From NCBI RefSeq assembly GCF_011386835.1, contig NC_088815.1:14074001-14138000 (forward strand): DNA of 64,000 bases. Reading direction: 5' to 3'. The notes under the pieces were generated by a model that was given only the letters and a program-made list of their open reading frames with translations, searched no databases and was not told the origin of the DNA. The DNA comes from Chrysemys picta bellii. Lineage: Eukaryota. How positions within the stretch are numbered: position 1 is the stretch's first letter; every line of letters starts with the position of its first letter. The translations under genes were made by a program, and so were the position numbers. This document shows, in pieces, positions 1-64,000 of the stretch.

Positions 1-863
1 AGCCCCAGACCAGCTACAGCAAGGGCCGGTGCTGCTTAACCTGGATCTGCAGAGACTATGCTTGGGAAGGGGGGGGGGGGCTGCCAATGTTCCTGTGATT
101 AGCGTAATAGCTTGGGAGCTGTGGGTTCAATTCCCTGCTCCGGCACAGACTTTGGCTAAGTCGTCTGGGGAATGTCTGGGCTGGTTCGTGCCTGCTGGCT
201 CAGGTGAAGGGGCTTTTCAGCGGTGGTGCAGACGTTCGGGCTGGTGCCTGGGCTCTAGGACCCTGCAATGGGGGAGCCTGAACCATCTACATTGCAAATA
301 AAGAGCCCCTTAGCCCAGGTCAGCTGGCAAAGGCCAGGGTGGGTGTCTAATTGCAACAGAGACAGACCCGTAGCCTCTCTATGCCTTAGTTTCCCCATCT
401 ATAGAATGTGGACAAAAGCACTTCCACAGAGGGGGGTGAGGCGCAGGGTCATATAAGAACCTAAGATGGAGAGACAGGGGAGCTTGAGGCTCTGAGTAGA
501 GCCAATCTCGGTGCTGGTTTTTATGAGAAGTTAAAGAAAAACAGTCTGGGTTTTGTTCTACACTCAAAGGAGAGAAAATTGCGTCTTTAAGGCCTGAGCG
601 TGGTGCAGCCCCTGAGGGCGCAGGAGGGTACGGCCGTGCTCTGGGCGTCAGAACCGCTGCAGGAGCTGATAACCCCGTGGGCACCCAAAAGGAGCTGACA
701 TTTTTCCAACAAAACTTTTTTTTTTCTTTGCTCCAAAATCGACCTTTGTTAGAAAACAAACATTTTCAACAGAAACCCAAAAACAAACCATAAAATAGGG
801 TTTTGTGGCTTTGAGTTCTCCTTTTTCGGGGGGGGAAGCCCAAGACCAAGAAACTGAATATAT

Positions 864-956
864 AAGGAACAGGAGAACTTGTGGCACCTTAGAGACTAAA
901 AGTATTCCTGTTCTTTTTGCGGCTACAGACTAACACGGCTGCTACTCTGAAACCTG
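864..956. mobile_element. Short remnant of a Penelope-like element terminus
   Basis: Contains 'cttgtggcaccttagagactaa' and 'cctgttctttttgcggctacagactaacacggctgctactctgaaacctg', the same motifs as the longer copy at 23546-23784. Confidence 0.6.
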
Positions 957-1748
957 AACATATAAGAATTTTCACGGAAACTTTTGAATCAGCGTTTCTA
1001 TCGAAAAGCCGCAAAATGAAAAGCACCTTGGCTTTTTACAAAAAATAATTCCATTTTCCAATTCTCTGCCTAGCTAATGAGCAATAGAGAAGTGTTAAGA
1101 AACTCCTCCAGTGAGCATGGTAAGAATGGAGAAATGATAGAGGAGTAATTTCACCCACCACCATTGAAATGCTGCCACCTCTGGGGTGGAGCATGACAGA
1201 TGTTTAACAATCCACAGCACCCTCAAGAAGAGCTCGCTCTTAAAATTCTGAATTTCCCCTGCTTAGTGGTATCACGTCTATGAGTATTACAGTTAAGCCC
1301 TATGGAGAGGATGCTCGGTAGTGTGGTCCCAGGTTCCCCACGCTAATAAAACAAACATTTGCAGCGCCCCAGTCAGGGGATGAGAATATTTGGAGATGAA
1401 ATTTGAATCGGTCACTTTCCTGCTTGCAAAAGAACCTTTGTGCCTCAGTGGATCGTATCGCCCTGGTCAGCCCCTGAGCAGAAAGGAGAGATGGACGGAT
1501 GGGCTGGGCATGGTGGGATTCCACTGAATTACCCTGGGGGTGAATTTGGCTCTGAAATCAGCATTGTGTTTGTTATTTCTTGACTTGCTCTCTCTGTTCT
1601 TTGTGGGGGGATAGACAGCCAGTCTAGGGATGGCTAGATAGAAAAACACGCTAGGTTCTAGGGTGGTGAGAGAGACGCACACTAGGAGGGAGGGATGGAA
1701 GGACAGACAGCTCGGGCACGGGGGCACGGTTCTCCGAGGCAGGCCTAC

Positions 1749-2129
1749 CAGGTCGGCGTTGCAGGTCCGCAGGGTGGCGTTGCATTTCTCCAACTCTTTC
1801 TGGGTTGCCGTCACCTGCTGGACGCAGCCGAGCTTCTCCTTGCTGGTGGCGTTGAGTTGCTGGGTGAGGTTTTTGTTCTTGGCGTTGAGCAGCGTCATCT
1901 TACTGTAGAGCTCCTGGACCTGCTCCTCCAGGTGCCGCAGGTGGGTGTCGGTGCCGGCGTGGGCGTTGCCGTAGAGCATGAAGAGAACCAGCCCCAAGAT
2001 GATGAGGAACTGGATGACCGAGGTGAATAGGAAGATGTATTTCATGTAGAAGCCACAGTCCCGCTTGGGGTTCAGGTTGTCCCTGGACTCCAGGCCGAAC
2101 TTGGCCATGGCGTAGGCGTTCTTGTCCAT
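1749..2129 (-). CDS. PLVAP: PLVAP (PV-1) coding exon 1, 127 aa: short cytoplasmic tail, type II TM, start of coiled coil; later exons lie outside the window
   Basis: MDKNAYAMAKFGLESRD...KRDCGFYMKYIFLFTSVIQFLIILGLVLFMLYGN matches the recognisable PLVAP N-terminus (human: ...RGCWYYLRYFFLFVSLIQFLIILGLVLFMVYGN). Good Kozak (gcaacATGG); phase-0 donor ctg|gtaggc at 1748. Confidence 0.93.
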
Positions 2130-2229
2130 GTTGCAGGCTCACTGCTGCCGCCCGGCTCTCTGGCCCCGCTTTCAGTGGCAGTGGCGGTGGGGCGGGGCGC
2201 GTCCGCCCCTTATCCCCTCCAGCCGAGTG

Positions 2230-2235
2230 TTTATA
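2230..2235 (-). promoter_or_regulatory. Candidate TATA box of PLVAP
   Basis: TATAAA on the minus strand ~100 bp upstream of the ATG, next to GGGCGG boxes. Confidence 0.4.
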
Positions 2236-4731
2236 TTGCTCTATTTAATATTTCCTCCTGCCTGGCTCCTTCCTGCCTCTCCGGATGCACTGGCACAACA
2301 CGGCTGCCGTTTCCACACGGGCTATTGTTCCCAGCCTGTCATGGACAGGGGCGAAACTCCCCGCGCCTCCCGCCCAGCTTTACTTGTGTGTCTCCAACTG
2401 ACGTCCCAGCTGCTACTTCGGAGCAGGGTTGTGTGTGCGCGAGGGGGATGCTCCCTGCGACGGGCTCACAGGGCCTGATCTAAGGCTCTGTGAAATCGAT
2501 GGACAATCTCCTGACCGAATCCATCCCAGCAGGCTGAGGTCTCCACAGGAAACAGCCTGGTTCTGATTCCAGCCAGCTCCACTCCTTATGGGAAATGTCA
2601 GAAACCGCTGCTTCCTATCCGACTTACTGGAGAACGAGAGCCCTCTACCCACGCTTTCAGCCAGCCCGTAGAGTGTAATTAACAGAGGGTTATTCCCCCA
2701 CTGCAGGGTATAGGAAAGATCTCCTCCTGCGTTAGCTTCGATGGGGTTTTTCCATTGGGGGCACTTGCACTAGACTGAGCAATGGGGATCTCCTGAGTCA
2801 GTGACCCTTGGTGGTGCATGGCAGGGCTCAGAACAGATGTTGTGTGACTGCCAGTGCGTGACTCACCCCCTCGGCATCACTGGGGCTACTCACATGGTGA
2901 ATTACGCATGTACCTAAGTGCTTTGCTGGACCGGGATCAATGTCAACAGGGGGGCTGTTCTAGTTAGAGCCAGCCATCCAGTCCCATATCCTGTCTCTAC
3001 CAATTGCTTCAGAGGAAGGGCCAAGAAAGCCCCTAATGGACAGTTATGGAATAACCTGCTCTTGGGGGAAAATTCCCTCCTGACCCCACTTGCTCAGTGG
3101 TTTGTTTATGCCCTGAAGCAGGTGGGTTTTTGGCCCTTCTAATGGTTTTTATCCTCTGGAAAGTAGTTCTGGTTGATCTCATGATGCATAGAAATCTCTC
3201 TTTTTAACAATCCTGCTCTGCTCTTTTGCTCTCCGTACTACCTAGTGGCAGAGAGTTCCACAGGCCAATTATGCCTGAGTTGCTCCTGGATTATTTAAAA
3301 TCTGCTGCTTTACACTTTCATTGCACAATAATCGCAGCTAGAGTCAAGGTCCTTCGTTATCACGTGGGGTTTCTTTGGTCTCTTCCTAGGGCCTGTCTAT
3401 GCGGCGAGTAACTGAATCTCCAGGGCCCCAGTTGGCTGCACAGTAACATCTCGTGTGGACACTGCTACAGCACAGTGACGGTCCCAGAAAGCTGCAGATT
3501 CACACCCTGGCTTGCTGAGCAGGAACTCACGTGTAGAGAAGCCCCTAAGCATCTTCCCTTATTATTACGTCAGTGACTAGAGGCCGCGACTGAGCTTAGG
3601 GGTCCCACTGTGCCTGGTGCTGCACCGCCGTGTAGTGAGAGAGAGTCCCTGCCCCAAGGAACTTATACTGTTAAAAGACAAAAGGCAGGAGGAAGAGAAA
3701 CTGAGTGGGGAAGTGACTTGCCCAAAGTCACAGAGCAGAGCCAGGAATAGAACACAGGTTTCCTGAGTCCCAGTGCACTAGCCACTAGGCCATGCTGTCT
3801 TGCAGAATGCTGTCTTCTTCCTTATTAACTAAATGGTAATTGTTCTCTAGCCAGTGACTGGATTGTCCAGTGACGCCAGTGCAAAGTGACTGGAGTACAG
3901 GGTGGCCGTCCCGTTAGTTTTCAGAGGAATGGTTTGGTGCTGGTCAGATTAGCCATGGGATGCAGGGACCGGCGGCAGGGTGGAAGCGAAGTGTCTGTGC
4001 GTAGCCAATTTTCGGAACGCGTGTGGCTGATTCCCCCAGTCCCACAGCTGGGACCGGTGGCGGCGTCTCTCGCAGTGGGAGCTGCCGCTCTCCGGATACT
4101 CCCCCAGATCTGGCACCTGCTGGGATGTAGGTTGGGAGAGGCCCAGGAAATGCTGCTGCCCCCCATTCAGGGTAGCGGATCAGAGGGGATGTAAAACCAG
4201 TCCCAAGCGCTGAGCAGGGCAGCGGTGGCACTAAGGCTCCCTTAGCCAGATGGTAAAAGTAGATGTGACGGCAGTGGACGTCTCTGATTGCCCAGCCAGT
4301 CTGTCCAGGAGCTGCATTGCCTGTCTCCCACCTGCGGCTGATGGGACACCAGTGGAAACCTGCCAGGGTTGGCGTTTCGTTCCGAGAAACCTAGGCCCGA
4401 TTTCTGCAGAGCCGGGCTGGGAATGGGCTCACGTTTTCACATCCCCCGGAGCCAGTCTGTGGCTCTTGCGCTTTCAGCACAACATCTTGCAGCAAAGCAG
4501 GAGGAACGCAGCAATCAGACACGCGCCACTGGCCCGGGTCCAGCTGCAGGGCTAGAAAACTGTAGTGTAGACGTCCAGGCTCAGGCTGGAGCTGGGGCTC
4601 TGGGAGGGTCCCACAGGACCCCTGCTATCAGAATGGTGGCACTTCCCTGGGGTGGTGATGTTTCTCCCCCTTCCCATTCCAGGAGTAGATGCCCCTCGAG
4701 CCAGGACCACTGCAAACGGCGGCACAGCCCC

Positions 4732-5189
4732 TGTCACGGAGTATTGGGGGTCTCAGGGCCCTGCACCCCCGGCTTGCTGCGATTCACCATGACTCTCAGC
4801 CAGCCAGTAAAGCAGAAGGTTTATTTGGATGACAGGAATACAATCCAAGACAGGTCTTGCAGGCACAGACAACAGGGCCCCCCTCAGTTAGGTCCATCTT
4901 GGGGTCCCAGGGCATCCCAGCCCCCCTTGGGAGGTCAGAGCAATCTCTGCCTCCCAGCCATCTCACCAGCCAGCTTCCAACACTCTGCCTTCAGCGACCC
5001 CTCCCACAGCCTTTGTTCAGTTTCCCGGGCCAAGGTGTCACCTGGCCTCCAACCCCTTCCTGGGTTCTCATGTTACATGCTCAGGTATTCTCCTTCGGGC
5101 AATCTCCCACCCCCCAATGCAGACTATCCTAGCCACACTCCCCTGTCAGCATTCACAGACCACAGTAAGAACAGTCCCAGTTCGTCACA
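4732..5189. mobile_element. Solo LTR (458 bp), probably Gypsy-type
   Basis: TGTCAC...GTCACA termini flanked by a perfect 5-bp TSD GCCCC (4727-4731, 5190-5194). Confidence 0.8.
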
Positions 5190-5545
5190 GCCCCAAGCCA
5201 AGCAAGCCGCCCCAGGCCTCGTTGCCGGGATGAACTCTACGGCCTGCGTCCCTTGTGGGCACGGAAAGGAGCTGGGAGCCTGGTTTTGTGGCTGAGACAT
5301 GGGTGAGGCAGGAGGTGAGGGGGGGTAGCAGGAGGGGCTGAGCGGCTGAGGATGGGGCAGGAAGGGGGCTTTCGGTGCGATGAGGCACCTGGGACCGGCC
5401 AAGGAAGCAGCACCATTTGCGTTAAATACGCAGGGACCCGGCTTGGCTCTGTACAGAGCATCCCCCCTGCAGACTGTGCCCAGAGGTGACGTGAGAGCAG
5501 ATTGCAGTGCAGGAGGCTTAAGCCAGGGGGAAGGGGATGTTTGCA

Positions 5546-6365
5546 TAGGGTTACCATACGTCCGGTTTTTCCCGGACATGTCCGGCTTTTCGGCACTCAA
5601 ACCCCCATCCGGGGGGAATTGCCAAAAAGCCGAACATGTCCAGGAAAATGCCGGCCGGGCACTTCCCCTCCCGTGGTAGCTCTGCTCCTCCCCGGATTCT
5701 TCGGCTCTGTTTAAGAGCCGAGCTGCCCGAGTGCTATGGGCTTCAGGCAGCCCCCTTGCCTCCGGACCCCAGCCGCCGGCCGGGCACTTCCCCTCCCGGG
5801 CTCCGGCAGCGCAGGGTCCGGAGGCATGGGGGCTGCCCGAAGCCGGTAGTGCTGGGGCAGCTTGGCTCTTAAACAGAGCCGAAGAGTCAGGGGAGGAGCA
5901 GAGCCTCCGGCCGCGGCGGCTCTGCTCCTCCCCTGACTCTTCGGCTCTGTTTAAGAGCCGAGCGCTACGGGCTTTGGGCAGCCCCCATACCTCCGGACCC
6001 TGCGCCGCCGGAGCCCGGGAAGGGAAGTGCCCGGCTGGGGGCGCAGGGTCCAGAGGCAAGGGGGCTGCCCGAAGCCCAAGTGCTACCGGCTTCACGGTTT
6101 GCTGGGCAGCCCCCAGACCCTGCGCCCCCGGCTGGGCGCTTCCCCTCCCAGGCTCCAGCTGCGCTGGGGAAGCGCAGGGTCTGGGGGCTGCCCGGCAAAC
6201 CGTGAAGCTGGTAGTGCTCGGGCAGCCCTTTCTGCGTGGCTGGGAATGGGAGGGAGGAGGGGGCGGAGTTAGGGCGGAGTTGGGGCAGGGCTGGGGTGGG
6301 GAAATGGGCAGGGCCAGGGCCCGTGGAGGGTCCTCTTTTTTTATTTGCTAAATATGGTAACCCTA
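5546..6365. mobile_element. Non-autonomous hAT-type DNA transposon (TAGGGTTACCATA TIR family)
   Basis: TIRs tagggttaccata / tatggtaacccta; perfect 8-bp TSD TGTTTGCA (5538-5545, 6366-6373); interior made of direct and inverted GC-rich modules. Confidence 0.88.
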
Positions 6366-6779
6366 TGTTTGCAGCTGGGATTTGAGGGGGGATGTGGACA
6401 GTCGGGGGGGGGGGGGCAGAGAGGTTCGGGGAGTCTGGCTGCCCCACACAGCAGGAGATGTAGAGGAGGCAGTTTGTGACCCCGCAATGGGGAGGTCATA
6501 TGGGGAGCTCGGCGGAGGGAGGGGGAAGGCGTGGACGGAGCGAAGGAGTGGGAACTGGAGGGCTCCGTGGTTCCAGGAAGGTCGGGATGCCGGCGTCCAG
6601 CCGCAGTGCGGGGAGGCTGGAGGGAAGGAACGGGGCAGGGTACGACTGCACCGCATGCTCAGCCCAGACAGGGGTGCTGTGGGCAGGGCCACCCGGGGGG
6701 CGGGGGGAGGTCAAGTGGGGCAATTTGCCCCGGGCCCCACAGGGGCCCCACGAGTCCTGGCCGAGAATCCCTTTCCTGG

Positions 6780-8138
6780 TGTTAGCCAAATGGGCTCTGT
6801 CATAACTATAAAGAGAAGGGTAACAGCTCTCCTGTGTACAGTGCCATAAAATCCCTCCTGGCCAGAGACTCCAAAATCCTTTTACCTGTAAAGGGTTAAG
6901 AAGCTCAGGTAACCTGGCTGGCACATGACCCAAAGGACCAATAAGGGGACAAGATACTTTCAAATCTTGGGGGGGGGGGGGGGGGAGGCTTTTGTTTGTG
7001 CTCTTTGTTTGGGAGTTCGTTTGCTCTTGGGACTGAGAGGGACCAGACATCAATCCAGGTTCTCCACATCTTTCTAAACAAGTCTCCCCTATTTCAAACT
7101 TGTAAGTAAATAGCCAGGCAAGGCGTCTTAGTTTTACTTTGTTTTCTCAACTTGTAAATGTACCTTTTACTAGAGTGTTTATCTTTGTTTGCTGTACTTT
7201 GAACCTAAGACTAGAGGGGAGTTCTCTGAGCTCTTTAAGTTTGATTATCCTGTAAAGTTATTTTCCATCCTGATTTTACAGAGATGATTTTTACCTTTTT
7301 CTTTAATTAAAAGCCTTCTTTTTAAGAACCTGATTGATTTTTCCTTGTTTTTAGATCCAAGGGGGTTGGATCTGTATTCACCAGGAGTTGGTGGGAGGAA
7401 GGAGGGGAATGGTTAATTTCTCCTTGTTTTAAGATCCAAGGCGTTTGGATCTGTATTCACCAGGGAATTGGTGAAGGTCTCTCAAGGCTTCCCAGAGAAG
7501 GGAATTAGCTTTGGGATGGTGGCAGTGGACCAGAACTAAGCTGGTAGTTAAGCTTAGAAGTCTTCATGTGCAGGCTCCCACATTTGTACCCTAAAGTTCA
7601 AAGTGGGGATAGGCTCGTTTCTCCCTGGAGCTGCCCAATTACCCCAAGGAGGCACGGGAGTCTAGAAGACGGCTTTCACTTTTTATTGACCAGTCAGCTG
7701 AGTGGGTGCTCTCCTCGGCTAATGCCAGAGAGAGAGCCCCCTTATAAGCGCAGAGCAAACCTTTTTATACCTAGCAACAAACAACTTAGCATGCATACCT
7801 GATACGTGTATGTGGAAGGGACATTTCAAAAGGCCTTGTATGCAGATTGAGAGAGAGGCAAAGGAATGGATACATAACAGGCTGCGGTTCATCTGCTTGA
7901 ACTCATCACTTCTTTCCATAGCGCACACACCCCGCCCCCCCCGCACTCCACTCTGGGGCATATGTTAGACTGAAATAGCAGTGTCTGTCTGTCTCACCTA
8001 GGCTGGTGGTTTGGCCGCCTTGTGTTATCACATAATCTTGCTGCACAGAGGGCTGCAGCGGGTGTTTTGCAGAAGCAGCCGTTGCTCCTGATATAGCAGC
8101 TGGGCTTATAGGCAAATAGTTGACCTGTTGCTCTAACA
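6780..8138 (-). repeat. ERV-A 3' LTR, interrupted by an 814-bp solo LTR
   Basis: 6780-6797 plus 7617-8138 align with the 5' LTR at 14565-15109. Confidence 0.9.
6798..7611. mobile_element. Solo LTR (814 bp, Gypsy-like) inserted in the ERV-A 3' LTR
   Basis: Starts TGTCATAAC; 5-bp TSD GGCTC (6793-6797, 7612-7616); removing it restores the ERV-A LTR. It ends in ...GATA rather than the canonical CA. Confidence 0.8.
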
Positions 8139-8171
8139 GGATTCTCCCCCCTTAAAAGCATTTTGAGAGCT

Positions 8172-8801
8172 TTATGGCCCCCAATCCTCAGCCTTCACCG
8201 GCTGGTACAGTGCCATCATTTGTTGGTATACAATTTGATTAGTCATTCGTCGGACTAACGCAACTAAACAGGGAGCAAAACAAGCTAGGATTAATAGGGT
8301 TATAATAAAGAGTACAAAGAGGAGGAAGCCTTTTCGAAGCCATCCTAGTTGCGGTAACCAGGAAGTAAACCAATCCATATTCCACCCTCCCCAGGTCTGA
8401 ACTGGGACATGGGCTAACTTTCTCATTTCCTTTGTTAGCTGTTTTACCGCTTTTCCATTATCATTGATTTGTAAACAGCAATTAGACTCATTTAATTTTG
8501 CACAAACCCCTCCTTCCTCCGCCAATAAATAATCAAGGACTATATGGTGCTGATAGATTGCATTCCTCATTTGGGTTGATTGATCGGCCAAAAGGTCGAG
8601 AGCCACGGTTGTTTGGTTGGTTAAGATCTCCAAGACAGCCTGTAACCTAATTATTCGATTTAGGTTATAAATAGGTTCTCTGGTTGTTCAAAATATAAAT
8701 AAGTACCTGGCCCTAAAGGTCCCCCCCAGTTGTAAAAACCTATTTTCCCAACCATAATAGTGATGGAAGTACATAAACAGAAATAGTAACAATAATTTCA
8801 T
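8172..8801 (-). pseudogene. env: ERV-A env remnant: signal peptide fused in frame to the TM subunit (SU deleted), one TGA at 8690-8688
   Basis: ATG at 8801 overlaps the pol stop (TAATG). Reads MKLLLLFLFMYF...[28 protein letters not shown]...[27 protein letters not shown] (ISD-like, CX6CC)...[20 protein letters not shown]. Confidence 0.88.
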
Positions 8802-11800
8802 TATCTTATTCTAAACAGTCCCTTTAGTCCGTCCAGCTGCTGATACTCCCAGGTGGAGTCTTCACCTGTGCCACCCCGGGCGTGCGGAGCCGGGGCGGGC
8901 AGAGGGCTGGTGTCCTCTTCCGCTGGTTCAGTCTCCAGGTTAGGGTTCAGAAACCATTTTACCCGCGTATGGTGCGTCCATTTGTCACTCCCAAGAACTT
9001 TAACTGCAGCTTGACTGATGAGCGAGATAGTGTACGGGTCGTCCCACCGTGGTGTAAGGGGGTCGCGCTTCCACTTCTTGATAAGGACCTGATCACCGAT
9101 CTGGAACGGGTGCACGGGCTGGCCCAAGGGAAGGGCCTGAAAAGGCACCGCGTATCGATGCAGCTGTAACAAAACAGATTGCAGCCCAGAGACCTGTTTC
9201 CATAAGGAGTCCTTCCCCATTTCCCAGTTTACATCCTCCCGGAACCCCGGGATAAGGATTCGGGGAGGGAACCCGAAAACTAGTTCAAATGGTGAGAGCT
9301 TAAGACCCTTACGCGGGGCCCTTCGAATGCGGGTAAGGGTGAGCGGCAGCGCATCAAGCCACTTTAAACTAGACTCTGCATAGTTTAGTGAGGGTATCCT
9401 TGAGAGTTCTATTCATTCTTTCCACCTGACCCGAGCTTTGCGGCCTCCAGGGTGTATGCAACTTCCATTGTATACCGAGTGCCTGGGACACCTGTTGGAC
9501 CACTTGTGAGGTAAAGTGGCTTCCCTGATCAGACTCAATTGTTTCGGGGAGGTGGAATCGGGGAAGTATTTCATGCAACAGGGCCTTAGTAACAGCCCAG
9601 GCCTGACAGCGCCGGGTGGGGTAACACTCTACCCATCCAGTAAGCTGATCCACAAATACGAGAAAGTATTTATAACCCCTGCAAGGGGGCATTTCTGCAA
9701 AGTCAACTTTCCACTTCTGGAAAGGGTATGTGGCCCATGGCCGGCCTCCCATTGGGGCAGGAGGGCCACACCCCTTTTGGTTGGTTCGTTGACAAACAGG
9801 GCAATTACTAACAATTCTCTGGGCTTCCATGTGTATGCCCAGCCCTTTAAGGGATCGGGTGGCCAAATCAACCATTGCCCCCGACCCCATATGTCCCTCC
9901 TTATGGATGTGCCGAAGAATTTCCTGAAGCACTGGTCGGGGGACAAAAATCTCCGCCCCCCCCCCCGGTAATTTCCACCATCCAGAGGGAACCTGCCGGG
10001 CCCCCGCAGCCTGCACGTGGCACACTTCCTCAGCTGTGTATTGGGGAGGGGGGTTTTTAACTTCTGTATCTTGAACCAAGAGGAGCCATGAGGCCCCTTC
10101 CCGTGTGGCCTGATCAGCCAATTGATTATATCTACGTTGTTCGGCCTCCGGGGCCCTTCCATGGGCCCGCACATGTATTACGGCAACTCGGAGGGGAAAC
10201 ATCAGGGCCTCAAGAAGTGTTTTGATGAGACTCCCATGTGTGATTCTTTGGCCTGACGCTGTGATAAATCCCCTCTCTCTCCACAGGGTCCCGTGAGCAT
10301 GTACCACCATGTAGGCATAGCGACTATCAGTATACAGGTTAATAGTTTTCCCGGTCCCCAACCGGAGAGCCTCAATAAGAGCCACTAGTTCCGCCGCTTG
10401 GGCGGACAAATTAGGGCTAAGTTTAAACTTGTGTACTCCTTTGTCCTTAATTACTACTGCTGCTCCGGTATACCGCTTGCCATCTATCACATAGCTGGAC
10501 CCGTCAACGTACCCCCTCAATTTCAGGGTCGGGCCAAGGCAAGTCCAAGAGATCAGGGCGGGGTTTGGTTTCCTGTTGCAAGACTTCAATACAGTCATGA
10601 GTGGGGCTGGTCTCACAGGAAACCCGAGGGTTGGGCAATAGGGTAGCTGGGTTGAGGGAGCTAACTGTCCTAAAGGTTAAGTTAGGGGCTAGCAAGAGCC
10701 CTACTTCATATCTGGTATGTCGGCTGGGATTTAGATGCTTTTCCCCAGCACCTGTCCCCAGTATCTGAGGCACCCCGTGGGGGACCACAACCTCAGTGTC
10801 CGCCCCCACCTCCCCCCCAGGGTCAACTTTTCAGCCTCCTGAACAAGGAGAGTGGTTGCTCCAACGGCCCGTAAGCAGGCAGGCCACCCTTTGGCGACAG
10901 GGTCCAACACCTTTGAGTAGTATCCAATGGGTCGCCAGGTTGGTCCTGACCTTTGGCACAGAACTCCAGCAGCCACCCCTCCCCTCTCATGAACGTATAG
11001 GGTGAATGGTCTCCGGGGGTCTGGGAGGGCTAGAGCGGGAGGCTGAACCAAGGCTTCTTTTAGCTCTCGAAATGCTTTTCCCATCTCTCTGGTCCACGTC
11101 CAATGGAGCAGACCTTCTTTAGTTAAGGATTCATACAGTGGTTTGGCTCTTCCCCCGTAGTCAGGGATACAGAGCCGACAGAAGCCAGTCAGTCCCAGAA
11201 AAGCCCTTAATTCTCGGGGGCTCCGGGGTTGGGGGCTATTAAGTATAACCTGGATTCTTTCCTTACCCAGACTATGACTTCCCTGGCACAAATGATACCC
11301 AAGGAAAGTGACCTGCTGCTTAACCAGTTGTGCTTTTTCCTTTGAGACCTTATACCCCTGTGCCCCAAGGTAATTAAGGAGCTGTATAGTTTGCTCTTTA
11401 CAGGCTGCCTCTGTCTCTGTACTTAAGAGCAAATCATCGCAATACTGGACAATGTTACTTGAAGGGTGTTTAGCCAGGAATGGGGCGAGGTCCCTTCTTA
11501 ACTGGCTGCCAAAAATCTCAGGTGCACAGGTAAGTCCCTGTGGGACAACGGTCCAAAGGTATTGAGCTTTGTAGTGGGTATTTGGGTCCTCCCACTCAAA
11601 GGCAAACAGTCTCTGAGACTCCAGATCAAGGGGGATGGAAAAGAAGGCATCTCTTAAATCTATGACAGAGAACCAACTGTGATTTTTGGGAACTTGGCCC
11701 AGAATAGTATGGGGAATCGGGACAACTGGATAGGGGGCTTCTATTAACTTGTTAATCTGTCTTAGGTCCTGGACCAACCGATACTGCCCATTAGACTTAG

Positions 11801-12489
11801 GCACCCCCATTATCGGAGTATTCTATGGGGACGTACCTTCCCTGAGCCACCCGCACTGCAGAAACTTTTGAATCAGAGGTTTTAACCCGATTCTAGTGGT
11901 CAGCTTAAGAGGGTATTGTCGAATTCGGACCGGGCTGCTTCCTTCCTTAAGGGAAATATGCACTGGGGAAGCATTCCGGGCCCGAGTGACGCCTCCCTCC
12001 TCCGCCCAAACCTCAAGGTTAACCCCTGACAGTTGGCTCCCTTCATTCCTCCCCTGGCACTCCGGGGAGTGATTTCTAGCGCTTGTCAGGGCCATCTGGT
12101 CATTGGACGATTGTTGCTTAGGAAGTCTAACTTCCATAGTCCCATTGTCGAATGAGATTTCTGCCTGCAGTTTAGTAAGGATATCTCGTCCGAGCAGCGC
12201 AATGGGACAAGAGGGGCTGCAAACAAACTGGTGGGAAATTTGACGGTCCCCTTTTTTCACTAAGAGAGGCAAAGTTTTTTTCCAAAGTTGTAGTTTGTCC
12301 CTCTATCCCTTGGACCATGGCACGTCCCCGAGCTCTACCTCGGGGAGCCTTATTAAGGGGGAGCAAACTAAGGGTGGCCCCAGTATCAATAAGGGCTTCA
12401 ATTGGGCGGCCCTCCACTTTAATTTTTACTGTGGGATCCAGGCTGGCAGCTTGCGCCGCCAGGAGGGGCCGCTGGGTCCCCCGGCCCCC
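8801..12489 (-). pseudogene. pol: ERV-A pro-pol (PR, RT, RNase H, IN) broken by several frameshifts and stops
   Basis: PR LIDTGAT (12172-12417); RT with QDLR, DLRDAFF, VPQG and YCDD (10731-11810); RNase H YVDGSS and IN HKEGH/CPVC, D,D(35)E (9369-10616); IN C-terminus 8801-9220. Confidence 0.93.
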
Positions 12490-13587
12490 CTATGGGGAAG
12501 ATCCTTTCCCCGAAAGTCCTGTACTGTTGTAGAGGATGGGAAGGGGCGGAATTCTATCTTTATGTTCCTTTCCCATGGCCTGTCGCCGGGGACATTCATT
12601 CTTCCAATGCCCCTTTTTCCTACAAATAGCGCACTGATTTCGACCCAGGCAGGGGCCCCGCCCCTTCCCCGGTGGCCCTGGCCGTCCCTTAACTTTGTCC
12701 CCCCTTTCTTCATATCCTTCCCTTAGGGCCATGGCTAAAACGCGGGCCCCTTTCTTCCGAGAACGGGGGATTCTGTTGTTTCCAATTATATAGATCACTA
12801 GTGGTAAAGGGAACATATACCATAGTGAGATTGCCCTCAGGGGCTACAGTTTCCCGCAGTGGACACAAATAAATCTGTTGTAAGGGCATTTCGTGTATCG
12901 GGCCGCTCTTGCCCGATGGGCTAATAAGGGTAAACTTAGTATCCCCAGGGTTAGAGAAAAATGACAAGTGCCACTGCGTTTCGGAGCTCTGAGCTGTCAC
13001 GGGGCCAGTCTTAATCCTGGTGAGGTTAGACACCGGGGAGCTCAGAGAGATCGGAGGGGGCTCCCGTTTGGAAAAGTCCTGGTCGCTTGACTCACCCCTT
13101 TCAGTCGAGGCATTATCCTCAGAGGAGGGGGTGGGGATTTCAATTGAGGGTACCGGGATACAAAAGGGGGAGGGGGCATAGGATCAGGGGCAGAGGGAAT
13201 CACAGTCTGCGGACAAGATTTCTTAACAGGGGGACAGGGTTTCCTAACAGGGGCACGGGCCATTAAGGTCTTAATAGTTTGTGATCTACATTTCTGCAAC
13301 CATGGGGGAGGATTGGCCACGAGGTCCTGCCAAATATCTATATAGGGGTATTGGTTCCAATGGCCATCCCGGGTCACAATGGTATGTACTGCTTGTATAA
13401 TTCCTGGTTTGAACGTCCCTCCCTTGGGCCATTCCATCCCGAATGTCGTCCATTTAAGAGTACAGAATTTTACAAGATTGTCTTTACATAACACAATTCC
13501 ATAATCAGCCTGGCGTCTAAACGCCTTCCAGTTATCCAGCATACATCCCAGGGGTGTCCCGGAGAAGGTGCTTTGTCCGGACCCCAT
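12490..13587 (-). pseudogene. gag: ERV-A gag: MA, PSAP late domain, first residues of CA, NC; most of CA deleted
   Basis: MGSGQS myristoylation-type start; PSAP; VYVPFTTSDLYNWKQQNPPFSE (CA start) is followed within ~30 codons by the zinc knuckle CAICRKKGHWKNEC; the gag TAG (12492-12490) is in frame with the protease. Confidence 0.88.
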
Positions 13588-14311
13588 TATGCTTTACCCA
13601 GAGTTTTTTTGAGACAGAGGTATCAAGAGGGGAAAGAGGTAGGGATCAGATATCTGCTGGGTCACGGGGTTCGGCTGACCCCCTTGCAATCAAGATATCC
13701 TGGTCACTGGGTTTCCCCTCGCAGGAGTCTTGGGGCGGCTGAAGTCAGCTTAAGCTGACCTGTCAACGGCACTCATTCATCTGTCACACAGATCCTTTAA
13801 TCAGTTACAATCTCGGTTTCCAACACACCATTAAGAGGAGAAACAAGATTACCCCTCCCAGAAACAAGAGTAATCCCTGAGATTAGTCCAAGTCCCAATA
13901 ATTGTTAAAAACGGCCCATGGATTTGTGGAGTTAGTTACGTTACTCATTGGCCGTTATTTGCTTACCCTTTAACCAAAAACACAACAAGCCATTTACAAA
14001 GCTACAATAATGTTAATATACCTTCCCGTATACAGGCTGACTAGGGGATTTCCACTGTCCAACCCACATCTCGGGGGTGTTATTCCTCAAACCCAGGAGG
14101 TAAATGCACTTTCCGCCCGAAGTGGCCGGCAGTCAGACTTCCCCTCCTTCTGAAGCCGTCTTACTTCCATGTCCTTCAGAGCTCTCTTCAGAGAGGACGC
14201 AGCCGCCCCGGCCGATTGTGACGATCCGAGGCCCGAGCAAACCAACAGCTCGAGGTGGCCACTCCTCGGAATTGCCCTCGGCCGCCGGTCAGTGCCCTCT
14301 ACAGGGAGAGA

Positions 14312-14536
14312 CAGGGTCAGCTCCAGGGTTTTGGCCGCCCCAAGCAGCCAAAACCAAAAAAAAAGCCGCAGCCGCGATCGCGATCTGTGGCGGCAATTCG
14401 GCGGGAGGTCCTTCGCTCCGAGCGGGAGTGAGTGACCGTCCGCCGAATTGCCGCTGAATACCTGGACCTGCCGCCCCTCTCCCAACCGGCCGCCCCAAGC
14501 ACCTGCTTGAGAAGCTGGTGCCTGGAGCCAGCCCTG
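14312..14536. mobile_element. hAT-type MITE (225 bp) in the ERV-A leader
   Basis: TIRs cagggtcagctccagg / cctggagccagccctg; perfect 8-bp TSD GGGAGAGA (14304-14311, 14537-14544); same family as 48297-48551. Confidence 0.88.
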
Positions 14537-14545
14537 GGGAGAGAA

Positions 14546-14563
14546 GTCCCATCTGGGTCGCCA
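14546..14563 (-). promoter_or_regulatory. ERV-A primer binding site, tRNA-Arg
   Basis: TGGCGACCCAGATGGGAC directly after the 5' LTR; complementary to the 3' 18 nt of vertebrate tRNA-Arg(CCG) as recalled (...GTCCCATCTGGGTCGCCA). Confidence 0.8.
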
Positions 14564-14564
14564 T

Positions 14565-15109
14565 TGTTAGCCAAATGGGCTCGTTTCCCCCTGGAGCTGC
14601 CCAATTACCCCAAGGAGGCACGGGAGTCTAGAAGACGGCTTTCACTTTTTATTGACCAGTCAGCTGAGTGGGCGCTCTCCTCGGCTAATGCCAGAGAGAG
14701 CCCCCTTACAAGCGCAGAGCAAACCTTTTTATACCTAGCAACAAACAACTTAGCATGCATACCTGATACGTATATGCGGAAGGAACATTTCAAAAGGCCT
14801 TGTATGCAGATTGAGAGAGAGGCAAGGGAATGGATACATAACAGGATGCGGTTCATCTGCTTGAACTCATCACTTCTTTCCACAGCACACACACCCCGCC
14901 CCCCCGCCCCCCCCGCACTCCACTCTGGGGCATATGTTAGACTGAAATAGCAGTGTCTGTCTGTCTCACCTAGGCTGGTGGTTTGGCCGCCTTGTGTTAT
15001 CACATAATCTTGCTGCACAGAGGGCTGCAGCGGGTGTTTTGCAGAAGCAGCCGTTGCTCCTGATATAACAGCTGGGCTTATAGGCAAATAGTTGACCTTT
15101 GCTCTAACA
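14565..15109 (-). repeat. ERV-A 5' LTR (545 bp)
   Basis: TGTTAGAGC...GGCTAACA on the minus strand; AATAAA present; followed by the PBS. Confidence 0.92.
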
Positions 15110-15870
15110 CTGGCTAGAGGTGCCTTTTTAATTTTTACTTACCCGGCAGTGGTCCGGGTCTTCAGCGGCATTTCGGCGGCGGGTCCTTCAGTGCTGCCGA
15201 AGACACGGAGCGAGTGAAGGACCCGCTGCCGCAGACTCGAAGCGCCGCCCGGTGAGTATGTCCGCTCCCCTGCTTTGCCCCAGGCCCCCTGAATCCTCTG
15301 GGTGGCCCTGGCCCTGGGAGACCAGGCTCGGGCCAGGGCTGCTTCTCCTAGTGGGTTGTGGGAAGGTGGCACCATGGGAAGCGGGTGAAGATAGAATGAA
15401 CAGAGCTGGAGCTGGGGCTGTGAGGTGCATAGGGCTGCGCGCCCGCTGGGAGGCAGGACTGAGTGGTGCGGAGAGACCACAGCGCCCCATTTGGGGCTGG
15501 GAGTAGCTGGGTCTCTGGGGCTGGCCATTCACAAGCAGGTGCTACCAAATTACCATGCAACCATTCCGATCCCATTCCTGCCCCAGCTGGAGGCAGGGGA
15601 GTGAGGTTCTCTGCAGCAGGGGCTGGGGGGCACCAAACCTATAGGAGCCGCCTCTCAGGCCCTGTCTGTTCAGCCCAGCTGCTCCCAAGGGCTTGGGCCA
15701 GGCAGGGGGAGTCGCAGGTCTGGTGGGCCGGGCAGAGCACTGGTCCTGACACCAATTCACCCCGTCTAGCGATAGCGCAGGATGTGAGTCACAGCTGGGG
15801 TTGCCCGTGCGCCCATGGCTGGAGGGGAGCCTTGGTGGATGAAGCTGGGCTGGTGGGACTTTGTTCTGAG

Positions 15871-18800
15871 TGTGACGGGTTGGATCACAGAAACCCCCTT
15901 GGGAGCTGCCACCCGATGTGCAAAGACTACCCCTGCTCCTGTTTTCCCTGCCAGCTCAGGACTCCAGCACCCTGTCTTGCTGAGCCAGACACTCCCGTCT
16001 GGCTCCAGACACAGACCCAGGATCTGAATCTCCTGTCCCAAAGCTGCAAGTTACCTGAAAACAGCGTACAGAAGTGCGCTTGTCTTTAGCACTCAGATGC
16101 CCAACTCCCAATGGGGTCTAAACCCAGATAAATCCGTTTTACCCTGTATAAAGCTTATGCAGGGCAAACTCATAAATTGTTCGCCCTCTATAACACTGAT
16201 AGAGAGATATGCACAGTTGTTTGCTCCCCCAGGTATTAATACATACTCTGAGTAAATTACTAAATAAAAAGTGATTTTATTAAATACAGACAGTAGGATT
16301 TAAGTGGTTCAAAGTAGTAACAGACAGAACAAAGTAAGTCACCAAGCAAAATAAAATAAAATGCGCAAATCTATGTCTAATCAAACTAAATACAGATAAT
16401 CTCACCCTCAGAGATGTTTCAGTAAGTTTTTCTCAGACTGGACACCTTCCAGGCCTGGGCACAATTCTTTCCCCTGGTACAGCTCTTGTTGCAGCTCAGG
16501 TGGTAGCTAGGGGATTCTTCATGATGGCTTCTCCCTCTCTCTGTTCTCTTCCCCCCTTTATATATCTTTTGCATAAGGCGGGAACTCTTTGTCTCTCTGG
16601 TTTTCCACCCCCCCTCACTGGAAAAGCACCAGGTTAAAGATGGATTCCAGTTCAGGTGACATGATCACATGTCCCTGCAAGACTTCATTACTCACTTGCC
16701 AGCACACACATATACAGGAAGACTCACAGGTAACTACAGCCATCTGCAGACAATGGGAGTCATCAAGAATCCAAACCATCATTAATGGTCCACACTTTAC
16801 ACAATTACAATAGGCCCTCAGAGTTACATTTTATATTTCTAGTTTTAGATACAAGAGTGGCACATTTCTACAAATCAGATGATCATACTCAGTAGATTAT
16901 AAGCTTTGTAATGATACCTTACAAGAGACCTTTTGCATGAGGCATATCCCAGTTACTTACATTCACTTATTACCGTATTTTCTCTAAAACTATCCCAGTT
17001 ACATTATATTGACTTATTATCAAGTTTTTATAAAACCATATAGACTGCACAACGTCACACCCTCCTCCTGAACTTACTGCCAGAGACTTGGACACTGACC
17101 ATGGCGGAGGCAGTATACCTAAAATTCATTTTTGGGCTCCCCTATGGGGCAGACACTCCTGTGTCCCCCAAAAGGGAAAGAGACCCTGACCCAACTGTAG
17201 GCTCACAGCTTCCAGCTATGAGGGACCTTTCGCTGGCCAGCAAAATCCCCCCCCTTTCACTCAGGTTGGGTTTGCTTCCAGCTAGAGTCCTTGGGGTTTG
17301 TTCCCACCGCAGCAGTCACCAGGACCCCAACTTCCAGCTCCAGGATACATGTCTCTGTGCACCTCTTCCACTCCATTATAGCCAGGTCATGCTTCTGGGT
17401 CTTAATTGCTTTGTCTCTTAAGTCCAGGCTGGTGGGCAGCCTTTTCTTTTTCCAGGTCAGGCTTTCCCCAGGCAAATTGTACATCAATTTCCATTTGTCT
17501 TCCCTTGAGACCATCACTTGATGAGCTGGGATACCACAGAGAACACCCTCCTGCCAGAACAGGCACCCCTCCACTCCTGTCTTGCTTAGGGTTACCATAC
17601 GTCCGGATTTTCCCGGACATGTCCGGCTTTTGGGGGTTCAAATCCCCGTCCGGGGGGAAATCCCCAAAAGCCGGGCATGTCCGGGAAAATCGGGAGGGAG
17701 GGATGGAGGGCTCGGCCGGGGCCTCTTTGGCCGGGGCCGGGGTCGCGGGCATGGTGCCGGGCCGGGCGGGGAGCCGGGGGCGCAGGGCCGGGCGGGAAGC
17801 CGGGGGCGCGGGGCCGGGCGGGAAGCCGGGGGCGCGGGGCCGGGCGCGGGGCCAGGCGGGGAGCCGGGGGCGCGGGGCCGGGCGGGGAGCCGGGCGGGGA
17901 GCCGGGCGGGGAGCCGGGGGCGCGGGGCCGGGCGGGGAGCCGGGGGCGCGGGGCCGGGCGGGGAGCCGGGCGGTGCGCCGGGCCGCGGGCCGGGGTAGCG
18001 GGGGGGTGCGCCGGGCCGCGGGGCCGCGAGCCGGGCCGGGGTAGCTGGGGGTGGGGGGGGTGCGCCGGGCCGCCGGGCCGTGGGGCCGCGAGCCGGGCCG
18101 GGGTAGCTGGGGGGGGGGGGTGCGCCGGGCGGTGCGCCGGGCCGCGGGCCGGGGTAGCGGGGGGTGCGTGGGGCCGCGAGCCGGGCCGGGGTAGCTTGGG
18201 GTGGGGGGGTGCGCCGGGCCGGGGTAGCTGGGGGGGGGGGTGCGCCGGGCCGCGGGGCCGCGAGCCGGGCCGGGGTAGCTGGGGGGGGGGGTGCGCCGGG
18301 CCGCGGGGCCGGGCGGGGAGCCGGTCCGGGGTAGCTGGGGGGGGGTGCGCCGGGCCACGGGGCCGGGCGGGGAGCCGGTCCGGGGTAGCGGGGGGGGGGG
18401 TGCGCTGGGCCGCGGGCCGGTCCGGGGTAGCGGGGGGGTGCGCCGGACCGCGGGGCCTGGCGGGGAGCCGGGGGTGCGCGGGGCCGCGGGCCGGTCCGGG
18501 GTAGCGGGGGGGGGGGGGGTGCGCTGGGTCGCGGAGCCGGGAGCCGGTCCGGGGTCGCGGGGCCGGGCCGCCGGGGGGTGCGCTGGGCCGCGGAGCCGGG
18601 AGCCGGTCCGGGGTCGCGGGGCCGGGCCGCCGGGGGGTGCGCTGGGCCGCGGAGCCGGGAGCCGGTCCGGGGTCGCGGGGGGTGCGCTGGGCCGCCGGGG
18701 GCCGGCAGTGCTGGGCGGGCCAGGGGTGGTCGGCCGGGGCCGCGCCTCCTCCCCCCCACACCCCCCTTACCTGCTTCAGGCTTCCCGCAAATCAAATGTT

Positions 18801-20472
18801 CGCGGGAAGCAGGGGAGGGGGCGGAGACTTTGGGGAGGGGGCGGAGTTGGGGCGGGGCTGGGGCCCCGTGGGGTGTCCTCCATTTGGAGGCACAAAATAT
18901 GGTAACCCTAGTCTTGCTAAATTAGACACCCCAGTCAGCTTCAGCACAGACAGAGGTTGGGCCACACCCATCTGCAGCTCACTGAAACTGAGATGCACTC
19001 AGCTCAGGGGCTTCTTAGTTAACAGAGACATTCCCAGCTCCCATTGTTCAGTCTTTCTGGGCAATTTGCAACTTGTGTAGTTTTAGCTTCTTTTGATCTT
19101 CATTCTTACTTATTTTGCTTCCTTTTCTGTCCCTACTTCCCTTTCCCGAAATAAGCAAACAGAAAATAACAAACCAGTAACCACTTTGTCTGCTCTCCAG
19201 CCACCACACTTAAAACTCACTTAAAATCACTACCAGTATCTCAAAGCAATCAGCTGTGCACAGATCCTGCTCGACTACGCCACTGTGACGGGTTGGATCA
19301 CAGAAACCCCCTTGGGAGCTGCCACCCGATGTGCAAAGACTACCCCTGCTCCTGTTTTCCCTGCCAGCTCAGGACTCCAGCACCCTGTCTTGCTGAGCCA
19401 GACACTCCCGTCTGGCTCCAGACACAGACCCAGGATCTGAATCTCCTGTCCCAAAGCTGCAAGTTACCTGAAAACAGCGTACAGAAGTGCGCTTGTCTTT
19501 AGCACTCAGATGCCCAACTCCCAATGGGGTCTAAACCCAGATAAATCCGTTTTACCCTGTATAAAGCTTATGCAGGGCAAACTCATAAATTGTTCGCCCT
19601 CTATAACACTGATAGAGAGATATGCACAGTTGTTTGCTCCCCCAGGTATTAATACATACTCTGAGTAAATTACTAAATAAAAAGTGATTTTATTAAATAC
19701 AGACAGTAGGATTTAAGTGGTTCAAAGTAGTAACAGACAGAACAAAGTAAGTCACCAAGCAAAATAAAATAAAATGCGCAAATCTATGTCTAATCAAACT
19801 AAATACAGATAATCTCACCCTCAGAGATGTTTCAGTAAGTTTTTCTCAGACTGGACACCTTCCAGGCCTGGGCACAATTCTTTCCCCTGGTACAGCTCTT
19901 GTTGCAGCTCAGGTGGTAGCTAGGGGATTCTTCATGATGGCTTCTCCCTCTCTCTGTTCTCTTCCCCCCTTTATATATCTTTTGCATAAGGCGGGAACTC
20001 TTTGTCTCTCTGGTTTTCCACCCCCCCTCACTGGAAAAGCACCAGGTTAAAGATGGATTCCAGTTCAGGTGACATGATCACATGTCCCTGCAAGACTTCA
20101 TTACTCACTTGCCAGCACACACATATACAGGAAGACTCACAGGTAACTACAGCCATCTGCAGACAATGGGAGTCATCAAGAATCCAAACCATCATTAATG
20201 GTCCACACTTTACACAATTACAATAGGCCCTCAGAGTTACATTTTATATTTCTAGTTTTAGATACAAGAGTGGCACATTTCTACAAATCAGATGATCACA
20301 CTCAGTAGATTATAAGCTTTGTAATGATACCTTACAAGAGACCTTTTGCATGAGGCATATCCCAGTTACTTACATTCACTTATTACCGTATTTTCTCTAA
20401 AACTATCCCAGTTACATTATATTGACTTATTATCAAGTTTTTATAAAACCATATAGACTGCACAACGTCACA
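15871..20472 (-). mobile_element. Non-autonomous LTR retroelement (LTRs 15871-17059 and 19284-20472, 1189 bp each)
   Basis: TGT...ACA LTRs with one substitution seen (16886 vs 20299); 5-bp TSD CTGAG (15866-15870, 20473-20477); tRNA-Ser-like PBS TGGCGTAGTCGAGCAGGAT (19282-19264); PPT AGGAGGAGGG (17069-17060); no recognisable gag/pol inside. Confidence 0.9.
17587..18910. mobile_element. hAT-type element (TAGGGTTACCATA TIR family) nested inside the non-autonomous LTR element
   Basis: TIRs tagggttaccata / tatggtaacccta; perfect 8-bp TSD GTCTTGCT (17579-17586, 18911-18918); interior is ~1 kb of G/C-rich tandem repeats. Confidence 0.88.
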
Positions 20473-21326
20473 CTGAGGTCTCTCGTGGAGAAGTAGGCTG
20501 CATTGGGCCCTCACCTACATCCCTGCAGCCCTAGAGAGCCCACAGGGGCACAGCGCGGACCCGGAGCGAATGGGCCAGCGGCGGCTCGGGGCGTGCGGAG
20601 AGGTGTCTGCCTGGGGCGACTGGCACGGCTGCCCTGGTGCCATAGCCCTGGGGTAGCAGCGTGTGTGCACGAGGGGCTCCCTGTGGGGCGCAGAGACGTG
20701 CCGGGCATTGACCCCACAGCAGCAATCTTGGTTTCTGTTCCCTGCATCTTCCCACCCAGAGGCAGCTGGGCTGGCTGGGGGCTGCTAAGTGTCTGTAATT
20801 GCTGAGGCCAGTGTCAGCCGTCTACTGCTGCTTCCTTCCTGAACCGGGAACAGCAGCTGTGAGTCACCTCCCGCCCAGCCGCCCTTGGGACAGGAGACTG
20901 GCTCCCCGCTCGCTCGCTCGCTCGCCATTGTCTGGGTCATTCTGCCTCCGGCTGGTAGTTCCACACAGCTCAGCCAGACTCGCAGCTTCACTCCTGGGCC
21001 TCCGCTCTTAGCAGCGACCCAGGGTGAGACCCCGCCAGGCCTGGGATGGGGGGCCAAGGGAGCAGCAGAAAATGCCCGTGGCGGTTCAGCAGTGGGTGCC
21101 CTCCCTTCTGCGTCCGTGCTGACCCCAGGCACCTAGTGTGGCACGGGGGGGGGGGGGGCAGGTTGTCTTGCAGAGAATGGGGCTGCTGGTTTAGCAGGAG
21201 ACGGGCTCCCCTTGGAGTCAGTGCTGACCCCAGTGTGGTGCTAGGGGGCTGTTTTGCAGGGAATGGGGCTCGTGGCTCAGTAGGGGGCGCTCCCCTTGGA
21301 GTTCATGCTGACCCCAGTGCGGTGCT

Positions 21327-21870
21327 AGGGGGCGCTGTTTTGCAGGGAATGGGGCTGGTGGCTAAGTAGGGGGCGCTGTTTTGCAGGGGATTTGGCTGGT
21401 GGCTCCATAGGGGGCGCTACTTTTCAGGATATGGGGCTGGTGGCTCAGTAGGGGGCGCTGCTTTTCAGGATATGGGGCAGGTGGCTCAGTAGGGGGCGCT
21501 GTTTTGCAGGGAATGGGGCTGGTGGCTCCGTAGGGGGGCGCTGTTTTGCAGGGGATGGGGCTGGTGGCTCCGTAGGGGGGCGCTGTTTTGCAGGGAATGG
21601 GGCAGGTGGCTCCGTAGGGGGCGCTGTTTTGCAGGGGATGGGGCTGGTGGCTCAGTAGGGGGCGCTGTTTTGCAGGGAATGGGGCTGGTGGCTCAGTAGG
21701 AGGCGCTGTTTTGCAGGGAATGGGGCTGGTGGCTCAGTAGGGGGCGCTGTTTTGCAGGGGATGGGGATGGTGGCTCAGTAGGGGGCGCTGTTTTGCAGGG
21801 GATGGGGCAGGTGGCTCAGTAGGGAGCGCTGTTTTGCAGGATATGGGGCTGGTGGCCCAGTAGGGAGCGC
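21327..21870. repeat. Minisatellite, ~41-bp unit, roughly 13 copies
   Basis: Head-to-tail units close to GGGGGCGCTGTTTTGCAGGGAATGGGGCTGGTGGCTCAGTA with no unique spacers. Confidence 0.85.
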
Positions 21871-23545
21871 TCCCCCTGGAGTTCGTGCTGACCCCAGTGC
21901 ATTGTTCATGGGATATCTTCTAGAAGGGTTCCAAAGCTGGTGGAGAGCGAATCCCATCCTCTTCCCTGTTCGCGCAGGATCGATTCCCCCTGGGATCCAG
22001 CAAGGCTGCTGTGAGCTGAGCCTGTGGCGGAACCGTCCTGGGCTTGGTCTAAAACCCTCCCTTCCCCCTGGTGGCTCAGAGCAGTAAATCTCCCTGGGTT
22101 GCTGGGCCTGCGAGCTTGCAGTTCCCCCTCGTGGTTTCTCTGTGCAGCCTGCGGGAGGGTTCTCGGGAGCACCACCAGACCCTTGGGCCATGAAGCCAAT
22201 GGGCAGTTTCCCTCCTACCTTGAGGCCTGTGACTCCCCATCCTAACCCAGGGAGCCAGGGCCGTCTGCAGGCCAGTGCACCTGGGCCCGGGTGGCCTGGA
22301 GGGGAGCAGCTCCAGCAAGGGGAGGGAAGGATTCTGGTGGGGCATCCATAGGACATTTTTTAGCAGGGCCTGATTTTGCACGTGCAAGTGGGAGCCATCA
22401 GCGGAGTAGAGGGGGATGGGCAGTGGCAGGCAATGGGCAACTCCGTGAAAATCACCTTCTCAGATATTATTTGCATTGGGGTAGCACCTCGAGCCCCCAG
22501 GTGCGGACGGGGCATCGGGTCTGATACTGCACAGACACAGGGAGAGAGACGCCTTGCCCCACCCAGCCTGAACAGGCAAGTGGGGGAGAAAGGAAGAATC
22601 AATATCCCCATGGGGCAGCTGGGGCTCGGAGTTGCAGGGACTTACCCAAGGAGTCCGTGTCCGAGCTGGGAACTGAATTCAAATCTCCTGAGCTCCAGCC
22701 CAGCACCTGCTCCGCAAGGTGGTCAGCGCCACCTGTGAAACTCTGCCAGCAAAGAGCAACCTTCAGACAGGGATTCATTACAAACGGGGAAATGCAGGTT
22801 GAAACTCAGCCATGAAAGCGAATCTCATGGTGTGTTTGCTGCTCTGTACGGAACCGCCAGGGCTGTGAAGACTCAACAGGGCTCCCGCATACCGCAAATG
22901 CTGAGAGGAGCGAATTGGCAGGGTTTAAAAATCTCTGTAGGACAGGGCAGCGGGAAGCGTGTGCCTGGTATGTGCATATGCATGTGTGTGCATGGATGTG
23001 TATATGGATAATTGTGTATATATGTGTGTGCTATGCATGTGTTTATGAGTTTATATGCATGCAAGGACACTGGATTTACCATCTTGACCTAATGTCTGAT
23101 GCATCACGAACAGGTGCAAGTGCCCTCTGCATGTCTAGTCAGCGCTGTAAACTCAGGGGAAGAATTCCTTCCTGACCCTTGCTGTGATCAGCTGATGGCC
23201 TGAAGCATGAGAGTTGAGCATCCCCGTCTTAGCATGTTCATGGAAGTGTTATTAGTGCTCACCCATGCTTGGTCTCAGCACATGCACGGGACAATGTTTG
23301 TGTGTGTGCATCCGTACTGCATAGATGTGTGGACCAGCCGGGACACTTTCAGCCGGGTTGGACTCTGCCTGTCTGTTGCTTTGTGATTCTCAGAATTCAG
23401 TGCTGTTGGTGTAGTTCTCTGATGGCTTTTGCAGGCTGTAGGCCACAACCTTTTATGCAAACACTAACCGCTTGCCCTCTGCACAGGAAGTTGCTACAGC
23501 AGTGGCAGAAACATCAGTGACTTTCCTGGAAACCTTTTGTGTTTG

Positions 23546-23784
23546 CAAAAAGAACAGGAGTACTTGTGGCACCTTAGAGACTAACAAATTTATTAGAGCA
23601 TAAGCTTTCGTGGGCTAGAACCCACTTCTTCGGATGCATAGAATGGAACATATATTGAGGAGATATATATACACATACACACGAAAGCTTATGCTCTAAT
23701 AAATTTGTTAGTCTCTAAGGTGCCACAAGTACTCCTGTTCTTTTTGCGGATACAGACTAACACGGCTGCTACTCTGAAACCTGT
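23546..23784. mobile_element. Penelope-like element fragment with ~65-bp inverted repeat
   Basis: aaaagaacaggagtac...agctttcgtg is repeated in inverted orientation as cacgaaagct...gtactcctgttctttt; 12-bp direct flank CTTTTGTGTTTG (23534-23545, 23785-23796). Family name is from recalled turtle repeats. Confidence 0.7.
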
Positions 23785-25739
23785 CTTTTGTGTTTGGTTT
23801 CAAGTGTGATCAGATTCTGATAAATGACTCTGTAACAACATCTGCGTACCCTCATCTCTGCCCTTCATGGCCTGTCCTGCTGCATTGTCACCCCTGCCCG
23901 TCCCTGGAAGCCAACGCAACTACGGGTGGGCGAGATGGTGCCTATCCTGCCAAGTGCCACCAACACAAGTGGTAGCTGAACTCCCGGTGGCAGAGTTTTT
24001 AATACTGCTGGTGCCTTGGAAGGCAGGGAACATGAGGCTGGATTAGCAGCACCCAGGTGGCATTAGAAAAATCCTTGCAGGTCATCAACTGAGCTGGTTG
24101 GATCAGGAATCCCTGGGCCCTTTGCTTTAGGAGAGAATTCCCAGTGGCTTTAGCACTGAGAGAGCAAACGTTAAAATCCAGGTGGCCAGCTGTTTAACTT
24201 TGTGGCCTCAGGGCTGGGACAGGCAGGAGAGAAAGACCTTGTGGGGGGAAGCTGGAATTTGCTTCACACATGGCGACGTTCTGGGTAACCGATCTGCCTT
24301 TGTCACAAAACTGCCTTCCAGCGGGCAAACAACGTCCTTCCCAAACTAGTTGCCGCCCAAGAGCAGGGCACTAAATGCACATGTATATGAACTAAATGAG
24401 TAAAATGTGTTCAGGTACAGGGGACACCGGGGCAAAGTTACCCGAGACGGAACAGCACAATTCTTTGCTTCTTGGTTTTTAGCGACTAAATGACATTTCT
24501 ACAGATCTAGCTACGTAACCAGTGTTCCAAGGGCTATTCATTGCTCTGCCCCTGCAGAGAAATCTGGCCCCTGCAGTGAAAATAGAAGTCTTTAATATTG
24601 ATAGAAATGACTCGTATAAACCATTAAAAGAGAGGAATTTAGTTACCCGTGGCTATGCCTCAAGTCGGGTTGGACTAATGGCCTATTGAGCCGCAGGAAA
24701 TACCAGTTTTCAGAGGAGACCGAGAGTACGGCTACATTGGAGCTGGGAGGTGTGATTCCAGCTGGCGTAGCCGTTCCCAGGTGCTAGTACCTGCAACTAG
24801 CCGTGTGCCCCTGTGGGTGGGGGCTCAGGCTACCCCCGAGTACATGCCTGGGGTCGAGGCGGGCTTGTACTCAGAGCGGCTAGCCCAAACTGCTGCGGAC
24901 GCTCTGCTGGTTTTGGGTGCTTGTTGGAGCACAGCTAGCACGGGAACGTCCACAGGAGCTGGGGATCCCGCCTCCCAGCTCAAAAGCAGACGTAGTCCTA
25001 GAACCACATTTCTAATCCACACGGTGCCCTCACCCAGGCACCCTGGCCTATTTCCATCTTGAAGCATCGAATTCTGCTTCCCTACAGGTTCTCTGTAGCT
25101 TGTGCTGGAGAATTTATTCCTGTCCCAAATCCTGCTGTGGTGGTGCTGTTGAGTCTGAACTTTTGATGAGCTTAAACTTAACCCAGACTTGATGTCTCTG
25201 TCTGAACTTTTAATCAAAGCTCTGACCTGCGAACTACTCATGACACCCCCCCTCCCCTTAAGTAGCCGTCTCCCCTTATCTCTTTCTGAATGTACATTTT
25301 AACCTGTTTTATCCTGTAGAATCTTGATTGATTATGCATGACCATTATGATCTGTTAATCACTTTGTTTACTTCTGTGTATAAATATTGATGCTCACCCC
25401 TAATAAACTTGCCACACTTACTCTGAAGCTTTTCAAGCTAAGGATAGTGTGAGCCCGTTGATCAACGAATTGGTGTCTGGTCTCTGACAGATTGTGAGCC
25501 CATACCAACTCCGCACGAACTCGGGTGCTGGAGAGGTGAGTGAGGACTTGCTTTTTTACCTAACAATTTGGGGGCTCGTCTGGGATTTCCTTCTGGTGCG
25601 GTGCCTCTGTCCAGTGGTCAGACCACTCATATACGAATTGGCAGGCGCCACGGGAGATTTCTCCCAGCCAATTCAATATTGAGGGGTCGTGTACTGGACA
25701 GCAGGGTAAACGCCAGTTGGAGGGCTCCTGTCAGACACC

Positions 25740-26516
25740 ATGGGTCAAGGGACTAGCGTGCCTCTTGAGAGTCTGTTGGGGATTGTAAATAAGTTATGGA
25801 ACGAAGGGAAACTCCCAGTACAGACAGGAATGTCTAGGAGAAAGTTGTACACACTGTGTGTAAGGAATTGGACTGGGTATACCGCGGTATTGGCCGACCC
25901 GGAGATGAGGTGGCCTTCGTATGGCTCTTTCGAACAGGCTGCCTTAAGAGGAGTAAGGAGCCAGATCGAAAAAGACCATCCGGGACAGTTATGTTACTGG
26001 TTTTGTTGGGACACAGCAGCAGAGCTGTGGAAATCTTTAAAAATTATGGCAGTCAGGTATTCTCCCGAGAGTGAACCCCCTCCATGTTATTTCGATGAAG
26101 GGTGTAAACCACGGCGTGTTTTGACTCGTCAGTTGGTCCCCACTGCCCCTGCCCCTATTCCTCCGCAGGGGGACTCTCTCCAGGGCGCAGAGGGGAATCT
26201 GCAGGACTCCAGATCGGAATCTCTGCAGAGGGATAAGGGGGAAATGGAAGGGCACACCTCGGGAGGTGTAATTACTAGGCAAAAGATCAAGCAGATGCAG
26301 CAGGTTGCATACCCCTCCCCTGGGGACGCCCAGAGGGTCCGGTCGCATCCGCAGATACTTACACCAGGGACGAATACACCCCTGCACCACCAGCTTAGCC
26401 CGTTCCCCAGGCCTGGATCAACTACGGGCAACAGCAGCAGCTGCAGCAAACTCAGCCTCCTCAATGACGGTACCCCGGGGGCGAAGGCAAACAACGTGAT
26501 GGTCTTATTTCCTTAA
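25740..26516 (+). pseudogene. gag: ERV-B gag: MA plus late-domain region only; CA and NC missing
   Basis: MGQGTS start, PPPCY and PTAP motifs; no MHR or zinc knuckle before the protease; the C-terminal part of the ORF is out of frame with the original gag end. Confidence 0.8.
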
Positions 26517-29500
26517 TGTCTTTAGCCGGCTCCTTCCTCACTTTCTCCCCTCCCAGCAAAGAGCCTCGTCTAACCCTTTCAGTCCAAGGACTGCCTGTCT
26601 CTTTCCTCACTGATACTGGAGCTACTTTCTCTCTTTTAAATCATGCCCCCTCTCCCTGGCTATCCTCTGAAGTTAAAACTGCAACTGGGGTGGAGGGCAA
26701 CCCACAGTCTCTGGGACTCACTTTGCCTCTAAATGTTATTTATGCTGATAAATGTTTTTCTCACCGTTTTCTTTTTCCCCCAGCTTGTCCGATCCCTTTG
26801 ATGGGCCAGGATTTACTCTGTAAGCTTGAGGCTACTTTAACCTGCACTCCTGAAGGGGTAGGATTATTGATGACAGTGTTAGGAGATTCGGCCCCAACTC
26901 AGGGTAATTGGGAAACCGCCCCCCCCTCTGTCTCCCCTGACCTCACTGACTTGCCTTTAACCCTCTGGGGAATTTCTGACACTGATGTTGGCCTGCTCCT
27001 TTCAGCAGAGCCAGTAAGGATTCAAGTGAAGCCCTCCTTAACCCCCCCGTCAGTCCCTCAATACCCCCTGTCGTTGGAAGCCCGGGAGGGCATCCGCCCC
27101 ATTATCGAGGGATTCATTGCACAAAAGCTAGTCCGCCCTCAGCGCACTCCCTGTAACACCCCTATACTGCCTGTCAAAAAGCCTCCTAAAAAGGACGGAG
27201 ACCCTATTCGTTGGTGCTTTGTACAGGATCTACGGGTTGTTAATCAGTATGTGGTCCCTCTTCATGCAGTAGTTCCTGATCCAGCTACTATCATCAGCCA
27301 AATCCCCTGGGATGCTGAGTGGTTCACTGTTATTAACTTAAAATCAGCCTTTTTCAGCATTCCTGTGCACCCAGACTCTCAGTATCTCTTTGGTTTCACC
27401 TGGGAGGGACAAAGTTATGTCTGGCAACGACTTCCTCAAGGCTACAGAGACAGCCCCACGATTTTCAGCCAATGCCTCCGCCACGACTTGGAAGGCTTCA
27501 CCAGTCCGCAGGGATCCACGTTAGTCCTATACGTAGATGACATCCTATTAGGTAACCGCGAAGAAGCTGCCCTCCGCATCGATGGTAAGGCACTTTTATT
27601 ATACCTACACACCAGAGGCCACAAGGTAGACCCTAACAAGATTCAGTGGGTCTCACAGAAGGTCCGATATCTGGGCTTCCTGTTAACCCCAGAGGGGAGA
27701 CAAATGGACCCAGTCCGCATAAAGACTATCCAAAACTGCCCTCTGCCAAACACCAAGAAACAACTTCGAGGTTTCTTAGGATTAATTGGCTTCTGTCGCC
27801 CCTGGTTGCCGTCCTGCGGGGAGTTAAGCAAACCGCTCCACCGACTCACTGCTAACCTTGCTCCTGACCCTTTGCAGTGGTCCCCGGACACAATCCAAGC
27901 CTTTCAGTTACTCAAGGACAGTGTGGCCTCCTCCATGTCTCTCCACCCCCCCAATTACAGCAAACCCTTTCACCTTTTTGTCCACGAGAGGGGCGGAATT
28001 GCTAGTGGCGTCCTTACCCAGCTGAGCGGGCCCCACCATTTCCCGCTTGCTTTTTACTCTCAGCAGATCGACCCTGTCGCTCAGGGAACCCCATCCTGCA
28101 CCCAGACTCTGGCAGCAGCTGCCCTGCTGATCACAAAGGCAAAGAGCCTGACCCTGGGTCATTTTACCACCGTTTGGACCTCTCATGCCTTGTCAGCCCT
28201 TCTGCGTAGGGGCACAACCCAAGTCTTTTCGGCCCATCGTCAGCAACAGCTAGAGGCCGAACTCTTAGAAGACACTAACCTAATTTTTGAAAGGTGTGGG
28301 CCCCTTAATCCAGCTACCTTGCTTCCTGACCTGCCAGTCCTCCAGGATCAGCACGACTGTGTGGAAGTAGTTTATAGCATCTTACAGATAAGGGACAACC
28401 TGTTTGACGTGCCACTGGACAACCCTGATTGCATCCTCTTCTCGGACGGAAGCTCCTTCTATGTTGATGGCAAGCGTTTCACCGGTTATGCAGTCACCTC
28501 TGAATGGGACATTCAAGAGGCCGCCTCACTGCCAGGCAACTGGGGAGCCCAAGCCGCCGAACTCTATGCCCTGGCCCGAGCTTGCCAGTTGGCCGCTGGT
28601 AAGACCGTTACCATTTTTACTGATAGCAAGTATGCTTTTGGAGTTGTGCATTGTCACATCCACCTCTGGAAGTTTCGAGGTTTCCAGACAGCTGCCGGTA
28701 AACCCATTCAGCACCTCCCCCTCATCCACAAGCTTTTGGACGCCCTCCAAGAACCCTCGGTCCTGGCTGTAGTTCACTGCCGGGCCCATACTAAAGATGA
28801 TAGCCCCGTCACCCGTGGGAATGCCCTGGCTGACGCCTCCGCCAAGACGGCTGCCGTCTTACCCTTAGCCATGCCCACGTTGGCTATTGCAGCCTCCTCC
28901 TTTACTCCACCACACCCCATACCAGTACCCGCTGCTGAACTACAGTAGTGGGAGAGCCTCGGAGCCACTCTGGTCAAAGGGACCTGGATTATGCCGGATG
29001 GCCAAGCCTGCCTCCCTCGCTCCACATACCCCATGGCAGTTCGCTGGCACCATGATAAGGGGGGTCACTACGGCATGCACGCCTTTGTGGACACCATCGC
29101 TCGCTTTTGGTATGCTCCAGGCATTCAACCCTACTGCCTGTCAATAGTGAAAGCATGCAGCACATGTCAGCGTAATGGACCTGCTCCGCCTCTTAACAAA
29201 ATTAAGGGTGGAAGACCTCCGCCTGCTGCTCCATTTCAACATCTTCAAATTGACTTTGCAGATATGCCAAAGGCTTTTGGGAAAAAGCACCTCCTTGTTT
29301 TGGTTTGCCCTCTGACTTCCTGGGTCGAAGCTTTTCCTACTGCTAATTGTACTGCTGCCACAGTGGCGAAGATTCTCCTTAGAGACATTGTACCCCGTTT
29401 TGGCATCCCTCTCGTGCTTGACTCAGATCGCGGACCTCACTTTACTGGTCATGTCCTTGGCCGTTTAGAACAAGGACTGGGCATTTCACACTCCTTTCAT

Positions 29501-30145
29501 ACACCCTACCACCCTCAGTCTAGCGGGAAAGTTGAGCGTATGAATAGGGAGCTTAAGTTTACATTGGCTAAATACTGTCAGGAAACAGGATTAAAGTGGC
29601 CTCAGGTACTTCCCTTGATCCTGTTTCACCTTCGTACTCGCCCAACCCGTGTATTGGGATTATCCCCCTTTGAACTGCTCTATGGACACCCCCCTTTCAA
29701 AGGCGGGGCGCTACCACGTGCTGATGTTTCACTATTGGGAGGGGATCATATGACCGCGTGCCAGTTTCTCTCCCTACAGGCTCGCCTCCGTACCCTTTGG
29801 AAAGCCTCGCAGTTTTCCCAGACCGTGCCGCTGGAAGAACAGATCCACCTGTTCCAACCAGGGGACTTCGTCTGGGCCAAAAAGTTCATTCGTGGCGACA
29901 CCCTCCAGCCGAGGTTTACTGGACCCCACCAGGTTCTTTTAACAACCCAGACTGCAGTGTTCCTGGAAGGACGCAAATCCTGGATCCACCACTCCCACGT
30001 CAAGCCAGCCGTAGTGGACCACAGTAACAGACCAGCAGCTCTTGCCACCACTGAGGACACTGCCTCCGACCAGTGGACCAGCTTACCTCTTTCAGACATC
30101 AGACTTAAATTGACTCGGCAAAAAAGAGAGGACCTTTTATTCTGA
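26516..30145 (+). pseudogene. pol: ERV-B pro-pol, open except one in-frame TAG at 28946-28948 between RNase H and integrase
   Basis: FLTDTGAT (PR), QDLR, LPQG, YVDD (RT), FSDGSS (RNase H). The 810-aa and 384-aa ORFs are in the same frame (...ELQ*WESLG...). IN has HHDKGGH/CSTC and D,D(35)E (IDF, LDSD, VERMN). Confidence 0.93.
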
Positions 30146-31587
30146 CAACTGTATGTTTTTTATTATGCCTTTTTAGTTTATTTTCTGCCTATGAAGATAA
30201 TGCTTTTATTAGATATTCCCACGAGGTTAAAACTCGTATTTTAGGAAATAGAAGTAATTGCTGGGTATGTACTCAATTTCCAGTAAATGCAGAACAGGGA
30301 CTCCCCTTCACACCCATTCCCCTGACCACTGCTAATATGACTTGGATGCCACCGGCTAGAGTAAAAGATCCAATCCAACACAATCTTACATGGAACAAAA
30401 CAGGAGTGCCAATTAACAGATATCTCAGGGTAACCAATCAGACAGGATCACTGTGTTTTGTTAAAGAAAAGGGGTCAACTTTTGTGGGAACAAGTAAATG
30501 CAACATTTATTTTAATGGCACCGCCTTTAGTAAAAATCTTGGCTTCAAGCCTTGCGCACCCCACTTATCCCATATGTGGATCCCTCACCCCGATCCAACT
30601 TTTTCATGGGTGGGCAAGCCTTCAGAGTCAGCTTTTAAGAAGCCCTGCTCAGATCACGAGGGTGTCCAACTAATTGCTAAGGGACATACGATTGCCTTCT
30701 ACAACTGCTCAAGCAGTACTACACTGCCCTTTGAAAACACCACTACCAAATTGTGCCTCTGCAGTTCGCACAACGACCCCTCTGCGTTACCAGGGGAACA
30801 GTGGTCCAACGGGTGGTGGGTTACCTCCTACTTTGAGAAATGGAATACCCGAAACGCTTTGTATGGAACATACTGGGTGTGCGGGCCCAAAGCTTATTAC
30901 TTTCTCTCCCCTGATTGGGCAGGGTCATGTTATTTGGCATGGCTAACACCGCCTTCTCGCATCTCCCTCACTCCCCCTCATTTTCCCCACGTTCGTAACA
31001 TCCGTGAAACCTTCAGAGATATTAATATCCGTGATGGTTTGTCGTGGCAGCGGTGGGCTGGTCTCATTAGCTTGAGGGGTGGTGTCATCCGTCTACAGGG
31101 ACTACTAGAATCTTTAACCAATGAAACTGCGACCCTATTTGAGAATCAGGCCAGGGAAATGTCCCAGCTGCGCCAGTTAGCTTTGCAAAACCGAATGGCT
31201 TTAGACATAATGTTAGCAGCCCAGGGAGGAACTTGCGCCCTTATAAATGAAGAATGCTGTGTTTTTGTAAATGACACCTACTCTGACACTTTTCAACGTA
31301 CCAAACATCTAAGGGAAATGGCTAAGAACTACTCCTCTGGCCAGCCACCTTATGATTGGTGGGGAGCCTTATGGAATTGGCTGCCTGGATTTGGGTGGGT
31401 TAAAAAACTCTTGGTGGGTATTGTTGGGGCCATAGTAATCCTTATAATACTGTGTTGCTGTATTCAGTGTGTCCCCTCCCTCATAGACTCATGTGGGTCA
31501 GTTTATTCTTTTCCTACTTCAGCCAAGGGCCTTACTCTCTTCGAGTTGGCCCAGGCTGAAATTGCCAAGCGGCCCTTGGCTCCTTAA
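30109..31587 (+). CDS. env: ERV-B env: stop-free gamma-type envelope frame (~490 codons) lacking its initiator ATG
   Basis: Open from 30109: signal peptide RGPFILTTVCFLLCLFSLFSA, CWVC motif, RNIR putative cleavage site, ISD LQNRMALDIMLAAQGGTC, CX6CC (CALINEECC), TM LLVGIVGAIVILIILCCCI. The first ATG (30337) lies after the signal peptide. Confidence 0.88.
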   Translation: MDSAKKRGPFILTTVCFLLCLFSLFSAYEDNAFIRYSHEVKTRILGNRSNCWVCTQFPVNAEQGLPFTPIPLTTANMTWMPPARVKDPIQHNLTWNKTGVPINRYLRVTNQTGSLCFVKEKGSTFVGTSKCNIYFNGTAFSKNLGFKPCAPHLSHMWIPHPDPTFSWVGKPSESAFKKPCSDHEGVQLIAKGHTIAFYNCSSSTTLPFENTTTKLCLCSSHNDPSALPGEQWSNGWWVTSYFEKWNTRNALYGTYWVCGPKAYYFLSPDWAGSCYLAWLTPPSRISLTPPHFPHVRNIRETFRDINIRDGLSWQRWAGLISLRGGVIRLQGLLESLTNETATLFENQAREMSQLRQLALQNRMALDIMLAAQGGTCALINEECCVFVNDTYSDTFQRTKHLREMAKNYSSGQPPYDWWGALWNWLPGFGWVKKLLVGIVGAIVILIILCCCIQCVPSLIDSCGSVYSFPTSAKGLTLFELAQAEIAKRPLAP

Positions 31588-32256
31588 AATGGGGTGTAGC
31601 TTTTGGTAAATAGTTATCCCAAAGCTACAAATGGAGGAATGTTGAGTCTGAACTTTTGATGAGCTTAAACTTAACCCAGACTTGATGTCTCTGTCTGAAC
31701 TTTTAATCAAAGCTCTGACCTGCGAACTACTCATGACACCCCCCCTCCCCTTAAGTAGCCGTCTCCCCTTATCTCTTTCTGAATGTACATTTTAACCTGT
31801 TTTATCCTGTAGAATCTTGATTGATTATGCATGACCATTATGATCTGTTAATCACTTTGTTTACTTCTGTGTATAAATATTGATGCTCACCCCTAATAAA
31901 CTTGCCACACTTACTCTGAAGCTTTTCAAGCTAAGGATAGTGTGAGCCCGTTGATCAACGAATTGGTGTCTGGTCTCTGACAGATTGTGAGCCCATACCA
32001 ACTCCGCACGAACTCGGGTGCTGGAGAGGTGAGTGAGGACTTGCTTTTTTACCTAACAGTGCTGCCTGGCTGGGTGCTGTTAAACAATTGCTAAGTTCTT
32101 CCCCAGAGGGCGGGTAGATTTCAGTGGTGGGTGAAAAATCCCTGTGGAGACAGGGCCAAATCTTAACCCCCGTTAACACCTGTACAACCTGCCAGACTTC
32201 CAAAGGACTGCATGGAGGTGTGGGGCAGAACTAGCATCTTCTCTGAAATGCTAGCC

Positions 32257-32418
32257 TGTTTGTCAGACGCTGGGAATGGGCCACAGGGGATGGATCGCTT
32301 GAGGATTCCCTGTTCTGTTCATCCCCTCTGGGGCACCTGGCATTGGCCACTGTCGGAAGACAGGATACTGGACTAGACGGCTCTTTGGTCTGACCCAGTC
32401 TGGTGTTCTTATGTTCTT
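32257..32418 (+). mobile_element. CR1 LINE 3' end fragment
   Basis: 'ggcattggccactgtcggaagacaggatactggactaga...ggtctgacccagt...ttcttatgttctt' is a CR1-type 3' terminus. Confidence 0.7.
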
Positions 32419-34094
32419 GGAGGCCAAAGGGCCTGCAGGGATACCTGCTCCTTGGCGTGGTGCTGGTGTCACTAATGAGACCCATCAAGCAGCTACTTTT
32501 TAAATATTAATGAGCAGATCTGCATACAAACATAGGCTATTAAATGCTGGTTAGACTCCCTCATGGGTGAGTCCAGCCCCAGAGGGGAAATTAGCGCCAG
32601 GTGGTCTGATTTCCTCGCGGTGAGTAGATTATACGATCAAGAACGACACCAGGCAGCTTAGACGCAAGCCCACGCTGTGCAGAGCTCAGTAGACTCCAGG
32701 CAGAAGCATGTCGCGAAGGAGGGAAGGGAGGAGCAGGGAGAGGGAGACAGAATGGAGCCAGGACACATGGGGCGGGGGTCCATGCCGCAGACTCTGAACG
32801 GTACAATGACAGATTTCCCAGCATTCCTTGGGGTGCCTCAGCCTAGTAGGATCCAGTGGACTTGGAGTCTTTTCAATTAGTTTATGGCTATTACAGTTGC
32901 AGGAGGAGGCTGCTGGATTCTGGGGCGGGACGGGGCCGTTCCGTGCTGCAGCTGTTTTCGGGTCATTGCAGCTGTCTCTGGTGTGGAGCTGCAGCGTGCC
33001 CCGCTCTGTAGAAGGTGGGGGGGGGATCAGAAATGGTTGCTCACGAGCCCTGTCATCTCCTTTAAGCCTGGCTTCCCCTAGATGCTTCAGACGTAAGATT
33101 TCAACCCTTCCTGCATAAGAGAGAACATATATGGAAACGTAAGTCATTCCCATCTCTCCACACACGCTCTCTACGTCTGTGCTCCATGCTGTTTCTGTCA
33201 TTCACACAGAGGGTTAATGGGAAGACACAGCAAAAAGTACTCGAAGTGCAATCCGCAGCAACAGCCCATTGCGCTAGGCAGTCCCTGTTTGTACAGTCGA
33301 AGCACCAGGCGAAGGGTCTCTGCACATAAAGGCCCATGTCCTTGGCTGGGTGTACGTTGGCGTACGAGGTCAAGGGCGCTATGCCACTGGGAGCCAGCTC
33401 AGGATATGATTTTAGCTGTTCATCTGCACGGATGCCCTCCTCATCTGCCCTTCAAGCCATCGCTACTGGGCCAATTTCTAGTTGGTGTCATGGCAACGGG
33501 TCTTGATTTGCAGGAAGAAGTTAGTGGCTTTATGTGCACAAGGGAGAGGCGGTTAGGATAAAGTGCGGGCAGCCGTGAAAAGGCAGCGTGTCCTTAGAGC
33601 GGCGTGTGTCCAAAACCTGTGTGTGTGTGGGTGTGTGTGTGCACACCTGTTTGGGTGTGTGTGCAGGCATGGGTGTGTACATGAGTAGGCACATGTTTGT
33701 GCATCCATGTTTGGGCCTATGTGCATGTATGTGCCCGTGAGTATACGTGCATTCACGTGTTTGTATGTGTGAGCACATGGGAGAGCAGATGTTTGCATGT
33801 ATGTGTGAGCATGTGCGTTTGCCTGTGTGAATATATTTGCACGTGTGTGTGGCATGCAGATGTGTCTGTGTGTGTGTGCAGGTGTGCGCAGGGTTTGTGT
33901 ACCAAGCCCAGTTCTGCTGTGCAGCGGTACGAGGAAAGCTAGTATCAGGACACGAGTGGAACTGGGTGTGGGACCGGGTGCCAGCAATCCCCCTGGTGAT
34001 CAAGGGGGTGACTCCGCCCTGCCGACCCCCTCCGTCAGCCCTCCCCCCACCTGCATGCTGTTATTTCAGTGTCTCTCGTTTCCGTGGGACTTAC

Positions 34095-37000
34095 GAGCGA
34101 GAAAATAAAGCAAGAAGTGCTTGCCAGCACCCACACAAAATACCAGAATGGGGGGCACCTGCGCCTGGTAGCTCGGGAGCTCAGCCGCCGCTGGAGGGAG
34201 TCGATTTCGGCCCTGTAGTCCCGCCTGCGGTGGGAAAGCACAGGTAGGTCAGGACGTTCCAGACAAACCCATTGGCTACACCGTGCCCCTTCCCAAAAAG
34301 CCAGCAGCCCCAGTGTCCCCCCCCCCCCTCTCCCCCCAAGTGATGGGGCGGCTCCAGGCCCCTGCAGCAGGAATGGGGAGGCCAGGCTGCAGGAGGAACT
34401 TCAGTATTGCCAAGGGGTCGCTTGGATAGGAGTGCTGGGGGGGGGGACAATTCCCGAGGCTGTGATTGGCTGAGAGCCAGGGGTTAATGGCCCCGGTGGA
34501 GGGCTGGGAGCAAGAGGGACGGGGCTGGGTTGGAGTCAGGTGACGATGGCTGCGGATTTGATTGGCTGGCGGGCTGGGCTTAACGCCCCAGGAGGATATG
34601 AAGGGATCGGAATCGGGGTCAATGGACAGTGACGATACGATTGGCTAGGAGGTAGGGGGTTAATGCTTGGCCAGGATATGATTGGCTGGGAGCCAGGTGT
34701 TAATGCTCCCTGATGCTACGATTGGCTGGGAGCTAATCCCTCCCCAGGATATGATTGGCTGGGAGCCGGGGGGCGAGGCCGTTGTCCAGTTCCTTACATG
34801 CTGCGCTGCAGCTCGCTCTGCCGGGCCTCGCACTGCTCCCTCCGCGCCTCCGACGCTCGGTGCAGCTGCAGCGCCTCCTCCAGCCGCAGCTCCTGCTCCG
34901 CGGCTTTCCCCTGCCACTGGGTCAGCTCCGCTGCGGGCGGAAGGCAGAGAGCGGGACTCTCACCCACCGCCGGGCAGGGGATACCCACCCCCTTTGTGCA
35001 CCTTCTCCCTTAGCGCCTGACCTGCAAGCCCAGGAACAGCCACGCTGGCCGCCGCAGGACCCCCGGGGAGGATTCCCGGGTGCCGGTCAGCCGGGGCTAG
35101 CGGGATCGTGTGCTAACCCGGCATGCTCCAGTGGGGGTGGGGTTCGACTGTATGGAAAGGGCCCAGCCCAACCGTGGCTGCTCAGGGAAGGCTAGTAGGG
35201 CGAATAGTGGACTGAGGCCAGTTCCCATGAGGCTGCCCTGTGGGGACCTGCCAGGATTTCCCGGCGTAGCCGGACCCATGCAGGGCGGCACCTGGCAATC
35301 AGGGCCGGCTTTAGGAAGTGCGGGGCCCGATTCGAACAGTTTCAACGGGGCCCTGACAGGGATGACTAAAAAAAAAAAAAAAACCACGTTAAAAAAAACA
35401 CGTGGGGCTTGTACTCACCGGGCCGCGCTCCTAGTCTTTGGCGGCGGGTCCTTCACTCGCTCCAGGTCTTCGGCGGCACTGAAGGACCCGCCGCCAAAGT
35501 GCCGCCAAAAACCCGGAGCGAGTGAAGGACCCGCTGCCAAAGACCTGGAGCGCCGACGGGTGAGTAAAAATTAAAAAGGTGCCTCTAGCCAGGGAAGGGA
35601 TTCTCTGCCACTTGCCCCCCACTCTGGGTGACCCTGCCACTGGGCGCGGGGCCCTCTTAAGCGCGGGGCCCGATTCGGGGGAATTGGTGGAATTGGCCTA
35701 AAGCCGGCCCTGCTGGCAATGGTACAAGAGCATCCCAAGGTGGGATGGGCCCGACCCCGTAGGGCAGACCCTCACCATGCTCAGCAGCGGAGCCTGGCGG
35801 GGGGGGGATTCTCCCGCCCCCTACCACACCTCCCTCGCTCCGCATGCCCCTGCCTCCCCCCACCTTGCAAGGCAATGTTTCTGGTGTCCATCTCGGTGCC
35901 CTCCAGCTGAATGGCCGTGAGCGCGTTCCGCAGGGCTGTCACGTTGGCGGAGAGCGTGCTCTGTGGGGCGATACGGGTAGAAGGGAAAGGAGCAGGCACA
36001 GGGCTTAGAAACGGCTGATTGGGGTGGGGGTTGTGGAGAGAGGGAGATGGAGGGATAGATAGAGGGGCACGTGGAGGGATGGAGGGATAGATAGGGGGTA
36101 CATGGGTAGGGATGGAGGGGTAAGTGGAGGGATAGAGGGGTACAGGTAGGGATGGAGGCGTATGTGGAGGGATAGAGGGATAGATAGAGGGGTACAGGTA
36201 GGAGTGTCAGGGGATGGGTGGCTGGCTAGATAAATTAGATCGATAATGGCTGGAGGCTAAGTCTTCATTCCCCCCATCTCTTTATTTAACTCGAGCCTCC
36301 TCTTCCCCCCCCCCCCACATGATTATGAGCGAGAACCTTCCCCACGGCATCTCCCGCCAGCCAGCACTGCCGCCACGTTTCTCGCACCTCCCCGCGCCGC
36401 CACCTCCATTGGCATATGGCCATTGCGCTCCCAAAGCAGGGGGACACGCTAGGTTCCCCAGTTCGAGGCTGCTTGGAAATCCAGGCCTCGGGGGGCAGCG
36501 TGCGCTCTGAACGTGGCACGACCCAGCTCTCATCCGGCTGCCGTCCCCTAAGGGGAATCTTTAACCAAGCTGTTCTCGGGGCCAGGTCCGCTGTGGTGCA
36601 GGGGGGACGTGCGACCCCATGGGGTCAGTAGAGCCGCGCTCCCCGGTGGCAAGGCAGGTTGCCCACCGATCTGTGATGATTTAAGGCAGAAGGATTTTTT
36701 ATAGCGGGTGTAACTGGGTGGCTTGCCCGTGGGCTGGAGAGTCTGGGGCTAAGCCAGCCCTGATAACAGGATAAGCCCCACCCGGGTGGGATCGGGGGCC
36801 CCCAGGCTAAAAAGAGCAGGAAATTGCAGTAAAGGGGGGAAGTTCAGGAGTTTGCAGCTATGTCTGTGGGTACTGCAGGGAGGGAGCAGGCAGGGGATAC
36901 AAGGAAACAGACAGAGAGGCCCTTAAGGGGGAGGGCTGGGCCCTCCTGACTCTGGGGTAAAACCTGTGAGAGTTCGTGTTTTCTTTACAAAGCCTGGGTT

Positions 37001-38711
37001 ATTTTGGGCCGGGGGAGAGAGGGACTGAACTCGGGGTGGGGCCTGGAGGGCCAGTGTGTCCCCAGTGGACCCACCTATTGTTCGAACAACGGTATTCACC
37101 CGAGTTCTGAAGGGGTGGGAAACATGCAGGGGGCTGTCGAGCACCCTGCCCCCCGTGAGGGCACATGGGGGGCGGCCTCGCCCTTCCAAGGGGTTAGAAG
37201 AAATGGAATCCACCCCAAGCATGCGCCGACCCCCGGCCCTTGGGTGTGTCCCCTGCGCCTCCAGCCGCTGGACAGGAAGTGGGGCTGGGAGAACAATGGG
37301 AAGCAGTGATTTTTCCAGACCCTTCATTGCCTAGAGCAGCCCATTGTTTAGCAGGAACTAGGAAGCGTCCAAAGCCAGCCCTTTGGACCGGTCCGGTCTG
37401 AGAGCAAGGAGAGGGGGGAGGGGCTGGTTGGCCCTTGGGACCGGCCCTTTCCCAGCTGGGAGCTGGAGCTAATAATAACCTGGGGAAAAGAACAGGCTGC
37501 GAGACACCTAATTATACGTGTGCCAAATGGCTCTGGTCTGTGTCTCAGCTAGGAATAGCTGCAGGGCTCCTGCTCCAGTCTCTGCCTAGCACCATCCCAG
37601 GGGCCCTCAGCTGCAGTTGTGGGCAGGGCCTGTCCTGAGCAGAGCCCCAGAGCAGCTGCTGGTCCCGCCCCACGGCTCAATCCTGTTCGCTCAGGAAACA
37701 GCCCTGCTGGGTGAAAGTCCCTCAGCAGCCCAGTTACCCCACAGCAGGGATGGAGGAAAGTCAGGGCGTTACGGGGATCTCAGCATATCCCTCCTGCTCC
37801 CATGCATTCCAGGTGGACCGGGGCAGAGCCCAAGGCAGCTTCCTGGGGACGGCGCTGGGTACGCATCCGTGCCAACGCTTTTCACTGGCCTTTTGAATGC
37901 CCCTGGGTCTTTTGCAGATACCAGGAGCTCTGGTCTCCTCGCTTGCTGGATGCCATCCCTCCTGGGGAGAGCAGTGCCCCTAAGGATGCCAGCGAATCCC
38001 TCAACCCCCCACCAGCCCAGCCCTAGGCCCTGCCCAGTTTGCAAGCTGAACATTGCTGCAGCCTGCTAGGGCCTGAGACCCACCTGCTGAGAAAGCCATT
38101 ATCATAGGGGGAGGCTGGGCCAGCTGGTTGGGTTACGAGTGAGATAATACCCAGACTGACCTCCAGGCCAGGGCATCTCTTACGGCCCCACTGCCACAGC
38201 TGGGCACTCAGACTGTCAGATGCCCCTGGGAGAATCTGTAAGGGGCCAGTTAGGGAGCCTTGAGTGCAGGGGACTGGACTCAATGACCTCTCGAGGTCCC
38301 TTCCAGTCCTAGAGTCTATGAATCTATAAATCCTGGGCTCCCTGGACCACCCCCCCCACCCCACCGTACTCTGGCTCCTACCTCACGCTCCTGGCAGGAC
38401 AGCAAGGTGGCTTTGAGCTTCCTGCCCTCATCCTTGGCCTGGCCAAGCTGCTTCTGAAGCTGCTGCTTCTTCTGGGCGTCCTCCTGCAGCCGCCCCGTGA
38501 GCTCGGCCACGTCCCGCTCCAGCTCGGCCACGCGGCCCCCCAGGGCTGAGGTCTCATTGGCTGCCTGCTCCCGGCAGCCCTGCAGCCTCCGTACTGCCTC
38601 CGAGTGCCACATCATCACCGCCACGGAGACCGTCACCGCGGCGACCAGGAAGAGCAGGACCACGCACAGCCCCAGCACCTTCAGGGTGGCTTTGGTCACT
38701 GAGGGGTCCAT
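34095..38711 (-). CDS. CCDC194: CCDC194 (TM-coiled-coil gene adjacent to tetherin); exons 38382-38711, 35864-35960, 34798-34930, 34095-34224; final exon/stop unresolved
   Basis: All junctions are GT-AG with consistent phases (0,1,2). Protein MDPSVTKATLKVLGLCVVLLFLVAAV...LLSCQERE|STLSANVTALRNALTAIQLEGTEMDTRNIALQ|AELTQWQGK...QCEARQSELQRS|MRDYRAE aligns by eye with human CCDC194 (LKACEGRQSRLQ...GTQMGAENGAL...EACAAREAALRE); lies between PLVAP and BST2 as in human. Confidence 0.88.
35300..35712. mobile_element. hAT-type MITE in CCDC194 intron 2
   Basis: TIRs cagggccggcttta / taaagccggccctg; perfect 8-bp TSD CTGGCAAT. Confidence 0.88.
36709..37200. mobile_element. Probable solo LTR (Gypsy-like) in CCDC194 intron 1; right end not resolved
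   Basis: Begins TGTAACTGGG with LTR-like composition; no TSD could be confirmed. Confidence 0.35.
38259..38327 (+). mobile_element. CR1 / tortoise-SINE shared 3' tail
   Basis: 'gcaggggactggactcaatgacctctcgaggtcccttccagtcct...ctatgaatctat' is the CR1-type terminus, similar to 63590-63632. Confidence 0.7.
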
Positions 38712-41337
38712 GGTGCCGGTGCCGCGACCTGCCGCTGCTACTGCCGTGTGCTGGGAGCCGGCAGCCAGCTCACTGCCTGTCTCACTTTAATTACTACGTG
38801 TGGGCTTCCTTGACCAAAAAAGCTCCTGCCTCTGGTTTCCGCAGGTCACGGCCCACGGACCATTATAGAATTGTCACATCCTGGAGAGGGCCTCGGACTG
38901 GGCCCTGGGTGGGCTCTGAGCTCCCCAAAGAGGGGGGATTGCAGTGGGATGTGCACGCCCCAGGCCAGCAGGGAGAGGAAGGGGTTAAAATCCCCGGGAT
39001 GAAGCGGGAGGGGAACCTGCCTTGAGCCTGGAGGGAACCCCTCAACTGGGGCTTGTTCAGGGGTGGGTCTAAAGGGGAGGGGGCTGGCTGCCCCTAGGCT
39101 GTGGGGAGCCAAGGGCTGATTCTCCATGGTCCCTCCCTTACAGAGAGCTGGGAGTGCAGGGGGATGCTACAACTGGAATAACGGGGGCAGCTCAGGGCTG
39201 GAATAGCAGGGGGCTGTGACTTGGGATTGGGGGGCACCGACAAAGCCAGGGGGTGCCCAGGGCTGGGATAGCGGAGGGGACCATGGGTCAGGATCGAAGG
39301 GCAGCAGCAGAGCTGGCTAGTGGACACGTGTACAGCCCCTAGCTCGAGCCAGCGTCTGATTCTTTGGTTTGAACCGTCGGGAGGAATTAAAAGCCGAGAC
39401 CCTAGGCTGAGCCAGTGGTGCCACGCAGGGCAGGAAGCGGCGTTCACTCTCCTGTGGGGTGACTGGCCGGTACAGTAGCTTGTGGCTGAGAACGCCCCCG
39501 TCTGGGGAGCGCCACCTGTTTTCATTCAGTAGTTTCTACAGCAATCACATGTGCTCCTGAGAGCAGGAGGGGAGGGAGAGTCCAGCCTTAGTTGCAGACC
39601 AAACCCAGGGTTGGGATCCGGCCTGTTGGCCTCTGCCCTGGAAGGAGGCAGAATCAAGAGAGACTTTTCCTTCACGGGCGAGTCGGCTGGTGCCTCAGGA
39701 AGAGATAATTATAGCAGGGGCGAGGCCAGCTGGTTGGTGAAACGTCCTCACCACTGCAGATGCTAGCTCGGCGCCCTGGTCCAGCCATTCCTGTATCCTG
39801 CCTCTGACACTGGCCCAGGCCTGGTGCTTTAGAGGAAGCCCTTTCCTTAATGCACCATGCTGACAGGGGGAAGGATCCTTGGGGTGGTGCATCTTTCCTC
39901 CCTCCCGGCCTTTCAGAGTGAGGGGCGCTGCAGACAGTGGCAGATAATGGTTTATCTCACTTGCATGCCAAGCAGGCAGAGAGCAGCGTCGCTCAGAGAT
40001 CTGTGGGGCATCCTAGGGCGCAGAACAAGACCCAGACGGAGGCTGCGGCTGCAGAGGGCTGGTATTTTCCATCCCTACCACCCTGTAGCTCCGACACTCT
40101 GTTCCCTGTGCTCCCAGCAGGCCCCGTGATGGCAAACCCAGACCACTCAAAACTGACCCCTGCGCAGAATGGGAGTGGGACGCATGGTGAATAGCAAAGC
40201 CTATTTATTCTGCCAACGTTCTCCCGGCCGAGGGCTGGGTTGTTAGTCACTTTAATCCCCCCCCCCCTTTCCCTAAGCGTGAGAGCAGGTGATGCTGTCG
40301 CTGGGTCCCAGACTGGGTGTGACTCATGTGGGGGCCAGGGGCACCCCAAAACCGGGCACCCCAAATCAGTGGCCACCTCTGAAAAAAATGTCGGCGGTCC
40401 ATTGGTGTTTCCTACCCAAGTAGGATGTCACAGGCCCAACTTGGTGCAACTGTCATCTGGGGCTTTGGGTGACGTGTCTAAACTGTAGTGCAGGGTCATC
40501 TCCATCCATGGACTTGTCGCTGCGTCCCCCTCGTCCGTCACAGCCCCCCCCTCAGTAAACAGTCCTCTGGCAGGAGATGAGGCTTCCTCCACGAGGAGCA
40601 TGTGCCGGCCACAGGGTCCAGTGCTGCTTATTCCCTGGGAGAGTCCCGGTCTCTCAGCTGGGGGACTCAGTCCTGAAACAGACCAATCAAATAAAGGGTT
40701 GTCAGGCTGGGATCATGTGGCCAGTGAATCCCTGGGGCTCTGGCTATGCCGTCTGGCCCAGATCTACAAAAGTATTTAGGCTCCTGATTCTCACTGATTT
40801 CAGTGCCTGAATCCTGGGGTGGCTCTGGGCCTTTGTTCCCACACGGCCTAATTCTCTTCAGAGCAGTGTGACCGCACCAGCATAAACCAAAGTGTGCTGG
40901 CTGGGATCTGGCTGCAGTGGAGTTGGGCCCGTTTACACCAGCTGGGGATCTGGCCCCACCGACTCCAGTGGAGGGCTACCAGCGTGAATGGAGAATCAAC
41001 CTCCCCCGACTCCCAATTAAGCTGAGAACCGGGGCCTGTCTGGGTAAAGACAGCGACTCCTGGGCCCCGGGGTATCACTGCCCTCTGGGTTCCCCCCACC
41101 CCAGAAGAGGCCAGAACCAGCCCCAGCAGCTCTGTCAGGGCAGGAGGTGCGGGGGCACAGCTGCAGAGAGGACTGAATGAAGGGCCAGAAGAGGCTGGCC
41201 AGCCCATGGGAGCGTCTCCATGGCCCTGGAGTACTGGAATTAGGGCCCCTGAGGGGCAGGGCAAGCCCTTGGCTAATCATGCCCTCACCCACTCCTTAAA
41301 TACCTGGGTGCTGACTCTGCTCCCTGCCTGGCTCCGT

Positions 41338-43784
41338 TCAGACAAGCAGTGCAGCGAGGGGGGCTGCCAGCAGAGGCAGGAGGGGGGGGAGCCTGGCACT
41401 GCCCACACTGGAGCGAAGTTCCTGGTGTCTTTGGAGCTGCTGCTGTAGCCAGCTGACCTCCCTGTGGTACTGATCCCTGCGGGAGGAGGAGGGGAAATGC
41501 AGAAGAGTGTAAAATAGCCCTTCCATGGGCCTCGTACCCTGCCAGTGCATCTCCCCTGCCTTGGGGATTTGGGTCATGGGGGGCAATCACTCATCCACTC
41601 CAGGAGCCCCCAGGGAAGAGTGACTCACCCTGACCTTTTGCATCCGTTACACCATGTTTCCATGCTGGCCCCCTGGAAATGTTGGCTGGTTCATTCATTT
41701 CAAGACCCTCCCTCTCCACAGCGTGCTGCCCAGGGAAGGGCAATGGGGTGAGCACAACCCTGGGAGCCAGAGACTGCAGGCGTTTCACCCTGAGGCCTGG
41801 TCCCAGGGGAAGGGCCCCCGGGGGAGAACTGAAGTGCAGGGATTGCCCAAGGGGGCAGGTGGGCCTTACTTTTGCTCCTGGAGATGCTGGACCTTGTTTT
41901 TCCAGGTGCTAATTTCATCTGGAAAACAGGAGTGGGAGGGAAGCTGGGATCAGAACCGCCACAATGCTAGTCACCCCCTCCCCATGGTCAGGGCCAGAAT
42001 TAACCCTCTCCTCTCCCCACCCCTGCCAACGCAAACACCAGACGGTGCTGTGCAGGGCTGAGGGGCTGCTCTGACCCCTAGCGTGTGCCCATCGTGCCCA
42101 GTCCATTGGCCAGACTTCTGCACTGGGGACGCCTGGGCACCTTGAGCCGCTCCCCATGCTGTGCTGATGACCGCCCGCCGCCCACTTTGTTCTGTTGGAC
42201 AGACTGGCCGCCACTCGCTTACCCTTTACCTGAATCTGCAGCATCAGTCACCTGACCCTGCTGCCTGTATCACACCGCATCCTCCTCTCCCCTCCCATCA
42301 GCCGCCCACTCCCCCCTTTATCATTCCCTGTTCCCAGGAGCTCTCCCACTGCCTGTGAAGCCCATCCGGTCTCTAGAGCAGACCCCTGGCCCAAGCAGTT
42401 TACCCTGGATGAGTCCTCCCATGAGGTCACCGGGCAGGAGAGGGTTGCGGTGAGGGACAGAACCAGGGGACTGTTTTTGCAGGGCTGCCCTGGAGGTGCC
42501 GGAGCTCAGACCTGTCCGGGTCGTGACTGGCACACAGCAGTGGCAAGGGAACCAGTGTGCAATCCTTGGAGATGCTGGCACTGGGCGACATCCCAGGGAG
42601 GTCTCTGCCTGCCTTATCCCCCCAGTGAGGCACCCCCTCCCTCAGGAAGCACTTGCCATGACCTCCCAGGCACCTGCAGAACTAGGAGCAAGCAGCGGTC
42701 TCACCTTGTAACCTGCCTTTTTCCACCTCTTGCTGGGCAATGTCGCTATTTAACCGGGTGACCTCCTGGGTCAGGTTGATGACATTCTTCTGCAGGACAT
42801 GCTGAAGGAGGAGAGAGAGAAGAAACACCTTAGATTTTCAGAGAGCCCTGCATCCTCAAAGCACTTTCCAAACTGCCTGGGACTCACTCAGCCCATCACT
42901 GAGAGGCAGCCACCTCTGGGGTGGGGCATGACATCTGTTTATCAGCAGACACCAAACAATTTAGGACAGGAAGGGACGAAGGCACCTGTATCCAACTGGA
43001 ACAGCAGACAGGCAGGACGTAGTCACCCCGGATAGGTGTTGGTCAGGATCACGGAGCGAAGAGCAAGGCTCTTCTCCATTTGCTCAATAGATACCCAGGA
43101 TTGACACAGAGGTGGGGCTGCGGGCCAGGACTGAGGGTGTCAGGGAGCTGGTGTCAGGGAGCCTCAGGCTGGACTCGTAGGGGGCCGTGCACTGGGATGG
43201 GGCGTTGTCGGCAGAACTGTGTGGCTGGGCACTGCACTGCCAAACAATTCCACCTCCTGGCTGGATTCCAGCCTGGTCTCTCTCCTGGGAGCAGAAGAGC
43301 TGGGGGTGGGGAGGGAAGGCCGTGCTAACCTTAGCACAGCAGTATCCCATCCCATCTGCCGCCTGCTGCTGTTTGCCCCTGGCCTGGCCTTTGGCTAGAG
43401 CTGGCGTCCCCTGGCACCGGTTAGGAAGGGGAGGAGGGAATTCCAGCGGTGAGTACAAGGGCTGCCTGGGAAGCGGGGGGCTCAAATCCAGCTCCCAGGA
43501 GTGTGTGTTGGCAAGTGGGCGCCACGGTGCCATCGGCTGGAGGCAGCTGCCCCACGTACCGTGTGGTTCCTGCACACGTCAGAGCTCTCCTGCATCTCCT
43601 GCAGGGTCCAGTTGGCACGGGCCAGCTCCTCCCGCAGGCCCAGCACGTCGCTGTGCAGCCACTGCTCCGTGGCCACAAAGTGGCCCAGCCCGGCTGCCAG
43701 GATGAGGACGATGGCGAGTTCCACAATGGCCACGGCGAGCCAGACCTTCCTGCTGCCCCAGGCGAGACCCCCGGGGTCGCCCAT
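41338..43784 (-). CDS. BST2: Tetherin/BST2-like gene 1 (169 aa); exons 43560-43784, 42705-42801, 41870-41918, 41338-41476
   Basis: GT-AG junctions with phases 0,1,2. TM VWLAVAIVELAIVLILAAGLGHFV; exon 1 ends CRNHT (human CNHT, Cys91/Asn92); exon 3 DEISTWKNKVQ resembles human GEITTLNHKLQ; GPI-type tail SSVGSARLPPLLPLLAAPLAALLV*; AATAAA at 40209-40204. Confidence 0.88.
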
Positions 43785-44382
43785 CGGGGTCAGAGGGCCC
43801 AGCCGGAGCCAGGCGGGCGGCCACACGCTGCAAAGGAATGGGGCAGTTTGGCCCTGTTAGTGTTTCTAACACCCTCCTCATTAGCATACCCCTTGCCTTA
43901 ATAGCACGGCCCAGATGAGCAGATCACCCGCCAGCATAGTCCATAAATCTGCATGCAATTCATTACCACCAGTAATTAACATATTTAACACGGTGATTAG
44001 CAAACCCCTCATTAACATATTCATCGTTGTCTTGCTTGCTCGTCAGTGCATATCGTAGATTAGCATATCCATCGTTAATTAGCATATCGCACATTAGCAT
44101 ATCCCTCATTAACACCTCACGCCAGCTGTGCCCGAGCCCGCCCCGGGACGCGCGGGGCTGGGGGCGAACTGGGGCAGTGCCGGGGCCGCAGAGCCGCGGG
44201 GATAGAGGCCGGACGCTGCGTCCCGGTCCCGGGCAGCCCAGGCGGCCGCCTGCGCGGGGTCGGGGAGCGCCCCCCCGGGTGCAGCGGGGCTGCATTAACC
44301 CCTGCCGGTCCCGCAGCCCCGCTGGGCGCGGGGGTCCCAGCACCCGGGTCTCACCTCGGCCCGACGGGACGCGCCAGGCCCC

Positions 44383-44392
44383 GGGAAATCCC
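44383..44392 (-). promoter_or_regulatory. NF-kB site at the promoter/5' exon of BST2-like gene 1
   Basis: GGGATTTCCC, an exact GGGRNWYYCC match, 40 bp from the ISRE; a non-coding exon ends at a GTGAGA donor (44354) and can splice to the acceptor before 43827. Confidence 0.6.
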
Positions 44393-44428
44393 AGCTGGTC
44401 GCTTTCGGGTCCGCCCCGCCCGGGCTTT

Positions 44429-44441
44429 GGTTTCGTTTCTC
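44429..44441 (+). promoter_or_regulatory. ISRE upstream of BST2-like gene 1
   Basis: GGTTTCGTTTCTC (GAAACGAAACC on the gene strand) next to a GC box in CpG-rich DNA; conserved with flanking 'tgcagaagctgc' at 59164-59189. Confidence 0.72.
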
Positions 44442-46277
44442 TGCAGAAGCTGCCGCGGGGAGGGGAGGGAGGCGGGACTGGGCCGGTCCGGCGGCGAAGG
44501 GCAGGCGGCGAGGTGGGGCCAGAGGGGGCGCTGCGGAGTTCATGGGGACCCCAAAACCCTGGGGACAGGGGGCCGGGCAGCTGGCTTCGGGCTTAGCCCC
44601 CCCATTGCCACCCAGCGGGGCTGTGGCATGGGGCTCCCTGCTCCCAGGAGCAGCAGCAAAGCCCCATCCCCAGAGGAGCAGCTGGGGTCCCCTCTCTGCA
44701 GCGCTGGCAGTGGGTCCCCCCAGTATTCACCTTGGGGGCATCTGTGGGGGGCAGGGGGTCACTGCACATTTCTCCGGCTAGGCACGTAATCCAGTGCTGA
44801 ACAGTGCCGGATCCCTCTGTGGCTGGGGGTTAGCACCCCGTTGGCATACGAGAGGCCCTCTCAGAGCATTGGGCTCAGGCTGGCTGCAGACTCAGGCAGC
44901 AGCACTACAGGGGTTACACTCGGGTCACGTTTTTAAGGTTTTCTTGGCCAGCAGAAGGGCTCAAAACTGACCTTTTAAATTGATTGATTTTCAATGAAAG
45001 CCTCGGGTCTGATGCCATTACCTGGCTCCCGGAGCGGGGCCCTAGGCTTGGGCCTACAGCGCTTTCCCCTAAGAGCGCCCTGTGCAGAGCCCGTCACCCC
45101 AGCCCAGGAGCAGGGAGAGGGGCTTGCTGCCCCATGCTCCAAACTAGCAGCACAGTTAGGAGCTGCCTCTTCCCTGCTCTCAGGTCAGGCGTGCGACAGC
45201 CACGAATACGGCTCGGGGGTGCTCGCTCTGAGCCCCGGGTCTCTGATCGGGCAGGGCGTGGGAGGACAAATGACACCACAAACCTTTGGGGTTGGCAACA
45301 TTTTATTAGAAAAATAGAAACCCTCAAGGGAGCAGCAAATACCCCCACTGGGGCTTGACCCCGCTCAGGGCAGCCGTCGTCTGGGGCAATCTCCAGCCAA
45401 GAAACGCCAGGGGCGCTGGATGAATTGGCTCCATCCTCCCTGCCCTCTTCACCCGCTGGATCTTCTTCACCATTTCCCCATCGTCTTCCAGTGCCGGGCA
45501 GGAGCCAACGAGATCCTTCCGCCAGGGCTGGGCTGGGCAGGAACCCGCCCCCCTGCACGACCCGGGGGAAATGCCAAGCAAGCTAGTGGCTTAGAAGAGT
45601 TCTCGTGAGCATTCTGGGGATGGGGGCGAGCTGGCCGCGCTATGCAGTGTGACCTGGTCTCATGGGGATTCTCCACTCTCCCGCTGCCTGGTCAGCCCTG
45701 AAACACAAATCCCGAGGGACACAGAGAGAGTCCTGCGTCCCCCGCCACCGAACACTGCGCTGAGCTACCTAATAGCAGAGGGAGAGAGAAGGGGGGGATG
45801 GGGAGTGAGGGGCAGGGGACTGCAGAGAGAGGGTGGCTTTGTGTTTATAGCACGGGGCCGGTACTCTGCAGATCTAGGGTCAAGTCCGGGCTCTGCCCTG
45901 TGCTCCTGGGGTGACTCACTCATCTCCTTGGGCCTCAGCCCCCGCGTCTGTAAAAGCGGGGTAAGGATCCTGCCTTTGCCTGGCTTGGCTACTCACAGTG
46001 TGAGCCGGGCAGGGCTGGTACAGCTGGGCCCTGTAAGTGCTGCCGAGCTAGGGGAGGGGCTTGGCATGGGATGGAGAGGTACAGGGAGGCCGTGCTGCAG
46101 GGCAGGAGGACGCTCTCATGCCCGGGGAGGCAGTGGCTGAAGACAGGCGCTGTCTCGGGTGGAGGTGACAGAAAGGGGCCCTGCAGCCTAAGCGCATGGG
46201 GGTGAGAGAGCAGCAGGACCGGGAATTGAACCCAGTCCACCTCCAGGCTCCTCAGTACCTGTGCGAACCGGCTTCTC

Positions 46278-49200
46278 TCACAGGAGCAGGATCCCGGCGA
46301 GGGACAGAGCCAGCAGGTTCAGGTAGCCGGCCACGAGGGGGATCCGGAGGCTGCTCCCACCAGAGCTCTGGTTCTTCGGGCTATGGAGCTGCTGCTGTTC
46401 CAGCCGCCGGAGGTCAGCTTGGAGTTTATCACTGGGGGAACAAGTGAAAGGGAAGGAGATGGTAGCAGAGAGCTCTGGGGGAGGGGCCTCCCACAGCGCA
46501 GCCCAAAGGGGCAGGGACGGGCTGGTCTCACCTGTGCCGTTGAGCCTCCTGGAGCTGCTGTTTGAGCGTGTCTATTTCACCTGGACAACGACAGAGGGGA
46601 CACGGGGCAGTGCCAGTCAGATGAGGCAGCATGCGTCTCCCCCCTCCCTTCGAGCATGTCCCCCTCGACACCCCCACCCCTCCGTCTGGCACATCGGGGA
46701 CAGCTCCCTCACTGTACCTCCTGCCTCTATTTCCCCTGCGCCAGGCCTCTGTGTCAATGGGGCTGAGGGTCCGAGGAGAGGTTTGGGTGCTGAGATGAAC
46801 ACAGGATTGGGCCCTGCCTATTCACCTCCCCCATCCCTTTATCGGCCAAGAAGATTTTGGCCTTCTGCAGTTGATGAGGATTGTGGCAGCGCCTGGGACC
46901 CCCAGCCATGGGCGAGGGCCCCACGGTGCTAGGCGCTGTAAAAACCCACAACAAAAAGATGCTCCCTGCCCCATGGAGGTAACAATCTCAGCAGAAGACA
47001 AGAGAGAACAGGTGGATGTAGACACACTGGGAAGGACAGCTCAGCCTCTGTGCCCTGCCCAGTCCTTGGTCTCTCTGCTGGGGCTGCCACTGGCTGCTGG
47101 CTCTGGTGGGTGTTTCTGGCTTGGAGACCTTTGTCCCCTTTGAACCAGGCTGAGCTTATCGTAACAGTCAGTAAACAGCACCTAGGGCACCCAGCCCTCC
47201 ATAGCCAATTACCAACCTTACAAGCCAACCAGTCCCCTGTCCCCCCCAACGAGTGGGGAAGTAGGTCCCGGCTCAGGGCAGCAGAAAATCCCCCACCTGG
47301 AGTGACCTGGTCTCCTGGCTCTGAGCAGGAGGGTTTGTCCTGGTCCCGCCGCTCCTGTAATGTTACTTGGATCTGGCTGAGAGGACTGGGCCCAGCACAC
47401 GGGGCTTCACACTTCCATGACCCTGGCCCCGGAAGCTCCACGCATGCACCCCAGAAAGGCATCCCCTGTCTTAGAGAGGACCTCTCCTGGCCATTAGCCA
47501 GGAGCTGCTCAGAGCAGTCGTCTCACCTTGTCCCCGTCCTTGCTCGGTGCCTCGGCCTCCCAGCTGAGTGATTTCATCCTTCAGGGCAGTGATGTTGTTT
47601 TGCAGGACGTGCTGAGCGAGAAAACGAAAGAGAAAAATCAGCATCTCTGAGAGCGATGCCCACGGGAAAGCCTCTGCTCACTTGTGCTGTGCAGCCACCT
47701 CTGGGGCAGAAGGCGGCAGCTGTGCCACAGCTCAGAAAAACACCACACGGCAGCTTAATGACCATGGACACACTCATTGCCGTGCCACGGGGAGCAGAGT
47801 GGAGTTACTGGAGATGGATTCCTGTCCTCAGAACAGGCCAAGGGGTGCTTGCATCAGACCTGAAAGCTGGCACCCCCGGCAATAACCGTAGCCCGGCGCT
47901 GGGCACTGCTCTGTACGGAGTCACAGGGAATGGAGCCTCCTACTGCGGCACCAACCCCATGTCCTTCAGGCCTAGCTGAACAGACCTCTCAGCTATTATC
48001 TGATAGGTGCTTCTTATTTTTTCCTAGTTCAAGGTTCCCCTTTCCCCAGCTCTCTCCCAGGGTGCTGCTAACGCCCAAATCAGCCTTTTGTCCTCTCGTG
48101 GAGAACTGAATTCGACTCCAGTGGTGCTGGTGTGTGGGGGTGCACGTTAGACCAGACCCACTGGACCCTGCAGGACCTGTGGTTCTCCCATTCCAGATCT
48201 CTGGGACCGCCTGGATCAATGATAGGAGACAAACAGGGAACAGGCCATCAAACACAGACTGACTAGACCAGCCAGCTTTCCACTACTCAAAGGGACCAGG
48301 GCTGGCTCCAGGGTTTTTGCCACCCCAAGCGGCAGGGAAAAAAAAAAGCCGCGATCGTGATCGGCAGCAGTTTGGCGGTAGCTCTACCGCGCCGCTTTCT
48401 TCTTCGGCGGCACTTCAGCGGCAGGTCCTTCCCTTCAGGAGGGACCAAGGGACCCGCCACCGAATTGCCACCGAAGAGCTCAACGTGCCGCCCCTTCCCC
48501 TTGGCTGCCCCAAGCACCTGCTTGCTGAGCTGGTGCCCGGAGCCAGCCCTGAAAGGGACCCTCCTCTTCACGTCTGTCTGTCCCGCTCAATCCCATCTCT
48601 TCACTTACTCTTGGTTTCCCTCCTTCCCCCTACTTCTCCCATGGTCACAGACTCAGTTTCTCTCTGTCTCTCGCAGGCTCCACGCTGCCTGCCGCTGTCC
48701 CCCACCCCCACCCCTCCAGCTGTCACTTCCCCTCTCTCTGAGGGGAGAGACCACCTCCTCTCCACAGAACAAGACAGGCCATTCCCCAGGCCACCCTGCA
48801 AACCACAGCTCCCCAGCCAGGGTCGAGTCCCTGCACCATGTTTACACAGACATGTGCAGAGAAGAAAATTAATTTGATCGGTAACAAAAAGCCACCAGGG
48901 ACCCAGGTGACCCCCCCGGGCTAGTGCAGCCACCTCTCACCCCGGCAAATCCTGCATCGGGGAGCAAGTGAAATGAGCTGCCTGGGACCCGTCCCCAGCC
49001 CAGCCCACCCCACAGAGCAACGGGACAAATCCCTTGCTCAGGGAAGCTCCGGGGTGGACCAACAGGGGGCGCTGCATGTGACCGTGTGGGGAATAGCACT
49101 GGGGGCTGTGGGGAGGGACCCGGGAAAACGCTGCTTGTGCTGGGGGACGGGTATTGACAAGCACAGGCACGGCCCCACCAAGACAAATCATTGTAGCATT

Positions 49201-49682
49201 TTGCAGAGCAGCCTGGAATGGTCCCCTGGCTGTGAGCTGCCCGGGGCAGGGCCTGGTGCTGGCACCTTTTCGCAGCCCCCAGCCCTGCGCCACCCTGATC
49301 CTGGACAGGGCCTCCTGGGCGCTACCGTAGACTTATATTAAACAGCAACAACATCCAAAGCACGCACCGTCAGGCTCCTGCAGGACTCCCAGCGCCCGCG
49401 CGTCTCCCAGAGGGTCTGATTGGTGCCAGCCAGCTCCGACCGCAGCGCCGTGACCTCTGCCCTCGCCCCATCCCGCTGCTGTTCCAGGGCCCCCTTCTCC
49501 TCCTCCAGGTTGGCGAGTTTCCCCGTCAGAGCGGAGGTGTTTTTCTTCAGCTGCTCCTGGCACTGTCTCAGCTGGGTCGGGGCAAAGGAGATATAGACCA
49601 CGCAGGCAATCAGCCCGATTAACACTAAGATGAAGGCGACCGACAGGAAAACACAGCAGCGCGTCTTCCAGTTGTCCCCCAT
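46278..49682 (-). CDS. BST2: Tetherin/BST2-like gene 2 (200 aa); exons 49368-49682, 47527-47611, 46532-46580, 46278-46431
   Basis: GT-AG junctions with phases 0,1,2. TM CCVFLSVAFILVLIGLIACVVYISF; heptad-rich ectodomain with NTS, NQT, NIT sequons; exon 3 GEIDTLKQQLQEA; GPI-type tail SSGGSSLRIPLVAGYLNLLALSLAGILLL*; AATAAA at 45307-45302. Confidence 0.88.
48297..48551. mobile_element. hAT-type MITE in intron 1 of BST2-like gene 2
   Basis: TIRs cagggctggctcc / ggagccagccctg; perfect 8-bp TSD AAAGGGAC; same family as 14312-14536. Confidence 0.88.
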
Positions 49683-52600
49683 GCTTTTGTTCTCCAAAAA
49701 CGGGGGGCGGGGAGGGGAAGTTTAGCAGCCAGTGCTCATCCCAGTATGTGAACCTCGCTGAGCTGACAGCCCGGCAGCCTCACTCTGCAAAAAAGAAAGA
49801 GTTTCTTTTGCCCTCTAGTGTTTTCTAGTTGTGCTCCTCATTAGCATATGGGACGTGTTCCTGTTCTAGGGGGAGATGGATTTCCTCAGGAACGGCCCTG
49901 TCCAGGAGATCATGTGGTTCGAGGGAGTCAGGCAGTGCTGGGCTCGGACGGATTTGGGCTGTAGCCCCAGCGCTCTGCCCAGCTGCGATGTAACCGGGCT
50001 GGCAGGGAGAGGCGGCGAGCGCTGCAAAGGGCCCTTGTGGCTGGAGGTGCTCTGGGCTACTGTGCGGGAGACCTGGATTTGAGTCCCTGTCCCTCACCTT
50101 CACTCTGCCAGGCTCCGAGTCCATCCCCATCGCTCTGCTCTGCCGCTGCCGGAGGTCCTGCTGGGTAGTGCCCTGCCACGGGTCTGATCCCTGGACCCCC
50201 ACCACTGGCCGAGCTCGGGCGGGCTGGCTCCAGGCAGGGGTGTGCCTCCTGTGCAGGGCAAGGCCCCTGGGCTGCTCTAACCCTACAGAAGACCTGGTGG
50301 AGCCCTGCCCGGTGCTGGAGGCTGGAAGCCCTGCAGCCCAGACAGCCTGGGGAGCTCTGCTGGGCCTGGGACGGGCCATGTGGGCCAGACGCCCTGAGGT
50401 GCTGGTGGGGCTGTGTGCTGAGCTCCCCCTGGAGACAGGGGCTTTTACTTGGGCTGGAGGCAGAACAGAAGCAGCTGGGGCCTCTGGCACTGGGGGGGCT
50501 GGGGCAGCGCCATATCTTCCCCCGCTGGGAGCTGTGCCAGCCTGGGGGGGGGGTCTCTGGGTTATGGGGACCCCCCCCAGCTCTGGGGCTTCTGGAGGGT
50601 TATTTTGAGCCATGTTCCATTCTATTTCCACCTCCCTGCATGACGATAAAATAATAAAGGGCCATTGTCCATGGATAACACGCTGCCCCCTCCCACACCA
50701 GTCGCAACCTGAATTCACCACCCCACCCGCCCACCCAGGGCAGGGACAGGGGCAGGTGAGCTTTGTCCCCCTTTTCACATGGTGGGCCGGGTGGGGGATC
50801 TCGGGCACAGAGAGGCCATGGCTGCCAGTCAGTGCCATCTCCTGACCCTGGCGGGGGCAGCTCAACAGGGCAGGGGGGAGCTGGGGGAGGGGAGTGGTCC
50901 CCACTAACCCAAGCACCCCAAACCCTCCCGAGTGGCTGCAGGGACGTCGCTGCTTCCCTTCCACCAGCACCAACACACACACACACAAGTACACAAGGTG
51001 CCACAAGTACTCCTGTTCTTTTTACACACACACAGCTCATCAGTTGGGAAGGGGCTAATTTACCTGCAGCTCACAACTTTGGGGCTTTTTCTTTTTTAGT
51101 TCAGAGAACAATTTCTTTCTTTTTGTCTTTTTATACGTTATACCCCTCCTCCCCAACACAACCAATAACCCAGGACATTCCTCTTTCCCTGCTGAGGCAG
51201 CGGCCAGCCCACTCCTTGGGCCCTTCCTCCTCCAAAACCAGCCAGGCCCCTGCTGCAGCCTGTGGGCGGTGGGGGAGGGGAGGGGTTGCTCAGATCCACA
51301 GGCAGGGGCTGGGCTCCACCTCAGGGGAACGGGTGAGGAAGAAACTCTGGGTCCAGACCCGCTAGAACTGCCCCCGGTTCTGGAGCGCCCGGCCTGTGGC
51401 TGCTGCATGGCAGAGAACCGCATAGGCCAACCCGCCTGTTGGCCTGGCAGGAGCTGGGGGTGTCCGGGGGTGTTTGCTAGACAATGGACTTTGCATTGAT
51501 GATGATTATCATGTACAGCCCCTAGCGCAGCGGGGTCCTGGCCCATTGCTGGAGCTCTTTCGATAGGTACTGCCATGGGGTGGCTCGTGGCTGCCCTTTT
51601 AAGGGGAGGGGGCTGATCCAGCCTCCTGTGACTGATTGTTCACCCCTCCCCTCACGGAGGGCAGGCATGGGAGCTGGACCTAAGAAGGGGTGAATGGGAG
51701 CATCTGGGCCCTATCAGACCCACTCTGCTGCACTTGGGAGAGGGTGTGTGTCAGGCAGCGTGGAGATAGGAGGAGGAAGCTATGGGGTGCTGGGGCAGAC
51801 AATACACTCGGGCTTGTCTCTTGCTTAGGGGGCTGGGGGAAGTGAGACAGTCCCCGTAGCAGGCCCTGGGGAGAGAGAGAGGGCTGGCACTGGCTGCAGG
51901 AGAGGGGTTCTGTCGTGGGTCTCAGAGAGGAGCAGAGGATGACAGTATAAACTGGAACAGGCTCTGTCTTTAAACACGCTAGGGCAGCGCTACATCAGTG
52001 GCTCTCCTGTCGCTCTATGCAGCACACGATCTTAAATCACCGGGTGATTTAATTCTTAACCAATCTACGTTATTAACCAATCAGGTGGCTCTGACCATGT
52101 TATTCACCAGTCTCCAGCACACGAAGGAGTGCCGTCAAGGTAAGGCTCATCACCTGAAGTTTGATAACACATAGGTCGGAAGACGCGTGGCTCATTGTCG
52201 TTGATAAAATCATAATAGCTGGTCCGTCATTTTGCTGAGGGAGAATCACATACATGAACTATTCGCACTGTTTAACTAGGAATAGCGAGCACTATAGTAA
52301 ATGAAACAATACATTCCCGCCACGGTGGCTCTTTAGGGTAACGGCGTAGGCCACAAGCCGAAGGGGAAGCAATTGTCTCAAGTCCGATTGTACTCCATTT
52401 TGCTGATTTTGCCTTATACTCCATTTTGCTCATGAATTAGTAAGAAGAAATTGTTCGGAGTTTATTCTTTGCTGATTGTGTTAACATTTGCTCTTTGAAG
52501 GAGAGCAGTTTTAGGGCTGTAATTGCCTTATTTGCTGTTTGGCGTGAGTGAAGCATGTCCGGTGATTAGCTGAGACAGGACAACTGGGCCGGATGGTCAA

Positions 52601-53609
52601 GAAGGGAGTGGAGGAGTCAAGAAGCGCCAGCTTTATTATCAATCACCCGGAGGGCAGATTGACGACCCTAAAGCGAATGCATCCAGTCCCAAGGCCGAGA
52701 TAAGGAGTTGAGCCAGAGGGACAGATAAGAAACAGCTGCGAATCCTCCTAGTAACAACTCAAAATAATGCTAAACAGAGCAACCTTGAATACCTCGTGAC
52801 TGACAGCTCCGCGGTGACGCAGCAAGCTCCAGAGAGTTGTACGATAAAAGACGGGTGTATCGCCACGGGACTTTGCGTTCGTTCTGCATCAACCTCGGCG
52901 CTTCGAACGCCTTCAACAGAGCCCAGCTTCCCCTCCCTTGTGTGCTGAGCAGTACTAAGGACTGGTATGAGATCCAGCTGCAGAACCGGGGGTGGGGGGG
53001 GGCGTATTGCCTTATCCCCTTTAAAAAGATTCCCTTTGCTTCTTATAAGATAACAATGGCTCCTGAAGGGCTGAGTAGAACCGCACGACCGGACACCCTT
53101 CCCCTCGGTGTCTTTCCTTTAGTTATGTTTTGAGGGAGCGCTGGGGAAGGCACTGGGGGGGGGTTCCCAGCCCTGGGAAATAGGGACAGAAGACCCAGCT
53201 GTGGTATGTTTTGTGTTCAAACCCTGACGTTGGATCTCTGGTATCCCGACGGGAGGAGACTCTGGCCAGCACAGAGCCGGGGGCTGAGTCACCAGAAGAA
53301 CCAGACCACCACAGGGCTTGAATGGCCCTCAAAGGCCGTCCCTGCAGTGCTAGCCAGTGAGATGCTCGTCTGCCTAGAAGTCTATTAGCTACAGTAAGCT
53401 GTACATTCTTAACAGTGAGGATAATTAACCACTGGAGCCATTTACCAGGGGTCGGGGGGGCTGATTGGGGGCAGTTCTCTTCCTTTTCCTCCCACAGCCC
53501 CGCTTAGCCCTCCCATCTCTTCCCCTTCTGGACAAAGGGACGGTAGCGGGGCTGTGGTTGTTAAGGAGACCGGATGGTACTGGGGGCTCTCGACGTCGTC
53601 CAATCCAGA

Positions 53610-53960
53610 CTGGCTGCCTTCTGGGAAGCTGCGTTAGTCAGATACGTTATTGGGCTCCATTCAGGGGAAGAGGGCAACATTTAATGTCGGGGCTATGCCA
53701 GGGATCCGACTACATGACCTAATGGTCCCTTCTGGCCTGAGACGCTATGAAACTGGTCTGTGCATTAAAGCACCAGGAGCTGGGAGCCAGGACTCCTGGG
53801 TTCCATTCCCAGCTTTGCCACTGCGTGCCTGGGGGCACGTCCCTTTCCCTCGGTCTGCTGCGGTTTCCCCATCTGTAGAATGGGTCTAATGGTTCTGATT
53901 ACCCAGGGTGTGCTGCGAGGTTCGGTTCGGTTCACCCATGTTGGACAGGTGCTTTGAGAT
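53610..53960 (+). mobile_element. Degraded CR1 3' end followed by a MIR/CORE-like SINE remnant (paralog at ~61980-62340)
   Basis: 'gactacatgacctaatggtcccttctggcct...ctatga' then 'ccaggactcctgggttcc...tttccccatctgtagaatggg'. Confidence 0.5.
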
Positions 53961-55566
53961 CATCAGTGGAAGGTGCTGGAGAAGGGCAATAAGTGTTCTG
54001 CTGATCCCCCAGTTGCAGGGGCAGCTCACCCCCTCAAAGTAATTACTTCAGGCTCTCAGTAAATGCAGGCAGGGGTTGCTGCATAGATCACTATCTCGTT
54101 AGCGCCTGCCCATTCAGACCAATTGACTCAGGCTCTCTGCAGACTCAGGCAGTGTCACTGCATTGGTTACACTCGGGTCACCATGCGAGCTGTCCTTGGC
54201 ATCCCTGAGGATTAGAAACTGACCTATACATGAAAGTCCCAGGTCTGATGCGGGGCCCTAGGCATGGGCCTACAGTGCTTTCCCCTAAGAGCGCCCTGTG
54301 CAGAGCCCGTCACCCCAGCCCAGGAGCAGGGAGAGGGGTTTGCCCCGTGCTCCAAACTAGCAGCAGAGTTACGAGCTGCCTCTTCCCTGCTCTCTGAAGG
54401 CAGGTCAGGCGTGCGACGGCCACGAATACGGCTCCGGGGCTGCTCGCGCTGAGCCCCGGGTCTCTGATCGGGCAGGGCGTGGGAGGACAAATGACACCAC
54501 AAACCTTTGGGGTTGGCAACATTTTATTAGAAAAATAGAAACCCTCACGGGAGCAGCAAATACCTCCGCTGGGGCTTGACCTCGCTCAGGGCAACCGTCG
54601 TCTGGGATAATCTGAGTCTGAGAAACCCCAGGGGCTCTGGCTCTGGGTGAAGCGGCTCCATCCTCCCTGCGCCCTTCACCGGCGGGATCTTCTTCACTGT
54701 TTTCCATCATCCTCCAGTGCTGGGCAGGAGCCAACGAGATCCTTCCGCCAGGGACCGGCTGGGCAGGAACCCGCCCCCCTGCACGACCTGGGGAAGGGCC
54801 GAGGTCATAGCAAGCTAGTGGTTTAGACCAGTTCTCCTGAGGGCGACTTGGAGGGGAGCGAGCCGGCTGCGCTGTGCACCGTGTTCCCGTGGGGATTCTC
54901 CACTTTCCACTGCCTGCTCAGCCCTGAAACACAAATCCCGCGGGATCGAAAGGGCATTGGGGACGGATGATGGAAATAAACGGAGAGAGAGAGAGACACA
55001 GTCCTGTGTCCCCAACCCCTGACCCACTGCGCTGAGCTAAAGAACAGCAGCGGGAGAGAGAAAGGAGATGTAGGCGAGGGAGGACTGGAGAGGAAGCATG
55101 GCCTTAGGGTTACATGCTGGTGCTCAGGAGAGCTGAGTTCAAGGCTTGACTCTGCCATGTGCTCCTGGGGCGACTCACTAATCGCCTTGTGCCTCAGTTT
55201 CCCATCAATAATGATCTTTCTTTTTTTCCTGTGCTGCTCTTTGGTCTGCGAGCTGTGTCTCTGGCCTGGCACAGGTGCTGCCATGCGCTGGGAGGAGACT
55301 TGGAATGAGATGGGCGGTTCAGTGAAGCCAGGCTAGGCAGCAGGACCTGCACAGGAGATGGCTCTCTCGCCTGCGGGGGGGAGAGCATGTGGCGTGGTCA
55401 GAGATGAGCAGGCACAGAGCGGTGGCTGGGTGAAGGCTGGAGCTGTCTTTGGTGGCGGTGACAGGACGAGACCCCTCTGCCCAAGAGCCTGGGGGTCAGA
55501 CAGCAGAAGGGGTCTCTGGACAAGTCTGTATCCAGGCTCCTCGATACCTGAACAAAGCGGCTCCTC

Positions 55567-57745
55567 TTAAAGGAGAAGGGTGCCAAGGAGGGACAGTGCC
55601 AGCGGAGCCAGGCAGAGAGACACACGGTGACCCCCGAGGCTGTCCCCGCTGGAGCGCTGATTCCTCTGGCTTTGGAGCTCCATGTTCAGCCAATGGATGT
55701 TCGCTTTGAGCTGATCTCTGGGGGAACAAGCGAAAGGGAAATGCACATTAACTCCGAGCTCTGGGGGGAGGGCCCACCCCTCCGAGCTCTGGGGGGAGGG
55801 CCCACCCCAGCCCCATGGGGTCGGGACTGGTGGGTCTACCTTTGCTTCTGGAATTCTTCCTGGGAATCCTGCAGTTGCTGGGACTGGCTGGAGAGCTGGT
55901 CTCTGAGCCTGCCATTTTCATCTGGAAAAAGAGAGGAAGGGAAAGCCACCAGGTGTCAGTGTGTTACCCAGCCTGCCTTTCACCTCCATTCCCTAGCACC
56001 ACACACGCCTTTCCTTCTGGCTCCACCCCGAGACCCCACCCAGTCTGTCTCCATCCCCCTCTACACAAGGGATCTCTGCCAAGCCATCCGGCCCCCCTGG
56101 AATTCGCAGCATCTCACCTTGTAACCCTCGTTCCTTGGCCTCCCACTCAGAGTCTCTGGCCTCCAGCTGTGTGATTGTGTTGCTCAGGGCAGTGATGTTG
56201 TTCTGCAGGTTATGCTGAGCCGGAAGAGGAGGGAGAGAGAGGAAAAGGAATCATTATCGCTGACTGTGCAAGCCACACAGAAAGCCCTTACCCAGGTGTG
56301 AAACTGATCGGTTCTGGCCACTGTGTCCTTTAAGATGTAAGAACTCATCCCCTCACGTGGCGTTTTCCTGCTTTTTCAACTCCCAACTGTTTTCTCAACT
56401 TCGAACGAACTAGTCATTGAACTGAACTAGGGGCATAAACTGAACAGAAGAAAATATTTTCTCTGCACGTCCAGAAATGACTCCTAATGTCAATAGCTGG
56501 TTCAGCATTTCAACCATCTCTGGCTTCAGGTGCTTAGCCAGCGACTTCCACCAGGTCAGTGGGCGGCTTTCTTTAAAACCTGGCAGAAAACATACCCGGT
56601 TTGACTCTGTTTTATTTAATGTCAAGGAATGTAACAGAGTATAGTACGTTTAGGTCTCAAAACAGGATTTTAAATAGAATTATTTTTAAAAAGAAAACAG
56701 TGTTCAATTTACAGTCTAAAAAGATTGGATTTTTTAAATATATATTTTCAAATCACCCATTTTTAGCCCCCGGCAGCTCATTGAAAGTGCCCGGGGTGGC
56801 AGAGCGGAGTCAATGGAGATGTATTCCTGGCCCAGAGATGGGGTGTCACAGCACCTGCAGTCGCACAACACCCACCGGGGCACTGGCTCCATCTGTATTC
56901 CAAGGGACTGGAGCCGCCTGCGGAGTCCCCAACCCCACGGCCACACAGATACGGAGAATTCAATGAACTGATATTGGTCTCAAAAGGCCACACAGGCCGC
57001 TGGATGCCCCCAGGGTCCATGCAAGGCAGGGTTAAAATTTCCCAGCGGGGAGCAAGTGACGTGAGCTGCTAGACTGGAGCCCCTGGCCCCAGCCCACCCC
57101 ACAGAGCAACAGGACAAATTCCTTGATTAGGAAACAGTCATGAATGCACCAATGGGGGGTGATGCATGCCACTGTGTGGGGAGCCCAGGGCCGGATCGGC
57201 TGTCAGGGGGGCAGAGCACTGGTGTCAGAGCCTGTGAAAGAAACTTCGTGTACTACGCCCGGGGGGAGGCGGGGGTATGGATTACACAAGCACATTTACT
57301 CCCCCAACAGCAGCCTGGAAAGGTCCCTAGGCTGTGAACTTCCCAGGGCAGCGCCTGGCACCTTTGTACAGCACCCAGCACTGCGCCACCCTGATCCTCG
57401 ACTGGGGCTCCTGGGGGCTACCATATACCAATATTAAACAGCAACAACAGCACCCACCGTCAGGCTCCTGCAGGAGTCCCAGCGCCCGCGCGTCTCCCAG
57501 AGGGTCTGATTGGTGCCAGCCAGCTCCGACCGCAGCGCCGTGACCTCTGCCCTCGCCCTGTCCCGCTGCTTTTCCAGGGCCCTCTTCTCCTCCTCCAGGT
57601 TGGCGAGTTTCTCATCCAGATCTGAGGTCTTCAGCTGCCCCTGACACTCGACCACACAGCAGGTGAGAGCGATTAATATGGCAGCTAATATGAAGATGGA
57701 GGCACCTACCAGGCAGACGCAAAGTTTCTTCCGCTTGTTGCCCAT
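55567..57745 (-). CDS. BST2: Tetherin/BST2-like gene 3 (205 aa; 216 aa from the upstream in-frame ATG at 57778); exons 57458-57745, 56118-56214, 55840-55921, 55567-55717
   Basis: GT-AG junctions with phases 0,1,2. TM LCVCLVGASIFILAAILIALTCCVV; coiled coil nearly identical to gene 2 in exon 1; GPI-type tail SSGDSLGGHRVSLCLAPLALSLLGTLLL*; AATAAA at 54528-54523. Confidence 0.88.
56340..56625 (-). mobile_element. hAT transposase C-terminal (dimerisation domain) remnant in intron 1 of BST2-like gene 3
   Basis: PLTWWKSLAKHL...LLTLGVISGRAEKIFSS resembles the hAT WW...S(S)A..ER.FS motif; absent at the matching position of gene 2. Confidence 0.65.
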
Positions 57746-59123
57746 GCATTCGCTCCCTAGACAGACGGCCTTGGGCATGACCCCCACCAGCTCTCTCTCC
57801 AGAGACTCAGATGGGAGGAGGTTGAGCGACAAATGTTTCCCGCAGTTTGTTCCTCTCCTGCCGCAGTGTCTCTGGATGCAGCTGCTGCCCAAGTGCCAAC
57901 CCCATCGAGTTGCTCCCTGCAAAAGAGTTTCTCTGGCCCCCTAGTGTTCAGCGCTGTGCTCCTTCTCAGCCGGGAGGTACAGCTCCAGATTTCCCGTGCT
58001 AGGGAGGATAGACTCCCCCTGGAAGGGGCTTTCCAGAAAATCACATGGTTTCCCGTTAAAGGAAGCTAGGGAGCGCTGAGGTCAGCGTTGTTTGGCTGAA
58101 GACCCAGTTCCCCGTCCGTTGTTCTGATGGCCTTGTAGCCGGGTGCTGCAGAAGCCGGTCAGGGCAGTTGGCTAGCGCTGTGATTAGCCCTGGGGGAGAC
58201 CTGGGTTTGATTCCTGGTCCCACTTCTTCCCCCAGCTGCCAGCAGATGGGCATGGTGGCTAGCGCTCTGGGCTACCACACAGGGCAGCTGGCTCCGATGC
58301 CATCCCCAGACTCTGGGGCTGGGCTTTGTGCCCCCTGCACACGGTGAGGCCCCTGGGCTGCTCTATGACCTGGCTGGATCCTTCCCCTGTGTTGGCAGAG
58401 GCTGGGAGCCCTGCAGCCCACACAGCCTTGGGGCTTGGCAGCGGGTTCCAGGCCCACTGTGCCATCCCCCTAGGCTGGTGGCGGAGTGGATACCCTTTGC
58501 CCTGCTGTGGTCTGTGCCCCATTCTGTTAGGGGCGGGCAGCGGGGACAGAGAGAGGAGCTGTGTGGGTGAGATGCCCTGGGGTCCTGGGGGGCGGGGGTC
58601 TGGGTGCTGAGCTCCCCTGGAGACAGGAGATGCAGCCAGACCAGGAGCTGCATCTCCTGGGGTAGGTGGTGCAGCGCCCTGCTGGGAGCCGTGCCAGGCC
58701 AAGGTGGCGCCGCATAGGCCCCTGGAACCAGTCCCCTGGGGTCTCTGGGTCTTGGACTCCCAGGGCTGCTGGGGTGTCTTTTGAGCCACGTTTTATTCTA
58801 TGCCCACCCCCTGCGTGATGATGACAATAATGGGGCATTATCAATTAATAACCCGCTGCCCCCTCAAGCTGGTCACCAGCTGGGATAAATTCAACCCCCA
58901 CCCAGGGAGGGGGCAGGTGAGGATCATCCCTGCTTCACTTGGTGGGGAGAAACTGAGGCACAGAGAGGCTGTGACTAGCAGCCAGAGCCCACTGCAAACA
59001 TGTTTCTTGCCCCAGGATGGGGCCGTGGTTCCCCTCCCCATCAGCCCCCAAACCCCCAATCCACCCTCCCACCCAGTGGCCCCCCCCTCAGCTTCCATCC
59101 GCTGGGGGTGGCCAGGGCTCATC

Positions 59124-59177
59124 GGTTTCGGTTTCCGCCCTGCTCACCCCCCTCCCCCACATTAGGTTTCGTTTCTC
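59124..59177 (+). promoter_or_regulatory. Two ISREs upstream of BST2-like gene 3
   Basis: GGTTTCGGTTTCC (59124-59136) and AGGTTTCGTTTCTC (59164-59177); the second is paralogous to the gene 1 ISRE. Confidence 0.72.
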
Positions 59178-62100
59178 TGCAGAAGCTGCTTGCCAGGGGG
59201 CGGAGAGGAGAGAGCCCGGGCGATTGGGACTGGTGGACTTGGAGCACGGAGCTGGTTGGCTCTTTTGTTAGTTACAGCAAGTTTTCTTTCTTAACACCCC
59301 CCCCCAAAAGAAGACTCCCCAATATTCCCAGGGTCCCCCACAGCCAAACACAATAACTTCAGGCCATTCCTCCCCCCCCCCCGCTGAGCCAGTCCCCTCT
59401 GCTCCAACCTGCTCAGATCCACGGGCGGGGGCTGGGATCCAGCTCGGGGGAGCGGGTGAGGAAGAAACGCTGGGTCCAGACCTTCTAGAACCGCCCCTGG
59501 TTCTGGAGCACCCGGCCTGTGGCTGCTACGTGGCAGAGAACCCCACAGGCCAACCCACCTGCTGGCCTGGCAGGAGCTGGGGGCAGCCGGGGGTGTTTGG
59601 TAGATAATGGACTTTGCATTGATGATGATTACCATGTACAGCCCCTAGTGCAGCGGGGTCCTGGCCCATTGCTGGGGCTCTTCGGCTCGACCACTGGACA
59701 ACTAATAACAGTACTGTCACAGGGTGTCTCCCCCTTTCAGAGGAGGGGGTTGATCCAGCCCCCTGTGACTGATTGTTCACCCCCCCGGGAGGGGACAGGC
59801 CTGGGAGCTGGACCTAAGACAGGGTTAATGGGAGCACCTGAGCCCTGTCAGACCTACTCTGCTGCACCTGGGGGAGGGGGGTGTCAGGCAGGGTGGAGCT
59901 AGAAGGAGGAAGCTCAGGGGTGCTGGGGCAGAGGCTACACCAGGGCTTGTCTCTTGCTCCGGGCAGCTGGCTGGGGTTGCAGGAGGCCAGGCAGCCCCTG
60001 CAGCGGTGTCGGGAGAGACAGACTGGCCCTGGCTGCAGGAGGGGTGGGTCTCCGGCCTGGGTCTGAGAGGAGCAGGGGCAAGTTAAATCTTCAACCTACT
60101 GGGGTCAGTGCTGGCAGAGCCGGCTGTGGTACGGTTTGTGTTCAAGCCTGGACAGCGGAATCCGGTGCCCCGGAAGGGGTGAGACTGTGGCCAGGACGTG
60201 GCGTGGGCCCAAGTGACTAGAAGAACCAGCCCAGCCCTGCGTTGAAGGAGGTGACTGAGGGGAAGGTCTGCCCACGCTGTGCCTGGGGAGTCTCTCTCTG
60301 CAAGTACCCACAGGCCTGTTGTATTAATGTAAATGGAATAAAGGGTCCCCCAAAGTCCAAGCTGTTCCCCTGAGCCTGTCACTGTCCAGCATGAAACAGC
60401 GTTAAGGTGCAGACTTTGCTCGACAGTGTCCCTAGCCCGCTTAGTACCCTGGCAAACACACTGAGAAACGCATGCTGCGGCTTAGAGGTTAATTGGTTAG
60501 TAGAATACAGGAGAGGAAAGGAGCTAAAAGGAGTTATAAAGCACAGCAAAACTGACTGATATGAAACGAACCTATCCAAGTCCCTTCAAGAAAACAGGCT
60601 ATCGGTTAGACTCCTTTATTTTGCTGGACAACTGTTCCTGGAGGGAAGGGATGGGTCAGTTCTGTGGCTCAGCTTAGCGAAGTGAGGAATAGTCCAGTTC
60701 CTGCCTTTGGCGGGCGGACCGGGGAGAAGAGACAGGACCGTAAAGACGGGGAAATGCAGCTTTTGTTGTTCTCCGGACGCCGGGCGATGGGTCAGTCACG
60801 GCTGTTTGCTCTAGGCTGGCCGACCAGCCTCAATAACAGCTGTCCTGGGCTCAGGCTTTTCTCCTGGTCTGGGATGCCATCGGGCGGGTCTGGTCCTGCT
60901 CCTTTACCCGTCTCGCTGGCTGGGTCATCTCGTCTCAGTGCACTGATGCCCTGTGGCACGGCTGACCTGAGGATCAGATGAAAAGCCGCGAAAGAGACGG
61001 GAGAGAAGTGAAATCGTGGAGCCGAAAGGAGCCCCCAAGGGAAGGGGAGGCGGAGCAGAATCTCACCTGTCTCCGGCTGGAGTCTCCGCTGGTGCGGCAG
61101 TGATGGCTAGGCATCCCCGCTGCTGGGCCAAAGTCGGGGCGTCACGATGGGGTTCTAATGGTTGTGATCCACGGGCGAAGGACAGCGTCCCGGGAGCAGA
61201 GGCCAGACGGCCTCCCACCCGTCCGGGAACCCTCAGTCGGGCTGCCTGTTCCTGCCCCCAGCGTCTCTTTGGAAGGGCCCCCGAAAGAGGGGTGGGGGGC
61301 AGATTAGTCCGTCCTCTCTTAGTTTTATTCACCAGTTAGGGCTAACTTCTGCCGTGCCAAGCTTGGTTCCTTGACTTCCGGTCCCACGCGTCTCCTCGTC
61401 ACCAGGCATGATCCTATCGCGGCCCTTGAGCTCCAGCAGGAGGCCTCCTTGCTTAGGCCAATGCAACTCTTCTGTGTTTCACTTTTGGCCTTTCCCCATC
61501 AGCGCTGGTTGTTCTACTCGCTGAGCCATCGCTCCTTTCCCGTCCCACAGCTGAACTCGCTTAGGGTCAATCTGTAGGGCCAGTGATCCCGATAGGCCCG
61601 AAGCCAGATCAGTGCCCCTGTTGGGCAGGGTGCGGCACAGCCCCAGGGCCAGAGGATCCCTGTCCCAAGGAGACTGAAGTGTAAACAAACAAGGTGAAAC
61701 TCCGGCTCCCTGCTCCACCGGGCAGATCAGCTGGGTCCCGGTGGGACGTGTGCTGGTGTGATGCAGCCAGCGATTATGGCTGGAGAGACCATCCCCATGG
61801 TTCATCCTGCTCTCTGCCACTGCCCCTTCCTCCCACCACCCCGCTTGCCCCTCGCTGCTCCCTCCCGTCTCTGCCCCTTCTGGACAAAGGGTCCGTAGCT
61901 GGGGGGCAGCCCTTAAGGAGACCGGACGGTACCGGGGGCAGAGGTGGGTTTTCCATCTCTCGACGTCGTCCCATCCAGACCGGCTGTCTTCCGGGAAGCT
62001 GCGTTAGTCAGACACGGTACTGGGCTCCATACAGGGGAAGAGGGTGACATTTAATGTCAGGAGCTATGCAGGAAATTGGACAAGATGGTCCCTTCTGCCC

Positions 62101-63467
62101 TGAAACTCTATGAAACTGTGGTCTGTGCGTTAAAATCCCAGGAGCTGGGAGCCAGGACTCCTGGGTTCCATTGCCAGCTTTGCCACTGCATGCCCGGGGG
62201 CACATCCCTTTCCCTCTGTCTGCTGTAGTTCTCTCTCCCCTCCACCACCGGTAGAATGGGGCTACTGGTTCTGATTACCAAGGGAGTGCTGCAAGGTTCG
62301 GCTCACCCATGTTGGACAGGTGCCTTGAGATCCTCATCAGGAGGGCGCTGGAGAAGGGCAGCGATTGTTGAAGGGGCACAGATCCCAGCAGGTCTGGGGA
62401 CAGCCCCGAGTAGGTGCCGGGAATTGAAACCCCAGGGCCCTTCTCTCGTCCCTCAGCAGCATCTGTTTCCTGTGAGAGGAGAGCACAGCTGCAGGTGGGC
62501 TCGGTTCTGTAAAACGAAACCCCAGGGCTGGGTCGGGTCTAAAACCAGGCACCTTCAGGCTTTGGGGCAGGGGGGGTGGGTGCCTGGGTTGGCTCCATCC
62601 CCACCCCCCAGCCAGAGGGCTTTGAAGGCAGGGAAAAGTTAGTGAAGACTTGTGCGTCTGAGCCGTGCAGTGTTGCACGAGGCCACCAGAGGTCCGTGCA
62701 GGCCAGCGAGCAGAGTGGAGGGAGCAGGGCAGAACTCGCAGACCGGTGCAGGGTGGATGCTCCCCCAGGCATTTCTTACGGCACTGGGTCACGGTGTCCC
62801 AGGAAGAGCTGGGTGCAGCCACCCCAGCAGGGGGTGCACGAGGAGGGAGGCTCAGTGTTAATATTTGTGGCAACACCAGACCCTGTCCATGCTCCCTCCA
62901 CCCCGGCTCTGCCTTGCCTGCAACACGCTGCTGTTCTGGGACCCCCGCCACAGCTCTGCCGATGCCCCTCACTCCTGACCCGCAGCCCCCTGCTCTCCGG
63001 GTCTGGGCTCCCTCCCTCCAGGTCTGCTGATGCATCTGGATCCTGGTTCGTGCAGCCCAGAGATGTTCAAGAAGCAGGCGTAGCTGTACTGGCTCATCGG
63101 TGTGATGAATTGGGCCCGTTGTCTCTGACGGTCTCATTGGCTTCGCAGCGAGGCGTGGTGCCTGGCTGGGCGAGATGCTGGTCTCTGTGGGGCCCTGTCC
63201 CACCGCCCCCGACCCATATCATACAATAACCCCCGAATCCTGCAGGAGGAGTCACCAGGCCCTGCCTGAGACTGTCCCGGGCCATTTGCAGATGGAGCCT
63301 GCAGGGCTGGGAGGTGAGGAAGCCGGGAGTCCCCAGGGAGCTGCTTGTGCTAGCGAGCACAGGATTCCCCTCCTCAGTCAATGTCCAGCTGCAATGGGCA
63401 CAGGGGAAGCCCAGATGCACCCTGGCCCTGCTGCTCCCCACACTGGCTGGGCAGGAGGCAGTGCACA

Positions 63468-63632
63468 GGGGGAGGGATAGCTCAGTGGTTTGAGCATTGG
63501 CTTGCTAAATCTAGGGTTATGAGGTCAATCCTTGAAGGGGCCACTTAGGGGTCTGGGGCAAAATCAGAACTCAGTCTGGCTAGTGAAGGCAGGGGGCTGG
63601 ACTCAGTGACCCCTTGGGGGTCCCTTCCAGTT
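63468..63632 (+). mobile_element. Tortoise-type tRNA-derived SINE
   Basis: tRNA-like head GGGATAGCTCAGTGGTTTGAGCA...GAGGTCAATCC with A/B boxes, followed by a CR1-type tail 'ggctggactcagtgacc...ggtcccttccagt'. Confidence 0.75.
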
Positions 63633-63635
63633 TTA

Positions 63636-63805
63636 GCACTGGAATGGGTTACCTAGGGAGGTGGTGGAATCTCCTTCCTTAGAGGTTGTTAAGGTCAGGT
63701 TTGACAAAGCCCTGGCTGGGATGATTTAGTTGGGGTTGGTCCTGCTTTGAGCAGGGGTTGGACTAGATACCTCCTGAGGTCCCTTCCAACCCTGATATTC
63801 TATGA
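63636..63805 (+). mobile_element. CR1 LINE 3' end fragment
   Basis: 'cactggaatgggttacctagggaggtggtggaatctcc...ggttggactaga...aggtcccttccaaccct...ttctatga' is the CR1 terminus. Confidence 0.85.
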
Positions 63806-64000
63806 CAGCTCCCCAGTGAGAGACACCAGCTGAGTCCCCTGGTCTCCCCAGCCCCGTTGCCGTGTGAACCCTGCAAACACCAGCACATCAGTGACACACA
63901 CGTAGACTCACACACACAGACACACACGCACACCCCTCAGACACACCGGCACAGACGTGCACACCCACCCACACAATTGCATCAGCCCCCTGCAATCTGA

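What the first reader, a model, noticed from the sequence alone, without database searches (positions are those of the whole stretch)
41338..57778. Expanded array of three intact, divergent tetherin (BST2)-like genes in a reptile
Downstream of PLVAP and CCDC194, at the position of the single human BST2, three genes each splice by GT-AG rules into TM-coiled coil-GPI proteins (169, 200, 205 aa) with ectodomain Cys and N-glycosylation sequons, a poly(A) signal ~1 kb after the stop, and ISREs for two of them. The ORF track shows only fragments of these genes. The paralogs differ strongly in tail, TM and ectodomain length, as expected for a restriction-factor repertoire diversified against different viral antagonists or virion types. 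Whether this expansion is already described for this species could not be checked.
Basis: partly seen in the sequence, partly recalled or inferred. Interest (0 to 1): 0.88.

Follow-up and report, generated by a model that had tools for sequence, protein, structure and literature searches.

The report
Three tetherin-like genes in painted turtle
The painted turtle carries three intact, transcribed genes in a row that encode tetherin-like membrane proteins (the kind that chain budding viruses to the cell surface); all turtles examined share the trio, and two of the copies keep overwriting each other's central part.

Summary
Observation confirmed. On the minus strand of 41338-57778 lie three genes, each with four coding exons, GT-AG introns and the same intron phases (0, 1, 2). 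They encode 169 aa (g1), 200 aa (g2) and 216 aa (g3; 205 aa from Met12). Spliced RNA contigs from four studies reproduce all three g1 introns and two g2 introns exactly. RNA-type runs hold all of g3 exon 1. The g1 model equals a Chrysemys picta bellii RefSeq protein misnamed 'nucleoprotein TPR-like'.

Each protein has a short tail, an N-terminal membrane helix, a long helical ectodomain with Cys and N-glycosylation sites, and a GPI-signal-like C-terminus. The genes sit upstream of CCDC194/TMCC(aT) and PLVAP, where tetherin lies in other vertebrates.

A turtle profile finds the published alligator tetherin (XP_006017475, E 5.7e-12), a bird 'BST2-like' protein and squamate relatives. Pfam's mammalian BST2 model does not match.

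The trio is old. Pelodiscus has all three genes, Mauremys has them in the same order, and g1 groups with alligator tetherin. New here: g2 and g3 show gene conversion in the central ectodomain (dS 0 against about 1 elsewhere).

Antiviral activity, GPI anchoring and interferon induction are inferred, not shown. Verdict: new member of a known kind. Two key papers on turtle tetherin could not be read.

The parts
41338..43784 (-). g1 coding region: four exons (43784-43560, 42801-42705, 41918-41870, 41476-41338) giving 169 aa, the shortest ectodomain of the three
   Evidence: Model. All three introns are reproduced by spliced RNA contigs. The protein is identical to RefSeq P0013 of Chrysemys picta bellii.
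43827..44355 (-). g1 5'-UTR intron (43828-44354) between a non-coding first exon that ends at 44355 and the coding exon that starts at 43827. Other contigs run through it unspliced to about 44170.
   Evidence: Joint 43827/44355 with CT..AC ends in run X13; contigs of X2 and X9 cover 43560-44170.
44415..44445 (-). g1 promoter module GCAGCTTCTGCAGAGAAACGAAACC with an ISRE-like core at 44430-44439. A GGGATTTCCC (NF-kB-like) motif lies downstream of it in the first exon.
   Evidence: The same module lies upstream of g1 in Mauremys (L006:9428).
40204..40261 (-). g1 poly(A) signals: ATTAAA at 40256 and AATAAA at 40209, 1082 and 1129 nt after the stop
   Evidence: The 3' end itself was not covered by reads.
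46278..49682 (-). g2 coding region: four exons (49682-49368, 47611-47527, 46580-46532, 46431-46278) giving 200 aa
   Evidence: Model. Intron 3 is reproduced by a joint, and the exon 2/3 junction by a loose end. 200-aa RefSeq orthologs exist in Malaclemys and sea turtles; the Chelydra ortholog is 199 aa.
45286..46258 (-). g2 3' UTR: an intron at 46258-45698 whose donor lies 20 nt after the stop, then a terminal exon 45697 to about 45286 with AATAAA at 45307. Alternative acceptors near 45731 and 45765.
   Evidence: Joints 45696/46258, 45731/46258 and 45765/46256, and a poly(T) loose end before 45285. Signal found.
55567..57778 (-). g3 coding region: four exons (57778-57458, 56214-56118, 55921-55840, 55717-55567) giving 216 aa, with a second in-frame ATG at codon 12
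   Evidence: Model. Exon 1 is held at share 0.80-1.00 in RNA-type runs. Orthologous RefSeq models: P0016, P0012, P0011, P0017.
59125..59190 (-). Two ISRE-like elements about 1.4 kb upstream of the g3 ATG: GAAACCGAAAC at 59125-59135, and the g1-type module with GAAACGAAAC at 59166-59175. Probable g3 promoter.
   Evidence: The link to g3 transcription is inferred from the g1 layout, not shown.
54523..54528 (-). g3 poly(A) signal AATAAA, 1039 nt after the stop. A CAG|GTATCG donor homologous to the g2 3'-UTR donor lies just after the stop.
49368..49546 (-). Gene-conversion tract of g2, the 3' half of exon 1 (codons 46-105). Its partner in g3 is about 57458-57636.
   Evidence: Codons 73-105: 99% nucleotide identity and dS 0. 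Codons 46-72: dS 0.16. Rest of the gene: dS 0.86-1.13. Lineage-specific residues are shared by both paralogs in Mauremys, Pelodiscus and Emydura.
34038..38711 (-). Neighbouring CCDC194/TMCC(aT)-like sister gene. It has transmembrane and coiled-coil parts and ends in a hydrophobic segment followed by about 22 more residues, so it carries no GPI-type end.
   Evidence: ORFs. g2 exon 1 matches its exon 1 at 38% over 39 aa. Named CCDC194 orthologs P0037 and P0045 are found by the profile.
1467..2129 (-). PLVAP exon 1, the flank that anchors the synteny
   Evidence: PF06637, E 2.8e-33, 115.8 bits, above the cut-off.

Best explanation
These are three tandem paralogs of the sauropsid tetherin (BST2-like) family in Chrysemys picta bellii. 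They lie head-to-tail just upstream of their sister genes CCDC194/TMCC(aT) and PLVAP.

Each gene encodes a type II membrane protein. It has a short cytoplasmic tail, one N-terminal membrane helix and an ectodomain helix of about 110-145 residues. The ectodomain is predicted to pair in parallel and in register, with cysteines facing each other and two to four N-glycosylation sites. A Ser/Gly-rich site follows, then a hydrophobic C-terminal tail typical of a GPI-attachment signal.

The most likely mode of action is that of tetherin. A disulfide-linked dimer is anchored at both ends, so one pair of anchors ends up in a budding enveloped virion and the other stays in the plasma membrane, which holds the virion on the cell.

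Shown here: gene structure, transcription and splicing, intactness, conservation under net purifying selection, position in the genome, and homology to alligator and bird tetherins.

Inferred: GPI anchoring, dimerisation (prediction only), interferon control of g1 and g3 through the ISRE-like elements, and virus tethering.

The array is ancient. The g1 lineage probably split from the g2/g3 lineage before turtles and crocodilians diverged, and g2 and g3 split before living turtles diverged. g2 and g3 keep exchanging the 3' half of exon 1 by gene conversion, while tails, membrane helices, distal coil and C-termini diverge.
For: Gene structure and expression:
- Gene models with GT-AG introns and identical phases.
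- Spliced RNA contigs from four studies match g1 introns 1-3 and g2 introns 2-3 exactly.
- g3 exon 1 is fully held by RNA-type runs.
- g1 is identical to RefSeq P0013; g2 is 98-99% identical to the 200-aa P0001.

Protein layout:
- Hydropathy, Cys and N-glycosylation sites, and C-terminal SSG-type site plus hydrophobic tail.
- AlphaFold2 model of g1: one helix 5-147, a loop, then helix 161-168; mean pLDDT 84.5.
- Homodimer prediction for the g2-ortholog ectodomain: score 0.63 against best control 0.00, the three runs agree in at least 64% of contacts, and partner pLDDT is at least 72. In the tool's calibration the mark was reached by 21 of 30 proteins solved as pairs and 0 of 23 solved as single chains; on eukaryotes by 17 of 29 and 0 of 30. 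Contacts are in register (80-80, 91-91), and C41-C41 and C101-C101 touch.

Position:
- PLVAP and the CCDC194-like gene lie on the same strand downstream.
- The only WxxW (CILP2-type) domain on this contig lies about 50 kb upstream. PMC10617486 gives 'between CILP2 and PLVAP' as the criterion used for non-mammalian tetherins.

Homology:
- The profile search returned 40 hits among 1.84 billion representatives. They include alligator XP_006017475 and XP_006017476, named as alligator tetherin in PMC3989765, bird 'bone marrow stromal antigen 2-like', Rhea, emu and squamates.
- The family shares a near-invariant W..C motif, N-glycosylation sites and a Ser at the predicted attachment site.

Age and constraint:
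- In the tree each paralog is a starred clade, g1 joins alligator tetherin (94/86), and CCDC194 is separate (100/99).
- Same gene order in Mauremys.
- dN/dS 0.35 (g1) and 0.62 (g2).
- Gene conversion between g2 and g3.
- ISRE-like elements.
Against: - Pfam BST2 (PF16716) gives only sub-threshold hits on orthologs (E 0.045 and 0.0074 against a 27-bit cut-off) and none on the window's own exons.
- The sauropsid profile does hit mammalian BST2 crystal chains (E 8.5e-4 to 5e-3), but Smc, tropomyosin and other coiled coils score better, so this is not discriminating.
- Foldseek on the g1 model found nothing.
- No GPI predictor was available, and a second membrane helix is not excluded.
- g2 has no ISRE-like element at the position homologous to that of g3.
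- The ISRE count in the window (3 against 0.75 expected; 5 of 100 shuffles reach it) is only marginal by number.
- The tails are very short and lack the tyrosine motif recalled for human tetherin.
- No functional data exist for any turtle copy in the papers I could read.
- The g1 plus alligator grouping is not starred, and the backbone of the tree is unresolved.
Confidence: 0.75

Rival explanations
1. The three genes are turtle-retained offshoots of CCDC194/TMCC(aT) or PLVAP-type membrane-organising proteins. Their main role would be cellular, for example in membrane microdomains, diaphragms or adhesion. The tetherin-like layout would then be a family trait rather than a sign of antiviral function.
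For: - g2 exon 1 aligns with the neighbouring CCDC194-like exon 1 (38% over 39 aa).
- The turtle profile also finds named CCDC194 proteins (E 8.5e-7 and 3.9e-5).
- Pfam BST2 is not met.
- g2 lacks an ISRE-like element yet is well represented in RNA contigs.
- dN/dS is below 1.
Against: - CCDC194 forms a separate clade (100/99), and the turtle genes sit with alligator and bird tetherins.
- All three end in a GPI-type signal, which CCDC194 lacks.
- g1 and g3 carry ISRE-like promoter elements, and the g1 element is conserved in Mauremys.
- Per PMC10617486, turtle TMCC(aT) itself restricted HIV-1 release, so even this origin would not argue against tethering.
Confidence: 0.13
2. Only one copie is the working tetherin (most likely g1, the partner of alligator tetherin). 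The others would be redundant, decaying, or acting as modulators or decoys without tethering activity of their own, like the anchor-less sheep tetherin B.
For: - Paralogs with altered function are known: sheep oBST2B and bat isoforms (PMC10617486, PMC9599465).
- g2 evolves faster (dN/dS 0.62, and 1.13 in the last 25 codons).
- RefSeq also predicts isoforms of g2 and g3 orthologs that lack the C-terminal signal (P0004, P0009, P0011).
Against: - All three keep open frames, both hydrophobic ends and the same exon structure in Chrysemys, Mauremys and Pelodiscus, which represent deeply diverged turtle lineages.
- Each paralog clade is well supported.
- All three are transcribed.
Confidence: 0.1
3. 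The array is an assembly artefact, for example collapsed or duplicated haplotypes.
For: None found. The g2 and g3 units are a tandem duplication of about 8-9 kb.
Against: - The units are only 70-85% identical.
- Independent DNA runs hold 0.91-0.99 of the sampled words.
- The same three genes stand in the same order in the Mauremys mutica assembly.
- Pelodiscus has three separate loci.
Confidence: 0.01

Closest known systems
Alligator tetherin (Alligator sinensis LOC102372123; XP_006017475 and XP_006017476)
   Same: - Transmembrane helix, coiled coil and GPI-signal layout, with similar size (163 aa against 169 aa for g1).
- Significant sequence similarity to all three turtle genes (profile E 5.7e-12; BLASTP).
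- Groups with the g1 clade (94/86).
- Named as the non-mammalian tetherin in PMC3989765. From my memory of Heusinger et al. 2015, which I could not read, it blocks retroviral particle release.
   Different: - Turtles have three genes. Alligator sinensis shows two family members on one contig (P0028 and P0018).
- g1 is only about 25-30% identical to it.
- No turtle copy has been tested in any paper I could read.
Mammalian tetherin / BST2 (Pfam PF16716; structures 3MQ7, 3MQB, 2XG7, 3NWH)
   Same: - Position next to PLVAP, type II topology and a C-terminal hydrophobic signal.
- Predicted parallel dimeric coiled coil, ectodomain Cys and N-glycosylation sites, and ISRE-like promoter elements for g1 and g3.
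- A second in-frame start codon 11 codons downstream in g3 recalls the long and short human isoforms (PMC9599465).
   Different: - No significant sequence match.
- Tails are shorter and lack tyrosines.
- MVB12A is not the upstream neighbour here.
- The turtle genes carry a 3'-UTR intron: shown for g2, with the donor conserved in g1 and g3.
Tetherin gene duplications in sheep, cattle, marsupials and vesper bats
   Same: Tandem extra copies at the same locus, with copies that differ in tail, membrane helix and C-terminus (PMC9599465; PMC10617486).
   Different: - Those duplications are reported for single mammalian lineages. The turtle trio is shared by deeply diverged turtle lineages.
- All three turtle copies keep the C-terminal signal.
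- g2 and g3 show a gene-conversion tract limited to the core.
CCDC194 / TMCC(aT), the sister gene next door
   Same: Same strand and cluster, the same first-exon design (tail, membrane helix, start of the coil), and weak but detectable sequence similarity.
   Different: - Ends in an internal hydrophobic segment followed by more residues, not in a GPI-type signal.
- Forms a separate clade.

Membership tests
Tetherin (BST2) as defined for non-mammals by position and architecture | Located in the PLVAP - TMCC(aT)/CCDC194 cluster, on the same strand and upstream of them (between CILP2 and PLVAP in sauropsids) | tested here: met
   PLVAP exon 1 at 1467-2129 (PF06637). CCDC194-like gene at 38711-34038. 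The only WxxW-domain hit on the contig lies about 50 kb upstream; its identity as CILP2 was not verified. The criterion is quoted from PMC10617486.
Tetherin (BST2) | Short N-terminal cytoplasmic tail followed by a single membrane helix (type II) | tested here: met
   Hydropathy maxima of 2.6-3.2 in residues about 10-45 of all three proteins. The g1 model is helical from residue 5.
Tetherin (BST2) | Extracellular parallel dimeric coiled coil with interchain disulfides | tested here: met
   Prediction only. Homodimer score 0.63 against best control 0.00, runs agree in at least 64% of contacts, partner pLDDT at least 72. The mark was reached by 21 of 30 proteins solved as pairs and 0 of 23 solved as single chains. 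Contacts are in register, including C41-C41 and C101-C101. No experiment.
Tetherin (BST2) | N-glycosylation sites in the ectodomain | tested here: met
   g1 has 3 sequons, g2 has 4 and g3 has 2. Two positions are conserved across the sauropsid family.
Tetherin (BST2) | C-terminal GPI-attachment signal | tested here: inconclusive
   Small-residue site (SSGGSS, SSGDS, SSVGSA), a short spacer and a hydrophobic tail of 17-19 residues that runs to the last residue. A near-invariant Ser sits at this site across the family. No GPI predictor and no biochemistry were available, so a second membrane helix is not excluded.
Tetherin (BST2) | Sequence match to Pfam BST2 (PF16716) | tested here: not met
   No hit for the window's exons. 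Orthologs score 14.9-17.4 bits against a cut-off of 27. Per PMC10617486 and PMC9599465, non-mammalian tetherins lack sequence similarity to mammalian ones. This failure therefore argues against membership of the Pfam family, not against the tetherin kind.
Sauropsid tetherin family (alligator and bird tetherins) | Significant sequence homology to a published non-mammalian tetherin | tested here: met
   XP_006017475 at E 5.7e-12 and XP_006017476 at E 3.5e-7 by the turtle profile. Cited as alligator tetherin in PMC3989765. Bird 'BST2-like' at E 1.1e-6. Tree.
Tetherin (BST2) | Interferon-inducible expression | tested here: inconclusive
   ISRE-like elements upstream of g1 (conserved in Mauremys) and g3, none found for g2. 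Induction itself could not be tested.
Tetherin (BST2) | Restricts release of enveloped virions | not testable with these tools
   No functional data for turtle copies in the papers I could read.
CCDC194 / TMCC(aT) | Orthology to named CCDC194, with no GPI-type C-terminus | tested here: not met
   CCDC194 proteins form a separate clade (100/99). g1, g2 and g3 end in a terminal hydrophobic signal, unlike the neighbouring CCDC194-like gene.

The most novel reading that the evidence does not exclude
Turtles run a combinatorial tetherin system. Gene conversion keeps the dimerisation core of g2 and g3 identical, including Cys101 and the W..C/N-glycosylation block. The two could therefore form disulfide-linked heterodimers as well as homodimers. 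That would pair different tails, membrane helices and ectodomain lengths in one tether. g1, the old alligator-type lineage, would act separately. Such mixed dimers would be harder for a viral antagonist that targets one tail or membrane helix to remove.
Probability: 0.12. Interest if true: 0.75.

Novelty: new member of a known kind. Interest (0 to 1): 0.5.

Why it matters
Tetherin is a textbook restriction factor, but outside mammals only a few orthologs (alligator, some birds) have been studied. Public annotation calls these turtle genes 'uncharacterized', 'nucleoprotein TPR-like' or 'golgin-like'.

This work gives exact, RNA-supported gene models for three paralogs in a slowly evolving lineage. 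In that lineage, sequence similarity between tetherins of different reptile and bird groups, and with the sister gene CCDC194, is still detectable. The turtle locus is therefore a useful bridge for reconstructing how the PLVAP/CCDC194/tetherin cluster arose.

It also offers a natural experiment: three tethers with different lengths and anchors, two of which have a core kept identical by gene conversion. This bears on reptile virology too, since turtles host herpesviruses, ranaviruses and many endogenous retroviruses, two of which sit in this window.

Tried and rejected
- Pfam on single exons and on orthologs gave only generic coiled-coil hits. The precomputed 'PF27935' turned out to be a weak CCDC61_coil hit and is uninformative.
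- The first g1 protein search failed because a 75-aa query excludes 169-aa targets. It was repeated with a longer reference and a region.
- phmmer of P0001 against PDB gave only noise.
- The sauropsid profile against PDB finds BST2 chains, but below unrelated coiled coils, so it does not count as evidence.
- Foldseek of the g1 model against PDB found no match.
- The look-up of encoding contigs for P0013 found nothing on record, because the window's own genome is withheld.
- I looked for further copies. The whole-genome search finds only g2 and g3 with the g2 query, and only g1 with the g1 query. No tetherin-like exon lies in the 20 kb upstream or elsewhere in the window.
- MVB12A, the human upstream neighbour, is not on this contig.
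- Blanco-Melo 2016 (PMC4989275) and Heusinger 2015 (PMC4645306) are not held. I therefore could not check whether the turtle paralogs are already described. Full-text searches found no open paper that describes them.
- A g2-g3 heterodimer could not be tested, because complex prediction allows one job.

Full report
**What is in the sequence.** All features lie on the minus strand. Stop-to-stop reading frames and splice-site inspection give three genes with the same design. Each has four coding exons, GT-AG introns and intron phases 0, 1 and 2.
- g1: 43784-43560, 42801-42705, 41918-41870, 41476-41338; 169 aa.
- g2: 49682-49368, 47611-47527, 46580-46532, 46431-46278; 200 aa.
- g3: 57778-57458, 56214-56118, 55921-55840, 55717-55567; 216 aa.

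There are no N runs in the window.

**Are the genes real and expressed?** Fourteen small runs hold 21-40% of the sampled words of 41338-47338. They are labelled only as 'RNA?', which is a guess by the tool. I laid four of them, from four studies. They cover exons and leave introns at zero depth. Their contigs carry joints with CT..AC ends, which is GT..AG on the gene strand. The joints fall at exactly the predicted places:
- g1 intron 1: 43560/42801, in all four runs.
- g1 intron 2: 42705/41918, in two runs.
- g1 intron 3: 41870/41476, in all four runs.
- g2 intron 3: 46532/46431, in all four runs.
- A loose end at 46582 whose letters are the end of g2 exon 2.

- a 5'-UTR intron in g1 (44355/43827);
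- a 3'-UTR intron in g2 that starts 20 nt after the stop (46258-45698, with alternative acceptors);
- a poly(A) tail about 21 nt after the AATAAA at 45307.

Even so, RNA-type runs of five studies hold its exon 1 at share 0.80-1.00, among them two runs that showed exon-only coverage.

Protein databases agree. g1 equals a 169-aa RefSeq protein of Chrysemys picta bellii called 'nucleoprotein TPR-like', and its contig has the length of the window's contig. g2 is 98-99% identical to a 200-aa 'uncharacterized protein' of Malaclemys. g3 has RefSeq orthologs in Mauremys reevesii ('golgin subfamily A member 1-like'), Emydura, Gopherus and Pelodiscus.

AATAAA signals lie 1129, 971 and 1039 nt after the three stops. 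All three genes have a CAG|GTA donor just after the stop.

**What the proteins look like.**
- Each has a tail of 8-18 residues and then a strongly hydrophobic helix.
- The ectodomain is rich in charged residues and Gln. It carries Cys at 71 (g1), 41 and 101 (g2), and 45 and 103 (g3), with two to four N-X-S/T sites.
- The C-terminus has a run of small residues (SSVGSA, SSGGSS, SSGDS), a short spacer and a hydrophobic tail of 17-19 residues that runs to the last residue. This is the usual form of a GPI signal, but no predictor was available.
- AlphaFold2 models g1 as one helix from residue 5 to 147, a loop, and a short terminal helix. Mean pLDDT is 84.5.
- I folded the ectodomain of the g2 ortholog (residues 36-176 of P0001) as two copies. 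The score was 0.63 against 0.00 for the best of three controls. The runs agree in at least 64% of contacts, and partner pLDDT is at least 72.
- In the tool's calibration that mark was reached by 21 of 30 proteins solved as pairs and by 0 of 23 solved as single chains. On eukaryotes the counts were 17 of 29 and 0 of 30.
- The contacts are in register with 3-4 spacing (80-80, 91-91, and so on), so the coil is parallel. Cys41 faces Cys41 and Cys101 faces Cys101.
- This supports a disulfide-linked parallel coiled coil but does not prove it. Coiled coils can also score high from memory of solved structures.

**Where the genes sit.**
- PLVAP exon 1 is at 1467-2129 (PF06637, E 2.8e-33).
- A CCDC194/TMCC(aT)-like gene runs from 38711 to about 34038.
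- g1, g2 and g3 follow on the same strand.
- In the direction of transcription the order is g3, g2, g1, CCDC194, PLVAP. This is the arrangement described for tetherin (PMC9599465; PMC10617486).
- The MVB12 family has no match on this contig.
- The only WxxW-domain (CILP2-type) match on the contig lies about 50 kb upstream. This fits the 'between CILP2 and PLVAP' criterion quoted for reptiles and birds.
- There are no further copies in the next 20 kb, in the rest of the window or elsewhere in the genome.

**Is it tetherin?** Pfam's BST2 model, built on mammals, is not met. A profile of sauropsid members finds mammalian BST2 crystal chains only among unrelated coiled coils. That matches the literature, which says non-mammalian tetherins share topology and position but not sequence with mammalian ones.

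Within sauropsids, however, homology is clear. A profile of turtle g2 and g3 proteins searched against 1.84 billion representatives returned 40 hits. Most are 160-240 aa long and aligned over most of their length. By name look-up they include:
- three Pelodiscus loci;
- two Alligator sinensis genes;
- Rhea, emu, a merganser and a passerine protein called 'bone marrow stromal antigen 2-like';
- nine squamates;
- at weaker scores, named CCDC194 proteins.

One alligator hit is XP_006017475 (E 5.7e-12) and another is XP_006017476. A review names these two accessions as the alligator tetherin (PMC3989765). From memory of Heusinger et al. 2015, that protein blocks retroviral particle release. I could not read that paper.

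The family alignment shows a near-invariant W..C motif, two conserved N-glycosylation positions, and a Ser at the predicted attachment site.

**History.**
- In a maximum-likelihood tree, g1, g2 and g3 each form a well-supported clade that includes Pelodiscus. The g3 clade also includes the side-necked turtle Emydura.
- The g1 clade joins alligator tetherin (94/86). CCDC194 is separate (100/99). The deeper backbone is unresolved.
- Mauremys mutica has the same order: g3, g2, g1, then a 237-aa CCDC194-like gene.
- The trio therefore predates the radiation of living turtles, and the g1 lineage is probably older than the turtle-crocodilian split. It is a stable old array rather than a recent expansion.
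- The g2 and g3 units are a tandem duplication of about 8-9 kb, 70-85% identical at the DNA level.
- Against Mauremys, dN/dS is 0.35 for g1 and 0.62 for g2. For g2 it is 0.72 in tail plus membrane helix and 1.13 in the last 25 codons.
- That is fast evolution under net purifying selection, which speaks for function. It does not demonstrate positive selection.

**An unexpected feature.** Within Chrysemys, g2 and g3 differ at synonymous sites by 0.86-1.13 over most of the gene. Codons 73-105, at the end of exon 1, are 99% identical with dS 0, and codons 46-72 have dS 0.16.

Across species the two paralogs share lineage-specific residues in this block:
- WEMRGRW and KLAH in Mauremys;
- AGAN, CGSLT and LQSN in Pelodiscus;
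- CRSWT and TELRS in Emydura.

This is the signature of repeated gene conversion confined to the central ectodomain. That stretch holds the conserved glycosylation site, the W..C motif and Cys101. One possible consequence is g2-g3 heterodimers, which I could not test.

**Regulation.** The pattern GAAAN(1-2)GAAAC occurs three times in the window against 0.75 expected, and 5 of 100 shuffles reach three. The count is therefore marginal. The placement is more telling:
- All three matches are on the gene strand.
- One lies about 75 nt upstream of the donor of g1's non-coding first exon.
- Two lie about 1.4 kb upstream of the g3 ATG.
- g1 and g3 share a 25-nt module around the element.
- The g1 element is conserved in Mauremys.
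- g2 has nothing comparable at the homologous place.

Interferon control of g1 and g3 is a reasonable inference, not a result.

**Verdict.** The reading 'tetherin-like paralogs' is well supported by position, architecture and homology to alligator and bird tetherins. Antiviral tethering, GPI anchoring and antagonist-driven diversification remain untested.

Tetherin in reptiles and tetherin duplications in mammals are already known. The painted-turtle locus was studied by Blanco-Melo et al. 2016, whose paper I could not read. I therefore rate this a new member of a known kind. As far as I could check, three details are new: the age of the trio, the link between g1 and alligator tetherin, and the g2/g3 conversion tract.

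Noticed in passing
window 25740-31587 (+): An endogenous-retrovirus-like element between PLVAP and CCDC194 with long open frames: gag-like 258 aa, protease/RT-like 810 aa, integrase-like 384 aa and env-like 416 aa. Observed only and not analysed further.
   Followed up: no
window 8172-13587 (-): A second retrovirus-like element on the other strand, split into several shorter frames: an env transmembrane-subunit-like 153 aa, pol-like 415 and 359 aa, and gag-like 181 aa. It looks more broken than the first.
   Followed up: no
window 34038-38711 (-): The CCDC194/TMCC(aT)-like gene ends in a hydrophobic segment (FWYFVWVLASTSCFIFSLV) followed by about 22 more residues. Named CCDC194 of a lizard (P0045) and a newt (P0037) also end in a hydrophobic stretch, so this looks like a conserved non-mammalian feature. 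It may bear on the reported antiviral activity of turtle TMCC(aT) (PMC10617486).
   Followed up: partly
window 17400-18900, both strands: A GC-rich stretch with long Pro/Arg/Gly-rich open frames in several frames on both strands (repeats of the type PGPAARRTPPP). It is probably a minisatellite or low-complexity repeat rather than a gene.
   Followed up: no
window 57745-57778 (-): g3 has two in-frame ATGs 11 codons apart (Met1 and Met12). Both are conserved in Gopherus and Mauremys, but Met12 is absent in Pelodiscus. This resembles the long and short isoforms of human tetherin, which are made by alternative initiation.
   Followed up: partly
window 44380-44400 (-): A GGGATTTCCC (NF-kB-like) motif inside the non-coding first exon of g1, downstream of the ISRE-like element.
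   Followed up: no
public annotation (P0013, P0016, P0021, P0032, P0055): RefSeq names for members of this family are misleading coiled-coil look-alikes: 'nucleoprotein TPR-like', 'golgin subfamily A member 1-like', 'MAD1-like', 'fibrinogen- and Ig-binding protein-like' and 'MRCK gamma-like'. Only one bird entry is called BST2-like.
   Followed up: yes
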